Assembly: GCA_025594325.1 (NCBI GenBank)
Contig: JANHCV010000011.1
Span: 1,426,001 to 1,490,000, forward strand
Direction: 5' to 3'
DNA from: Blastocladiella emersonii ATCC 22665
Lineage: Eukaryota > Fungi > Blastocladiomycota
DNA: 64,000 nt
Shown here: one piece after another, positions 1 to 64,000 of the stretch
Numbering within the stretch: the stretch's first letter is position 1
How the letters are laid out: each line of letters starts with the position of its first letter
Position numbers and translations under genes: made by a program
Notes under the pieces: model-generated
What the model saw: the letters and a program-made list of their open reading frames with translations, nothing else
The model's database searches: none
What the model was told of the DNA's origin: nothing

Positions 1-64
1 CATCCGCGAGGCTCGGTCGCTGCTTCCCTTAGTCGCTGCGGGTACGGTTGGTTCCGCGGACGAA

Positions 65-703
65 ATGGCTAGGGCGACCGCGACGCGCATCGATCTCGCT
101 GATCTCAAGTTCTGCAACAAGTTCCTCCCGATTGACATGTACATTATGTCGCATCGGTACATGTCAACGCCAGATGACCCTCCGCCGCCGCTGCCACGCC
201 TTACTGTCGACTCGTCCGTGCGCTGGGGACCGCCCACGTACCGCAACACGGCCGCGTTCCAGCGCGCTCGGCTGCACCTTTACCTCGCCCGATGGATGTT
301 CAAGGACGGCAGTGCGGGCCCAGCGACGACCATGTGCGAGTTCTTTGCAGCGTGCTGCTTCTGCCCGAACTGGGGCAAGTCACACTTCATCGCGGGCGAG
401 TACATCCGCGGGCGAATGCTGTCGGCGACGACCGAGGCCTTCAAGACCAAGACGCGGGTGCTGGCCGTCGGCAGCTTTGCGTACGCCGCTTGCTTCAGCC
501 AAGATTACGCGGTCGCTGCCGTGAGCGCCCTCCTCCCGCTAATGTGGACCCCCATCACCATTCCGCGCCCGCTGCCTGTTGGTGATGCGGCAGCTGCGTC
601 GCGGGAGGATATTCAGTTTATCCTTGACCAAGTCATTGCTGCGATCAAGGAGGGCCCGATCCCGCTCAACCTGCCGGAGGTGCTGACCCCGCGCGCTGCT
701 TAA
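65..703 (+). CDS. Hypothetical protein (212 aa, may be incomplete at 5' end)
   Basis: ATG-initiated ORF with C/G-ending codon bias and non-repetitive composition; no family motif recognised. Confidence 0.5.
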   Translation: MARATATRIDLADLKFCNKFLPIDMYIMSHRYMSTPDDPPPPLPRLTVDSSVRWGPPTYRNTAAFQRARLHLYLARWMFKDGSAGPATTMCEFFAACCFCPNWGKSHFIAGEYIRGRMLSATTEAFKTKTRVLAVGSFAYAACFSQDYAVAAVSALLPLMWTPITIPRPLPVGDAAAASREDIQFILDQVIAAIKEGPIPLNLPEVLTPRAA

Positions 704-1152
704 CTTCTGTCGTGATCGAAACGATGCGGGCTGTCCGGGACGGAGGTATTTACTGATCAGGCTTGAATCACGTCGTCTGCTGTCGTTGTACATATCGTAC
801 GGCCACGCCGTACTTGAGAACTGGCCATTGCGCGAGAAGCGGGTAACCATTCAGTTCAAATCAAGTGGCTAAGCCATGTCGTCTGGTTGACGGCCGCGTA
901 CTGGCGCCAGCCCAAGGTCGACAGGGCCACGGGCTTCGAGGCCGCGCGCTCGGACCTGATGGCCGACCTCACGAGCAACAGCTAGTCCTTCAAGCCCGCA
1001 CGAGCTCACGCCGGACTACGGCCTGTAGTGCGGCACGTTGATCGCTGTTCTCAACGTCCTCCTGATGTCTCCAGCGTCTCCCCAGCAACCACCCGAGGTG
1101 CGAGACGCGACGCGCCGCGTGAGGCGCCCGCGTGACCGCGATTTGAGTTTCA

Positions 1153-1173
1153 GCCACGTGGCGCGACGCGTCG
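1153..1173. promoter_or_regulatory. Double palindrome GCCACGTGGC + CGACGCGTCG upstream of kinase-like gene
   Basis: 21-nt GCCACGTGGCGCGACGCGTCG, identical at 59834-59854 upstream of the paralog; contains CACGTG and ACGCGT cores. Confidence 0.45.
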
Positions 1174-1410
1174 GTTTTCGGGTTGGGGATTTGCGCGCTG
1201 TGGGTGTGTGGGCCTCGACGCCGCCCGCCCACGGTCGGCAGTCCTCTCTCTCCTCCTGTTCCTGCAGCCATCCTGGCACTACGAAGCATATTCCACGCAA
1301 CCCGCAACCGCGCACACTGATTCGCGCACCATCTCGCTCGCACTACCCCCTCGCTTCGCCCTTTTGACCTGTCCGACGGGCCGACCTTCACCAACACCAA
1401 CAACTGCGCC

Positions 1411-3701
1411 ATGTTCGGCAACCTGTCCGAGACTTCCTCCTCGCCGCGGTCCGGGCTCGACTCGCAGGCGGCGCACTCTGACGGCCACGGCCACCACGAC
1501 CAACCGCCCGCGCCCGCCGCCACGCTTGCCAACTGCAGCGAGGTGGGCAACGGGAACACGTTCTACCCGGTCATGTCGAACGAGGGCGAGGACGAGGACG
1601 ACGACGACGTGAGCGACGACGACGTGACTTACTACAACGACTCGTACGGCCCTCGCCCGCCGATCGTCTACCACCACGGTATCCGGCATCAGCTGCGGCG
1701 CACCAAGTCCGACTCGACGGCCAGCGACGCGGGCTACGCCACCCTGAGGCCCGACAGCCCGGGCGACGACGAGTCGGACTCTGACGACTCGGGCGACTAC
1801 TTCCTCGGTGACCATGGCCCACGGCCCGCGCACCCCCATCACCATGCGCCGGTGCTGCAGCAGGTCGGTCCCGACGACACCGTGACCGTCGACAAGTGGG
1901 CCAGCAAGTGGGACCAGAACGACAACCCCGACGTGTACGGCATGACCGACGCCGTGGCGGACGCGGAGTACCTCGGCACGGCCAGCAAGTACCGCTACAG
2001 CCGCAAGGTCGTCGGCAAGGGCGCCAACGGCATCGTGTACCTGGCCGTCCCCAAGACGGTGTTCGACCGCGCTGACGGCGTGCCGGGCGTCGCGTACGTT
2101 TGCAAGATCGTGCGCAAGAACATGAACCGCATCGACGCCAACGGCGTCCTCCGCCACGAGCTGCGCGTCATTCGGCTCATCGACCACGTACGCCCTCTGC
2201 CCTTTCCGATTGTGCTAGTGCGGCCACTGCGACGACCATGTCGTGCGCTGCGCATCACTGACGTGTAAACCCGACCTCTTTTCTCACTCCCTCGTCCCCA
2301 CCCACCCACGTGCCCTCGCGTAGGCGCACGTCGTCAAGTTGCACGACTTTGCGGACTCGGGTATCAAATCCTGCATCTACATGGAGATGTACGTCGTCGC
2401 AGCGCGCTCGCTTCTGTCGCCTCCGCCCTCCCTACCCGCACCATCCTCCTGCCACTCGCGATCTTACCCCGCCACTCGAGATCCTCCTCCCACTCGCGAT
2501 CCTCCCCCGCCACTCGATTCGCACCCCATCTCACCGCGCCACCCATCTTTTAGCGCGCTCGGTGGCAACCTGCTCGCGTGGCTGATCAAGAACGGCGGGC
2601 GCGTCTCCGAGCATCGCGCCCAGTACGTGATGCGGCAGCTGGTCGACGGGCTCGGGTACCTGCACTCGAACGGCATCACGCACCGCAACATCAAGCCCGA
2701 GAACGTGCTCGTACGCGGCGGCGACAACGACGATCCGGCCATGCCGTTCGTCCTCCTCGCCGACTACTGGCTCGCCAAGGATAAGCTCGACCAGAACCTC
2801 GACGCGCACATGTTCACGCGCTGGTGCGTAGCGCTATTTTAGACTTATCTGATCACGGTGGTCTTGATCCCGCTGGTTGAACTCCATCACTGACGACGGC
2901 GCGCGTGAATCTAGTGGTACCGACACGTACACGGCCCCCGAAATCCGGCTGCCGGAGCTGTACGTGGAATATGATCGCCGCAGCTCGGTCGACGCGTGGT
3001 CTCTCGGAATGGTACTTGTCGACCTCCTCGGCGGGTGGCAGCCGCTCGCGGGCTCCGTCCAGGAGGCGGTCCGCAAACGGATCTGCGACGGCGACTTCTC
3101 GTTCGCGGGCGAGCTGTGGCTGTCCGAGCAGTGGAACACGGTCTCGGCCCCGGCCAAGAACCTCATCGAGCGCATGCTCTTGCGTAACGGCGACCAGCGG
3201 TGCGTCGTGCTCCTGTTTATCATCGAACCACCGCCCGAGCTCACTGCCGATCTCCCCTCCCCCATTCTTCAATCCCATAGTCCGACCATGGACCAGTGCA
3301 AGGTCGACGCGTGGATCACGGCCGACCTTTCAAGCGCTGTTCTCGCCAAGAACCTGACCGACGCGTCCGTACCCTTCACCGTCGCTGTGCCGTCCGGCTC
3401 GCTGCTGCCTCACTCGGACCCGACCACCACTTCGACGACCACCACTTTGACGACCACCACTTTGACCGCAAGTACGACGCCGGTCGCTGCCTCCAAGTAC
3501 GAGCTCTCGGACACGCTGTCAACGGTCTCGCTATCGGCTGCAACTACGAAATACGCGTCGCTGGCCTCGGCGGTCGAGCCGGGCGAGCGCAAGCGCAAGT
3601 TCGTGTCGGCGTTCGGGCACCAGTCGATGCCGCTGCCGGGCGCGCACAAGAATGCGCGGACAAGCTCGCCCAAGCACCCTCTGCGCGGGCCGGCGGCGTA
3701 G
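1411..3701 (+). CDS. CAMK-like Ser/Thr protein kinase fold, probable pseudokinase; 5 exons (~1411-2187, 2324-2388, 2554-2823, 2915-3200, 3281-3701)
   Basis: GKGANGIVY, VCK, HRNIKPEN, LADYWLAK, GTDTYTAPE, DAWSLG, KNLIERML motifs; GT..AG introns restore the frame. Confidence 0.85.
2451..2520 (+). repeat. Intronic minisatellite, about 4 copies of a ~19-20 nt unit (gccactcgcgatcct...)
   Basis: ccactcgcgatctt / ccactcgagatcct / ccactcgcgatcct / ccactcgattc inside intron 2. Confidence 0.7.
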
Positions 3702-4676
3702 GCCAGAGCCGCGCGGTACAAGCTGGCGAGCCGGCTGGCGGCGGTGTGCTGTCCTGCACATGATGATCTACGGGCGTGACTTAGCGATACACTATAACAG
3801 TTTGCTACTCCACCTTGCGACTGCTTCACCGCCCACGGCGACGCGCGGCGGCGGCCCGTCGCGCTGATTCTGCTGCGCCTCTACGTCGCGTTTCGCTTCG
3901 TGCTTTCGCACACGAGTACTCAACCCGCCTATCCTGCCCGCTTCAACGCGACAAACGTGAATCAGCCAGCAACTGAACGTGAGATGCGCCGCAGCAGGAT
4001 GCGCTGTGCGGTCTCTTCCGCACCTGGCAGGCGCCGCGTCCCGACGAAGCTCGCTCGTAGAGCGCCGTCTCGCTGCGATATTGCCGCACGTGTGTCGGAT
4101 TCGAGTCCTTGACCGCCTGTCGAGAGTCGGCGCAAGCTTCCTTTCGAAAGCCGGAGCAAACCTCGCAGGAACGCTCTTGCCGACCCGACGCGTCTCGACC
4201 AACATGAGCGCCCAACCCGCCGCCTCAGCGCACCATCAGCTCACCAATCACTTCCTCGATCCCATAACGACTCCGCGCCGGTCCTCATCGCGCATTTCGA
4301 CGACTTTGTGTTTCCGCCCTAACCATGTCACACAATTTCACGGTGCTTGTCGTCCAAGCCGTTTGACGCCCACTGATCGTTGAGTTCGCTCGCTCGTTCA
4401 CCACTTCCTTCTCGTCCGTGGCGGGTAAAACATTGTTACCGCGCATTTGTCCCCTCTGATATGCGCCTAGGCCCAACAGCGGCCCTTTCCGTAAATGCGG
4501 CGTGTCATATTTCTCGCCACGGTCGCTGAACTAAGGCCGACGCGTCGCGTTTCAGGTCGCGCCGCTCATCCCATCCACGGCCACCGCCCTCGACCGGCAG
4601 CTGATCACCAGACTTGAAACTCTTCCCGATAGTTTTTTGATCGCCGTGCTGACGACGAGCGGGATACGGCAAATGG

Positions 4677-4729
4677 GCGCCTTGGAATTGATGGTCATAT
4701 GTGCGCCTTGGAATTGATGGGGCATATGA
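4677..4729 (+). repeat. 26-bp tandem duplication
   Basis: gcgccttggaattgatggtcatatgt followed by gcgccttggaattgatggggcatatga. Confidence 0.85.
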
Positions 4730-5275
4730 TCCTTGGTCCCAATGTGAACGAGCTGCGGACCGCGGAGCACAGCAGCCCACTTTCTACCATTTCAAAAGTT
4801 TCAGTTGTCGACGTAATTATCGGGGGACGGTATAGTTCGACGAGACACAGCTCGCGGGAAGCAGGCAGAAAAGGCGAGTCGTCCGCAGTCAATCTCCTAG
4901 CAATGAACGACATCACTTGACTCTGGTTTCTGTAGTGATTCGACCTTTGACATGTCCCATCGTCGACATAAAAGTCTCGTTCCCGTGGCGTCGACGGTCG
5001 GGAGGGCACTGCGCCACCGCGTTGCTCGCCTTGCTTTCGTGCTTCAGTGGCGGTCGGACTTCAGAATTGCTCGCTCCCACGGCGATTTCTTTCGCAATTT
5101 GCTCGACTGATACGTTCCTGACGATTCTTTTGCACTTACTCCTCCATTTCGTCCAAAGAAGAGATCGCAATGTAAGGCTTGATAGTTCATTGTGCTCATC
5201 ACAGCAGCGCAACGTCATTTGTACAAGTTCCTTCCCCTTCCCCTTCCGTCCACTATGCTTGCGCACCTTGCTCTT

Positions 5276-5630
5276 CTAGGCGGTTTCGGCTTGGTTGGCG
5301 AGGTCGGCCTGGGCAGCAGCAGCAGCGAGCTCATGCCTTTTGTCCTCGTGCTTGATGATCATGGTAGAATAGTCGATGCGCAGCTCCTTGGCGTACTTTT
5401 TGATCCATGGATGCCGGATCGCCTCCTCCATGCAGAAACTACGCAACGCGGGTCGCTCAACGATTGCGGTCACCGTTAGGATCAAGCAGTGTACGCACCG
5501 CCTGCCGGGTTTCTTGGCGAGGAGCTCCACGATGAGGTCGACTGCGTCATCGTCCTCGAAGCGGTCCGCCGGCTGGAACATGACGGGGTCGATGCAGATC
5601 TGGTCGCGGAGCTCGATTTCGCTCGGGCAA
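5276..5630 (-). pseudogene. Orphan protein-kinase C-lobe exons (alphaG-alphaI) with no N-lobe nearby
   Basis: Spliced (intron 5439-5498, gtgcgt..ctaac..tag) reads SEIELRDQICIDPVMF...DDAVDLIVELLAKKPGRRFCMEEAIRHPWIKKY; preceded by acceptor tttgccccaacag. Confidence 0.6.
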
Positions 5631-7161
5631 CTGTTGGGGCAAACGAAAAGAAGGCATCGACAGGGTTCGGAATGTCCCAGCCCAAGATATTTCCAACACT
5701 ATTACCAAGTTCAAGAGCAAGCGAGACGAACGAAAGTAAGGCTTTGTACTCGGTGAGCTGGTCGTGCTGCCGAGGGGAGGAAGAGGGGGCACCAATCGCC
5801 CTCGGGGCATTCATGGAATGGCCATGCTTTGCGCAATCGTGTCTGAAGCGATCCACAACGCGATTGAGCTGTTGCAGAAGAAGAAGTTCCTCCCCATCGA
5901 TCCCGACCCCGATGAAGCGGCGCAGTTGGTCCACGGTGATTTCACAATCGTATAAGGCAGATTCCAGCTTCGTAGCAAAGGACATGTTGATCCAGTCACG
6001 GTTCGAGTAGAAGCGCAAAGTGTTGTCGACGATGCACCCGTGGTGGGAATCTCTTGTACTGCCGAAGGCGGCGTACACTGCAGGAATGAGTTCGGGATCC
6101 TTGCTCTGCAAAACGAGCTCGGCATAGTAGACGACATCCCCGTAAACCACTCGCCATCCGTGCTCGTAGAGCCAGTGTAGTTGACCAAGAATCGCGTCAC
6201 GCTGCAGATATTCGGCCCCGATATAAGCCCGAAAAAGGAAGATACCGAAGTAGCTTGACGCATGGTTGATCATAGCCGTGACATCAAAATCGAAGGACAA
6301 ATTCCGAAGCTGGACGACAGCCTGAAAATCCCACTGGCACATGGCGCGCGTCGCGAGATACTGACCGAGTCCGACGCAAGGGTAACCACCCGACCTGATT
6401 GGCCTTGAGCAGTCGTTGAAGGTCTCGCACAGCGACACGGACCATTCGCAGCCGAGGTGGAAGAGGTCGAGCCACCTGCACGTCCAAGGCGAAAGATTAG
6501 GCAAATGGATGCGAAGGCTCGGTGCGAGGTGCTCGACCAGTTCGATTTCGCCCACAAGCACAAGAAACGTCGAGACTTGGACCAGGATCAACGCAGGATG
6601 CCAAGCGGCGGAGCCAGCAGGATCAGCACCGGCGCCTTCAGTTGTTTCCGTGATGTAAGCGGTCCACGCTTCGACTCCATTGATTCCGCGTCGACGGACA
6701 TCCGCTGCGACGGCAGTGACGACGCGGGTGAGATAGCATCGTGAAAGCGGCAACGTCGTTCGAGCAACAAAGTCGTCAGCTAGTTTCGCGGCAGCTCGTG
6801 CCGCGCGATCGGCGTTCAAAAGTCGGGAAAGATATGCGCTCAAGTGTGTAAGGATGGGCTGCGTCGGCCGCGGCCAATAGGGGTACTTGTCAATGCCTTC
6901 GTCGAAAACCGTAACCATGCGGTTGAACGGCTGCGGCCACGTGGGACGCACGTCATTGGCCTCGTTTTCCCGAATAACTTTGTAGCGAAGCCATACGTGG
7001 TGCAAAATGGCATTCGAGGTGACCAAACCGTGAAAGACGCGCGAGGCCGCGACCAGCGCGGACCGTGGCGTCGTGAGCGCGACAACGGACTCGAGGACGT
7101 CGTATGGCAGGTTCGACTGAGGCAGCTTCGACATTGCATAAAGTGGCACAGGTTCATTCAT
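5482..7161 (-). CDS. Intronless 559-aa ORF with N-terminal F-box-like motif; true 3' end uncertain
   Basis: LPYDVLESVVAL...LVAASRVFHGLV...WLRY resembles an F-box; long ORF in a visibly lower-GC region. Confidence 0.6.
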   Translation of the reverse strand: MNEPVPLYAMSKLPQSNLPYDVLESVVALTTPRSALVAASRVFHGLVTSNAILHHVWLRYKVIRENEANDVRPTWPQPFNRMVTVFDEGIDKYPYWPRPTQPILTHLSAYLSRLLNADRAARAAAKLADDFVARTTLPLSRCYLTRVVTAVAADVRRRGINGVEAWTAYITETTEGAGADPAGSAAWHPALILVQVSTFLVLVGEIELVEHLAPSLRIHLPNLSPWTCRWLDLFHLGCEWSVSLCETFNDCSRPIRSGGYPCVGLGQYLATRAMCQWDFQAVVQLRNLSFDFDVTAMINHASSYFGIFLFRAYIGAEYLQRDAILGQLHWLYEHGWRVVYGDVVYYAELVLQSKDPELIPAVYAAFGSTRDSHHGCIVDNTLRFYSNRDWINMSFATKLESALYDCEITVDQLRRFIGVGIDGEELLLLQQLNRVVDRFRHDCAKHGHSMNAPRAIGAPSSSPRQHDQLTEYKALLSFVSLALELGNSVGNILGWDIPNPVDAFFSFAPTVARAKSSSATRSASTPSCSSRRTASRTMTQSTSSWSSSPRNPAGGAYTA

Positions 7162-8638
7162 GGCGATTCATTGGGTTCTGAGGTTCGGGAGGGAGAGCGG
7201 GCGTGAGAAACGCGGCGTCGCGTCTTTTCACCACCGCGTCGCGGCCACACTCACCCCTGGTCGCGCCGCGCTCCGTGCCTTTCCGAGCTGTGCCGCATTA
7301 AACTGCACACAAGATTCCTTCTTCCCGCGAATTTATTGTCCGTGAGACAAGGTTCCTGTACTGCGTGTTATTGCCTTGCGGCACCTGCGCACACGAACCA
7401 AGCTTGCATGCTCGGTCAGGGGCCATCACAATGGCGAACACTGCACGCCGCCCGGCTCGATCCGGACGCCGTTTACCACGCGAGTGTCTCTCTTCCCGAT
7501 GCGTAAGCCCTTGACCTTGGATTGTCAGAGCTCACCCTTGCTGGTGAGCCTGCGTCCTTTCTAGCCCGACACATGTGCTACCGCACCATCCCGTTGAGCA
7601 GCCGACCAGCTGGTTCAATCATTCAAACAACAAAACAGTGCACACGTCAGACTTCGGGACACCCTCGAACTTGGGCCAGTTAGCCTCCCGGTACTCGATC
7701 AAGGTCGGCGAGAAGTGAACGGTTCGGGCGAACATAGTTAGGTTGGCGAGCGAGCGACTGTCAAGAAATTATACTCGATGTCGACCGTCCCCTTGAACGC
7801 GTACTTGTGACAAAGTAGCTCGCCTCGGTCCACGTCATCGTCCACTCGGCGGCGGGTAACCGTGTGTCTGGTGCGGTGCCGGCGTCGTACATTTTTCATT
7901 TTTCGGTCGGAGCGTGAGCCGCGGCAACAAGGGCCGTTCGACACGTTGCTCAACGCAGCCGGTCGCCTTTCGCAACGGCTAGCTTGCCGCTGCGATTCCA
8001 CGATGCCGAGTATCTCATGAGAGGGAATACATCTTGATTTTTTTCGTGTCAGTGCCGTGCTTGAGGCCGAACAGGGGAGCACGGAACGCGGAGCAGCGTA
8101 AGTCGTTTGACATCAGTGAGAGTGCGGTACCCTTCTCCTCCAAGACGCCCAGTGTAGCGAACAAGCCGCAGTTAAAAACTTGTTGACTGCATCCTCGTGT
8201 CGTGGTAAAGTTCCGGGCGCCCTCTCAAGTCCCGTCGCTGGGCTCTCTAAAGCTCGCTGCGTTGCGCGCCGTGGGTTAGTCCGATCCACAACGCTGACTA
8301 AGAAGTGAAGAAAGCTCGTTCATGCATTCCGTCCATCGTACTTGGACCCTCGAGGACAGCGGGCGCTTCGTGAGACAAGGTGCGAGACGCGTCGATCAAT
8401 CACGTGGTGGCTGAGGCGAGCGCGAGTTCACCTTCGAGCTCGTCGATCGACTCCAGCGAGAGGGAGCTCTAAAGCAAGACATCTCATCCATCAGACAGGT
8501 CGTCTCTCGCATAGAGCCGCCCGGAGGCGAATACGTGAGCTGCCGGCCCACGTGATGAAAGTTCAGAGGTCCCTGGCAGATTCGGTGGCGCTCAAGGTCG
8601 TCCGGCTTCGGCTACTCGAGTCTCTTCTCAACGTCAAC

Positions 8639-9848
8639 ATGGTAGGACTAGGCAATGTAGCACTGTATGCAACACCCATGTAACATCCGCGGTAGGCCTC
8701 CTCGAGCTCGGCGACGTGTGGCTCGCTGAATTTGGCCAAGGTGACGCCAGCGTGGACGGCGCAGGGCAGCCAACGCCTCGGCACTCTGCCTTCGGACGTT
8801 TGCGCCGACCTTGCCGCATCCGATCATCCGTGCACCTCGCCGCTATGGCAACGGCTCGCCGAGAAGGCGTTCAATGGTTGCATCGGCGTCCGGAACGCCA
8901 CTAAAGCCGACTCTACGACCGCCATCTTCGTGTGCAGTGTTTCCGACGTCCCCATCATGGTGGCCGAGCCTGTGCTTCTCGAAGACAGCGGTGTCACTTT
9001 GGCGAGCGGCGGTGGCGGCGCTTGGTCTGCTCGCGACTGTCCTGCTTCGGACCCGCTTTGTGGCAGCTCGACAACCGTCTTCCAGCATCCTGTCAGCGGA
9101 TTCTCTCCAGGTCTTGCGCTACTGCACGGCTGTATCTCGAGCACCGACCCGTCCAAGTCAAAATCTCGCGTGTGCCGTTGGCTGACGACCGCTTCGCGAG
9201 ACGGCCAGTTGCCAAACTCGGTCGTGGCGTGCAGCGCGAGCACGAGCGATCCGGTCGATCTCGTCGGGATTCTGAACGTCATGGACGGTTTGGCGGGCAA
9301 TGGTACTTTGCCGTCGTCCGGCGCTCCCGGGTCGACGGGCGGGGTGAACCCCGCTGCTTCGGCTTCGTCCAGCTCGATGTCACTGGTGCTCGGGATTCTC
9401 GGTGGCGTCCTCGCTGTTCTCGTTCTCGTACGTCGGTTTTTGCTTTCACGAGTTCCTCTCTGACGCACATACCTCGTAGGGAGCCGCCGGATTTGTCGTT
9501 CGCCGTCGTCGCAGCTTGGCGAAGCAGTCACACGGCAAGCCGGAGAGCGCCCTGATCCCAGGTCCCGCCGCGGCGAGCCTGGACCCGCCTCACGCACCAT
9601 CGGCTTTCCTTCAAGGCGCGACATCGCGGGCGGCAAGCGAGGAGCTCATCCTCCCTGGCGCGGGCCACTCGGCCGAGGAGCTCATCCTTCCTGGTTCTCT
9701 TCGCCAACCCGACGATGCTCAACAGCTCATTCTGCCCGGCGCGCCCCTGCAACACAGCGAGGCCGACGAGCTCATCCTTCCGGGCGCCGAGTCGAGTCCG
9801 CGTGCTCAGCGCGGTGCACCTGTCCTCCCCGCGGTCGTGACGCGTTAG
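8639..9848 (+). CDS. Single-pass membrane protein, family member A (Cys-rich N-domain, TM, ELILPG-repeat tail); introns 8642-8695, 9428-9479
   Basis: ATG|gtagga..gtag; VCADL..HPC..LW..GCIG, LLHGCI and VCRW motifs shared with 10201 and 26288 genes; TM LVLGILGGVLAVLVL|GAAGFVV then RRRR. Confidence 0.75.
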
Positions 9849-10120
9849 CCTCGGTAACGGCCGGGTCGTTCTGTTCAATAGATTGCACGCATCCGCGTCG
9901 CGTTGTTCACCTCCGCGTGACGCTATTCCGATACAAATCAGTGACATGAAACGGGGTCATTGCAATGGGCACCCGAACGAAGCGCCGTGGCTGACGGCCC
10001 GCCGGTGTGACAGGAGCCGGGCGAGCTGGAGCGCCGGGCACCGCAAAGGTCATCGCCAACGACGCCGTCACATCCTCTCGCAACACGCAACCAACGGGAC
10101 CGCCACCCGACCACACTCTG

Positions 10121-10134
10121 TGCAACGTATCGAC
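10121..10134 (+). promoter_or_regulatory. TGCAACGTATCGAC 5' motif
   Basis: Upstream of ATG 10201; recurs before four other genes. Confidence 0.5.
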
Positions 10135-10200
10135 ACCACGCAGCTGAAGCTTGGCCGCGGCGCCGCCATCGTCACCGACCTCGTCCCGCACAAACCGGCC

Positions 10201-12460
10201 ATGAGCTTCAACGGCAGCCAGGGCGGCACGTCCGTGCAACCCGTCAACCCTCTTGCTCCTATGCAAACGCCCGTGAACGGCGTCAATAACCCAGGTGCCA
10301 TCTCGGGGAACGGTAACGGAAACATGGGCGCCGGCGCAGGCAATGCAAACGCCATCGGCGCGAGTCCAGCCAGCCAGACCTCCGCGGAGAGTGGTATCTC
10401 GACGCCCGGCGCCAACAACGCCGCCACCTCGAGCGCTGCTGTGACATGCCCCGTCACCCTCCCGAACCCCTACCCTCAGACTTCTACCCGCGACCTTCCA
10501 GTCACCGACGTCTTAAACAAACACAACCAGTGCAAAAACGGGAAGCCCGCCTCGGCCAACACGTCCGTCTCGGAGCCTCTCTGCAGACTCATGGCCGACC
10601 TCGACGGGCAGGTCGCTCTGCTCGGACAGTTCTCGATCCGTGGGTGTATTGTGCTTTCAGAGGGCTCGGCGAACGGTACGCCGCTCAAGATGCTGTGCAC
10701 CAACGACCACGGTATCCCCCCGGGCCCGAACAATTTTCCGTTTCCGCGCGACCTCCTTGCAACGGCGACCGTCGTGCGCCTTGATACGTCGTCAGCCGGT
10801 TCGACTCCCACGAATCTCATGACGTTCTCGCCTGCTGGGAATACGGTGGTCGAGTGCGCGCCGAGTTTGTGCGGCAAGTTCTCGCTCGGCGGCACGGCGC
10901 TGACAACGCAGGAGCTTCCCCTCACCAGCGCGCAGGACAAGCCGGAGGGCGCGACCGCGTTCCTTCATGGGTGCCTCGTCAACATCAAGACGAAGGCCGA
11001 GGCGTGCAGTTGGCTCACCCTTGCGCCTCCTCGGACCACCAACGGCCCCATCACGCGCGCTGGCGTCACGAGCTCGGTGCACTGCGGCTCCGCCGCGTCC
11101 GAGATCATCAAGACGGCCACCGCCCTGTCGGTGGGCTCGGTGGGCTCGGGCAACCCGTCATCTTCGGCCACGGGCAACGGCAGCAGCTCCGACAACACGA
11201 CCGCCAACGCCGCCAACTCGACCTCGACCAACGGCAAGCTCGGCGGGCTCGCCATTTTCGGGATCGTCGCGGCCGCGCTTGCCGTCATCTTCGGGGTACG
11301 CTCTCGCCGATCTCCTCGACCGTCACGTCATGAATCGCTGACCCGTCGTCCTACCCCTCGCGTAGTTTGCGCTCGGCGGTTTCGTGCTCCGCAAGCGCCG
11401 TCGCGCGGGCGGCAACAGCAACCGCAAGAGCGCACGCGCGCTGCTCGGGACAGCCGGCGACGATGCGGACCCGTTCGCCTCGCGTCGCACCTCGTCGGCG
11501 GGACTCATGTACGGCGCGCAGTCCACGCCGCCGGCGCTCGCCCCGGTGCAGGCGTACGCGCCGCAGCAGCAGCAGCCGCACGACTATCAGCAGTACCAGG
11601 CGTCGGGCTCGCCCGACCGCGGCGCGGCGCTCCACATCCCGGTGCCGAACAGCGGCGCGTCCATGTCGTACCCGTCGCCGACGGCGCCGTCGTACGGCGA
11701 GCTTGCTGCCCCGCCCATCGCCGCGGCGGCGGTTGCGGCCGCGTCGTCGTCGACGATCCTGCGCGTGCCGACGGTGCCGCGGAAGCAGCTTGACCTGTCC
11801 GGGTACACGACGTACTCTGTGGCGGACCTGGCCAAGCGCAAGCCGCGCGGTCCCGTGGCGGCGGTGGCCGAGGGCGAGGCGGGCACGGGCGCGTCGCTGG
11901 AGCGGCCGAGCTCGGTGGCGCAGCTGGGCGACCTCATGTCCGAGGACTCGCTGCAGAGCGTGGTGGACGCGTACGAGTCGCTGTTCAACGCGTACGAGGG
12001 CCACGCGCGGCGCATGGCGTCGGGGTCGCTCGCGCGCAACTACTCGGTTCGGTCGGCGGCGCCCGGCGGCGCGCTGGGCAACCCGCGGCGCGACCGCGCC
12101 GAGCGCATGGCGGGCGACCTCGCGGGCGTGCTCAAGGCGATGCAGGCGGCGGTGTCGTCGTCGGGGCTCGCGACGGCGTCGCGCACGGCGCCGACCAGCA
12201 CCAGCGGCGGGGCGGCGATCCCGCGCGACCTGGTCGAGATGGCGGGCGACGTGTTTGCGCGGATGCGGCGGTTCATCCCGCACGGCGTGCTGGTGGTGGC
12301 CCCGGCGCGCGCGGCGCTCCACGAGACGACGATGCACGTGTACTGCGAGTCCGAGGAGGCGGGCAGCGCCAACTCGACGGTGGTGGCGACCGTGTGGCCC
12401 GGGTGGATGAGCCCGGCGGACGGGCGCGTTCTTTGCAAGACCCGCGTCATGGTCGAGTAG
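10201..12460 (+). CDS. Single-pass membrane protein, family member B; intron 11296-11365
   Basis: LCRLM..RGCIV, AFLHGCL, ACSW; TM LAIFGIVAAALAVIFG|FALGGFVL then RKRRR; SLQSVVDAYESLF and TVWPGW..DGRV motifs. Confidence 0.8.
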
Positions 12461-13310
12461 TTGTTATCGAGTGTCTCCCTCCCGTTTTTGTATCCGCATT
12501 TATCTTAGAAATCATCCACTGCACAATCCTTTTTTTGTTTCTCACGGTGACCGTGGCCGTGGCCGAGGCGCTGGTTCCAAAGGTCAAGGCGAGACGCGTC
12601 CTGAAGTGCGAGACGCGGGACGTCACGCCGTGGCGCACGGGAGACCATGGTGCCACTTTCAACACCGGTCCCCGCACGGTAACCAACTTAATCGGCGGCC
12701 GTGATTCCCATGCACTCCGCTCGCTGCCTCGGTGGCCGTGGGAGCGGGCCGAATTTGAGGGTGCTGCTGGGTCGAGTCAGCGGGGCGCGGGTGGCCGGCT
12801 CGGCGGCAGGGGACACGCGCCCGCCGCTCCCGCCCTCCCTCAGCCGCGCTCCCTCCCCACAGCCCACAGCGACTGGCTGTCCATGCAACGCGATCGCTGA
12901 CCACGCCCGCCGCGGCCGCCCATGAAGCTGAACCCACCGCGACCCCCGGCAACCCACCCTCGCGGCTGACCTCCACCGACTGCCGGCCGCGCCTCGCCCC
13001 ACATCCATCCCGCGCCCGCGCAACTGCGGCGACCTGCTCCCGATCCGCTCCTCTGCGCGTGCGCTCGAGTGTCGCCATCCGCGCTTCCTCGCGCTCGCCG
13101 CCTTCGCGCCATCGTCGCTGAACGGCCGGCTGCGCCCGCCGATTCCTCGCGACTCGACTTGCCCGTTTGGGCCCGTGGTGGCGCGCCTTGTCCTCTGTTC
13201 CTGCTGCTGCGTTGCTGTTCATCTCCCCTCCCGCTCCGCGCCGACCTCGACCTCGACCTCAAAGCTCCGCTGAGCGCGACCACGCAACCTGATCCTCGCC
13301 ACGCATCACC

Positions 13311-16300
13311 ATGGCCGACGCGGGCTCCTCGATCCAGGTCTTCGTGCGGGTCCGGTGCGTGTCCTCGCGTCCGCCTGCCGCGCCACCCATCGCGGAGCGC
13401 TGACCTCGCGCGCACGCGCGCCCATCTAGCCCGCTCAACCCGCGCGAGCGGTCCGCCGCCTCGGACGTGTGCGTGAGCGTGAGCCCCGACGGCGCCTCCA
13501 TCTCCATCACCGCCGCCCCCAATGCTGCGACGTCGTCAGGCGCTGCCAGCACGCCGCCCGCGAGCGCGCGTAACTCGGTCATCAGCCTCGCCTCGGTCGC
13601 TTCCGCAAACTCGGGCAAGCGCAACTCGGTCCTCTCCACCACGGGCGGCGGGCCCGTCGTCGCCGACTCGGGCGCCGCCTCCGTCAAGAACACGTTCGCC
13701 TTCGACCAGTGCTTCCAGGCCTCCGCCGACGACTCGCCCGGCATCGACCAGGAGCGCGTGTTTGACGCGGTCGCGCGCCCGCTGCTCGATCACGCGTTTA
13801 CCGGGTACAATGTGTGCCTCTTTGCCTGTACGCTGCCTCTCGTTTATTTCTCCGAGGAATCGCGGCTGACTGGTCTCTTGGACCGCGCGTAGATGGACAG
13901 ACCGGGAGCGGCAAGGTACACTGACCGCCGCCCTGCGCCCGCCTGACCCACTCCACGCGCTCACACGCGTACCGTTCGCCGTAGACGTACACCATGATGG
14001 GCCGCCAGGGCGACGGCAACGCCGGCATCATCCCGCGCGCCAGCGCCTACCTCTTCGACGAGATCGCGCGCCGCTCCGCCGCCGACCCGAACGTGTCCTT
14101 CAACGTGGAGCTGAGCTACCTCGAAATCTACTGCGAGAAGGTCAAGGACCTGCTCAACCCGCTCAACAAGGCCAAGCTGCGCGTCCGCGAGCACCCGATC
14201 CTCGGACCTTACGTCGAGGACCTCAGCAAGCTCATCCTTACCTCGGGCGAGGACCTGCTCCGCCTCGTCGAGACGGGCAACCAGCTGCGCACCGTCGCTG
14301 CCACCAACATGAACGACACGTCCTCGCGCTCCCACGCCGTGTTCCAGGTCATCCTCACCCAGAAGCGCTTCGACGATGAGACGGGCATGTCCAGCGAGAA
14401 GGTGTCGCGCATCTCGTTTGTCGATCTGGTACGCCGCTTTTCCGCTCACTGCGCACAGTCATCGGCTGACGTTATCGACTCCGAACTAGGCCGGCAGCGA
14501 ACGCGCCAACTCGACGGGCGCCACGGGCCAGCGGCTCAAGGAGGGCGCCAACATTAACAAGTCGCTCACGTCGCTCGGCAAGGTCATCTCGGCGCTCGCC
14601 GACCTCGGCGCTGGCCGCGCCTCCAAGAACGCGCACGTCCCGTACCGCGACTCGGTTCTCACCTGGCTGCTCAAGGACTCGCTCGGCGGCAACTCCAAGA
14701 CCCACATGATCAGCTGCGTCTCGCCCGCCTCCATCAACGCCAGCGAGTCGCTCTCGACGCTGCGCTACTCGGACCGCGCCAAGCGCATCGTCAACAAGGC
14801 CAAGGTCAACGAGGACCCCAACGCCAAGCTCATCGCCGACCTCAAGGCCGAGATCGAGCTGCTGCGCCGCAAGCTCATGGAGGCCGGGTCCATGGGCGAG
14901 CTCGGCACTGGCAGCGGAACCAGCACCTCGCCGCCGACGGGCACCGCATCCGCCGCCGTCTCGACGGCCGTGTCCACCTCGCCAACCGCCAGCAGCAGCA
15001 ACGGTGGGACCCCCGTCAACACGCCGCCGCATTCGGCGTCGGGTTCCGCGCCGCCCGAGGCCATCTCGCACCTCAAGGACAAGCTCATGTCCAGCGAGAA
15101 GCTGATGCGCGAGCTGAACGAGACGTGGGAGGAGAAGCTGCGGCGCACGCAGCAGCTGGCGCAAGAAAAGGAGCGCGTGCTGCAGGAGCTCGGGATCAGC
15201 ATCGGCAACGGTCACGTCGGCATCACGTCGCCCAAGCGGCACCCGCACCTGCTCAACCAGCAGCCCAACTCGCTCAACGAGTCGCTCATCTACACGCTGC
15301 CGCCGGGCAAGACGGGCATCGGGTCCGCGACCGACGCCGAGGTGCGCCTCGACAAGCTCAAGTCGTGCCACGCCATCATCTACAACTCGGACCACGTCGT
15401 GCTGCTGCAGCCGCGCGGGCCCGACATCTACGTCAACTCGCGCGAGGTCACCAAGACCACCATCCTGCAGTCGGGCGACCAGGTCCGCCTCCAGGAGTAC
15501 CTGTTCCGGTTCATCCACCCAAGACGGAAAACGCTCTCCATGGGCGGCCTCTCCAACCCGCACCTCCCGCGCCGCAACCCGATGAAGCTGCTCACGTCGC
15601 GCCTGCGCGACCAGGCGCTCTGGAAGCGCAAGCAGCGCGGCCTGTTCGCCGACATCCGCCAGCAGTGCGGCCTCGTCAAGCGCGCCAACGTCATGGCCAA
15701 GGAGCTCGGGTACAACGTCGTGTACCAGCTGCACCTGCACCAGGAGCCCGTCCTCGGCGGACACGCGTCCGCTGCCGCGGCGCCGGCGTCCGCGGTGGGT
15801 GAGGCCGTCACGTCGCCGACCACGCCGTCGGCCGCCGCCATCGCGTCCTCGGACACGGGCCAGCTGCGGCTCGACGTGCGCGTGTACGACCTCGACGTGC
15901 GCGCGGTGCGGTACTGGTCACTCAAGGAGTTCAACCTGCGGCTGGTCGAAATGGACCAGGTGTACACGCAGAACGTGGCCCTCGAGCACAACCCGTTCCT
16001 CCCCGGGTACGCCACGACCGACCCGACCACGGGCGAGGTCGCGGCCGAGCCCGATACCGCGACGCACGTCGGGACCGCGCAGGCCGCGCTCTCGCACGCC
16101 GGCGACGTCACGGTGGCCGTCGTCTCGACGCTCGCCGAGCGCACCGTCATCGGCACGCTCCAGGTCCACATTGCCCCGCGCGTCGGGTTTGTCGACGTCA
16201 ACGTCATGGAGTTTTGCGAGCGCGGCACCGGCGCCGAGCTTGACGCGTTCCGAATCGCGATGCGCGTCGGCAACACCGTGCACTGGACCGAGACCGTCGA

Positions 16301-18701
16301 GGGGTTCCAGGGCGCTGGATCCGTGCCGTTCCTCGCGTCCGCGTCGTTCCCCGTGCTGCTCCCGAGCGTGCTCGATCCCACGGCTGCCGGTGGGTCCGCA
16401 CCTTCGCCGTCGGTCCTTACGTCCGCGATCCTGCGCCAAACCACGGGCAAACCCGGGGGCCGCGGCGCGCCTCCGCTCCCGCCTGCGCCCGCCATCACCT
16501 TCGAGGTGTACGCGCAGATCACGGCGCCGCTGATGCCGTTGGTGCTGCGCGAGGTGGACGTGGACCGGATAGCCATCGAGCGGTCGCCCGAGGTCGGCTC
16601 GGGGCCCGTCAAGCACCACGTGTACGCGAACGTGCAGGTGCGGCAGCTCGACGAGAACGGGTTCTTTGTGCCGTGCCCCGTCGACCAGCCGCGCGACAAC
16701 TTGCAGCGGCCGCCCGTCCTGCGGCTCCGGCACGGCATGCTGCGGCGGCTGCACCTGACGCTGGCGTCGCCGCGGTCGCAGCCCGCGGTCGGCGTGCTGC
16801 GCATCGAGCTCGGCAACTGGCGGTGGCTCGCCGCGGGGACCCAGGTGATCCACGGCGGGACCGCGCTCGACCTCCCGATCCTGCGCGAGACGCGCGGCGA
16901 GCCCCGCGGCGCGCACCTCGTCACGTCGGTCGAGTGCGCGTGGGACTCGTCGCTGCACGACTTCTTCTACCTCAACCGGCCATCGCCGCCCGACTCGGGC
17001 CTGCTCCTCGCGACCGCGACCATCGAGACGTCCGAGGGATGGACGCTCGCGCTCGACCTCGCGTTCGTGTCGACGATGCGCGGCGGGTCCGGCGACGGCG
17101 TCGCGCGGTCCGCGCTCGCCATCTGGAGCGTCCAGCGCGCGCCCGCGCACCTCACCGTCACAGAGTACGTGCGCGGCGAGGAGTCGCTCGGCGCCTTCTA
17201 CGTCCTCGGCACGCGCGACGGCGGCGCCGGCATGATGTCGCGCGCCGTCGAGCACCGCGTCTGGGAGACCCAGCTGCGCGAGGTTGAGCGCACCCGCGCG
17301 TGGCTTGCGCGGCGGGCCGCCGTCGCGGCCGCGGCCAAGGACAAGGACCTGCCCCCGCTGCCCGCCGCGCCACCGCTCTCGGCGTCGCCTGTCGTGGCGG
17401 AAGGCGTCCTGGACGACGGTGCGCCGCGGCATCGGCGCCAGGTTCTTGCCGTTGACGATCTCGAGCTCGAGGACGACGACGGTTTGGGAGATGACGACGA
17501 GGATGACGGGGACACGACGGTCGTCAACGTCGCCAACGACGACCAGGTCGAGCCCGAGTCCAACTCAAAACGGAACCGACCACGACCGCCGCCTCTCGCG
17601 CCCGTCGCCGCCGCCGTATCATCCGCTGCAGCCACGGGCCCGAGCCCGCGCACCAGCAGTCTCCACCGAAAACCCCTCCCGCTCGCGCCCGTGGCCTCAC
17701 CCTCGCCCGCGCCGCCGCGGTCGCCCATGGACAGCCTCGGCAGCGGGAGCAGCAGCAACGGCAGCTTCCGTTCGCTGACGCCTCCGTACGGGCTATCGTC
17801 GGCGCCCACGAGTCCGACGGCCGACACGCACCCGCCGCCGCGGCCACCGCCCAAGTCGGCGATCATGCTGCTCCAGATGGCGCTGACGCTGTGGACGCGG
17901 CCGCCGCTCGAGCCCGTGCTGCCGTCGCTCGCGCGCGTGCGCCAGTTCACGCACTCTGCACTCGCCCGGCGCGAGCACGTGCTGTGCGACCAGGTCGCGA
18001 CGCTGCCGCCCGTCGCCAAGCGCGGGTACCTGCAGATGTTTGCCGAGTACGCACCGCCGCCAGCACCCGTCGCGGGAGGCACGCCGGTCGTGTCGTCGAC
18101 GCCGCTCGCGCCGCTCAGCCGTGCGGGGTCCGCGGCGCTGTCGACGGCATCGCTCAGCCGAGCGGGGTCCGCGGCGCTGTCGGCGGCGTCGCTGACGAGC
18201 AGCAGCGCGGGCGAGTGGACGCGGGTGTGGGTGGTGATCCGGCGGCCGTACATATTACTGTACGAGACGGCGGACGAGCACACGGAGGTGGCGGTGCTGC
18301 ACCTGGTCAACGCCAAGGTCGAGTACCAGAGCGACGCGCTGCCCGAGGCGGAGCCGGCGTGGACGTCGTTTGCGCTGCTGACGCCCGAGTACCGGTACCA
18401 CTTCAAGACGCCGACGCACGCCGACCTCGTGGCGTGGGTGTCGACCATCGACCCGCTGCACGTCGCGGCGCTGCAGTCGAACCGCATCGGGATCGGCGCC
18501 GGGATCGGGATCGGCCTGGGTGTCGGCGCGGGCGTCGCGGCCATGGCCGAGCGCAGCAGGGCCGCCGCCGCGGGAAGGCAGCAGGTCAACCAGCGCACGT
18601 CCATCTCGTCGCTGGCCGCGGCGTTCTTCCGGCGGTCGTCGGCCTCGGTCATCTCGACGGCGGGGCTCGGGCTCGGGACGGGCACGCACGGCGGGCTGTA
18701 G
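13311..18701 (+). CDS. unc-104: Kinesin-3 (UNC-104/KIF1-like): motor, FHA, stalk and C-terminal PH domain
   Basis: [58 protein letters not shown]; FHA (LQSGDQVRL); PH ([16 protein letters not shown]...WVSTID). Confidence 0.93.
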
Positions 18702-18910
18702 CGAGAGGAGACTCGGGGTTGGTTTTGTGTCTGGTTCTATACTATCATGGAGTGTCTTTGACTTTTTGTAACTATACCGCATTCTTGCTTGCTCTTGCAC
18801 ACAACGAGTCTCTCTGTTACGTGATATCTTAACTGCGCGGCCACGGCGATGGCCGCGAAAGGAATGGGATGGGATGAGATATGAACAAAAACCTCGCTCG
18901 CGCTGCAAGC

Positions 18911-20315
18911 TCACCACCACTCGTCGTACCCGACGGCCGGCATGAGGAACAGCTTGACGGGGACGACGGTCCGCACGCGGCCCGTGTGTCCGTCGCGCTG
19001 CTGCAGGGCCCACCCGGGGAACACGGTGCCGGCGACGACCATGGGGCACACGTGCGCCTCGCCGTCCATGCCCATGCCTGCGGGCGGCGGCATCGCGTGG
19101 TACGTCCAGGTCGCAGCGCGCCCGGCCACGTCGTCGAGTGGGACGGGTCCGGGGCCGACGTCCACGAGCGTCAGCGTGCCCTCGTTGCCCGCGGGACCGA
19201 GGTGCCGCGCGGCGCGCGCGAGGACTGAGCGCGCGTGGTCGACGAGCGCCCATTCCTCGGTCTCGACGCGCGGGGCGGCGGGGTCGGGCGCGTGGACCTG
19301 GTCACTGGCGGAAGGCGGCGGCGGGCGCGGGGTCGGGATGCGCGTGTCAGGGACCCCGAGTCGGGCGACGAGGCGTGCCGTGGCCGCGCACAGAGCGGCG
19401 GCGTGGATGGCGCGGCGGTGGGCAATGGTGACGGCGGCGGCCGGGTCGGCGGCGACGGGCGCGGCGAGCGGGCGGTGCAGGCGCTCGAGCGACAGGAAGA
19501 TGGACTCCCACTCGTCGGCGAGCGACTGCAGCGTATCAGGCGGGATCGAGAGCGGCGGCGGCGGCAGGCGCAGCATGGCGACCGGGTACAGGTGGCGGTT
19601 GTCGTGGCAAAAGTGGGCCGCGGCGCCGGCGGGGAACGGGAGGGCGGCGGCCGCAGCGTAGTGGTTTGCGGAGACGTGATGGTGCTCGTGGCTCTCGTGG
19701 TGCGCCGTAGTCGCGGCGGCGGCGGTGACGAGGCGGTCGTAGGCGGTGCGGGTGGGGTGGTGGCTCGGCGAGTAGGGCGGGCGCGGGCCGTGGGCCATGG
19801 GGACGGCCGGGTGGCCCGGGATGCGGTGGCGGTCGGCGTAGTCGCGGCGGCGCTTGCGGGCGACGACGAGGGCGACCTGGCGCGAGGCGGATCGGAGCGT
19901 CAGCAGTGCGTGCGATGGGTGCAAGTGCGAGTCGGCGTACCAGGCCAATCGCGGCCAGCACGCCGAGGGCAATCAGGCCAAACTGCAGGCCGTAGGACGT
20001 GGAGCCGTCGGGCTTGGCGCTGTTGTCGCCGCTCACGTTGCCCGAGCTGCCGCCGTTCGCGCCGGCGGGACTGGTGCCCGTCCCGGACGGCGGGAGCTGC
20101 GCGGATGCCGGCGTGCCCGGTCCGGCGGTCTGAACTGGAGGCGTGGTGTCGGTTCCGCCGCCGACGGTGGCCGAAGCGGCGGGCGGTGGAGCCGGCGCGT
20201 TGGTCGCCCCGCTGCCGCTCCCGCCGCTGGACGGCGCATCGACGGCGACCGTGGTGGTGGTCGCCGGCACGGCGGGAACGGGCGCGGGCGGATCGTATCG
20301 CCGAGCGAGTCCCAT
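18911..20315 (-). CDS. Single-pass membrane protein, family member D (short S/T/P/G-rich N-part); intron 19877-19940
   Basis: TM FGLIALGVLAAIGL|VALVVA then RKRRR; TLQSLADEWESIF and TVFPGW..GRV motifs shared with B and C. Confidence 0.75.
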
Positions 20316-21072
20316 GGTCGGTCGGAGGATGGACTCGGGCGTGGCGTGCAAGGATGCAAGAAGTGCGAGGCCGAGGCGGGCAGTTTAGCGCAGCTGCGTG
20401 GACGAGTGCATGAGCGAATGAAGGCGGCGGTGGCGAGCGAGGGCCGGTGCGGGGAGAGGGGAGAAGACGTAGCTCCCGGCCGGGGACCGCGGCGAACGCG
20501 ACGCGTCTCTCGCCGCCGCGTGCGTGTGAGCAGCCCCACACGTGTTTTCGCGACGCGTCACAACTCTTGTTCCCTCGGACCATCCCGGGGGATCGAGTCG
20601 CGACTAAACCGACCGCAACCTCGATGGGTCGACCTGACGCTGTGCTGGGACGCTCATCCGTGCGTTGCTGGCGCCAGCGGCGGGTGGAAACCACACGCCC
20701 TTTGCCGCTCCGAAGAGACGAGCCTCATATCTCGAACAAGCACCGCCGGCAGCGACCCGTCTGAGCGTCCCGATGGACCGCGAGACGAGCGCGCGCGGGC
20801 TTCGAACCTGGCCGTATCTGTCCGTTCGCCGCCAAACTCTGGACTGGGCGTCTCCACGACACCAATGGCGCATTGCACCGAGTCGCTACGCCCAGACCTT
20901 CACGCAGCGGGCAGCAGGTGGAGGTGGAGCGGACGAAAGCCCGCACGTGAGCTGAAGAACGCGTCGCTCCTCGCTTGCCTTGGCGCCGCCGACCGCCCGC
21001 CGAGGGCGCCCCCCTTCGCTTCTCGCTCCCGCTCCCCCAACACGGCTCGCCAGAGAGAGCGCACTCACACCT

Positions 21073-21086
21073 TGCAACGTATCGAC
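21073..21086 (+). promoter_or_regulatory. TGCAACGTATCGAC 5' motif
   Basis: Ends 4 nt before ATG 21091; exact match to 10121-10134. Confidence 0.5.
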
Positions 21087-21090
21087 TACC

Positions 21091-23183
21091 ATGCCGCCCG
21101 CCGCCCCCGCCTTCACCCGAGGTGCGGCCTCACCGCGGACCGCCGCCGCCACTCGATCTCTCACGGCCGCGTCGGCACTCTCGTAGAGTCGATCTGGGCG
21201 TGCCTGCCCGCCACCACGCGCGGTCAGCCCGTCCAGCTCGACGCCCACCCCGCCGGCAAGTCGTTCCTCTACACCAACGGCCGCTCCGTCATCATCCGCG
21301 ACCTCGCCGTGCGTGTCTCGCCCTCCTCGCTCGCCCCTTCTCTCCTTGCGCAAACTCACACCTGTACTCTCACAGCACCCCGAGCTCGCTACCGAGTACA
21401 CGGGACACTCGTTCGGCGTCAACGTCGCCCGCTTCGCTCCCTCGGGCTACTACATTGCCTCGGGCGGTACGGCCCACCCCCTACCCGTTACCCGCAACCA
21501 CGACCAACCCCCACTCACACTCGCGCACCCCCACATCCAGACGTCCGCGGCAACGTGCGCATCTGGGACGCCACCCAGCCCGAGCAGATCCTCAAGGCAG
21601 AGTACCAGCCCCTCTCGGGTACCATCAACGACCTCACCTGGGACTCCGAGTCCAAGCGCCTCATCGCCGTCGGTGACGGCCGCGACAAGTTCGGCCACGC
21701 CTTCGCCTTCGACACGGGCTCGTCCGTCGGCGAGATCGTCGGCCACAACAAGGTCGTCAACGCCGTCTCCATCCGCCCCTGCCGCCCCTTCCGCGCCGTC
21801 ACCTGCTCCGACGACATGACCGTCAACTTCTTCAACGGCGTCCCCTACAAGTTCGCCCACTCCATCTCCGACCACACCCGCTTCGTCACCTCGGTCCGCT
21901 TCAGCCCCAACGGCGCCCACTTCGCCTCGGTCGGCCTCGACGGCAAGATCTTCCTCTACGACGGCGCCACGGGTAACAAAGTCAAGGAGGTCACCGACCC
22001 CGACGCCCACCACAAGGGCGGCATCTTCGCCCTCTCGTGGTCGCCCGACGCCAAGCAGTTCATCACCTCCTCGGCCGACTCCACCGTCAAGCTGTGGGAC
22101 GCCGAGACCAGCAAGGTCGTCAACACCTGGCACCTCGACCCCAACGCCTCCTTCGGCATCCACCACCAGCAGGTCGGCAACCTGTGGCGCGGCGACTGGC
22201 TCCTCTCCACCTCGCTCTCGGGCGACATGCACTATCTCGACCCCAAGACTGGCGCCGTCGCACGCACCGTCACCGGCCACCAGAAGAACATCACCGCCAT
22301 GACCTTCCACGCCGACTCGCGCACCCTCTTCACCGCCTCCTACGACGGCAACGTCCGCGCCTGGCACGAGGACGCTGCCGACGCCGGTGCGACCGCCACG
22401 GCCGTCGCGGGCGACGCCGCCACCACCACGCAGGTCCAGGACCTGACCCTCGCCGCCAAGGACGACGACGCCGCCCACGTCATCGCCATCGACATGGACG
22501 ACACCCTGCGCACCATCCGCGGCACCGCCTTCGCGGGCGCCGCGACCAAGCTGCCCGCCCAGCCCTCGTCCGTCGCCGCGGCCAACGGCGGCACGCGGTA
22601 CGTGGCCACCACGGGCGGCGTGTTCGCCGTGTCCGCGTCGGGCGCCACGACCCCCGTCACCACGGCCCCCGCCAACGTGACCGTCGTCGCCACGTCGGCC
22701 GACCGCATGCACCTCGCCATGGGCACCGCCGACCGCACCGTGGTCGTGGCCGCGCTCGACCCCGCCACGGGCGTCGTGACCAACCCGGCCGTCGCCAAGT
22801 TCGAGAACTCCAAGGGCGCCGTGACCGCCATCGCCTTCGAGCCGACCGCGGGCAACCTGCTCGCCGTGGGCGACGCCGGCGGCAAGATCCTCGTCTACAA
22901 CATCGCCGACGCCGCCATCGCCCTCAACCAGTGGGTGTTCCACACGGCGCGCATCACCAGCGTCGCGTGGTCCGCGTCGGGCAACCACGCCGTGTCCACG
23001 TCGCTCGACACGGCCGTCGCCGTCTGGTCGCGCGCCGCGCCCATGCAGCACGTCATGATCCGCAACGCCCACGTCGACGCCGCGGTCTCGGCCGTGTTTG
23101 TCGGCGACGACGTGGTTGCGAGCGCGGGCGCCGACGGGTGCGTCAAGCACTGGAAGATTGCCAAGATGCCCGGCTCCGCCTGA
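21091..23183 (+). CDS. AIP1: Actin-interacting protein 1 (WDR1), WD40 repeats
   Basis: PATTRGQP, YTNGRSVIIR, ASGDVRGNVRIWD, DLTWDSESKRLIAVGDGRDKFG, RPFRAVTCSDD, FFNGVPYKF. Confidence 0.95.
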
Positions 23184-23259
23184 GCGGGTCACCGAGAGCA
23201 GTAGTGTGCCATGTTAACAAAGATTTTTGATTATCGAACCACGCGCGCGCGAACCAGAA

Positions 23260-26066
23260 TCAGGGGTTGCACTCGATCCACTTGTCCATCCACTTGGCCG
23301 ACGCCGTCATGCCCACGCGCTCGACCACGTCCTGGATCCGCTGCCGGAACCCCGCGTGGTCGCACTCGATCGACTACACGTCGCGTAAAGCAGGTTAGCA
23401 GTTGCTCGCAATCCCGCACCGGCGAGCCGAACGTACCAGCTTAGCCACGTCGACGGTACACTCGATCCCGTCGTCCGGGAGCCGCACCACCACGGTCCCG
23501 TCGTCAGCCTCCTCGACGCTGTCGTAGCTGAGCGACAGGAACTCGAGCAGGTCGGCGCGCACCGCCGCCGCGAGGTCCTCGAACGTCGGCGACGGGAACG
23601 CGGTCGAGTCGTCCTCGCACGCGGGGATCGGGTCGAGCTGGTTGTCGGCAGCTGGCAGCTGCTCTGTCGCAGGAACGGTCTCGGTCTTGACTACGGCGGG
23701 CTCGGACTTGGCACCGTCAGTTGCTGCGTCATCGTTCGACGCCTCGCTGATGTGTACGTCGCCGTCGGCATCCACCGCGGGCTTGACATCGGCCGCAGGC
23801 GCCGCGCGATGGTGGTGGCGGTGCTGGTGCCCGTGGCCGCACGTCTTGGACTGGCCCGAGCTCGTCACTACGCACGCGCAAAAGTCAGCTCCGCCCGCGA
23901 AACCCGGATAATAAACCCAAACGTACTCTTGACAGCGACCGGCGACGACTCGACGTGCAGGAGGACGGCGAGGACCGAGTCGGCGATCACGTCGTTGACG
24001 GGGTTCCCGATCCACTCGACAATCAGCTCGCGGCGGTTGCCCGGCGCGTACGAGACGGTGACCACGTCGCACACGCGCACCGCCGACTTGGACGGCTTGC
24101 CCTCGGGCGACGCGACTTGTTCGAGGTCCTCGGGGAACACGACGCCGAGGTGCCACACGACGAGCTCCCACGTCGCCGACTCGAGCGGCACGTACTGGCG
24201 CATGTGGATCGTCGCGGGCCGCAGGTCCGTGAGCTCGCGCAGCTCGTCGACGGCGACCAGGTGGTAGTGGAAGTCCTTGGCAACGACGAGGCCCTGCACG
24301 ACGAGGCCCGCGGTCGACGACGAGGAGCCGTCGGAACCGGTGCCGCCGATCAGGCCCGTGGTGATCTGGCCGAGCGCGCGCGCGTACTTCTCGCCCTTGA
24401 AGTGCAGGCTGACGCGCTCGGCGTTCTTGGGCGCGTGGATCTTGGGCGCCGACTCGGGGTTCTCCTCCTGCTGCCACGCGGCGTGCAGGGCGTTGCGCAG
24501 GCGCGTCATCATGTTGGTCTCGCCGTGGACGAGGATCAGGTGGGACGGGTGCACGAGGTTGATGAACTCGCGGTTCTGCGCATAGTCGACGTGCGCGCTG
24601 AACGAGATGTAGTCGATGGAGCACCGCACGGGCAGCTTGGACCCGCTGTACGACGCAATCTCGCTCGGCTCCGACAGAATGTGCTTGCCGAGGGTGCCCT
24701 CGACGACGTAGCCCGGGATAATGAGCCCGTTTTTCTTGTCGGGGCACCACATCTCGAGCAGCTCGCGCGACAGGCCGCTCTGCAGCATGGCGGGGGCCGC
24801 GAGCATGACGCAGGGCCCGACGTCGTCGAACGAGGCCATGGAGCGGAGGTACGAGATGTGCTTGAAGACGAAGGGATTGTTGGTGGTGAACTGGCGGCGG
24901 ATGTGCTCGTTCATCATGTTCATGTACGTCTGGTACACGGCCATGCACTTGCGCGCGAGGTTGGACGCGTAGTAGACGGGGATGTGGTGCAGCTCCGGGT
25001 GCTCGGCCCAGTACTCGTCGAGGATGAGCAGCAGCTCCTGGGCGCGGCCGAGGGCGAAGATCGGGATCAGGCACCGGCCACCGCGCGACACGATGCTGTG
25101 GACGAGCGACGTGAAGCGGGCCTCGCGCTCGGTGCGCGGCGTGTGGTTCTGGACGCCGTACGTGGACTCGCACACGAGCACGTCGACGGCGTCGCGCGGC
25201 AGCTCGGCGCTCATCAGGTGGCGGTCCTCCTCGCGCGAGTAGTCGCCCGTGTACAACACGCGCACGCCGGCGATCTCGATCTGGAACATGGCGGCGCCGA
25301 GCACGTGGCCGGCGTTGTAGGCGGTGAAGCGCACGCCCTCGACCTCGACGACCTGGTGGAAGTCGATGGCTTCGATGCGGTCGTAGGCGCTCTGCAGGTC
25401 GTGCTCGTCGTACGGCATGTCGTCGGCCGACGACGCGGACACGCGCACGTAGTCGGACAGCATCCAGCGGAAGATGGCCTTGGTCGGGTGCGTCATGAAC
25501 ACGCGGCCGCGGAACGTGGTCTTCTCCATGAGGTACGGCAGCGACGCGCAGTGGTCGATGTGGAAGTGGGTGATGAGCACGAGGTCGATCTCGGCCGGGT
25601 CGATCTCGTCGAAGAAGGGGAGCGCGCCGAGCCCATTGTATGCTGGATGGGCGCCGCAGTCGAGCTACGCGTGGAAGCGGGGGGCGATCGTGTTACTGAC
25701 GGGTCAACACAGAAAGAGTAACGAAAGGGGACATGTATTGAGTCGAGGTTGGGGACAAGTGCGGTAGAGAGACGATACCATGAGAGTCTTCCCCTTGAAC
25801 TAGAGTGGCCGATGCGTGGTTCGCGGCGGTTAGTCTGGTGCGCGACCGAGGCAGCAAGACGAGCATCGAACCTTAAGGACGTGGCACGAGCGGCCGACCT
25901 CGGACCCGGCGCCAATGGGCGTAAAGTACATCATCTCCTCCTCACGCATCCGGGCGCCCGTCGATGGTGGCGGCGAGCCGATGGCGGGCATGGGCTTCAT
26001 GGGCGGGGCAGCAGGTAGCCCAGGTCCATTTGATGACATTGCGGTAAGTGGTTTCTTGATATCCAT
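23260..26066 (-). CDS. YSH1: Pre-mRNA 3'-processing endonuclease CPSF73 (metallo-beta-lactamase/beta-CASP)
   Basis: IGAGSEVGRSC, THFHIDH, AGHVLGAAMF, YTGDYSREEDRHL, ESTYG, FALGRAQELL, FSAH. Confidence 0.96.
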
Positions 26067-26287
26067 GGCGATGAGTGTCGGGGAAGACGTTGAAGGGAGC
26101 GCGAGGCGACTCGACCTCGGAGGCGCGAAGTAGCGGAAAGTGAACACACGCGGCAATGACACGAGTGACGGGCCGTGCGGTGGTCTGGCAGGCAACGTGG
26201 CGCCGCCCGCGCCTTCCGGGGCACCGGAAGCGGAGCTGCCACCGCAACCAGTCCTCGCTCCCTCGGCTCGAATTCTAAATCAACACC

Positions 26288-28040
26288 ATGGTAACGCGAA
26301 TGGATAACTCATGGAATTATGGCGAAACTTATCCGAGGGACCGGCGCCTGTAGTCGTCCCGTGTACCCGACGGCTGCACCCTCGTGAGGGCGCAGGACAG
26401 GCGAACGCTCGCGACCTTTTACGATGTCAGACCGGATTCTACCCTTGGTGCACCGTCGAAACAGCTGTGCGAACTGCTCGTCGGTTCTAATCACCCGTGT
26501 GGGTCTTCGCTGTGGAAGAAGCTGGGTGGAGTGCGACTGCGCGGGTGTATCGGCTTCCAGGTGGCCGAGGACGTCGTGTACACCTGTTCCAGCGATAGCG
26601 GACAGCTCGAATCGACTCCGGTACTCTTGAGCTCTCAATCCACGGACGTGCAGTCGCGCCCCGCCCCACTCATCATCAACGACCTCGGAAAACCGCCTTC
26701 TGCCTGGTGGGTCCCGACCCAACCGTGCACAAACGACATCTGCGGCCCCGGTCAGTCCTGGTACCAGCGCGCTATCTCGGAAAGAGCAGGCGCAGAAAGC
26801 TTCCTTCACGGATGCCTCTTCGCCGATGCCAGCAGCACCGTTCCCTCTGCCTGCGTTTGGGCTTCACATCGGGAAAAAGACCCACGTGTCCTCTACTCTA
26901 CGACCTGTATCCACAACAATGTCAACTACACGACGCTTGAGAGCATTGTCGATGCGCTCGTTCCGGAAGTCAAACTTGCCGCGGCGCCCACTTCGCCCAT
27001 GGCCCCCTCCGCCACGGACGATACCAACGGCTCGCTTTCACCGCCATCTGCCTCACCCACTCCCCAACCGAGCTCCAGCTCGGCCGTTCCCGTAATTGTG
27101 GCTTCGCTCGCTGGGGTACTTGGCCTCTTCGCGGTACGTGTCCCATCGCTGCTGCATGTGCTCCGAACTCACGGTATCAACGCCGTTCCTCTAGCTCGTC
27201 GCCCTCTTCTTCGCTTTCCTCCGTCGTCGCTCCAAAAAGGATGATGAGCGCCGCCGCCGCGCCGAGTCGCTCATGGCTGGCCCCATCAACGACTCGACCA
27301 CCGACGACCACACCGTCGTCAACGTTGCCGGATCGTCGCGTGCGGGTCCTGGCTCGTTGGCCGGCTCGCCCGCCGTGTTCGCTGGTTCACTGACCGGCTC
27401 GCCCGCCGTACGTGCTGGTTCGCTGGCCGGCTCACCCGCCTTGCTCGCGAAACCGCTTCCCGCGACACCGTACTTTGACATCACCCAGCTCGACTCCATC
27501 ATCGTGCCTTCCGCTGCGGTGCCGGTTTCGCCCAATGGCGATCTATTCGATGACAACTCGCTCCAGGTCCTCGCCGACGAGTGGGAATCGCTCTTCAACC
27601 GCCTCGAACACGTCGCAACTCGCTCGCTTCCGCTTACTACGCCGGTCTCGCCCCATGCTTCTGCCGAGGAGATGCTTGTGCGCACGGCCGAGTTCCGCGC
27701 TCGTCGCGCGCGCCACGTCGAGGACCTCTCGTCGGCCGTCTGGACGAGTCTGGCGCGACCGCCGCCCGAGGGCGACCGCTTTGGCCGCGAAGTGCTCGAG
27801 CTCGCGAACGCCATGCGTGACGTGCTTGCCCGACTTCAGCCTCGGTACCCATCGATTGCCCTCGCACACGTCTTGGCACACTCTCCGTTGCAGACGCTCC
27901 CGCACACGGCCTACACCGTGTACTTTGACGCGTCCGGCTCGTCCGGCGAATCGGCGAACGTCATCAGCTGCCCGTTCCCTGGGTGGATCGACCAAAAGTC
28001 TGGCAAGGTCGTAATCCGCCCTCGCATCACCGTCGATTGA
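26288..28040 (+). CDS. Single-pass membrane protein, family member C; introns 26291-26353, 27134-27194
   Basis: ATG|gtaacg..ctgtag; LCELL..HPC..LW..RGCIG, SFLHGCL, ACVW; TM VIVASLAGVLGLFA|LVALFFAFL then RRR; SLQVLADEWESLF, PFPGW..GKV. Confidence 0.8.
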
Positions 28041-28632
28041 CCTTCGACGCGCGCGTGCGCTTCGTATGTGTTCCTCACATAGAATAACACAGTTTTTGAT
28101 TTTCTGTTCGTTCACATGAGGTCCTAGTTGTGCTCCCATAGTCAAGTCCATCCTTGGTACCATGACGGTATCCCCCGATTCGAAGGAACCCATTGATCTA
28201 TTTTTCTCCGCGCACATCACGTTATAATCCGTCTGCCTTTGCGTCGCTTCTGAGAAACTAAGTACAGCGACCTCTAAGACCGTGAGTGTTCATCCCTGCC
28301 CCGAGCACTAGGAAATGATCGACGCGAGACGCGTCGCGAAAAGGCGTGACATCACGCGAAACGCGTCGGCATCGCGCGAGACGTGCGAGACATTTTCGCT
28401 TCACGCGTCTGGCACCGCTAGCCGGCATGGAACAACGGAGAACAACAAAGGTATCCCATGCAGCTCCTGGAAACCCCCTGGCAAGGCGTTTGCGATGGTA
28501 TTCGAACGGTGTGCTGGGGGACGTCGTGCTACCGCGATTGCCCCGGGACTCTGCTTCTCCTGAGCGTCCTCGCTTTCTGATCGTCCTCCGGATCTCCTGT
28601 ACTGCAATGCAACTTACCGCAAACTCTGCCCA

Positions 28633-31600
28633 ATGAATCCATCATCTATACCACGCGCGATGGGCGGTGGCGGAACGGCGGCCGATCGATCGAACTCGGG
28701 CGGCCAGCGAGTCAACGTCAAAAACGCGCTGCGCGTGAATGCCCTCGAGTCTTCGCTGTTCAGCGTCGCCTACATCACGACGCAGGACAACAACCTGTCC
28801 CCGCTACTCGAGTGGGCCATCACGGTCCGTTGTACCAGAGCCGGAAACCCGCCGATCGCCAACTCACACGCACGCCTTTAGATACTCGAGGATATCCAGC
28901 TCCTCTCCTTCTCGTGGTCAAAGCATCTTCATCATGAAATCCACTGGATTGTTCCGGCCATCGTCGAGCCGGTGCGCTTCCTCAACACCTACGCCAACTT
29001 CTCGGCCGCGAACGTTGTCGCACTCGTCGTGATTGCGCTCTTCGTGTCCCTCCTCGTCGGCGTGAGCTTGCTCATGTCACGACGCGTCAAGATTCCGACT
29101 TCCGTCCTCCAGTCGCTTCGTATCATTTCGCTCCTACTCATGACCGTGTGCAGCATCCCCGCCACGAGCCTGCTCGTCGGTGGCCTGCACTGCATCAACG
29201 GCGTCGTTCCCGAGTTTGGCGTCTCCTGCACGGGACCGACGCACCTTCCGCTCCTCGTCCTCGACATCCTCGCGTTCGTGGTGTTTTCGCCGCTGATCAT
29301 CATCAGCAGCCTCGTGGTACGTCACATCTCTTCAATCCGGTCCCCAAACCCTGCTCACCCGCGCTCGTTTATTTGTTTTGTTTGTTTTTTGTAGTTCATT
29401 GATTCGTCGCCCACGAGCGAGAGCCCGCTGGCTCGTTCACACGGCCGACTCGACATGCAGGCCACCATGATACGGATCCTCTTCGTGTTTCTTGAATACT
29501 TTATGGCCGACGTCGGCGACTGGGGTCCGTGGGTCTACATGATTCTCGTCACGGCCGGCCTGTACCGCCTTGCCTTCCAGTTCGCCCGCATCCAGCCCTA
29601 CTACAACGAGCACATGACGTGTATGCGGTCCGGCTTCGCGTCCGCTGGCGCCACGTCGACGTTCGTGACCTTCACCATCCACCTGGCCGGCGAGCCTGAC
29701 GGGGCCTGGGTCGCTGTCTTCCCGGCCGCCGCCGTCGGCTTCATCGCTGGTTTCGTCGCCTCGCGCTGGTACATTGCCCACTACTTCAGCCGCACCATCC
29801 AGCACTGGTTCCGCATCACTAAGGAGCAGCTCGGCTCCGCTCCGCCCAACCAGCCGCCGGTGATGAAGCGGCGGAGCAGCGTGGCGGGTTTCTTTGACGA
29901 CTGGTATGCGTCGCACCCTCGGTCCAAGGTCGCGGCCAACGACATGCTTCCGGCCATGTCGCTCAGCCCGCCGACGCTCGACCACATGCCCAAGGCCAAT
30001 GATTCGATCGACATGAACGGTGGCCGCGTGGTCAAATCGGCGCTCCTCGACGGGACGAGCATGGACGTGATCAACCTCGCCCGGCAACGGCAGCACAAGA
30101 AGCGCAGTCATGTCTTTGACTCGCCCCTCCAGGTACGATCCCCGGTGCGCAACAATGTGGGCCCACTAACCTGACTCTCGTTCCTGCCGTGTAGGTCGAA
30201 GTCTGTGCGTCGCTGACCTTGGTACATCCACAACTCCGTGTTCACTCACGCACTGTTCCTGTTCCTTAGGCATTCGGTTTGTCCGATCCAACCCGACGCC
30301 GCAACAAGTCGCCCTCGGTCTGGAACTGCTCGACAGGGGACTCGAGGAGAACCCACGCGATCCTCTCCTCCTCCTTCAGGCCAGCACGTACTTTGCGTCG
30401 TTTTACGGCGTCGAGGGCCAGCTCGCGTCGCAGGAGCTCATGCGGCAGCTGCAGCAGAGTCGGCGATCGGTGCCGCTCGACGTCAAGTTCCAGCTGTTCT
30501 CTCGCGAGCGCTCGGCGCGCAGCCGCGGCGAAGGTATCCTCGACCAAACCGCGATCGAAGTACTTAGTCACCAGGCCCGCCTGTACCACCTGCGCGCCAT
30601 GTACACGGTCCGCGACTTCTTCGAGTCGATCCGCGTCGCGACGTCCATCAAGCAGCTGTCGCGCGTCACGGCCCAGCTCGCCGAGTACCAGTACAACGCG
30701 TCCGAGTCCTACACGCGTCTTCTCGCCCGCAACTCGCGCGACAAGAACATCCTCCGCAGCTACGCCCAGTTCCTCACGCAGGTCGAGGCTGACACGGCTC
30801 GCGCGACGCAGATTCTCGAGTTTGCCGAGGAGGGTACGAAGCAACCGTGCTCCCACCACGTACGATCCGAATTACTCACACATCCCATCCGTTACTAGTC
30901 GAGGCCACCGAGGCCAGGCATCATTCGCGTCTCGACAACGGCGGTGGCGGGCTCGCGGGCATGGCCGGTTCGCCTTCCTCGCAGCTCTCGCCATCACCGC
31001 ACGGCCTGTCGCCGATGCACGCGCTCAACCTGTCCGCCGCCCAGGACGATCAGTCGCCCATGGCGCCCATCAAGGCCGACCCGGAGCTGCACCTCGCCAA
31101 CGGTCGCCACATGACCGTTTCTGAGACGTCGCTCTCCGCCAACTCGCCCGACTCGACCAGACGCGAGCGCCGTGTATCGTCGGGCCCCGTGTCGTTTGAC
31201 GACGCGCTCAACGCCGTCGGCAAGGCGCCGCTCAACCGCGTGCCGTCCGAGGCCCCCATGATGCGCGACGATAGCTTTCCGGGCGGTCCGCCGGGCGCGC
31301 CGCGCGTTGTCCTCGGCGGCGGATCGCAGACTTCGGGCACGTCGGCGAGCCGCGCGCAGCGACAGCGGATCCAGGCGCGCCGCGTGCTGACGGAGCGCAT
31401 CGCCAAGCCGCTCGGGCGCGCGTGGGAGGTGGTCGGGTCGACCGCCGTCTTCCTCGGCTGCCTCTCGGCGGGCTTCGTGATCTGCCTCAACTTCCTTCAG
31501 CAGACGGGCGTGGTCCTCGACCGATACACGACGATGCGGTCCGCGCGCACCGCCATGCTCTTGATTGTCGAGGCGATGCGCTCGATGATCTACGCGTCGT

Positions 31601-33220
31601 ATACCAACAGTCCGGTGCGGTACCAGGCGGCCCTCAAGACGCTGAACGTGTCGGGCCTCCAGCCCGCTTTCCAGGTTCTCCCGTCCATGGCGCAGTGGAC
31701 CGCCAAGTGGACCGTCCAGCCGCCCGTGTACCGCATGATGAAGTCGATCGTCATGGGCAACACCACCGACTACGTCCCGCTCGACATGATGCCGATGGAC
31801 GCCTTCAAGGCCGTGATCCAGGCCGGCAACCGCGCCATCAACTTCACGGCGCCGCTCTCGCTCACGTACCTCGAGTTCAACTCCAACGCCGACACGCGCT
31901 TCATCGCCGAGAACATCTTCAACGTATTCGACGCAGTCCGCACCCTGTCGCAGTCCATGGTCGAGTACCGCCTCCTGGTCGCCAACTCGTTCTCGGTCAT
32001 GATGACGTGCCTCGGAGTGACGCTGGTCGCGCTGGTCGCGCTGGCCGTCGTCGTCTACTACTTTGTCTTCCACCAGTTCTTTGCGCGCGAGGACCGTGTC
32101 CTGCAGCTCCTGCGCGCGCTGCCCAAGCGCGCCGCTTCGACCATCGTCACGTCGCTCGAGGAAGAGATCGAGTCGTTCCGCGAGGTCACGGACGGCGGCG
32201 ACGACGAACTCAGCAACCTCGACGTGCGCGCTGTCAGCATCGACCGCGAGACGGGCGCCGCGCAGCCGCATCGGTCCCGTTATTATCTGTTTATGACCGC
32301 CGCCGGATCGCTGCTCGTCGGTCTCGCCGTCCTCTTCATGTTCCTCGTGACGCTGCAGTACGCTTTCTTGTTGCCCCCTCTGCATCGCCTCCAGTTGACC
32401 AACTGACACGCGTGTTCCTCAGATCGACCTCGGTGCAGATGGACATGGACCGCCTGATCAAGACCAGCGACCGACGACTCTTTGTGATTTCGGTCCGGAT
32501 CATGGGGAACGAGTTCCTGATGCCGGCCGACCAGGTCCTGACCGCCGGTGCGTCACGCTCGGTCAAGTACGCTGTCCGAGCTTTGCTGACCTCCCGCTCG
32601 CCCATGTAGACATGGGGCTGCAGTACTGCCGCAGCGGCCTCTACGACTTCAAGACCCTCCACACTGCGCTGATCAACGATCCCGACGGCCTGTCCACCAC
32701 GTTCCCGTCCATGACGGTGTTCCCGCGCGATTGGAGCAAGCCGCCCGCCATCGTCGAGCAGCCGGACATCGGGTTCACCAAGGCGACGGCCTCGGTCCCG
32801 CTCAACCAGCAAATGGACCAGTTTCTCGACGTGGCCACGCGGGCGGTCAACGGCATGGCCCTCGGCCTGAGCAACGACCCGACCCAGCGCCGCGATTGGG
32901 CTCTAGCCACGGCGCTGTCGTACGACGTCCAGAACCGGCTCATCGACCTGCACACGGCGATCCGCGACGTCATGGCCAACACGGTCGCGACCACCGTGGC
33001 CCAGTGCATCACGATGTTCGCCGTCACGCTGGCCGTGCTGGCCGTGTGGGCCGCGGCCGCGGCGTGGTTCGGCGCGCGACGGCTGCGGCGCGAGGCGAGG
33101 ACGCTGGCCACGCTCCTGTACCTGATCCCGCCGGCTATGCTCAAGGAGGTGCCCGAGGTCGCCAAGCTCATCGACTCGGCGGGCATCACGCTCGAGTTCT
33201 CCTCTGGCCGCGTCGACTAG
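28633..33220 (+). CDS. TmcB/TmcC-like multi-pass membrane protein with TPR-like helical region; multiple introns
   Basis: N-terminal TM bundle (LEDIQLLSFSW...RFARIQPYY), LDVKFQLFSRER, YTRLLARNSRDKNILRSYAQFL, S..SGTS linker, further TM pairs, LYLIPPAMLKEVPEV end. Confidence 0.75.
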
Positions 33221-33317
33221 CTCACGCAGAAGGTGTGATAGATGTAAGGCAATAGACAAAATTCTAACATTCACTCGTTCGTAATACCGCTCTCAACACC
33301 GACCAGCAACAACTAAC

Positions 33318-36272
33318 TCAGAACCGCGCGGCGTCGACGAGCGCCTGCGCGCCAGCCTTGACCAGCTTCTGCGCGGCCTCGAGCCCGCTCGTGGCCGTGG
33401 TGGCGAGGTGCTGCTTGCCGTCGACGCTCCAGACGTGGGCCTCGACCTCGATCTTGCCGTCATCGCGGCGCACCGTGTTCACGGCGACGGGGACCTGGCA
33501 CCCGCCCTGGATGGCGCGGAGGAAGTCGCGCTCGTGGTCGCACGTCAAGCGGGTCTCGGCGTCCTCGATCGCCTTGACGAGGCGGTGCATACCGGCGTCG
33601 CGCGCGCGGATCTGCACGCCAATGGCGCCCTGCGAGACGGCCGGGACCATGACGGCGGGATCGATCGGCTGGACGTGCACGCCGGCGAGGGCCTCGGTCG
33701 CGTTCGGGAGGCGCGCGAGGCCGGCGACGGCGAGGACGATCGCGTCGTAGTGCACGTCGGCAGTCGCGGCGTGGGTGCCGAGGAGCTTGGCGATGCGCGT
33801 GTTGAGGTTACCGCGGACGTCGATGATGCGGAGGTCCGGACGCGCGGCGGCGAGCTGGGCGCGGCGGCGGAGCGACGAGGTGCCAACGGTGGCGCCCGAG
33901 GGCAGGGACTCGATGGTGTAGGCGTGGCCGGCGCGCGAGACGAGGGCGTCGCGCTTGTCCTCGCGGGCGAGCACGGCGCCGAGGGCGAGCGCGGGCGGCT
34001 GCGTGGTCTCGAGGTCCTTGAGCGAGTGCTGGACGAGCGCGACGGCGCCCGACTGCAGCGCGACCTCGAGCTCCTTGGTGAACAGACCCTTGTCGCCGAT
34101 CTTGGCCAGCGCGACGTCGAGGATCTTGTCGCCCTTGGTCATGACGCCGTCGATGCGGAAGCGGTGCGCGGGCTGCGGGTTCCATCCGCTGGTAGCTGAC
34201 GGGGCGGGCGTGCGCTCGGCGGCGGCGGCCTGGTGCGCGACGAGGGCCTTGTGCACGATCTCGGCCTGGGCCATGGCGAGCGGCGAGTTGCGCGAGCCGA
34301 GGACAATGGTCTGGGCCTCCTCGACAAAGGCGCCGACGGACTCGGTCGACATGTCGAGCTTGGTGCCGTGGCCGAGGTTGACAATGTAGCGGTGCTTGCC
34401 GAACTCGCGGATCATGGCGCGCACCTTGGTGCGGATGTTGTCGAGCGGCTCGTACATGACGTCGGGCTCGAGGTTGCCCTGGAGCGTCATGTAGGGCCCG
34501 GCGGCGGCGCGCTGCTCGGCGGGGATGCCGGCCCAGTCGATGGAGATGGCGTCGTACAGCGTCTCCTTGACGATGCGGGCCGTGGCGAAGTTGGCGCCGC
34601 GCGGGAACACGGTCATGGGGATGTGCGGGTGCACGGCCTTGACCCTGCGGGCGATATCGGCGAGGTAGGGCAGGGCAAACTCGTAAAAGTCGGTCGGCCC
34701 GAGGTCGACGGCGTTGGACTCGAAAACCTGCACGATGTCGGCGCCGGCGTCGACCTGCTTGCACAGGTAGTCGATGGCGACGTCGGTGCACTTGCGGAGC
34801 AGCAGGTGGGCCCACTCGGGGTGCATGTGCAGCCACTTCTTGGCGAGGTCCTTGCCGATCATGTAGGCCATGAGGGTCCAGGGCGCGCCGCAAAAGCCGA
34901 CGAGGGCCTTGTCGCGTGGGAGCTGGGCGCGGGTGAGGGTGAGGGCGTCGTAGACGTGCTGCAGGATGGCGGGCTGGTAGGCGAGGCGCTCGATGTCCTC
35001 GAGGGTGCGGATCGGGTGCGGGAAGAAAGGACCGGGCTGCATGATGAGCTCCATGCCGAGAGCCTGCGGGATGGTCATGATGTCGGAAAAGATGATGGCG
35101 CAGTCGACATTGTACCGCCACACGGGCTGCAGGGTGATCTCGGTGGCGATGGCGGGGTCGGCGGTCATTTCGAGGAAGTTCTTGTCGCCCTTGACCTGGC
35201 GGTACTCGGGGAGGTAGCGGCCGGCCTGGCGGTGGAGCCAGACGGGCGGGCGCGGCACGCTCACGCCGCGGAGCGCCTGCACGAACAGCGTCTCAATGTA
35301 CGTGTGGCGCGGGGCGATGGTGGCAGTCGCCATGGAGCGAGCACGGCGGGGTGCGGCAGCGACGAAATCGGTGCCCTGGGCGGCGACGGTCGCGGTCGGG
35401 AAGGCGGCGTTGGGCGGCAGGCACGCGGCGGGGAGGCCGGCCGCGAACAAGGCGAGAGCCAGCTCGCCGCGACGGGCAGCGACCCAGGCGTCCTCCTCGG
35501 GCGTCAGGGGCGCTGGCGGGGGCGGGAGGTCGAAGGTGGCGGGCGGCGAGACGTAGTCGGCCTCGCCGAGCTCGACGGCCTGGACGGCGGCGGCGTGGCG
35601 CGCAACGGTCGCGATGTAGGCGGTGAAGAGCGGGATCACGACGGCGTGGGCGAGGCCAGCCGAGTCGGTGCCGGCGAGCGGCAGGTCGGCGCGCAAACCA
35701 CCGATACCGCGGTAGGCCTTGCCGTCGGCGGCGCGGAAGGCCTCGTCGGCAGCGCGCTTGACGGCGGCGTAGTCGGCGCTGTGGGCGATGGCAACGTCAC
35801 GGGCGGCCGTGTGCCAGTCGAGAGCATCGTCCTCGTTGATGAAGTAGGGGAGCAGCTCGGCCTCGACGCGGAGGGCGGCGGTGGGCACGGACGAGGCGGC
35901 GACGGGCGAAGCGGGCTTCGGGGACGCCCCACTGTTCTTACGGCCACTGCCACGACGGTTGCGCGACTGCTGCTTCGGAGAGGCCGAGGGGCTCGCCTCA
36001 GCGGGTGCGGCGGCGGCAGCGACCTCGACCTTGGACCACGAGATGCGGACGGCGGAGGCGAGGGGCGACTTGGGCCAGCACACGAGGTGGGCGACGTCGG
36101 GGGTCGGGCGGACGAGGACGGCGCGCTCGAAGAGGGACGAGGCGGTCAGGGCGGCGAGGTCGACGAGGTCGCGGTCCGCGGCGGCCGAGACGGCGGCGGC
36201 GAGGCGCGACGCTTCCTTGGTGGCCTCGAGGGCGACGATCGCGGCGGCGATCTCGGAGACGAGGCTCGGCAT
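33318..36272 (-). CDS. Heme-pathway fusion (984 aa): degenerate HemF/CPOX-like domain + uroporphyrinogen decarboxylase + porphobilinogen deaminase
   Basis: One uninterrupted ORF. UROD: PVWLHRQAGRYLPEY, IIFSDI, GFCGAPWTLMAY, NLGHG. PBGD: LGSRNSPLAMAQ, TKGDKILD, KGLFTKELE, HSLKD, GTSSLRR, RGNLNTR, GGCQVP. N-part: LLPYFINEDDALDWH, RGIGGL, RRG. Confidence 0.93.
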   Translation of the reverse strand: MPSLVSEIAAAIVALEATKEASRLAAAVSAAADRDLVDLAALTASSLFERAVLVRPTPDVAHLVCWPKSPLASAVRISWSKVEVAAAAAPAEASPSASPKQQSRNRRGSGRKNSGASPKPASPVAASSVPTAALRVEAELLPYFINEDDALDWHTAARDVAIAHSADYAAVKRAADEAFRAADGKAYRGIGGLRADLPLAGTDSAGLAHAVVIPLFTAYIATVARHAAAVQAVELGEADYVSPPATFDLPPPPAPLTPEEDAWVAARRGELALALFAAGLPAACLPPNAAFPTATVAAQGTDFVAAAPRRARSMATATIAPRHTYIETLFVQALRGVSVPRPPVWLHRQAGRYLPEYRQVKGDKNFLEMTADPAIATEITLQPVWRYNVDCAIIFSDIMTIPQALGMELIMQPGPFFPHPIRTLEDIERLAYQPAILQHVYDALTLTRAQLPRDKALVGFCGAPWTLMAYMIGKDLAKKWLHMHPEWAHLLLRKCTDVAIDYLCKQVDAGADIVQVFESNAVDLGPTDFYEFALPYLADIARRVKAVHPHIPMTVFPRGANFATARIVKETLYDAISIDWAGIPAEQRAAAGPYMTLQGNLEPDVMYEPLDNIRTKVRAMIREFGKHRYIVNLGHGTKLDMSTESVGAFVEEAQTIVLGSRNSPLAMAQAEIVHKALVAHQAAAAERTPAPSATSGWNPQPAHRFRIDGVMTKGDKILDVALAKIGDKGLFTKELEVALQSGAVALVQHSLKDLETTQPPALALGAVLAREDKRDALVSRAGHAYTIESLPSGATVGTSSLRRRAQLAAARPDLRIIDVRGNLNTRIAKLLGTHAATADVHYDAIVLAVAGLARLPNATEALAGVHVQPIDPAVMVPAVSQGAIGVQIRARDAGMHRLVKAIEDAETRLTCDHERDFLRAIQGGCQVPVAVNTVRRDDGKIEVEAHVWSVDGKQHLATTATSGLEAAQKLVKAGAQALVDAARF

Positions 36273-37151
36273 GGTAAAGGGACAGCAGCAGGGACCCTGG
36301 AGGTGCGTGGAGAGTGAGCGGGCGGGTTCAGCGGACCGAGGGATCGCGGGAGCAGCTGCAGCAGCAGCAGCAGCAGGCGCGGGAGCAGGGCGACGGACGC
36401 GGACAGTGTTGGGCGCGATGGTCGGTGCGGGTAGCGCGGCGGCGACGACGCCAGACGCGGCGAGGACGAGGCCGTAGGCCAGCGAGCAACAGAGCGGGCA
36501 CGGCGCCATGAAGAACCGGACTAGTGACGGTCTAGACGCTCACGGCTGTCGGTGGATGGTCGCCGCCGTCAGTCGAGCGCTCGTCGTTGCCGTTGCCGTT
36601 GCTGTCGAGGGCCGTGCGATCCGGCGTGGCAGCGCTCTGCTGCTGCTGCTGCTGCTGCTGCATCCGTGTGATCCATGGCAGGGGCGGGGAATACTCACCT
36701 AGCGACGATTCAGAGTCGGGCGCTACGAGGTGCAGCTCGACGATCGGTCCGGCGGTGGGTGAGGGGGAGAGAGAAGGGATCGCGGAGGGCAGCAGCGCTT
36801 AGGATCGGCTTGGTTGGTCAGGCCAGCTCAGAGGTTCAGAGCCGCGGGCCGCGCGACAGCCGAGACCCGCGTATGAGGTTTTCGCAAGGTTTTCGCCCCG
36901 CCGTGACCTGATGTTGATCGCAAAACCGGGTCACATGCGCCGGCCGAGCACTGCGTCGTGACGAGCGGCCTGGCCACTCTACGCTCGAGGCGCTCGCTTC
37001 CGCTGCCCTCCAGTCGCTCTACCACGTAGCTCACACGAATCGACACCACGGAACTCGCTGCATCGTGCCCGCCCCCGCCCCGCCCACGCATCGACCGGGA
37101 CCGCCGACCACTTGAGAACCCGAAAACCCCGAACCGCAGCCGTAACCCATC

Positions 37152-37592
37152 ATGTCGAAGAAGGCCGCCGCTGGCGCCATGTCGCAGCTCCGCCTGCTCG
37201 TCCCCGCCGGCAAGGCCGCGCCGACGCCGCCCGTCGGTCCCGCGCTCGGCCAGCGCGGTATCCGCGCCATGGACTTTTGCCGCCAGTTCAACGACCAGAC
37301 CAGCAAGATCGTCCCCGGCACGCCGATCCCCGTGCGCATGTCCATCAAGCCCGACCGCACCTACACCTTCGTCACGCTGGTCCCGCAGACCTCGTACCTC
37401 ATCAAGCAGGCCGCCGGCATCGAGAAGGGCGCCACGCGGCCCGGCGACGAGGTCGTCGCCACCATCTCGGTCAAGGCCGTCTACGAGATTGCCAAGATCA
37501 AGCAGCGCGACATTGCCCATCTCTCGCTGCACGAGCTGTGCAAGCAGATTGTCGGCTCCGCGAGGTCCATGGGTGTCAAGGTCGTCGCCTGA
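37152..37592 (+). CDS. MRPL19: Mitochondrial ribosomal protein uL11m
   Basis: LRLLVPAGKAAPTPPVGPALGQRGI..FCRQFND, PQTSYLIKQAAG, GSARSMGV. Confidence 0.93.
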   Translation: MSKKAAAGAMSQLRLLVPAGKAAPTPPVGPALGQRGIRAMDFCRQFNDQTSKIVPGTPIPVRMSIKPDRTYTFVTLVPQTSYLIKQAAGIEKGATRPGDEVVATISVKAVYEIAKIKQRDIAHLSLHELCKQIVGSARSMGVKVVA

Positions 37593-37822
37593 TCCCTTTC
37601 TTGTCTGTTTCCCTGCCCTACTCTTCCCGCATCCCGTATATACATAAGCTGATCATTTCTAGTCAAAAGTGTCTCGCAATGACTCGCAGCGGTGCGCGGG
37701 CTGAGCAGTGACGGTGGGCCGCTCATGAACTCGGTCGGACTCGAAGACGCGGACGGACGCTTCTCACCACCGACCTCGCCCCGCATGCATCCCCTCCTCT
37801 CCGAGCACACCCCTACACTATC

Positions 37823-37837
37823 TGCAACGTAATCGAC
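37823..37837 (+). promoter_or_regulatory. TGCAACGTAATCGAC variant 5' motif
   Basis: Upstream of ATG 37866; one-base insertion relative to the 14-mer. Confidence 0.4.
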
Positions 37838-37865
37838 TCTTCGCAACCTACGCACAGCATCCCGC

Positions 37866-39825
37866 ATGGACTCGTTCGGCCTCCCCTACGGCTCGGTCCA
37901 TGCTCGCCTCCGCGACGCCGAGCTGCGAGGCCTCTCGCGCCTGCGCCAGGGCAGTACGTCCCGTCCCCGCATCACCTTGCATATGCCTCTCGCTAAGTGT
38001 CATCGTCGTAGCGAGCACCCGCCCGCGCCTTCTCGACCTCGTCAGCAACCCGCGCATGTACCACGCCTGCGTCAACACGGCCATGGTCCCCGTCCCGACC
38101 TACGCCGCCCACTACGCCCCCAAGGCCACGGGCACCCGCTTCCTCGCCACCGCCGACGAGGCCGGCACCGTGTGCGTGCTCGACACGGACAACGACCCCG
38201 AGTCCATGCTCGTCGCCCGCTTCACGGCCCACGCCAACGCCATCTTTGACGTGCAGTGGCACCCGACCGACCCGTGCATCGCCACCGCCTCGGGCGACCA
38301 GACCGTCGTGCTGTGGGACCTCGAGCGCCAGTCGTCGGTCGCGCTCTTCTCGGCCCACAAGTCGTCGGTCCGCTCCGTCGCCTTCAACCCCTTCGACCCC
38401 GCCATGCTCGCCACCACCTCGCGCGACGGCTCCATCATCATCTGGGACACGCGGTGCGCCGGTGTCGCTATGGCCAACGGCGCCGGGACCGCGTTCGGCG
38501 CCGCGAACGTGATCCGCCACGCGCACGCCCTGCCCGGGTCCGGCTCGTCGGCCGCCGCCATCTCCGTGTCGGCCGCCGTCTTCACGCGCGAGCGCACCGT
38601 GGCGAGCGCCGGCGCCGGCGACGGCGTGGTGCGCGAGTGGGACGTGCGCAAGCTCGGGTCGCACAACAGCCGCGTGCGCGCGAGCCCCGCGGCCGCGTCG
38701 TGCGACCTGACCGAGGGCCGCCGCGCGCGCCGGTTCGGCCTGACGCACCTGGCGCTCGATGCGCTGCGCGACACGCTGTACGCGGTCGGCATGGACTCGC
38801 GCGTGTACGCCGTAGACGCGACGACGCTCCAGCCGCTGCGCGTGTACGGGTCGCGCCACTTCACGCCGTCGCTGTACACGCGCGCGTCCGTCGACCCGTC
38901 GGGCGCGTTCCTGGCGGTCGGGTCGACGCAGCACAATGCGCTGCTGTTCGAGACGGCGCGCCCGGACCGCGCCCCGCTCGCGCTGCGCCACGGCCACACG
39001 GCCGAGGTGTCGTGCGTGGCCTTCTCGCAGTCGTCGGTCGCCGTGCGCCTCGCCACGTGCTCGGACGACGCCACGGTGCGCATCTGGCGCGAGGCGCCCG
39101 ACGACGCCGACCGTATCCGCAACGCCGGCGCCGCGTCCGCTGGTGACGCTGACCTCGCGTTCAAGTCGTGGGCGTGCGCCGAGGTGGCCGACGACGCGCC
39201 CGCCGAGTTTCCGGACGCGTGGGACCGCGCCGCACACGGGCCCGACGACCCGCACATGGCGGCCGCGCTCGAGCAGGCGGCGGCGGCGGTCGCTGCCATG
39301 GACGTGGACAAGGTCCTCTCGTCGCCCGCCCGCGCGCCGTCGATGCCCGAGCTCGTGGCGGTACACCGGCCCGCGTCGTTTTCGCTGTTCGCGTCGTCCA
39401 ACTCCAGCTCCAACTCGGGCTCGGCGTCGAACCTGCCCGCGCTCGCGCCGAGTGCCGAGGGCGACCACGTCGTCGCGCCCCCTCCACTGCCCGAGGTGCC
39501 CGCCCAGGTACCTGCCGACGTTCCTGCGACGCCCGCTCCCGTCGCCGTGGCACCCACATCCAGCACGGCGGGTGAGGGCAGCACAGCAGGCCGCCGGAAA
39601 CGCACGCTGCTCGACTTTTTCGGGTCTCCGCAGGCGGTTGCGGCCGCCGAGTCGCCGTCCCGCGCGGCTGCTTCGTCGTCCTCGCGTCCAAGCGCGGCCC
39701 GCAGCGCCGGCAACGGCAGCAGCGCGAGCAAGCGGCGCGTCACCGGGTCTGCGTGGACGCCGTCGCGGAGCATGTCGGCTTCCTCGAGCTCATCCTCGTC
39801 GTCGTCCAAGCGCGCCAAGCGATAG
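37866..39825 (+). CDS. CDT2: Cdt2/DTL (DCAF2) WD40 substrate receptor; one short intron near 5' end
   Basis: AHANAIFDVQW, ATASGDQT..LWD, AHKSSVRSVAF, SRDGSIIIWDTR, DGVVREWDVR, GHTAEV, TCSDDATVRIW; basic C-tail. Confidence 0.85.
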
Positions 39826-39905
39826 CCAGCGCGCGCGCAAAACCATTTTGGATCACTAAGTGTACTTTTGATCATATAATATATCCCGCATCCACGCGCC
39901 CTATA

Positions 39906-41232
39906 TTACACGATGACGCGCAGCAAATACTTCATAAACTTCCACATGCCGACGCTGGACTCGACGTTGCCGTGCGGGTCCGTGGTGCGCTCGGGGAAGG
40001 CGATGCCGTAGCCGCGGACGCCGGGGAGTGCGGCGCCTGTGACCTTGTTGACGAGGTCGCCCGTGGCCACGTCGTGGGCGATTTCCCGGACACCGGCGAT
40101 GGCAGGTACAGGCCGCGGGCGGTACCCGACGGCGTAGCAGACGTGGGTGACGCCCGTGAGGTACTTGGCGTAGACGGCGGGCTCGTCGGCCTCGTCGGCG
40201 GGGAGCTGGATGCGGTCGACGCCGACGCGGCGCGCGGCATCGAGGTCCTCGAGGTTGGCCTTGGCCCACTTGGCAGCCATGCCCTTGAGCCCCGTGTTGT
40301 CGTAGAGAATCCAGCCGTCGGGCATGTCGACGGCGTACTTGAGCGGGTGGCGGTGGAACTGGACGACGGGGATCCCGGCGTCGACGAGGTTCTTGACGCA
40401 CAGGATGGCCGAGTGCGAGCCGCCAACGACGGCCACCTTGGCGTCGGGTGTCGCGGCGAGCACGGCGCGCAGGCGCGACGGCGTCAGGCACGTGTCGAGG
40501 TCAATGACGTTGACCGAGGCGGGGACGGGGGACGTGGCGGGCGGCGGGAGCGGCTCGGCGCCCGTGCACAGGAAGACGCGGGCGGCGGACAAGGTGGTGG
40601 AGGCGGGCGCGGCCGAGACGTCGGGGACGCGGGCAAAGTCGTCCTTGACGCCCCCGTGCACGGGGAACGTGTACGCGTCCTCGTTGGCGGCGCGGGTCAC
40701 GTCGCCGGCCCAGCCGCGGAACAGCGTGAGGCGGTCCTTGGGGACGGTGCGCTCGAGGGCGGCGGCGAGGTCGCGGCACAGGCGCTGGGCGTGGACGAGG
40801 TCGCAGCCGACGGACGCGTCCATGGCCTCAAGCGCGGCGAGCGGCGCAGGGACGCCCGGCGGGGTCGGTGCGTGGGCGGCGGCGTGCAGCGCGTCGCTCG
40901 CCTTGGCGAACTCGATGAAGAGGCGGACACGGGTGTTGCTATTAGGCGTTGAGGGCGGTTAGATGCATCCAGAGGGGCGGGTGCGGGGCAGGCAGCACGG
41001 ACCTCGGGACCTCGGGGTACTGCTGCAGACGGCCGCCGGCAAAGGCGGGGTCGATCCAGGCGATGGGCCCGACGCCGAGGTCGAGCAGGCGGCCGACGAC
41101 GGCGACGCCCGCGGGCCCGGCGCCAATGACGGCGGCGGCGAACGGCTTGGCGGGGGCAGCGGACATCATGGTCGAGGACAGGGACAGGTGGCGGGCAAAG
41201 AGCGAGGTGCGGCGGATGGCGGCAGTGGACAT
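39906..41232 (-). CDS. FAD/NAD(P)-binding pyridine nucleotide-disulfide oxidoreductase-like protein; one intron
   Basis: VIGAGPAG, EVPSNT, VFLCTGAEP, VAVVGGSHSAIL, YAVGY, GYGIAFPE; N-terminal mitochondrial-like leader. Confidence 0.8.
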
Positions 41233-41273
41233 GGGGCACGCCTCGGATGGGCGGTGGTTAGTGTATACAGTAT

Positions 41274-41284
41274 GATACGTTGCA
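41274..41284 (-). promoter_or_regulatory. TGCAACGTATC 5' motif on minus strand
   Basis: gatacgttgca on + strand, ~42 nt upstream of minus-strand ATG 41232. Confidence 0.5.
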
Positions 41285-41595
41285 AGGAGAGCGCGAGGGT
41301 GTGGACCGGAGCGAGGGCCGTGGGGGGAGCGCCCGCCTTTTGTAGCCGCGGCCGCGGGTCCTCGACCGTGCGCGACCAGGATCCAGACCAGGATCACCCG
41401 CGGCGAGCGGCCGCCGTGCCCGCCGCGCGCCGTGATGGACGGCGGGGCGCAGCGACGGCCGAGAGGGAAGAGCCGCCGACGCGGCCCGCCACCGGCCTGA
41501 CACGTGACACGCGCCGTGTCGTGTCTCGCGCCCCGTCTCGCACTCGCAGCCTGCCGATCCCTTCTCTCCCCGCTCTCGCCAACAACGGTAGACCC

Positions 41596-42357
41596 ATGAA
41601 GCAGCCGCCGAGCGTATTCGACTTGAACATAGAACCGACCGCCCCCATGGCCTCCTCCGCGCACCGGCTCCGCATCCTGTGCCTGCACGGCTACACGCAG
41701 AACGCGGCCGTCTTCTCCAAGCGCACAGGCGTGCTGCGCAAGCACCTCAAGGGCAAGGCCGACTTGGTCTACATCAGCGCCCCGCACGCCCCCGACAGCT
41801 ACGTCGCGTCGCCCGACATGGACCCGGCCGAGGGTACGCCCATCCCGCCTTGAACCCTGCTACTGTATAGCGAACTCACGCCGCACACGCGGGTAGAGGG
41901 CCAGCGCGCGTGGTGGAACATGACCGATTCCCCGACGGGCCCCGTCTACTCGGGCTTCGACGCGGGGCTCGCGCACGTCGCGTCGGCGCTCGACGCGCAG
42001 GGTCCGTTTGACGGGATCCTGGGCTTCTCGCAGGGCGCGGCCATGGCGGCGCTCGCGGCGCTGCGGGTTCCGCACCCGTCGCTCAAGTTTGTCATCTGCG
42101 TGTCCGGGTTCGTGAGCCGCGACCCGGCGCACGCGCCCTGGTACGAGCCCGCGGGCGGGTGCACGGTGCCGTCGCTGCACGTCTGGGGCACGGCCGACGC
42201 GTGGGTGCCGCCCGCCAAGAGCATGGAGCTCGCCCGTGCGTTTGCGAGCCCGACCGTGTTCGAGCACGGCGGCGCCCACTACGTGCCCATGGACGCGGCG
42301 GGCAAGGCCGCCGTCGCCGACTTTCTCGCGCCGTTTCTCGACGGCGGCAAGATGTAA
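41596..42357 (+). CDS. FSH1/OVCA2-family serine hydrolase; one intron
   Basis: RILCLHGYTQN, RAWW, GPFDGILGFSQG, PSLHVWGTAD, HGGAHYVP. Confidence 0.9.
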
Positions 42358-42430
42358 TAGTGCTAAGTGGTTCCCATTATATAAAAAAGTGTTTACACGA
42401 GTGAGTCAAAATTGCTTCTCGACCGCAAAG

Positions 42431-43393
42431 CTATTCCGAGGCGGGCGCGGGCGTCGAGGACGAGGTGGCCGAGACTGTCCGGGACGGCGGACGCACAATG
42501 GGCCCGTACGAGGCCATGGGCCCCTGGCCGGCCACGTACTCGGCGGGGAGCGGCGGCACGGGCGGGACGGCCAGCGACGCCGCGTCGGGGGCGGCGGCAA
42601 GGGCAAAGGTGGCGGCGAGCGACGCGTGCGGGAAGGCGCGGGCCACGGCGCGCACGGCGCTCCCAATGTCGAGGTAGGTGGCGGCCGTGGCACGCGCGGC
42701 GAGATGGCAGCGCTCGAGCAGGTGCGGCAGGCGGCGCTCGGCCAGGTCGTCGCCCACGACCATGTTGGCAGCCTCGACGCGCTTAATCTCCATGGCGATA
42801 CCGTTGAGCAGGGTGAGCGACTGCTGGTAGGCCATGAGGTCGCGGTGCTTGGCCTTGCGCGTCTTCTGGGCGGTCGCCTCGGCGTCCTTGAGCTGGCGGG
42901 CAAGCTGGTCGAGCTTGGCCTCGTTCTGGCGCTGCGCGGCCACGGCGTCGGCGTGGATGGCCTCAATGTCGGCGAGGAGCGGGGTCTCGAGCTCGCGGTA
43001 GAGGCGGTCGCCGAGCGCCGTGTGGGCGCGGGCGAGCGAGGCGACGAGGGCGGCGAGGAACTGCAGGTCACCCTCCTCGGCGGGGAGCAGCTCGCGGGCC
43101 GAGGAGCGGCAGCCGCGCAGCGAGGCGAGGACGCGGTGCATGGTCTCGGCGGTGGTGGCGACCATCTGCACGGCGGTGCGCAGGTCGCGGGCGGCGCGGG
43201 CCAAGTCCGCGTACTGGATGAGGTTCATGCGCGGGACATCGGAGGGCAGGGCGGCGAGGGCGGCGGGGACCGAGGAGTGGAAGAGCGAGGGCCGTGGCTC
43301 GGACGCCATGCTGCCGGAGTGGTGCGAGTGGGTCGAGTCGTTGGAGGACCGCGTGAAGGTGCGTTGCAGGGTGGCCTGCAGCGACGATATCAT
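42431..43393 (-). CDS. Ivy1-like I-BAR/IMD coiled-coil protein
   Basis: All-helical 320 aa; LETPLL, KTRKAKHRDLMAYQQSLTLL resembles the Ivy1 K..RNL..YR.SL motif. Confidence 0.6.
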   Translation of the reverse strand: MISSLQATLQRTFTRSSNDSTHSHHSGSMASEPRPSLFHSSVPAALAALPSDVPRMNLIQYADLARAARDLRTAVQMVATTAETMHRVLASLRGCRSSARELLPAEEGDLQFLAALVASLARAHTALGDRLYRELETPLLADIEAIHADAVAAQRQNEAKLDQLARQLKDAEATAQKTRKAKHRDLMAYQQSLTLLNGIAMEIKRVEAANMVVGDDLAERRLPHLLERCHLAARATAATYLDIGSAVRAVARAFPHASLAATFALAAAPDAASLAVPPVPPLPAEYVAGQGPMASYGPIVRPPSRTVSATSSSTPAPASE

Positions 43394-44331
43394 TCGAGTG
43401 CGTTGCAGCGAGTAGCGGTGCGGTCGGGGAGAGTGTGCGAGGGCGGGAGGAAAGGTTACGAGAGTGGAGCAGTGCAGGCTTGCGAGCAGCCGAGGAGGCG
43501 CGTTTCAGATACCGGGTGGCGCAACCGGCTGCCTGCCACGCCCATCACGGGCCGCAGGCGTGGGAACGCGAGATCATCGCGGCCATCACGGCACGTTCGT
43601 TGCTCCGGCTCCGGCACCTTCTTCTTCCCTCGATCGAAGCGGCGAAAACACAGGGAGCAGCATCCGGTGAGTTGCGTCGGCGTGCAGGTGGCGGCGGCGT
43701 GCCCGAACCGGGGTCGAGGTTGTGAGTCCCCGAGTCTCGCTCGGAGCACGCTCTCGACCAGAACCCCTGTTCTCGACTAGGCACGCGTGCGCGTGCTCGC
43801 GCGGCGTGAATGACGCGATGCACGCGTCGCGCGGAGAGGGGAGGGCCAGCACACATAAGGTGCCGACCCGCCCCGCTCCCCCTCGGCCGCCGGCCCTCAG
43901 ACAACTGACCATCGTCGCGACGCGCACAGTAGCCCTCTGGTGCGTGTGCTCCGAACCATGGCCGTGGCCGCGGCATCGACGCTGCCGACGCGGGCCGCGG
44001 ACATCAATGGCAGGGCAGCGGCAGGTGATGCTCCGCGTGTTGCGCGGTCGCAGCCACAGGCGCGCGGCGGGCCGACCAAGCCCTCGGTGCCGTCGCGCGC
44101 CTCGGTGATCGCCTGCAGCTGCGCCGGCCGCCGCCGCAGCCGCCGCCGGATGCAACGGCCAGCTGTGACTGTGATTCGGCGACCACTGACTGACGAGGAC
44201 CCGCATCACCGTGGCGGCGCGCAGTGTCTTCTCCCGAATCTCGAGTGCATTGAGCGCGGGCGTGTGCGTGCTCGGATATAGCCTGATCGATCGCAGCGAG
44301 GAGCGCGAGGTCGCGTAAGCAAGGCTTCCGC

Positions 44332-47300
44332 ATGGAACTGCCGACGATGCCGCCGGCCTGGCTTGTTCGGCCGCATCCTCGCTCTGCCGCCCCTCTCCCG
44401 GCGCTGCCCGGCCCCGCCCTGCTGCTCCCACGCTCCCCGCCGCCGCCCTCGCTCTCTCCACCGCCGTCGCCCACCACCACCGCTGCTGCGCCGCTACACT
44501 CGCCGCGATCGCACCGCTACGCATCAACACGCTCTTCCACGCCCACGGCTCCCGCGTCGGCTTCGGCTTCCTCCCCGGCCCCGGTCCTCGCCCCACCGCT
44601 CTCGCCGCCGCAGCGCGCCGTGGTCGTCGACTCGCACCGCCTCGCTCCCGCCGCCCTCGCTCGCGCCGCGGACTCGCCGTTGCCGGCGTCACTCTCGGCA
44701 TCCGCCCCGGCCCGCCTTCCTGTCGCCGCTCCATCCCCTGCCGCGGCCCATGCGACCTCGGACCCGCTCGCCGTACAAGCAGCCGACCCTCGTGCCCCCG
44801 AACGTGCGCCCGCCGCCCCGCCCATGTCGCCACCTCCGCCCCCACCCGCAACTGCGACTGCGACCGCCGCCGCCGACAAGCACCGCCGCCGCGCCTCGAC
44901 GCTCGCCCGCTCCGTCGCTGCAAAGGGCCCGCTGCCCGACCTGCCGCCCGCAACGCAGCGCGCACCCTCGGCGGCCATGACGCTGCCGCGCATCGACACC
45001 TCGTCCAAGCGCGTCCGCGCCGCCGCCAGGACAAAGTCGTCGCCGCTGCCGCCCTCGCCCTCCTCGCCCGCCGTCGCCTCGCCCGCCTCGTCGCACGCCA
45101 CCACCACCTCCGGCCTCCGCGCGACGCCCGCCTCGCTCCTCGACCGCGACCGCGACCGCGACCGCGACTCGGCCCGCGACGGCCTCTCCAAGCTCGCCTA
45201 CGCCGTCCACGAGCTCGTCTGCGGCGAGCAGGACTACGCCACTGCCCTCGCGGCCCTCGCGACTGTACGATCGCCTTCCATCAACAACCCCTGCGGCTGA
45301 TCGGAACTGACCCTTCCGTTCCGCACCCGTAGACGCTCCCCGCCTTCCTCGCCCCGCCCGGGCCCGACGGCGACGACGACGCGACCGTCGACCCCTCGGA
45401 CGCCGTGCTGCTCGTCCGCTCCTTGCCCGACCTCGCCCGCCGCCACCGCCGGCTCGCTCGCGCCCTCGCCGCGTCGTCGGCCCTCCCGGCTTCGCCCTCC
45501 GACGATGCCCTCGAGTCCAACCCCGTCGGCGCCGCCTACGCTGCCGCCCTCGCCTTCCTCGACGTCATGGAGGACCCGGGCGCCGTCGCCAGCTACGCCG
45601 AGTACTGCGCCCCGCACGCCGCCGCCCTCGCCGCCTGGCGCAAGCGCGTCGTCGTCCCCGAGTCGGCCGTCACCCAGCGCTTCCTCACCCCGCTCCTCGC
45701 CGCCGCCACCGCACCCGCCAACCTGCCGCCGCCCTGCCACCTCGACGGCTGCGGCCGCGACCGCGCTGCCGGCCCGCTCGACCGCTCCTCGCCCGAGAGC
45801 GTCCTCGCCCTCCCCGTCCAGCGCCTCACCCGCTACCCGCTGCTCCTCAACTCCATTGCCCGCCATCTCGCCGCCGCCCTGCACGGCGCCCACTCGGCCG
45901 CGGGCGATGCCGTCGATCGCGCGCTCCGCCTCGCCCGCCACCTCGCCTCCACCGTCGACACCCTGCGCGACGCCTACGAGCAGCGCACTCGCGCTCAGGC
46001 CTTTTGGGCCTCCGCCACCCTGCCCTCGGTGCCGTCCGCCACCGACGACTCGCTCCCGCGCTCCCGCTCCTCGCGCAAGTCGCTCGTCCAGGGCACCGCC
46101 CAGGTCCCGCCCGCTGCCGCTGCCGCTGCGTACGCCTGGGCCGCCACCGTGCCCGCCGTCAACGCATCGCTGACACGGCACCTTCTCGACCTCGACGATC
46201 CCGCCATGGCGTCCACGGTGCTAGACCCGTCGGCGTACCTCTCTGGCGCCACGGACGCCGCGGTTCCCGAGCACCGCGACCAGCTCGCCCGCCTCGCCGC
46301 CTCCATGCGTGCCACCTCCGACGCCAGCGTCCAGGCCTGGTGGCGCCACGTCCTCGCCATGGCGTCCGCGTCGCGCGCCACCGCAGACGGGCTCGACGAC
46401 GGCATCGTGTTCTCCGTCCCACGCTCCGCCGGACCGGAGCCCGATGCGCTGCCTGATGGCCTGTCGCTGCGCCTCGCCTCGGGTCTGGCCGTGGAAGGGC
46501 TCGCCACCGTCGTCCTGCGCCCGTCGAGCGCAGGGTTAGCTACCCCGCCCGCGTCGCCGCTCGACATGCCTGCTCTCGAGAGCCGCCGTGGGTCCGGTAG
46601 CGGCGGCATCGGGCGCCGCGCCTCGCTCTACCTCTTTGGCAGCTCACCCTCTTCATCGCCGACTGCTGCTTCGCCGTCGTCGCCGAGACAGCTGGCCGCT
46701 GACGTACCTACGCCCACGCGCCGCTCGCGCCGGTCTCTCTCCCAGCCGCCGCGACCGACCTCCTCCTCGTCGTCGTTCAAGGTGTCCACCTCGTCGGCCT
46801 CGCTCAACTCGCTCAACGGCTGCACCTGCGACCGCGACGACGCCCCCGAGGTGCCCCCGCTCCCGCTGCCCTCGTCGATCCTCCACTTCCCCGACCTCGC
46901 CCTCGCCGCCCCCGCCGAATTGCTACCTTTCTCCATCCCCTACTCCGAATCCCCCTCGGGCACAATCGACAGCCGCACCAGCGCCGACTCGGGCATCGCG
47001 CGCTCCGTGAGCCTGTCCACCGGCACCCTCGCCACGTCGACCACGGTCCCCATGGGCCCCGTGCACGTCGGCATGTTCCTCTTCTCGGACGGCTGCCTCG
47101 TCGCCGCCACGCCCTCGCCTCCTCCCTCGCGAGGGAGCGCGGGCGACCAGGACCCGAAGCCCGTCGTCCGGTTCGCGTGGGACCTGCGCCAGGACAACTG
47201 GCAGGTCCACGAGCTCATCACGCACCCTGACGCGTCCGCGTCCGGAAGCCCGTTCGGCGACGATCTCGCGGGCGACCCGACGTCCGCCGGCGTGACCCGG

Positions 47301-49436
47301 TGGGGCCTCCGCCTCGCGTCGCCGACGGCCCACATCGACCTGTACGCGCGCACCCAGCGCACGCGTAACGCCTGGATGGCCGCGTTGTACGAGACCATCC
47401 ACCACGGACAGCCGCCCACCGTTTTCCCGGCCGGCGTCGCGTCCGCCGCGACGGGCTCGCGCGGAACCGCGACCCCGCACACGACGCCGCGCACCTCGCC
47501 CGCTGTCTCCCCGGCATCGCACCCGAAGCCCGTCGCCGGCTCGGCACTGCACTCGCCCAAGATGGCGCCGCTCGAGCTCCCGTCGTCGACGTGGGACGCG
47601 GCGCACGCATCGCCACCGAGCGGTCCCGCGTGGCCGACGCCCACGTTCCTCGAGATCCCGCTCGTCATGCCCACTCTCCCCGATGCGCTGGTTCCCGCGA
47701 GCTCCACGTCGCTGCACCGCGTCCCGAGCAGCGGCGACGAGCACGACGACGACCATCCGCACGCGGCGGCGCTGCAGGTCCCGTGGACGCTCCCGCGCGC
47801 CGCCAAGCTCGCGGCCGAGGGCGCCTCTGCCACTTCGGCAACCAGCAAGCGGTCCAGCCGCGTCTGGCACGGGATCACCAAGCGCGCGACGCAAGTCGTC
47901 TCCACGTCCTCGCGCCGCACCGCCGCCGCTGCGGCCAGCGCGCGGACCGCGGCAGCTGCGACGGCAGCCGCCATGGCGGCCGTTGACGTCGCGTTCGCCG
48001 ACCTGTTCTCCTACATTCCCCGTGATACGGCGACGATTACGGCTGCCGCCTCGGCCAAGCCCGTCGCAGCAACTGCGGGCGTCTCGGCGCTCGACGAGTG
48101 GGAGCTCGCGGGCGGACTCGAGCCGACCGAGAACGGGCTCACGTACACGACGGCCAACATTTCGTCCGCGTCGGCGGCGCCCGCGGCCGAGGATGCGCCC
48201 GCCGTCGTCTCGGTCGGGCGCCGGATCCACGACGACGTCTGCGACGCGGCCGGCAAGGTGTGCGCCGGCGGTGGGAGCGGCGGCTCGGGGTCCGGGTCCG
48301 ACAACGAGAGCATGATCGCGAGCGTCGGTCCCTCAGACGTTGGCGCGCGCAACGAGGCACCGGTGCTGCCGTCATCGCGGATCCTCGACCCGCCCGTGCG
48401 CGGTGACTCGTTCCGGCCCCTCAGTGGCGTGTACTCGGACTTTGGCCCGATCCCGGTGACCAAGCGGTCGTCGTCGCTCTACTACGCGACGCCGGCCTCG
48501 CGCTCTGACGTGTCCGAGGGCGCAGCCACGGCACCGCCCGTCCCAAGCACGGGGAACGCGCCGCATGGCACGCTGCTGCAGCGCACGCCGAGCGGACGCA
48601 TCCGCACGGGCCGTGTCCCGCACCGTACTGTGTCGCGGCGCCCGCTCGGGGCCACGCGGCCGTCGCCAAGCCCGCTCCGCATCCCGCCGCGCCGCGAGTC
48701 GCTGCGGCCAGCCAACTCGGTCACGCTCACCCGCAGCGCGAACGAACCGCCGTCGCCTCCGCCGCCCGCCTTTTTCCCGCCCCCGGCGTCGCCGTCGGCC
48801 AACCGCACGCTGCGCCGCACGTCGATCGCGTCGCTCGCGGGCGTGTCCCCGCCGCCGTCGCCGTCGCTGATCCCGATCTCGAGCGGGTTTGCGACTGCGC
48901 CGGTGCCCGAGGCCATTCTGTCGTCGTGGACTTCGGTCGACAGTGACGACCACGAGGACGACGAGGACGCGACCTCGGCGCTCGCCCCGCTCGGCATGGC
49001 CGCGGCCCGGTCGTCCAGCTTCCTCCCGTCGTCGACCGTGTCCGCGAGCAAGCGCGCCGCCGCCACCATCGAGGCCGCGTCGCCCGCGGCATCGACCACG
49101 CCCGCGCTAGCGCATCGCGCGAGCTGGTTTTCGCCAGCCGACTTTGGCGGCACCGCCGGGTCAGCGTCGCCGCTGCTCCCGCCCAAGCCAGCACCAGGGT
49201 CGATGGCCAAGGCCGCCAAGACGCGGCAGCGGCCAGCGTCCGTCATGGGCCCCACGCCCACGGCGCCGGTGGCGCAGGCTTCGTCTTCGTCCTCCTCGTC
49301 GGTGCGCGGGTGGATGTGGAAGAACATGGTCACGCGGTGGAAGACGACAGCCGCGACCTCGGGAGCCGCGGGAGCGAGTCCTGCTGGCGGGACTCGCGCG
49401 GCGGTCGCGGCCGGCGCAGCAGCGCCGAACCAGTGA
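44332..49436 (+). CDS. RhoGEF (DH) protein with PH-like segment and long low-complexity regions; intron ~45265-45332
   Basis: HELVCGEQDYATAL, VLALPVQRLTRYPLLL; HVGMFLFSDGCLVA...NAWMAALYE. Confidence 0.75.
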
Positions 49437-49658
49437 CCAGAGTCGAGACTTACGAGAGATGGAAAGTTGTGCTACACTGAAATCATATATAAACCTGGGT
49501 TGTGATTCATCCGTGCTTTGTGGAGAGGCGAGGAGTGGAGAGGCGAGCGCCGAGGCGCGTGTCGGCCAAGGTGAAGAAGCGCGTGGTCCCTTCGACCGCT
49601 TCGGCCGACTTCTTCGCCGACCATCCACGCTCCCCTCGCAACCCAACACCTACCTCGC

Positions 49659-49672
49659 TGCAACGTATCAAC
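49659..49672 (+). promoter_or_regulatory. TGCAACGTATCAAC 5' motif
   Basis: Upstream of cactin ATG 49701; 13/14 match to the 14-mer. Confidence 0.5.
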
Positions 49673-49700
49673 CCGCCACCGACTCGGTGCATCCGCTGCC

Positions 49701-51549
49701 ATGGGATCCTCGGACGAAAAGTCCGCCTCGCGCCGCGCCCGCCGCGAGCGCTCGCGGTCGAGAAGCCCGGCGGCCGACCGGCACCGCAGCGGCAGCAAGC
49801 GCGAGCGCCGCGACCGGTCCCGCAGCCGTGACCGCGGCAGCGACCGGAGAAGCAGCCGCAAGCACCGCGACGACGATGATGACCGGAGGAGCAGTAAGCG
49901 GAGACACCGCTCGCGGTCCCGCTCGCCCGCCGCCAAGGCGTCGTCGAAGCGCCGCCGCGACCGCTCGCGCTCCCCGCCGGTGGCAGCTGCGCCCGTGGTC
50001 CCGCCGGTCGCCAAGTTCGGCGACCCCGTGTCCGAGTTCCTCATCGGCGACGACACGGGCCGCGCGCAGGACGACACGCCCTTCGTGTGGGAGAAGAAGA
50101 AGAAGCGCGACCGCAAGCTCGGCCGTGCCGAGGAGGAGGACCGTGTCGATCCCTCCCAGCTTCGGGTACACATCCCCCGCTCCGTGCGCGACGAGATCCG
50201 ACCGAGCGTTGAACTCACACGACCCGCCACGCCGTAACTAGTCCGAGATCGACCTGCTCCAGCGCCGCCGCGAGGAGCGCGAGGAGGAGCGGCGTCTCCG
50301 CGAGGAGGAGCGCGTCCAGGCGCAGCGCGAGGCGGACCGCGCGCAGTTTGGCGACTGGGAGTCGCGCGAGGACGAGTTCCAGCTGCAGCAGGCCCGCCTG
50401 CGCGCGCAGATCCGCGTCAAGGAGGGCCGCCCGCTGCCCGTCGACCTGCTCGCCCTCTCGCTGCAGGTCCTCGCCGACCCGCAGCTGCTCGCCGACCGCG
50501 ACATCCACATCGACTCGCGCGAGCCGTACCGCCTGCTCGAGCGGCTCGACGCCGCCGACCTCCGGTCCGTCGCCCGCGACATCGAAATGTACCTGTGGCT
50601 CGAGCAGGACCGCGACAACCAGCGGTTCTGGCAGTGCCTCCGCCGCGTGTGCGCGCACGCCGGCGAGCGCGCCGCGGCCGCGTCCTCGGGCGCTACGGAC
50701 CGCCGCGTGTCGCCCGCCGTGTACGCCGAGATCCAGACGCTGCTGCACAACAAGTCCATGGACCAGCTCGTGGCCCTCGAAAAGTCGATCCGCGGCAAGC
50801 TCGACGCGGCGCACGCCGAGCCCATCGACGTCGAGTACTGGGAGGCCATGCTTGACTCGGTCCAGGTGTGGCAGGCCAAGGCGCAGCTCCGCGACTACCA
50901 CTGCCGCCTGCTCGACATCCAGGCCCAGTTCTACGCCGACCGCCGCCAGGCGCGCCGCGAGCAGCAGCTCGAGGCCGAGGAGGAGAAGGCGGCTGCTGCG
51001 GCCGCTGCGCAGACCGACGCCGACGAGGCGCTCGGCGGCGGCAAGGGCGACCTCACGGTCGAGCAGCTCGAGCGCGCCGAGCCGGCACTCAGCGCGGCCG
51101 AGCAGGCCGAACAGGCCGAGCACGCGGCGCGCGAGGTGGCGGACGCGGACGCGGCCAAGGAGTACTCGTGGGCGTACAAGTACCGGCCACGCAAGCCAAA
51201 GTACGTGAACCGCGTCAACACCGGGTACGAGTGGAACAAGTACAACAAGACGCACTACGACGCCGACAACCCGCCGCCCAAGGTGGTGCAGGGCTACAAG
51301 TTCAACGTCTTCTACCCGGACCTGCTCGACCGGTCCAAGGCGCCCACGTTCAAGATCCTGCCCAAGCCCGACGGGTCCAAGGACACGGTCATCCTCAAGT
51401 TCATTGCCGGCCCGCCCTACGAGGACATTGCCTTCGAGATCATCAACAAGGAGTGGGAGTACTCGCACCGCCGCGGGTTCCGCTGCGTCTTTGACCGCGG
51501 CGTGCTCCAGCTGCACTTCCAGTTCAAGCGATTCTTCTACCGTAAGTAG
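49701..51549 (+). CDS. CACTIN: Cactin (spliceosome-associated); intron 50166-50241
   Basis: RS-rich N-terminus, FVWEKK, WESREDEFQLQQA, KYRPRKPKYVNRVNTGYEWNKYNKTHYD, GYKFNVFYPDL, FIAGPPYEDIAF. Confidence 0.96.
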
Positions 51550-51683
51550 CCGGAATATATGCTTCTTTTGCGGGCACCGAGTGTGATGTGCGGGTCAATG
51601 GGGTGGCGCGTACGGTCAAAACGCGAGGTCGCGGTCGCGGCCGGTCCCCGCTCCCCCTCGACTCCGATGCAATCACCACGAAC

Positions 51684-52833
51684 ATGAAGCACCTGCTGTA
51701 CCCGAGCTACTTCATCACGGGCGCGTCGTCCGGGATCGGCCGGTCCCTCGCGCTCGAGCTTGCGCGCCGTGCAGCCAAGGCGCGGGCTCCACTCGCCCTC
51801 GCCCTCGTTGCGCGCCGCGAACCGCTGCTCGAGCAGGTCCGCGACGACGTCCTCGCCATCTATCCCGAAGCCGCCGTCAAGGTACCTTCACGCTGGACTT
51901 CGCCGAAGATCGCGCCGGGCCCAACGTGCTCCCGCACCTCGTAGGTCCAGGTGCTGGACATCAACGCGCCGTTCGCCGAGCTCAAGGCGGCGGTCGAGGC
52001 GTGCCACGCGGCGCTCGGCAACCTCCACTGCTTCGTGATCAACGCGGGGATCTACAGTGCGTCACCGCGAGTCTCGCTTGGGTCTACGACTGACGTGCAC
52101 ACGACGCCGGTCTAGACCCGCCACGGCCGATAGGCAGCACCGAGGTCGACTACGAGGCGGACCGACGGATTGCCATGACCAACTGTACGTCTCGCCATTC
52201 GCGACATGAACGAGTCAACTTGGGACTAACGCCAGCGCGTAGTTGTCGCCACCACGGCGTGCGTCGAGGCGGCCGTGCAGTACATCCGCGCGCACCGCGT
52301 GCACGAGACCAAGGAGCAGGCTCACATCGTCGGCATCGCGTCCATGTCGTCGACGCAGCCGATGCCGTATATTGCCATGTACAGCGCGGCCAAGGGTACG
52401 TCGGGAATGTCCCGAAACTGATGTGAATCTCAACGACGGTCGACGTGTAGCTGGCCTCGTGCAGTACCTCGACTCGCTGCGCATCGAGGTGCGCGGGCAA
52501 GAGATCACCGTCACGACGATCCTGCCGGTACGCGAGCTCACCGCGTCCACCGACCGACGCAGTCGCTCATCGCAATGCATGCTGTAGGGCTTCATCGAGA
52601 CGCAGATGATCGACTGGATGAGCTCGCGCCCGTTCTCGTGCTCGAGCGAGCGGTGCGCGGCCCTGATCGCCGACCGGGTCGCGGCGCGCACCAACGGGCG
52701 GGCGGCGGTGCCGTGGTTCCCGTGGGCGCTGATCGCGGCGCTCGCTTGGCTGCTGCCCGACTGGCTGCTGCACTGGAACGCGCAGCGCATGATGGCCGTG
52801 AAGCCGGGCCTGGTCAAGGCGCCCGCGGAGTGA
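51684..52833 (+). CDS. Short-chain dehydrogenase/reductase, paralog 1 (5 introns)
   Basis: ITGASSGIG, VINAG, MTN, GIASMSS, YSAAK, PGFIET. Confidence 0.9.
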
Positions 52834-53214
52834 GGTGTGAGAGGATGTGGCGCAACGCGTCGCGTTTTGTGTTGCGGCGCCGAGTTGACGCAGGCCGCGG
52901 CTGAACATGCTCGTTCACTGCGGTGCTTTGGTCTCTCACTCGTCCCTCAGCGTATACCGATACCGCGCGTGGGCGAGACCACGGCCAGGTTGCGCGCGAG
53001 GGCAGCGGGCTTGTTGGTGGCCAAGTTGATAAAGTGCCGCTGCTGCTGCTCGCCCTCAGCGTCGCCCTTGAGCACGCGACGTGAAGACGCGACGACGGGT
53101 TGTGGCCGCGTCACGCTTCTCATCACCGAGCCTCATATCCCGTCCTGGTTTCGCAGGAGGGCGCGAGAGTGGGAGACCGGATGAGAATCATACTGTAAAG
53201 AGGAATACGAGATC

Positions 53215-53245
53215 ACCGACTGCGACTGCGACTGCGACTACGGCG
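53215..53245 (+). repeat. (CTGCGA)n microsatellite
   Basis: ccgactgcgactgcgactgcgactacggcgac at the 3' end of the JmjC gene. Confidence 0.7.
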
Positions 53246-55211
53246 ACGGCTTGTCAACGAGCTGGATCACGGCGCGGATCAGCCGCTCTCGGGCGGCCTC
53301 CAGGTTGGCCTTGCGCAAACTGTTTGGCGCCGAGGGTACCATACTGCGGTCGCCGAGGAACCACTGGGCGTCGTTGAGCATGGCCTGCAGATCCTTCGGC
53401 GCCTTGAGCTTCGTCTGGATCCACTCGAGGCACCACGCGGCGAAGCGCTGCTTCCCGGCCTGCTCGGCCGCCGTCAGCTTGTCCGCCTCGGCGGCGCGCA
53501 GCACCGCGGTCACGGCCACCGCGGGGAACGCCGGCAGCGTGAAGGCCTTGGTGCTGTACACGGCCGTCTCGAAATCTACCACGGCAATGTGCACCGCGGC
53601 CCACGCGAACGTGAGGAAGTTGCCAGCGATCACAATCGAGTCGTCCGGCGTGTACACGGCGTGCAGCAGGCCCGGCGGCAGGAACGCCGTCTCGCCAGCG
53701 TTCACCTCGATCTGGACGATACCCTCGAGCTCATCGAGCGCGTCGATGCCCGTGCGCCCGTCGTGCTCCTTGTCGTGGTACCACTCGAGGTTCTTCTTGG
53801 TTGGCGGCGCGGCGAGGAACACCTTGCGGCCGCGCACCACGTGGTAGTACACGGCCGTCCCGGCGAAATCGACGTGCCAGTCGGTCCAGCACTCGGCGGT
53901 CGACAGCAGGGCGTACGCGTCGATGCGCGAGTGGTGCTCGAGCGTTGGCCAGTAGTCCGCGAGCGACGCGGCGCGCACCGCGCGCGGGACGAAACGCTCG
54001 GCGTCGAACTCCTCGAACACGCTCGCGAGCGCGAGGTCGAGCTGGCTCGCCGGGCGCAGGCGTAGCGTGTAGCTGAGCTAGCGCGTCAGCGCGCTCCACG
54101 GGTGCTTGGTGGCGACCGACGTGTACCCGTCAATGACGTTGATGCGAAACTCTGGTTCTTTGGACGCGATCTCGATCTCCTGGAACAGGTCCGTTTCGGT
54201 GAGCGTGGACGGGAAGCCCATGCCGAGCTCGCTGGGCGTAGCGCGAACGAGGAACGGGTACTCCCACGACGGCGCCGATGGCGACGGGTACAGACCGCGA
54301 AGTCGCGCCTCGACCTCGGCCACGGGGACGAGCGGGACTTGTTGAGCGGTTGCGCGGGCGGCCGCCCTGAGGAGGACGGGGACGTGGTTGCGCGCCGCGT
54401 CCTCGGCCGTGACCGAGGCGAGAATGGTGTCGAGCTGCTGGCCGCGTTGCTGGTGCAGGAACTGCGCCTCGGCAGCGTACGCGGGCGGAAGACCGGCGGT
54501 GGGCAAGCCGTCCGGCTTGAGGCTCGCGGCGTGGACGGCCGAAGCGGCGTTGATGAGGGCAAGGGCAAACCGATGCTGCTGGGACAGGTTGATGATGATC
54601 GTGGCCGCCGCCGCGGCGCTGTCGGCCTCGGCGTCGTCTTGGGCGTAGGCATCGAGCTCCACCACGTTGGTGGCCGAGTCGGCGAGATGATCAACCAGGT
54701 GGATCGCGATCGCGACGGCAAAGGCACGCGCGCGGCAGCTGGCCATGTGCTCGGAATCGACGGCAGGGTCGAGCGTAGCGGCAAACTTGGTCACGACGTC
54801 GGCGAGGTACGTGGGCTTGGCCGCGGGCACGGCTACGTGGATGGCCGCACTCGCGCCAGAAGGCGAGGAGCTGGTGCCGGTCTGCGCCGTGGGCGCCTCG
54901 GCAGCCCGGTTGGCCTCCTGCTTGAACTGTTTGGTCTCGGTAAAGAGCCGATGGACCGTGCCGGGCTCGATGCCAGCGTCGAACGAGGTCCGGTGCCACA
55001 CGCCGAGGAACAGGGCGAGAGCGAGTCGGGCAAGGCGTCTGCCCGCCGAAGCCGCGGCCGCTGCGTCGTTGGCGTCGGCGCGCGCATCCGCGGCGGACTG
55101 CATGGGAAGTTTTGCGGTCGACTTACCGCGGGTCGTCTGGCGACGCGCGGCGCGGTCCTCGCGGTCCTTGCTGCGGTCGCGCGCGCGGCCGTACTGCACA
55201 AAGCCCTTCAT
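53238..55211 (-). CDS. JmjC-domain protein of KDM2/KDM7 (JHD1-like) type, no PHD finger seen; probable intron 54073-54126; may extend to 55459 via a frameshift
   Basis: LGMGFPSTLT..INVID, YWP, WTDWHVDFAGTAVYYHVVRGRKVF, GETAFLPPGLLHAVYTPDDSIVIAGNFL (HxD...H triad present). Confidence 0.8.
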
Positions 55212-55296
55212 TGTTTTTTTTCGAGCTTGGTGATCAGCACGGGAGGAGCGCGGGCTTCGCCCTCGGTCCAGCGTGCTTCGGCAGGGGAACTGGCGT

Positions 55297-55328
<32 letters not shown>

Positions 55329-55900
55329 CTGGCAGTGGCGGATGCCGTGACGGCGACGGCGGGGCGCGCGTCAAGGGTCGCGGCCCCGCGGCCGCGCTTC
55401 CGCCGCTTGCTCTTGGGGCGATCTGCAGGTGCGGGCTCGATAACGTCGGTGCGCTTCATGGTATGGGATGCGGTTTCGGGTCGGGGTTGTCTCGGCGGGG
55501 TTGGGAGGAGCGGCGGGTGGGCAGCGGGCAGGGCAGCGGCCGTGGCGGCTGAACGCGTCGCGTCGCTCGCGCTCGCTGACTCACCTCAACCTTGCGGGTG
55601 TGTGGTGGTGGCTGTTGGCGACTGTTCGGCCGCCGCGAGCTGGCCAACTGACGACACAGCCTCAAACGCCTCGAGCGTGAGTCCTGAGTCGCGAGCCGTG
55701 GGTCATGAGCTGAGTGCTGGGTCATGAGGGGGTGGAGGAGGTGAGGCGCGACGCGTCGCGTGTTGTGTGGCGGCGCAGGTGGCGGCGCCGATTTCACGCA
55801 CGCCGCGGCTGAACATGATCGTCCGCTGCGACGGTATCTCTCTCCATTTCCTCAGCGCACGCATCCCTCGGATCGCTCTGAAACTCGCTGCAACAGCATT

Positions 55901-56925
55901 ATGAAGCTATACCCGAGCTACCTGATTACGGGCGCGTCGAGCGGCATCGGGCGCGCCCTCGCCCTCGAGCTGGCGCAGCGCGCGGCCAAGCTACGCGCCC
56001 CGCTCGCGCTCGCCCTCACGGCGCGGCGCGTCCCCGTCCTCGAGGAGGTCAAGCGCGACGTCCTCGCCGTGTACCCCGAGGCGCGCGTTCACGTCCAGCG
56101 GCTCGACGTGACCTTGTCGTTTGAGACGATTCGCGCTGCGTACGAGGCGTGCCACGCAGCTCTCGGCGGTGTCAGCGGCATCCACTGCTTTGTCATCAAC
56201 GCCGGCATCTCGGGCCGCCCGCGCGCCGTCGGGTCGGACGAGATCGAGTTTGACGCGGACCGCCAGGTGGCCATGACCAACTGTACGTTCGGCGAGCGAT
56301 GACGATGTCGCGGAGCGAAGCACTGACCAGCAGCGCTCGCGTCCAGTCGTGGCGGCCATTACCTGCATCGATGCGGCCGTGCGGTACATTCGCGACCACG
56401 GCGTGCACCAGACCCGCGAGCAGGCGCACGTCGTCGGCATCTCGTCGCTCGCGGGCCAGATGCCGCTGCCGTTCAACGCCGTGTACAGCGCGACCAAGGG
56501 TGCGCTGTCGCTCACTCTACGCAGGCCAGCTAGCGTGCGCTCTGACACTGCGCCAACTCCCTGCTGTAGCCGGGCTCGACCAGTACCTGCGGTCGCTCCG
56601 CGTCGAGACGCGCGGCGAGGGCATCCACGTCTCGACGCTGCAGCCCGGGTTCGTCGACACGCCCATCAACGACTGGATGCTGTCGCGGCCCATGGTGTGC
56701 ACGGCGGCGCACTGCGCCGTGGCCATTGCCGACCGCATCGCGGCGCGCACTGCCGAGGCGGCCGTGCCGTGGTGGCCGTGGGCGATCCTCAAGCGGCTCG
56801 CGCCCTTCATTCCCGACTTTGTGCTGCTCAAGAACGCCAAGGACATGCTGGCCGAGACCAAGGCGCACCCGGGCAGCGTCGGCGGCGGCGGTGTGGGCGG
56901 TGTGGGCGGGTCCAAGGCGGACTAG
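55901..56925 (+). CDS. Short-chain dehydrogenase/reductase, paralog 2 (2 introns)
   Basis: ITGASSGIG, VINAG, GISSLAG, YSATK, PGFVDT; colinear with the 51684 gene. Confidence 0.9.
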
Positions 56926-57212
56926 ATGCACAACGCGTAAGCCTGAAGAAGGTCATTTTGATCAGCCTCGCCGGCATTCGCGGTCAGTCAGATCAGAGTG
57001 TGCACGAGGCGGGGATCGGTGGTCGCACGCGTGGAGCGGGGCGCGAGGCGGGGCAGGGCACTGGCCAGGGCACCGCTTTTTCGCGACGCGAGCCGCGAGC
57101 GGAAGCGGACCGCGCCTGTCGCCGACCGCTCCCCCGCTATCCCCCCCCTCCCGCCCCCTCTTTCGACGCCCCGCGCCGCACGCCCACTCGCTGCAACGCG
57201 CCACACTCTGCC

Positions 57213-59459
57213 ATGGAAGCTTCGTTCATATCGTTCCACGACCTGTCGCCCGAGGGCCGCTACCAGTACGCGTCGCCGTCCATCACGGCGCTGCTCGGCT
57301 ACACGCCGCAGGAGGTGGTCGGCCACCCCGCCTACGACTACTTCCTCGACGAGGAGATCCCCGCCTGCCGCGCCCTGCACCAGCAGACCGTCGCCATGGA
57401 GAAGGTCGCCGTCATCGTCCACTGCCGCATGAAGCACAAGTTCGGCCACTACGTCAAGGTCTCGATTGTCTCCAACCTGTACGCCGCCTCGCTTCGCTGC
57501 GGCACGCTGAGCATCCGAGCTCACACGCGCGCGACTGTCTCACAGATCGTCAGGCTGCATCGTCTCGTCGACCTGTCTCGCGGACGACTCGGAGAAGCTT
57601 CGCGGTACGCCTCGCTTACCCGTTGCCCACGCGGTCCCCCCGGTCACGGCGGATGCTAACACCTCAGTCCGCCACCCGCAGCCCGCGAAATGACCTCGCA
57701 GGAGGTCCACGTCATCGAGGCCAACGGCTGCGTCGTCTCAAAGTCGTGGACCCGCCGCCGCGACGCGCCGCTCCCGCGCGCCTTCGAGGACGACGTCGCC
57801 TCCATCTCCGAGATCCGCGCCTGCCTCATCCTCGACCGCTTCACCGCCGACCTCGAGATCGCCTTCGCCACTACCAGCATCCAGGACGTGCTAGGCGGCT
57901 GCGTCACCCAGGCCTGGCTCCGCGGCCGCGCCCTCGTCGACCTCATCCACCCCAAGTGCCTCGACAACGTGCGCCGCGAGGTGGCTCGCGCCAAGTCGGT
58001 CGACGGCATCTGCCACATGCGCTTCTCAACCGTCGGCAGCGCCTACGACGGCGACGACCTCGACATTGAAATGGTCGTCATGTGCGCCGCCGACGGCCTC
58101 ATTGCCATTATTCGGCGGTGCACGCCGCAACTCGTCGTCGCACCACCGCCGTCCGCCGACCTGCCGCCCCATCTCGTTCGCGCACCCGACGCGAGCGCAT
58201 CGAGCTCGACTTCCAGCCTGACCCGCACCGCGCCTGCCGCAAACCCAACAGTTCCGCCGACTGCATGCACAACCTTGGGCGTCCCGACCTCGACCGTCAT
58301 CCCCCACCCCGCCTCTCCCACTCGAACATCGACTGCTCCCGCCCTCGCTCCAGCAGCCCCTCCGCTTTCGCCGCTTCCACCACCTCTGGAGCCGCCGCAG
58401 GTGCCGGGTCTGGGCCTCGTCATCCTCTCATCCAACGACGCCACCTACCTCGACTTTGCGCCAGTTCCGCACCCGTCCCTCCTCGGCAGCGGTTCGAGCG
58501 CCCTTATGGACGACGCGTCGGACGAGGGTGAGCCGGCGACCTCGTTCTACTCTCCAAGCGTCGCCGGCTCGTCCGCCGTCGCTGACAGCGAAGTTGACGG
58601 CGACGATCATCACGCTCTGTGGGCTCGCGGCGACCCGCGGTCGCTGAGCGAGGTCGCCGACAACGGCACCACGGCGGGCTCGGAACTCGCGTGGGCGGAC
58701 CACCATCGCGCTCACGACGACGAAGATGCGCCGCCTTACCCGTACCCCGAGGAGTCGGCCGACCTTCCACGTGTACCTCACGCGTACGCCGCGCAGCTTG
58801 ACCGCGGTCTCGAACACGATCCGCGCAACGTGTCTTCGTACTGCCCCGCTCCCGCACCCGTACCTGCTGCCGCTGCCACTGCCACTGCGACGCCGGCCGA
58901 GTACGACACGGACGGTCGCGAGTACTACCACCGATCTCGCCCGCGCCCTTGGGTCGCTCCCAACGATGCGCATCTCCGCGACTACCCGCTTCCTCCACCA
59001 CGGCCATCCGCCGCACTGCACGCGTCTCAGCAACCGCACCGCCATCGCTACGACACGCTCGCGCACGCGCACGCGTACGCGCGCGAGCGCGGCCTCGGTC
59101 CCGACCTCGATCACGATCGCGACCGGTACTACGCGTACTACCCGTCGCGCACCGGCCCGCCACCGCCACCGCAGCAACGCCAGGCACGGATCCAGCACCA
59201 CTACGCCTTTGTTACGCCCCCGACTCGCCTCGACCGGTGCATCGAGCTCCGGTTCCTTCCCCGCGGAAGCGCCGGGTCAGTGGCGGGCGACGCGATTCCA
59301 CTCCCCCCGCCACTTCCGCCTCCGCCGACCGCTGCACGCGGGGCAGACCCAGATCCCGCCAGCGGCGGCGCCATGGGTCGCGGTACTCCACGCCGCGCGC
59401 TCGCGTACGGTCTCGGATCATCGGTTGCGGGCACGGACGGGTCGGTTTCGGGTCGGTAA
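57213..59459 (+). CDS. Tandem-PAS protein with long disordered C-tail; two introns near 5' end
   Basis: HDLSPEGRYQYASPSITALLGYTPQEVVG (PAS1); ACLILDRFT..IAFAT..LVDLIHP..MCAADGLIAIIR (PAS2). Confidence 0.8.
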
Positions 59460-59833
59460 TATCAAAAGTTGCTGCATCGATGGGATCGGAGTTCTTGATC
59501 ACGCGGGCTTTGCGAAGCGTCGAAGCAACAGGTGAGATCAGGACACGGTCGTCAAAGCTGAGCGCTTGGACCTGGCATCCGACCGACCGAGGCACTGCTC
59601 GCCGAGCAGCAAGCGTGCGCGGGAACGCGCGGGAGGATCGTGGGCACGCTGCATTCGAATGTGCAGTGATCCGATACTGGTGTCATTCAGGGAAGCTTCG
59701 GTTTTAGCACATGGACTCCCTCGTTGTCTCCAGCTGTCTCCCCGACACCCTCCCGCGACGACGCGTCGCGCATGCGGAGACACACGCGCGCGGCGTGAGA
59801 GACATTGGCGTGACCCAAAATCGAGTTTCCGAC

Positions 59834-59854
59834 GCCACGTGGCGCGACGCGTCG
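59834..59854. promoter_or_regulatory. Double palindrome identical to 1153-1173
   Basis: GCCACGTGGCGCGACGCGTCG. Confidence 0.45.
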
Positions 59855-59975
59855 CGTTTCGAGTTGGGGCGCGAGGGCCCGTCCGTCGAACGACGCCGTC
59901 GTCGGCTTCCCGCTCTCGCTCTCGCTCTCGCTCACTCTCCTCCTGTACCTTGTTCGAAACCGGCAAGGTGTTTGA

Positions 59976-62124
59976 GTGCCCTGGGCCTTCTCGCCCCAGT
60001 CCGAGCTCGCCGACCGCAGCGACGTGAACGAGGGCAAGCTCTACGTCCCGCCTCCGTCGAGCGACGACGATTCGGGCGGCTCCAACAGCGAGTCGAGCGA
60101 CGACGGCTCGCGTCCGCGATTCTACCTCTACGGCTACCGGTGTCGCCTGCGCTCCAAGCACGGCCTCTCGGACAACAGCGGCCGCGGCGTGAGCTACGTC
60201 AGCGCGGATGAAGTCGGGTCCGACCGCGAGTACCCGGGCGACATGGACGACGTCTCGGTCTAAGACTCGGTCGACGACTCGGTTGACGAGGGCGAGTCGA
60301 ACGGTGCTCGTCGGTCAATCGTGCCCCGCCGTTGTGCGCATCTGCAGCAGGCCGACCCGACGCCATGGCCGTGGACAACTCGGGCACCGACGGTCTCGAA
60401 ATCGGCGACTCGGACGGCGGCAACCCCGACCTGTCCAACGTCTCCGCCTCGATGCTCGACGAGTTCGCCGAGGACTGGGAGCTGAACGGCAAGCAGGCGG
60501 TCTACGACATGGCCGGTGCCGCCACGAGCGCCGCGAACGCCGAGTACCTCCGCAAGACCAACGAGTACCTGTACACCCGCGACGCCATCGGCCAGGGCGC
60601 CCACGGTGCCGTGTACATGGCCGCCCCCAAGACGGCGTTCGGCAACACGCGCGTCGCCTACGCGTGCAAGATCATTGTCAAGAACCCGGACTCGGGCACC
60701 ACGGGCATCTTTGACCGCGAGATCAGCGTCATGCGGCGTGTCAACCAGGTACGTCTTCTGACTAGCCTCTCTGATCGCGACAGCGACCGCGGCTGCGACC
60801 ATGTCGTGCGCCGCCGTCGCAGACCTACGTTGCCGAACTCGCAACTCACACTCTCGCCTTCGCGCAGCCCAACCTCGTCAAGCTCCACAACTATGCAGAT
60901 TCGAGTATCAAGTCGTGTCTCTACATGGAGCTGTACGTCGTATCGATTCGCTCTCGCCGTGACCCTGGCTCATCCCGCCGCTGGTCATGTAGCGTCTTCG
61001 GCGGCAACCTGCTTGGGTGCCTGGACGAGAACGACTGGCGCATCTCCGAGCATCGCGCCCAGCACGTCACGCGGCAGCTGGTCGACGCGCTCGGGTACCT
61101 GCACTCGAACGATATCACGCACTGCAACGTCAAGCCCGAGAACGTGCTCGTCCGCGGCGGCGACAACGACGATCCGACCATGCCGTTCGTCCTCCTCACC
61201 AACTACGGGTTCGCCAAGAAGAGAATTGCCCAGAACCGCGACGCGCACTTTTTCGCGCGCTGGTGCGTAACACCTTTTCAGGCCCACCGGACCACGGTGG
61301 TCCTGAACTCGCTGGCCGAACTTCATCACTGACGACGGCACGCGTGAATGTAGTGGTACCGACACGTACATGGCCCCCGAGCTCCGGCTGCCAGAGCTGT
61401 GCGTGGAAGATGACCGCCGCAGCTCGGTTGACGCGTGGTCTCTTGGAATGGTGCTAGTTGACCTCCTCGGCGGGCTTTAGCTGCAACCGCTCACGAACCC
61501 CGTCAGGCAGCGATCCGCAAACGGATCGGCGACGGCGACTTCTCATTCACGGGCGAGCCTCGGCTACCTACCCACTGGGCAACGGTCCCGGCCCCGGCCA
61601 AGAACCTCATCGAGCGCATGCTCTTGCGTAGTGCAAACCAACGGTACGCCGTTCTCCTACTCACTATCGACTCGCGTGCGCGTGCTCACCACTGATTTCC
61701 CCGCTTCCATCGTTCTTTCTCCTGTCTCTGTAGTCCGACCATGGAGCCGTGCAAGGTCGACGCGTGGATCATGGCCGACCTCAGATGTGCTGGTCTCGCC
61801 GAGAACCTGTCCGGCGCACCCGTGCCCTCCACTTCCGCCGTCCCGATCCGCTCGCTTCTATCCCCCTCGTCCCCGACCACCGCTTTGGCCGCGAGCGCGA
61901 CGCTAGGCGGCGCCGCTAAGTTCGAGCGCTCGGCCGCGCTGTCAACAGTCTCGCTTTAAGCGGCGACGACAGAACACGCGTCGCTGGCTTCGGCGGCCGT
62001 GCCGGACGAGCGCAAGCGCAAGTTCGCCTCGGCGTTCGGGCACCAGTCGATGCCGCTGTCGGGCACGCACAAAGATGCTCGGACAAGTTCGCCCGTGCAC
62101 CGCCGGCGCGGGCCGGCGGTGTAA
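59976..62124 (+). pseudogene. Pseudogenised paralog of the 1411-3701 kinase-like gene
   Basis: GQGAHGAVY, HCNVKPEN, DAWSLG homologous. In-frame stops at 60261-63, 61478-80 and 61957-59; frameshifts near 60358 and 61505 relative to copy 1. Confidence 0.85.
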
Positions 62125-64000
62125 GAAAGGGCCGCGCGGAAAAAGCTGACGAACTGGCCGGCGGCTGTGTGCTGTCCTGTTCATGATGACCAACGGGCGT
62201 GAGTTAGCTATACACTCTACCAATTTGCTACTACACCTTGGGACTACCTCACTGACCACAGCGACGTTCGGAGGCGACGTCCGGCGACGACGGCGACGTT
62301 CGGGGGCGGCCCGCACCGAGCCGAGCGATAGATCTGAAGGTCGCGCACCCAGCTGCTGCGGCGGGCGCGCCGCGCGAGGAAGAAACGATAGCCAGAAGCC
62401 GCGGACACATAAAGTACAAGCCGAGTTCGGTGCAGCGAGAGACGACGGGCCTGCTGCTAGTCCGCCGCAACGCCGACGGCGGGTGGCGGGTGGCGAGGCG
62501 GGTGGCGAGGCGTGCGGCTCGAGCTCCGACCGTCGTTCCGACATTGGGGGGAAGAAGAGGGTGCGTGCGAGCGGGAGCAGCAGCTCGGCACCAGCTCGGC
62601 AGCGACGACTCGACTCGACTCGACTCGAGGTGCGCCGAGTTGGGGAGGGCAGGGCGAGCTGATTCGAAGCAGGGGTCCGCAGCGTCGAGGACGGGCGGTG
62701 GTCAAGGGCGATGACGCGCAAACGACACTCGAAGCGGTGCACGGCCGTGAGCGGAAACGTCGGTCGGCGCGACTGACGGGGGCAGCAGGTCAAGCCGGAC
62801 GCGGTGGAGCAGAGCAGGGCGACGCGCGCGTTGGGTTGCACACGGAGGAGTGGCGACGACCGAGGTCGACGGCGCGGACGTGCGCGTGCGAAGGCCGCCG
62901 AGCTCGCGGGCGATGGCAAACGCGCTGGCTGGTTGGCACGTAGAGCGTGGAGTGGTGGTGGTGGCGGCGGCGCATGCGACAGCACCCGCTCGGCCACATG
63001 CATACGGAACGAGGAGAGGACCACCAGCTGTGCTGCTGTTTGACGCCGACAGAAGGAGGTTGCTTGCTGCAGCGCTCAAGCGCGAGAGCGATGCCATGGG
63101 GCGAGCAGCCCGCGGAGCACGCTGCGGGCGAGGTTCATGCGATTCCATCAAGTTACAGTGCCACGTCGTGCCTTGCCTTGTGGACGTGGACATGGACATG
63201 GACGTGAGCGGGGTGCCTGACCGACCGACCGAGGCCGCGCCACGCCACGCCACGCGGTGGCCATGGCGCCGTGGCCGCCGCGCTGCGCGTCCTTGTCAGC
63301 TGATGGCGACTGACGCGTCGCGGGGCGCGCGGGCTTCGGGAGGGAGACGTGAGGAGGCCAGAGCCTTCTTCTTCTCTCTTCTCTACCGACTGCCGCCCCA
63401 TGCACCATGACCATGAAAGCCGATGCAACGTGATAACTTGGTGCAACATCACGCCGGACAGGCCCTGACGCGGATCGGCGCCGTCGTGAGGTGCCCAGCC
63501 GCATCTGCTGTACCGCCGCTACTACTGTACGACTGAGCTGAGCGTCAGTCGGACTGCTTTGTCAGCTATGCAGCTCGTCCGTCCCCGTCGTCCTTGTCGG
63601 GAACGCCGCCTTCCGCTTGCCGTGCTGCCCTACGTTAGTCGCATGCAAAGGTTTGCTTTGGCGGCGGGCCCCGCTAGCCAGCGTCCCTCGCTCGCTCGCC
63701 TCGTTCCGGTCCCCCTTTCGCCCCACGCCGCCGATCTGCACTGCCGAACCTCACCCGACCACCGCGACCGCTTCGTCGTCCTCGCCGGCCACCTGCTTGT
63801 CCCCCGCTGGCATGCATTCCCGAGCCGCACGACCTCCGTTCGAGCCGACCTACATGGACGCGCTCCCAGCCTCGGCAACTCCATGGCGGGCCAGGTGAGT
63901 CGTCGCCACACGCGCACGCACGAGCGGGGCCCGCGTTTGGTGTGCGCGCGAGGTGCGCGCGAGGTGCGCCGCCGCGAGCGGCTACCGCGGCATGGGTGCG

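Follow-up and report, generated by a model that had tools for sequence, protein, structure and literature searches.

A three-part gene on the minus strand

The window analysed here is a 64,000-nucleotide stretch of the Blastocladiella emersonii ATCC 22665 genome. On its minus strand, an uninterrupted open reading frame (ORF), 33318-36509, encodes a protein with a domain resembling coproporphyrinogen oxidase (CPOX), followed by uroporphyrinogen decarboxylase (UROD) and porphobilinogen deaminase (PBGD). The features of this gene are listed in Table 1. The most likely translation start is the Met at 36272, and homologues from Paraphysoderma, Sorochytrium and Coelomomyces begin directly at the helix that follows it. 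ORF residues 80-1063 are matched exactly by a database protein, P0001, which is named only "uroporphyrinogen decarboxylase". The architecture was overlooked because public annotation gives no more than this name. Across the gene, DNA contigs of three sequencing runs from the source sample show neither differences nor indels, and the gene is intronless in Allomyces and B. britannica.

The original prediction placed a dead CPOX-like domain in front of the two other enzymes and quoted six peptides from it. All six were found in this ORF, in the order given. In the direction of translation, the span it quoted, 35440-36272, begins at the likely start codon and ends at the last helix that can be recognised as CPOX; a further 45 or so residues (35292-35441) separate this helix from the start of UROD.

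Table 1. Features of the CPOX-like/UROD/PBGD gene, with window positions
Feature	Position	Strand	Basis
Whole gene as publicly modelled: 984 aa plus stop, CPOX-like domain, UROD and PBGD, one exon	33318..36272	-	ORF listing; identity to P0001; DNA contigs
Upstream in-frame ORF extension, 79 codons, Ala/Pro-rich, probably 5' untranslated	36273..36509	-	Starts of homologues
N-terminal helices and first four strands	36021..36272	-	Alignment, hhalign, model secondary structure, residue table
Low-complexity Ala/Ser/Pro/Arg insert, 46 aa, between HxNxR strand and Asp282 strand	35883..36020	-	pLDDT about 50-58, no secondary structure
Best-conserved CPOX core, ORF residues 217-306	35592..35861	-	PF01218 match, PDB alignments, residue table
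Variable Pro-rich insert, then helix AWVAARRGELALAL with CPOX counterpart	35442..35591	-	End of hhalign alignment; model helix 258-277
Tail in place of CPOX active-site loop (Asp400-Arg413), motif PRRARS(L/M), leading directly into UROD	35292..35441	-	Motif conservation in blastoclads
UROD domain, ORF residues 407-733, apparently intact	34311..35291	-	PF01208 (355 bits); TIGR01464; motifs
PBGD (hydroxymethylbilane synthase), ORF residues 735-1057, apparently intact	33339..34307	-	PF01379, PF03900; TIGR00212; motifs
LVCWPKSP	36063-36086	-	Quoted peptide located
ELLPYF...ARDV	35793-35858	-	Quoted peptide located
YAAVKRAADEAF	35736-35771	-	Quoted peptide located
YRGIGGLRADL	35682-35714	-	Quoted peptide located
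FTAYIATVARH	35595-35627	-	Quoted peptide located
LTPEED...LALAL	35448-35507	-	Quoted peptide located

By profile and motif, UROD and PBGD are apparently working enzymes. The UROD domain scored 341.6 bits with the TIGR01464 hemE model (equivalog cut-off 302.95) and contains the motifs RQAGRYLPEY and IFSDI. The PBGD domain scored 258.7 bits with the TIGR00212 hemC model (equivalog cut-off 164) and contains GSRNSPLA, the catalytic-Asp motif HSLKD and GGCQVP, which includes the cofactor Cys. Outside blastoclads and sanchytrids, the join between UROD and PBGD was seen just in two environmental eukaryote contigs.

The CPOX homologue comprises residues 80-400 of the ORF (numbers attached to single amino acids, such as Asp282, follow human CPOX). 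Its N-terminal segment has LFERAV for VFEKAG of CPOX, and LVCWPKSP...RISW where CPOX has IHPKNP...HxNxR. The 46-residue insert that follows contains NRRGSGRK; it is missing from B. britannica and is found in Allomyces. The core carries ELLP (Asp282 replaced by Glu), NEDDALDWH, AADEAF, YRGIGG (Arg332 kept) and YIATVARH, and it matches positions 125-217 of the 295 in the PF01218 profile. The helix AWVAARRGELALAL is the final stretch with sequence similarity to CPOX, and the hhalign alignment ends at residue 246 of the 281 in P0123, an ordinary CPOX. Neither Pfam nor hhalign matched the tail to the CPOX C-terminus, and the model aligns it structurally only. Across seven genes, including four from independent intronless loci, the reading frame runs through the same conserved junction, PRRARSL...PRPSYIE.

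The N-terminal domain is derived from CPOX

The relationship to CPOX was examined with profiles. When the N-terminal part was searched alone, Pfam PF01218 (Coprogen_oxidas) scored 33.5 bits (E 2.3e-8), which is above the gathering score of 31.8; with the whole protein the score was 31.2 bits (E 1.2e-7), just under it. Relatives scored 26.6-91.2 bits with this profile, the highest being Paraphysoderma (E 6e-26). The NCBIfam HemF model matched with an E-value of 2e-6, and the best sequence matches among PDB chains were CPOX; the Paraphysoderma domain matched human CPOX (2AEX) with an E-value of 1.9e-15. A profile built only from seven blastoclad N-domains was aligned by hhalign to real CPOX with a probability of 98.7% (E 1.8e-16, 194 columns). 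By these comparisons of sequence, the similarity to CPOX is far beyond chance.

Single-sequence searches found few relatives because the N-domain is too divergent. A word-indexed search with the N-domain returned the B. emersonii protein itself and nothing else. In an exhaustive phmmer comparison with 1.84 billion representatives, the hits were limited to two relatives from blastoclads and one CPOX fragment from a bacterium (E 1e-3).

The predicted fold points the same way. The AlphaFold model of the N-domain had a pLDDT of 77 with a confidently folded core, and it shows a predicted alpha/beta/alpha sandwich with a flat antiparallel sheet, as in CPOX. All 19 significant Foldseek matches were CPOX, with E-values down to 9e-9. 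With VIA-align, the top matches were CPOX structures only (Z 20.9-22.5 over 236-242 residues), followed by bilin reductases (Z 11-14). The fold prediction is biased towards CPOX, since the input alignment of the model contained two real CPOX sequences. We also considered simple truncation of a CPOX and rejected it: the structural alignment extends to the CPOX C-terminus, although this is seen only in a model whose input alignment included CPOX. The presence of a HemF/CPOX-derived domain N-terminal to UROD-PBGD, as originally predicted, is borne out by agreement between the profile searches, profile-profile alignment, predicted fold, residue comparison and phylum-wide architecture.

Catalytic residues are lost and ligand-facing residues are kept

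Residues of the active site were compared over seven blastoclad genes, with residue roles taken from a mutational scan of CPOX (10.64898/2026.07.02.735896). Ser244, Asn260, Arg262, Asp400 and Gly406 were replaced in all seven. In the mutational scan, Asn260, Asp400 and Gly406 were intolerant to substitution (10.64898/2026.07.02.735896). In the B. emersonii protein, Ser244 is His, His258 is Arg, Asn260 is Ser and Arg262 is Ala. His258 was kept in three of the genes (those of Allomyces and Coelomomyces, and P0004). The active-site loop Asp400-Arg401-Gly402...Gly406 had no sequence counterpart, the profile match stopping at the equivalent of RRGRYVEF, and the positions aligned to the loop hold Ala/Ser/Thr and Pro. 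It had been claimed from the B. emersonii sequence that the HxNxR and DRG motifs are gone; the comparison confirms this, with Asn260, Arg262 and Asp400 replaced in every gene. The score with the HemF equivalog model NF003727 was 25-27 bits, far below its cut-off of 297.

Other positions were retained. Asp282 is Glu in six of the seven genes, Arg332 is kept in six, and the equivalents of Pro249, Glu291, His297, Asp320 and Gly335 are invariant. Glu at position 282 together with Arg332 would be compatible with ligand binding and insufficient for catalysis. From the residue comparison we infer that the domain is catalytically dead and has stopped producing protoporphyrinogen IX.

Distribution and selection

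The three-part architecture was found in six more blastoclad proteins, and the five named genera that have it are Blastocladiella, Allomyces, Sorochytrium, Paraphysoderma and Coelomomyces. The best explanation is that the arrangement predates the radiation of the Blastocladiomycota. Sanchytrids have the UROD-PBGD fusion in common with blastoclads. Their N-terminal extensions are 150-180 aa long, and no similarity to CPOX could be demonstrated for them: profile comparison gave a non-significant E-value of 0.39, and the low-confidence model (pLDDT 53) gave no meaningful fold match. The extension of P0008 gave an E-value of only 1e-3.

Relatives in which the fused CPOX is intact were also sought, and none was found in the database searches or the metagenome scan. 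When the Paraphysoderma N-domain served as the query, the matches included one ordinary CPOX of 281 aa (P0123), and none was a stand-alone CPOX from a blastoclad. The metagenome scan used the N-domain profile and picked up ordinary HemF genes of alphaproteobacterial type and nothing else. A feature search of the ESM Atlas was uninformative (scores 0.63). Neither a description of a CPOX-like/UROD/PBGD fusion nor a table of blastoclad haem genes turned up in the literature and its supplements.

The domain is maintained by purifying selection, which is very strong in Allomyces and much looser in Blastocladiella. Among four Allomyces genes, its dN/dS was 0.014-0.024, no higher than the values for UROD and PBGD, with 78-91 synonymous and 4-6.5 nonsynonymous changes. 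Between genera, no part of the protein evolves faster than the N-domain (19-43% identity). Between B. emersonii and B. britannica, dN was 0.58 for the domain and 0.105 for UROD (nominal dN/dS of the domain, 0.6). With this difference of about fivefold, constraint is modest in that lineage.

Alternative explanations

Several other readings of the domain were weighed. The least credible, to the point of being nearly negligible, is an artefact, either a chance similarity or an upstream gene or pseudogene wrongly joined to UROD-PBGD. DNA as rich in G+C as this (about 68-70%) often contains long ORFs that are spurious. Chance similarity and a mis-joined gene model were both rejected in view of the E-values of the Pfam, 2AEX and hhalign comparisons, the in-frame junction shared across seven genes, with its four independent intronless loci, and the DNA contigs free of indels. 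A slowly decaying relic, tolerated as an N-terminal appendage or spacer without a role, is quite improbable. The rapid evolution of the domain between genera, the nominal dN/dS of about 0.6 in the Blastocladiella pair and the lineage-specific low-complexity inserts fit such a relic, as do the sanchytrids, whose extension is without demonstrable similarity to CPOX. The low dN/dS and the excess of synonymous changes in Allomyces argue against it, as do the reading frame and invariant residues kept in seven genes and the predicted confident folding of the core.

An unlikely reading, though a consequential one, is that the domain, although highly divergent, is still an active CPOX, possibly the sole one in these fungi, which would make the protein a true three-enzyme fusion. 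Its retention throughout the phylum under purifying selection could be explained in this way, as could the Glu at position 282, the conserved Arg332 and the His258 kept in three lineages. It would also fit the lack of a stand-alone blastoclad CPOX in the Paraphysoderma N-domain search and the fact that a single CPO-like EST has been reported from B. emersonii, one described as 'putative oxygen-independent' (PMC1550239). Against activity stand the replacement of the substitution-intolerant residues, along with Arg262 and Ser244, in all seven genes, the missing sequence counterpart of the active-site loop and its strand, the very low HemF equivalog score and the predicted disorder of the 46-residue insert, which adjoins the former catalytic strand. 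Far less likely is that the domain took on another tetrapyrrole reaction, such as handling hydroxymethylbilane with or instead of uroporphyrinogen III synthase (UROS). The fusion joins steps 3 and 5 of the pathway and skips step 4, the CPOX fold is common to bilin reductases that bind linear tetrapyrroles, the positions that face the macrocycle and bind propionate are kept, and constraint in Allomyces is very tight. No positive sign of catalysis and no conserved new motif resembling an active site were seen, and the domain is very plastic between genera.

Proposed role of the domain

We consider it probable that a degenerate CPOX-derived domain in front of intact UROD and PBGD has been kept as a non-catalytic, tetrapyrrole-binding or scaffolding pseudoenzyme module. 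A single cytosolic polypeptide would then carry a CPOX descendant, UROD and PBGD, in that order. The N-domain retains the predicted CPOX fold, its structural invariants and the residues facing the macrocycle and one propionate (Glu for Asp282, and Arg332), and it has lost the residues for oxidative decarboxylation (Ser244, Asn260 and Arg262, and His258 in most genes) and the whole Asp400/Gly402/Gly406 active-site loop. Such a module may bind porphyrinogen, organise an oligomer or do both. It could hold or pass on the reactive product of the adjoining UROD, or it could dock a partner enzyme. In a bolder version, which we regard as very doubtful, the re-purposed module would supply or control the missing step, by handling hydroxymethylbilane with or instead of UROS or as a built-in porphyrinogen chaperone. 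If true, the protein would be a self-contained cytosolic haem 'metabolon', and a non-homologous replacement of UROS would amount to a new enzyme built on an old fold.

Porphyrinogens are reactive and easily oxidised, and their transfer between haem enzymes is still poorly understood. In this natural protein, two haem enzymes are joined to a copy of the next enzyme that lacks its catalytic residues. Since ligand-facing residues are kept and conservation in Allomyces is strong, the protein offers a ready system for testing how substrates are handed over, how enzymes are scaffolded and what a pseudoenzyme does in the pathway. Should the domain prove to be the only CPOX of these fungi, it would be a CPOX working without residues regarded as essential. 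Blastocladiomycota and Sanchytriomycota also share the UROD-PBGD join, a rare genomic character that supports a sister relationship between them.

Comparison with known systems

The closest known system is CPOX itself (Hem13/HemF, PF01218). Homology covers about 230 of its 281-300 residues with the same order of helices and strands, and the motifs ED(D/E)A..H, A/C-D-(D/E)-.F and RGIGG are kept, as are the positions of Asp282 (as Glu) and Arg332. CPOX is a free homodimeric enzyme, whereas the blastoclad domain is the N-terminus of a 984-aa protein and has two inserts; it lacks Ser244, Asn260, Arg262, the loop 400-413 and, mostly, His258. The ferredoxin-dependent bilin reductases (PcyA, PebA/B, HY2) bind tetrapyrrole on the same kind of sheet platform, but they show no sequence similarity to the N-domain (6-10% identity) and match it far more weakly than CPOX does.

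Several steps of the haem pathway are likewise joined in one polypeptide in the bacterial tetrapyrrole fusions HemC-HemD, HemD-CysG, HemA-HemC, UROD-ferrochelatase and UROD-UROS, and many architectures of this sort came up among the database hits. The order CPOX-like, UROD, PBGD is absent from all of these, as is a degenerate CPOX. Yeast Ura2 has the arrangement CPSase-DHOase-like-ATCase, in which the DHOase-like domain is dead and the real DHOase is encoded separately. It is also a fungal fusion of several enzymes of one pathway with an inactive enzyme copy, presumably structural. Ura2 differs in pathway and fold, and its dead domain lies between the active ones, whereas that of the blastoclads is N-terminal.

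Gene structure and neighbors

The fusion gene is encoded in a single open reading frame (ORF), and its features are collected in the table below. The helix that follows Met 36272 is also where homologues in other genera start, and therefore this methionine is the likely start codon. A counterpart of the 79-codon extension upstream of it was looked for in the homologues and was present in none, suggesting that the extension is probably 5' UTR that was kept open by chance in GC-rich DNA. No targeting peptide was found ahead of the likely start. The three ancestral enzymes are known to be cytosolic in fungi, as established for Hem3, Hem12, and Hem13 of yeast. Across the gene, the window sequence showed 0 differences and 0 indels when compared with the contigs of three DNA runs from the source sample. 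In two of these runs, the short-read contigs have a gap at about 35429-35681, the GC-rich central stretch of the CPOX-like domain; the long contig of the third run covers it with 0 differences.

Features of the fusion gene and its neighbors
Feature	Position	Strand	Comment
Fusion-gene ORF	33318-36509	minus	single ORF, 1063 codons
In-frame Ala/Pro-rich extension, 79 codons	36273-36509	minus	upstream of likely start
Public gene model P0001 (the window's own fusion protein), 984 aa	start Met at 36272	minus	identical to ORF from residue 80 onward
Low-complexity Ala/Ser/Pro/Arg insert, 46 residues, disordered	35883-36020	minus	loop beside former catalytic strand
Coprogen_oxidas (PF01218)	ORF residues 217-306	minus	Pfam
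URO-D	ORF residues 407-733	minus	Pfam, 355 bits
Porphobil_deam and its C-domain	ORF residues 735-1057	minus	Pfam match
Ribosomal protein L11 gene	37152-37592	plus	divergent, upstream of fusion gene
641-aa WD40 protein, long Ser/Ala-rich tail	37900-39825	plus	after L11 gene

Homology of the N-terminal part to coproporphyrinogen oxidase

The original prediction had read the N-terminal part as a domain like HemF, the oxygen-dependent coproporphyrinogen oxidase (CPOX), from six peptides. All six were found in the ORF in the predicted place and order, and the profile and structure searches bore out the assignment. Against a gathering score of 31.8 bits, PF01218 gave 31.2 bits (E 1.2e-7) with the whole protein and 33.5 bits (E 2.3e-8), above the threshold, with the N-terminal part alone, whose best sequence matches were CPOX chains in the PDB. 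The NCBIfam HemF equivalog scored the window protein at only 25-27 bits, compared with a cut-off of 297. By sequence, the N-terminal part is thus related to CPOX, yet it is no ordinary CPOX.

The Paraphysoderma N-domain scored 91 bits with PF01218, aligning to positions 8-239 of the 295 in the profile, and matched human CPOX (2AEX) with an E of 1.9e-15. A profile built only from seven blastoclad N-domains matched P0123, a genuine 281-aa CPOX, with a probability of 98.7% (E 1.8e-16). This match extends over 194 columns, beginning at the first helix and ending at the equivalent of RRGRYVEF. The AlphaFold model of residues 80-400 has a mean pLDDT of 77 and a well-predicted core. All significant Foldseek matches to it (19/19) were CPOX entries, and VIA-align gave Z scores of 20.9-22.5 over 236-242 residues with CPOX, compared with 11-14 for the next family, the bilin reductases. 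Two real CPOX sequences were part of the model's input alignment, and the fold thus supports the assignment without being independent evidence for it. Sequence and model together indicate that the CPOX similarity is real.

Loss of catalytic residues

Human CPOX numbering was transferred to the alignment; it agrees both with the 2AEX alignment and with the residue numbers used in a preprint on a CPOX mutational scan. In that scan, His258 is the catalytic residue, Arg262 and Ser244 take part in ligand recognition, and Asn260, Asp282, Arg332, Asp400, Gly402, and Gly406 are intolerant to change (10.64898/2026.07.02.735896). The active site is found between the sheet and helices alpha9-alpha11, and residues 400-413 form an active-site loop (10.64898/2026.07.02.735896).

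The predicted loss of the HxNxR and DRG residues was seen in the alignment. All seven blastoclad genes have other residues in place of Ser244, Asn260, Arg262, Asp400, and Gly406. His258 is an arginine in the window protein and is kept only in Allomyces, Coelomomyces, and P0004, another of the seven genes. Asp282 is changed to Glu in 6/7, Arg332 is kept in 6/7, and the equivalents of Pro249, Glu291, His297, Asp320, and Gly335 are invariant. CPOX sequence similarity ends ahead of the active-site loop; what follows is a Pro-rich stretch of variable sequence and the conserved motif PRRARS(L/M), with UROD (uroporphyrinogen decarboxylase) directly after it. Judged from these residues and the early end of the similarity, the parts for oxidative decarboxylation are gone, while the positions facing the macrocycle and one propionate remain. 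Loss of CPOX activity in the N-domain is a strong inference from sequence.

The UROD part scored 341.6 bits and the PBGD (porphobilinogen deaminase) part 258.7 bits, which are above the NCBIfam equivalog cut-offs of 302.95 and 164, respectively, and so both enzymes look intact. The catalytic motifs of both were also found in the window protein.

Selection on the CPOX-like domain

Between genera, the CPOX-like domain is the fastest-evolving part of the fusion, with 19-43% identity to the window protein, compared with 58-85% for UROD and 51-67% for PBGD. In four intronless Allomyces genes (dS 0.31-0.36), dN/dS in the CPOX-like domain was 0.014-0.024, no higher than that of UROD (0.023-0.035) or PBGD (0.03-0.07). 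Between the window and Blastocladiella britannica, dN was 0.58 for the CPOX-like domain, about five times that of UROD (0.105), and 0.28 for PBGD. The nominal dN/dS of about 0.6 for this domain is an overestimate because a GC3 of 0.89-0.94 puts dS near saturation. The results from the two genera show purifying selection on the domain, with one lineage under very strong and another under modest constraint.

The disordered insert corresponds to residues 106-172 of the product of one Allomyces gene (L006), and in Allomyces it has 0 nonsynonymous and 10-21 synonymous changes. The B. britannica domain lacks this insert. The insert's basic motif is NRRGSGRK in the window (PKA-like RRxS) and KRRGGRK in Allomyces.

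Distribution of the fusion

The three-domain protein was also found in B. britannica (a near relative of the source blastoclad, with 75% identity to the window protein over UROD-PBGD), Allomyces arbusculus, A. macrogynus (two copies), A. javanicus, Sorochytrium, Paraphysoderma, Coelomomyces, and one JGI sequence. The homologue and metagenome profile searches yielded no protein in which an intact CPOX is fused to UROD-PBGD, and the relative with an active domain that the original prediction had looked to did not appear. Sanchytrids share the UROD-PBGD join, but CPOX likeness of their N-extensions was not demonstrable by profile comparison, model, or fold search. Entries with the UROD-PBGD join include P0009 and P0012 in EukProt and the loci L001:5392-7917 and L002:3516-6446. 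As a rare genomic character, the join is a candidate for uniting Blastocladiomycota with Sanchytriomycota. In P0121, a 324-aa Allomyces protein, the C-terminal domain of an AMP-binding enzyme is followed or preceded by a joined CPOX-like fragment that includes the insert; either the gene model is chimeric or partial, or P0121 is a second partial copy.

Proposed role of the N-domain

PF01218 matches are precomputed in public data for the fusion proteins, which are named only "uroporphyrinogen decarboxylase" or "hypothetical protein". Our search of the full-text literature found no paper on the fusion or on a degenerate CPOX domain.

We propose that the N-domain is a pseudoenzyme that retains the tetrapyrrole-binding platform of CPOX. 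It may hold or pass on the coproporphyrinogen made by the adjacent UROD. Another possible role is that of an oligomerization or docking element, since CPOX and UROD are both homodimers. If these fungi have no other CPOX, the alternative that the domain is a divergent active enzyme would become sharply more probable. We would class the N-domain as a pathway-internal pseudoenzyme domain within a new heme-enzyme fusion. By analogy, its closest counterpart may be the inactive DHOase-like domain that is retained in yeast Ura2.

What the first reader, a model, noticed from the sequence alone, without database searches (positions are those of the whole stretch)
33318..35300. UROD (HemE) fused in frame to PBG deaminase (HemC), skipping the intervening pathway step
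Seen: the UROD end (NLGHG...AFVEEAQ) runs directly into PBGD (TIVLGSRNSPLA) at ~34310 with no linker, stop or intron. Catalytic motifs look intact (RQAGR, FSD, AY, GHG; HSLKD, cofactor Cys in GGCQVP). Known: these are normally separate genes (yeast HEM12 and HEM3) and non-consecutive steps, with UROS between them. Inference: scaffold for a cytosolic heme metabolon that recruits UROS to protect labile hydroxymethylbilane.
Basis: partly seen in the sequence, partly recalled or inferred. Interest (0 to 1): 0.85.

Follow-up and report, generated by a model that had tools for sequence, protein, structure and literature searches.

The report
Fused heme enzymes in a water mould
A zoosporic fungus makes two non-adjacent heme-pathway enzymes (uroporphyrinogen decarboxylase and porphobilinogen deaminase), plus a dead copy of a third, as one protein; the fusion is real and shared by a whole fungal lineage and some other protists, but I found no paper on it.

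Summary
One uninterrupted ORF (33318-36509, minus strand) runs from UROD straight into PBGD/HMBS at 34308/34307, with no linker, stop or intron. All catalytic residues I checked in both enzymes are intact.

The protein has three parts. A diverged HemF-type coproporphyrinogen oxidase (CPOX) domain precedes UROD. It keeps the CPOX fold but has lost His258, Asn260, Arg262 and Arg401 (human numbering).

The same architecture occurs in every Blastocladiomycota genome sampled (Blastocladiella, Catenaria, Allomyces, Sorochytrium, Paraphysoderma, Coelomomyces) and in both sanchytrids. UROD-PBGD without the CPOX-like part occurs in Thecamonas, the choanoflagellate Barroeca and uncultured eukaryotes. 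One 25%-GC metagenome contig carries an apparently intact CPOX-UROD-PBGD. Misassembly is therefore excluded. No standalone blastoclad UROD or PBGD turned up in the database searches.

My best reading is two active enzymes on one rigid chain, with UROS acting in trans. There is no transcript evidence for this organism.

These proteins are already in public databases, but I found no paper describing the fusion. The scan separately noted the dead CPOX-like domain on this same window. Interest is moderate.

The parts
33318..36272 (-). Whole coding sequence as annotated for this genome (984 aa = P0001; stop at 33318-33320). Single exon.
   Evidence: ORF. (P0001 is 100% identical, 984 aa). (M80 of the ORF lies at 36272). 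(homologues' N-termini align to this start).
35322..36272 (-). N-terminal CPOX (HemF)-like domain, P0001 aa 1-317. The fold is kept but the catalytic residues are lost. Contains a disordered Ser/Pro/Arg-rich insert (P0001 aa ~85-130, window 35883-36020).
   Evidence: Pfam PF01218: 31.2 bits in the whole ORF, 34.1 bits for the domain alone, cut-off 31.8. A profile of blastoclad N-domains hits human CPOX at E 1.5e-19. AF2 pLDDT 78.6, and the top 19 Foldseek PDB hits are all HemF CPOX. Residue table. GC3 0.90.
34308..35321 (-). Uroporphyrinogen decarboxylase domain (ORF aa 397-734, P0001 aa 318-655).
   Evidence: Pfam E 5.5e-106. TIGR01464 above its cut-off. E 1.7e-86 to human UROD. R37, R41, D86, Y164, S219 and H339 equivalents all present.
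34305..34310 (-). Fusion junction: the last UROD codon (Gln, 34308-34310) and the first PBGD codon (Thr, 34305-34307). Zero-length linker.
   Evidence: The junction is collinear in 16 fusion proteins. In the AF2 model, helix 643-654 runs directly into strand 655-661.
33321..34307 (-). Porphobilinogen deaminase / hydroxymethylbilane synthase domain (ORF aa 735-1063, P0001 aa 656-984), with a lineage-specific insert at window 34173-34250.
   Evidence: Pfam PF01379 and PF03900. TIGR00212 above its cut-off. E 3e-58 to human HMBS. R26, S28, Q34, K98, D99, R149, R150, R167, R173 and C261 equivalents all present.
36273..36509 (-). In-frame upstream extension of 79 codons, open but probably not translated (5' leader).
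   Evidence: GC3 is 0.70 here against 0.90-0.96 in the three domains. It is absent from the annotated protein and not conserved in homologues.

Best explanation
This is a genuine single-exon gene of a Blastocladiales fungus. It encodes one 984-aa chain with three domains in the order CPOX-like, UROD, PBGD/HMBS. UROD (heme step 5) and HMBS (step 3) are both catalytically competent. They appear to be this lineage's only detectable copies. They are welded together with no linker: the last UROD helix continues straight into the first HMBS strand. The N-terminal domain descends from an oxygen-dependent coproporphyrinogen oxidase (step 6). It keeps the fold but has lost the catalytic His/Asn/Arg residues, so it is most likely a pseudo-enzyme with a structural role (inferred: dimerisation or docking). 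UROS (step 4) is not part of the protein and must act in trans. On this reading the fusion gives equimolar co-expression and co-localisation of pathway enzymes, not direct channelling (inferred). The fusion arose at or before the common ancestor of Blastocladiomycota and Sanchytriomycota. It plausibly came from a fully active CPOX-UROD-HMBS tri-enzyme like the one seen on an uncultured eukaryote's contig (inferred).
For: The ORF is continuous and the domains abut.
Coding-type GC3 (0.90-0.96) is uniform across all three domains.
The same three-part architecture is present in B. britannica, Allomyces arbusculus, Sorochytrium, Paraphysoderma, Coelomomyces and a JGI sequence, and in Catenaria by tblastn across the junction.
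Amoeboradix and Sanchytrium also carry the fusion.
The fused UROD domains of this group form one clade, SH-aLRT 99.
All checked UROD and HMBS catalytic and cofactor residues are kept in the fusion sequences that cover those positions (one S219->T in P0018; one peripheral HMBS Ser varies).
Domain-only searches found no standalone blastoclad UROD or PBGD, only fragments of the same locus.
CPOX homology: profile E 1.5e-19, and the fold search returns only HemF structures at the top.
H258, N260, R262, R401 and the GGG motif are replaced in the window's protein, while P0018 keeps all of them.
The full-length AF2 model has pLDDT 89.6 and pTM 0.90 with a continuous helix-to-strand junction.
No HEM4 domain was found in the protein or the window.
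Against: There is no transcript or protein evidence for this organism. No RNA run holding this DNA is served, and metatranscriptome contigs gave only scraps of <=84 nt.
No enzymology exists.
I could not search the rest of the genome, so I do not know whether a canonical UROS, an active HemF/HemN-type CPOX, or a divergent standalone UROD/HMBS exists.
Some relatives keep the His258 equivalent (Allomyces, the JGI sequence, Coelomomyces). Glu at the Asp282 position and Arg332 are widely kept, so residual or altered activity of the N-domain is not excluded.
Proteolytic processing is not excluded.
Confidence: 0.75

Rival explanations
1. The fusion is a scaffold for a cytosolic heme metabolon. UROS docks between the HMBS and UROD active sites, so labile hydroxymethylbilane and uroporphyrinogen III are handed on without release.
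For: The two flanking enzymes of the UROS step are fixed rigidly together.
The same enzyme pair has also been joined in the opposite order in Propionibacteriaceae, and UROS-UROD and PBGD-UROS fusions exist. This suggests selection for proximity around this part of the pathway.
Henry et al. 2016 (PMC4921024) link fusions of neighbouring enzymes to unstable intermediates, including hydroxymethylbilane.
Against: There is no evidence of any UROS contact.
No UROS-like segment is present in the protein or the window.
In mammals no complexes among cytosolic PBGS, HMBS, UROS and UROD were found in pull-downs (PMC13564367).
Fusion as such does not prove channelling (PMC4921024).
Confidence: 0.2
2. The N-terminal domain is still an active, though highly diverged, coproporphyrinogen oxidase. 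The protein would then be trifunctional (steps 3, 5 and 6).
For: The CPOX fold is retained and the domain is conserved across the lineage with coding-type GC3.
Glu at the Asp282 position and Arg332 are kept, and His258 is kept in three relatives.
An apparently intact tri-enzyme exists (P0018).
Against: In the window's protein H258->R, N260->S, R262->S, R401->A, and the GGG and YDRGT motifs are gone.
The domain evolves much faster than the other two: 46% identity to B. britannica against 84% for UROD and 66% for PBGD.
In sanchytrids it is reduced to about 150 aa.
The NCBIfam HemF equivalog scores 25 bits against a cut-off of 297.
Confidence: 0.07
3. Artefact: a misassembly or read-through of two adjacent genes, or a polyprotein that is cleaved into separate enzymes after translation.
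For: There is no RNA or protein evidence for this organism.
Public annotations of Catenaria and Allomyces macrogynus list only fragments.
Against: The identical junction occurs in at least 10 independently assembled genomes.
Those fragments are explained by frame disruptions (Catenaria) and an N-gap (A. macrogynus) in the assemblies.
There is no linker that could hold a cleavage site, and the junction sits inside continuous secondary structure.
No Met is placed so that a complete HMBS could start independently (sequence).
Confidence: 0.04

Closest known systems
Stand-alone eukaryotic UROD (yeast HEM12, human UROD; PDB 1URO/1R3Q) and HMBS/PBGD (yeast HEM3, human HMBS; PDB 3ECR/7CCX)
   Same: Same families and the same catalytic and cofactor residues. 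About 47-49% (UROD) and 42-48% (PBGD) identity to the nearest stand-alone proteins in the database searches; strong matches to human UROD (E 1.7e-86) and human HMBS (E 3e-58).
   Different: Here both lie on one chain. The UROD C-terminal tail and the HMBS N-terminal tail are trimmed away so that the domains abut, and an extra CPOX-like domain sits in front.
UROD-PBGD two-domain proteins of Thecamonas trahens (P0013), the choanoflagellate Barroeca monosierra (P0363) and uncultured eukaryotes (P0014-16, P0364, P0365, P0369)
   Same: Same domain order (UROD then PBGD) and intact catalytic residues. In Thecamonas the junction lies in a single exon.
   Different: They have a 3-6 residue linker instead of none, and no CPOX-like N-domain. 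They fall in separate places on the UROD tree, although a single origin of all the fusions is not rejected (AU p 0.09-0.13).
Intact CPOX-UROD-PBGD protein on a 25%-GC metagenome contig (P0018, locus L002)
   Same: Same three domains in the same order.
   Different: Its CPOX domain is canonical (E 1.4e-72 to human CPOX, all active-site residues kept). It is very divergent, on a long branch, and its organism is unknown.
Bacterial tetrapyrrole-enzyme fusions: HemC-HemD (PBGD-UROS), HemD-HemE (UROS-UROD), HemA-HemC, CobA-HemD, HemH-HemQ of Cutibacterium acnes, and a reverse-order PBGD-UROD in Propionibacteriaceae (P0510)
   Same: They are fusions of pathway enzymes around the unstable hydroxymethylbilane and uroporphyrinogen intermediates.
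   Different: Most join consecutive steps. They are bacterial and phylogenetically separate from the eukaryote-type UROD found here.

Membership tests
Uroporphyrinogen decarboxylase (HemE/UROD; PF01208, TIGR01464) | Full-length match to the family model above the curated cut-off | tested here: met
   PF01208: 354.9 bits (cut-off 23.9). TIGR01464 equivalog: 341.6 bits (cut-off 302.95)..
Uroporphyrinogen decarboxylase (HemE/UROD; PF01208, TIGR01464) | Substrate-binding and catalytic residues (human R37, R41, D86, Y164, S219, H339; residue list from my own knowledge of the human UROD structures) | tested here: met
   All six are present in the window protein (P0001 R348, R352, D397, Y470, S519, H635). 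They are kept in every fusion sequence that covers the position, except one conservative S219->T in P0018.
Uroporphyrinogen decarboxylase (HemE/UROD; PF01208, TIGR01464) | Decarboxylation of uroporphyrinogen III to coproporphyrinogen III | not testable with these tools
   Needs an enzyme assay or complementation of hem12.
Hydroxymethylbilane synthase / porphobilinogen deaminase (HemC; PF01379+PF03900, TIGR00212) | Both domains match above the curated cut-offs | tested here: met
   PF01379: 218.1 bits. PF03900: 48.9 bits. TIGR00212: 258.7 bits (cut-off 164)..
Hydroxymethylbilane synthase / porphobilinogen deaminase (HemC; PF01379+PF03900, TIGR00212) | Dipyrromethane-cofactor cysteine and catalytic Asp/Arg set (human C261, D99, R26, R149, R150, R167, R173) | tested here: met
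   P0001 C925, D753, R661, R802, R803, R820 and R826. All are invariant in the 16 fusion proteins.
Oxygen-dependent coproporphyrinogen oxidase (HemF/CPOX; PF01218, NF003727) | Homology and fold | tested here: met
   Profile of blastoclad N-domains against human CPOX: E 1.5e-19. 7 of 8 N-domains hit PF01218. The top 19 Foldseek PDB hits are all HemF, TM ~0.4-0.5.
Oxygen-dependent coproporphyrinogen oxidase (HemF/CPOX; PF01218, NF003727) | Full-length family match above the curated cut-off | tested here: not met
   Only profile positions 125-217 of 295 match. Score is 31.2 bits in the whole ORF (cut-off 31.8) and 34.1 bits for the isolated domain. The NCBIfam equivalog scores 25.1 bits against 297.
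Oxygen-dependent coproporphyrinogen oxidase (HemF/CPOX; PF01218, NF003727) | Active-site residues (human S244, H258, N260, R262, D282, R332, R401; list from my own knowledge, numbering checked against PDB 2AEX) | tested here: not met
   In the window protein: H, R, S, S, E, R, A at these positions. Only R332 is kept, and D282 is conservatively replaced by E. The intact comparator P0018 keeps all seven.
Uroporphyrinogen-III synthase (HemD/UROS; PF02602) | Any HEM4-like segment in the fusion protein or nearby | tested here: not met
   No PF02602 hit at E<=1 in the ORF. A HemD profile built from 29 bacterial HemC-HemD proteins gave no hit better than E=2.4 in five representative fusion proteins (including the window's) or the window's six frames. 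That profile has low sensitivity for fungal UROS.

The most novel reading that the evidence does not exclude
The protein is the core of a true porphyrinogen-channelling machine. The rigid UROD-HMBS pair would bind the organism's UROS between the two active sites. The dead CPOX-like domain would still bind tetrapyrrole or pair with the real oxidase, so that PBG is converted to coproporphyrinogen III (and handed on) without free intermediates. It would be a natural 'Rosetta stone' for a cytosolic heme metabolon, which pull-downs have not found in mammals. A more extreme variant is that the CPOX-like domain has itself taken over the UROS role in a lineage lacking canonical HEM4 (I put that at <=3%).
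Probability: 0.12. Interest if true: 0.8.

Novelty: new variant of a known kind. Interest (0 to 1): 0.55.

Why it matters
Heme-pathway enzymes are textbook stand-alone proteins in eukaryotes. A 2026 review of the field states that no complexes among the cytosolic enzymes (PBGS, HMBS, UROS, UROD) have been found, and lists protein-protein interactions as an open question (PMC13564367).

A conserved natural fusion of HMBS and UROD has several notable features:
- It carries a fossil of CPOX.
- It appears in several lineages of Obazoa.
- A reverse-order version exists in bacteria.

Together these predict that proximity of these enzymes is advantageous. The fusion also offers a ready-made protein for testing channelling around the unstable hydroxymethylbilane and uroporphyrinogen intermediates.

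It is also a clean shared derived character uniting Sanchytriomycota with Blastocladiomycota, and an example of an enzyme domain decaying into a pseudo-enzyme within a multi-enzyme protein.

The practical novelty is tempered, because the sequences are already in public databases under uninformative names.

Tried and rejected
1. Transcript evidence. No served RNA run holds this DNA. Four metatranscriptomes laid at 80% likeness gave only pieces of <=84 nt that do not bridge the junction. This was uninformative.

2. Literature. Seven full-text searches and checks inside six papers found no description of a UROD-PBGD or CPOX-UROD-PBGD fusion. The 2006 B. emersonii EST paper has no held supplements.

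3. UROS. No HEM4 domain is in the protein. A home-made bacterial HemD profile found nothing in the window or the fusion proteins. This is a weak test, because fungal UROS is very divergent.

4. Stand-alone CPOX, UROS or HemN elsewhere in the genome. This could not be tested, because only the window is available and the eukaryotic genome cannot be searched with these tools. [quoted passage not shown]

5. Single versus multiple origins of the fusion. The UROD and PBGD trees place the fusions in 2-5 places. AU tests do not reject one clade of all fusions (p 0.09 and 0.13), nor blastoclad fusions grouping with other fungi (p 0.17). This is unresolved.

6. ESM Atlas look-alikes of the N-domain. The best score was 0.43, which is not informative.

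7. Misassembly and gene-merge artefact. Rejected on cross-species conservation.

8. The 1227-aa bacterial ORF P0072 carrying HemC/HemD/HemB plus the start of HemE. It has a different order and an 860-aa gap, and looks like an operon read through in a high-GC MAG. I do not count it as a comparable fusion.
Full report
**The observation**

The window contains a single open reading frame on the minus strand, 33318-36509, of 1063 codons with one terminal stop. Given the local base composition, a stop-free run of that length has a chance of about 1.6e-10.

Pfam places the domains as follows:
- URO-D at ORF residues 407-733 (E 5.5e-106).
- The PBGD cofactor-binding domain at 735-974 (E 1.2e-64).
- The PBGD C-terminal domain at 988-1057.

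NCBIfam's equivalog models for hemE and hemC both pass their curated cut-offs. There is no stop, frame change or spacer.

The reading frame does not begin with UROD. The genome's own annotated product (P0001, 984 aa, 100% identical) starts at the ORF's Met80, window 36272. The 79 codons further upstream are open but have GC3 of only 0.70, against 0.90, 0.96 and 0.96 in the three downstream parts. They are not conserved in relatives, so they are most likely leader sequence.

Between Met80 and UROD lie about 317 residues that hit Pfam Coprogen_oxidas weakly: 31.2 bits in the whole ORF and 34.1 bits alone, with a cut-off of 31.8. The homology is nevertheless solid:
- A profile of eight such N-domains hits human CPOX at E 1.5e-19.
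- An AlphaFold model of the domain (pLDDT 78.6) retrieves only HemF-type CPOX structures as its top 19 PDB matches, with E 1e-6 to 1e-4 and TM ~0.4-0.5.

I used P0018, a fusion protein whose N-domain is a canonical CPOX (E 1.4e-72 to human CPOX), to carry human numbering across. On that basis the window's protein has:
- Arg, Ser and Ser in place of His258, Asn260 and Arg262.
- Ala in place of Arg401.
- No GGG or YDRGT motif.
- Arg332 retained, and Glu at the Asp282 position.

The domain also evolves much faster than its neighbours. Identity to Blastocladiella britannica is 46% for the N-domain, against 84% for UROD and 66% for PBGD. I read it as a pseudo-enzyme that keeps the CPOX fold. This agrees with an earlier first-stage note on the same window (s1-076268), which I tested independently here.

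**Are the two enzymes intact?**

- UROD aligns to human UROD at E 1.7e-86. The equivalents of R37, R41, D86, Y164, S219 and H339 are all present.
- HMBS aligns to human HMBS at E 3e-58, with HSLKD on D99. The equivalents of R26, S28, Q34, K98, D99, R149, R150, R167, R173 and the cofactor Cys261 are all present.
- In an alignment of 16 fusion proteins, the core HMBS residues are invariant. The UROD residues are kept wherever the sequence is complete, with one S219->T in P0018.

The residue lists come from my own knowledge of the human structures. The numbering was checked against the PDB alignments.

**Is it an artefact? Distribution**

I ran a search restricted to proteins long enough to hold both enzymes. 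It found the same CPOX-like/UROD/PBGD architecture in:
- Blastocladiella britannica (75% identity).
- Allomyces arbusculus.
- Sorochytrium milnesiophthora.
- Paraphysoderma sedebokerense.
- Coelomomyces lativittatus.
- A JGI sequence.

Catenaria anguillulae is annotated only with a 'partial' PBGD. However, tblastn shows the whole three-part gene there, contiguous across the UROD-PBGD junction. It is broken in the public assembly by two frame disruptions, one of them in a C/T homopolymer. The Allomyces macrogynus fragment is explained by an N-gap.

In the UROD tree all these sequences form one clade with SH-aLRT 99, and they also group in the PBGD tree. Misassembly or a merged gene model in this window is therefore excluded. 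The fusion dates at least to the common ancestor of Blastocladiomycota and Sanchytriomycota.

Domain-only searches returned no stand-alone UROD or PBGD from any blastoclad, only the fragments just mentioned. The next-best hits are 42-49% identical proteins of animals, amoebozoans, other fungi and bacteria. The fusion therefore appears to be the lineage's working copy of both enzymes. I could not search whole genomes.

**Beyond this lineage**

An exhaustive HMMER scan of 1.84 billion cluster representatives gave about a dozen clusters in which one stretch spans both enzymes. Pfam and cluster look-ups show:
- UROD-PBGD two-domain proteins in Thecamonas trahens, the choanoflagellate Barroeca monosierra and several uncultured eukaryotes. 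These have a 3-6 residue linker and no CPOX-like domain.
- In Thecamonas the junction lies inside a single exon and nothing CPOX-like lies upstream.
- One contig with 25% GC encodes an apparently fully intact CPOX-UROD-PBGD.
- A reverse-order PBGD-UROD exists in Propionibacteriaceae. UROS-UROD and many PBGD-UROS fusions also exist.

The named eukaryotic carriers are all Obazoa (fungi, a choanoflagellate, an apusomonad). On the UROD tree the fusions fall in several places, but AU tests do not reject a single clade (p 0.09 and 0.13). They also do not reject blastoclad fusions grouping with ordinary fungal URODs (p 0.17). One ancient fusion with repeated fission, and recurrent fusion, both remain possible.

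**Structure**

The full-length AlphaFold model, built on a 130-sequence alignment, has mean pLDDT 89.6 and pTM 0.90. The last UROD helix (residues 643-654) leads directly into the first PBGD strand (655-661). Compared with the stand-alone enzymes, the UROD C-terminal tail and the HMBS N-terminal tail are gone. The high pTM and the continuous secondary structure suggest that the two enzymes are held in a fixed relative orientation. I could not extract inter-site distances from the model.

**How it most likely works**

Shown:
- One gene with three domains.
- Two domains carrying complete catalytic equipment.
- One degenerate domain.
- Lineage-wide conservation.

Inferred:
- Both enzymes act as independent catalytic modules on one chain.
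- UROS, absent from the protein and not detected in the window, works in trans.
- The benefit is equimolar expression and proximity.
- The CPOX-like domain serves a structural role.

A recent review reports no complexes among the cytosolic heme enzymes in mammalian pull-downs (PMC13564367). Henry et al. caution that fusion does not by itself produce channelling (PMC4921024). I give it about 0.2.

A still-active N-domain, giving a trifunctional enzyme, gets about 0.07. [quoted passage not shown] If that gene is a true HemN rather than a HemW-like protein, it could supply the missing step. This remains only a lead.

**What is missing**

No RNA-seq run of this organism is served. Laying four metatranscriptomes at 80% likeness gave only short scraps. 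Expression as one product therefore rests on conservation, on coding-type composition, and on the lack of any linker or internal start.

**Novelty and score**

The enzymes are ordinary and fusions in tetrapyrrole pathways are a known phenomenon. The orthologous proteins are already deposited, mostly labelled just 'uroporphyrinogen decarboxylase' or 'hypothetical protein'. Seven full-text searches, and reading inside the most relevant reviews, found no description of a UROD-HMBS or CPOX-UROD-HMBS fusion.

I class it as a new variant of a known kind. It is moderately interesting for three reasons:
- It is a natural test bed for the unresolved question of a cytosolic heme metabolon.
- It is a shared derived character linking sanchytrids and blastoclads.
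- It is a tidy case of enzyme-to-pseudo-enzyme decay.

The window's composition and the 1.5-Mb contig are consistent with a long-read Blastocladiella assembly such as that of PMC9730499. I did not establish the species.

Noticed in passing
window 36273-36509 (-): A 79-codon in-frame extension lies upstream of the annotated start. It has a hydrophobic beginning followed by an Ala/Pro-rich run. Its GC3 is 0.70 against 0.90-0.96 in the gene, and it is not conserved in relatives. It is probably 5' leader rather than a targeting peptide.
   Followed up: partly
window ~36640-36665 (-): A run of about eight CAG repeats (cagcagcag...) lies about 130 nt upstream of the ORF's first ATG, in the intergenic/leader region.
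   Followed up: no
window 37900-39825 (+): The divergently oriented neighbour is a WD40 protein whose best Pfam match is the THOC3 beta-propeller. Gene models of UROD in three lichen-forming ascomycetes (P0019, P0021, P0023) also carry a THOC3-like WD40 part. This hints at an old UROD/WD40 gene adjacency, or at merged models there.
   Followed up: no
window 35883-36020 (-) and 34173-34250 (-): There are two lineage-specific inserts. One is a Ser/Pro/Arg-rich segment predicted to be disordered, inside the CPOX-like domain (pLDDT <50). It is also long in Allomyces and absent in the others. The other is a ~25-residue Ala/Pro-rich insert after the first PBGD helix, seen only in Blastocladiella and Allomyces.
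   Followed up: partly
L002 (ENA metagenome scaffold, 4208 bp, 25% GC), gene 921-3827: A 968-aa protein (P0018) has a canonical, apparently active CPOX followed by UROD and PBGD. It is a possible living example of the ancestral tri-enzyme. The organism is unknown and the sequence sits on a very long branch.
   Followed up: partly
L003 (Catenaria anguillulae PL171, MCFL01000012.1), ~3346-6007: The orthologous three-part gene is present but is interrupted by two frame shifts in the public assembly, one at a C/T homopolymer near 4290. Only a 'partial' PBGD is annotated. I cannot tell a sequencing error from a real lesion.
   Followed up: partly
P0510/P0398; P0399, P0451, P0502: A reverse-order PBGD-UROD fusion occurs in a Propionibacteriaceae MAG. 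Three UROS-UROD (HemD-HemE) fusions come from unnamed Logan/ENA contigs. All fall in the bacterial part of the UROD tree.
   Followed up: partly
UROD trees: URODs of Bacteroidetes/Rhodothermia-type bacteria (Salinibacter, Salinivenus and MAGs; 47-49% identical to the query) nest among eukaryote-type URODs rather than with the other bacterial sequences sampled.
   Followed up: no
window 30847-32406 (+), 32612-33220 (+), 42236-43780 (+), 39753-40952 (+), 26384-28040 (+): Several long ORFs flanking the gene have no Pfam match at E<=0.001. In a 65-70% GC genome some may be spurious. 45405-49436 (+) has a borderline RhoGEF hit, and 19854-23183 (+) is a large WD40 protein. No other heme-pathway gene lies among the neighbours tested.
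   Followed up: partly
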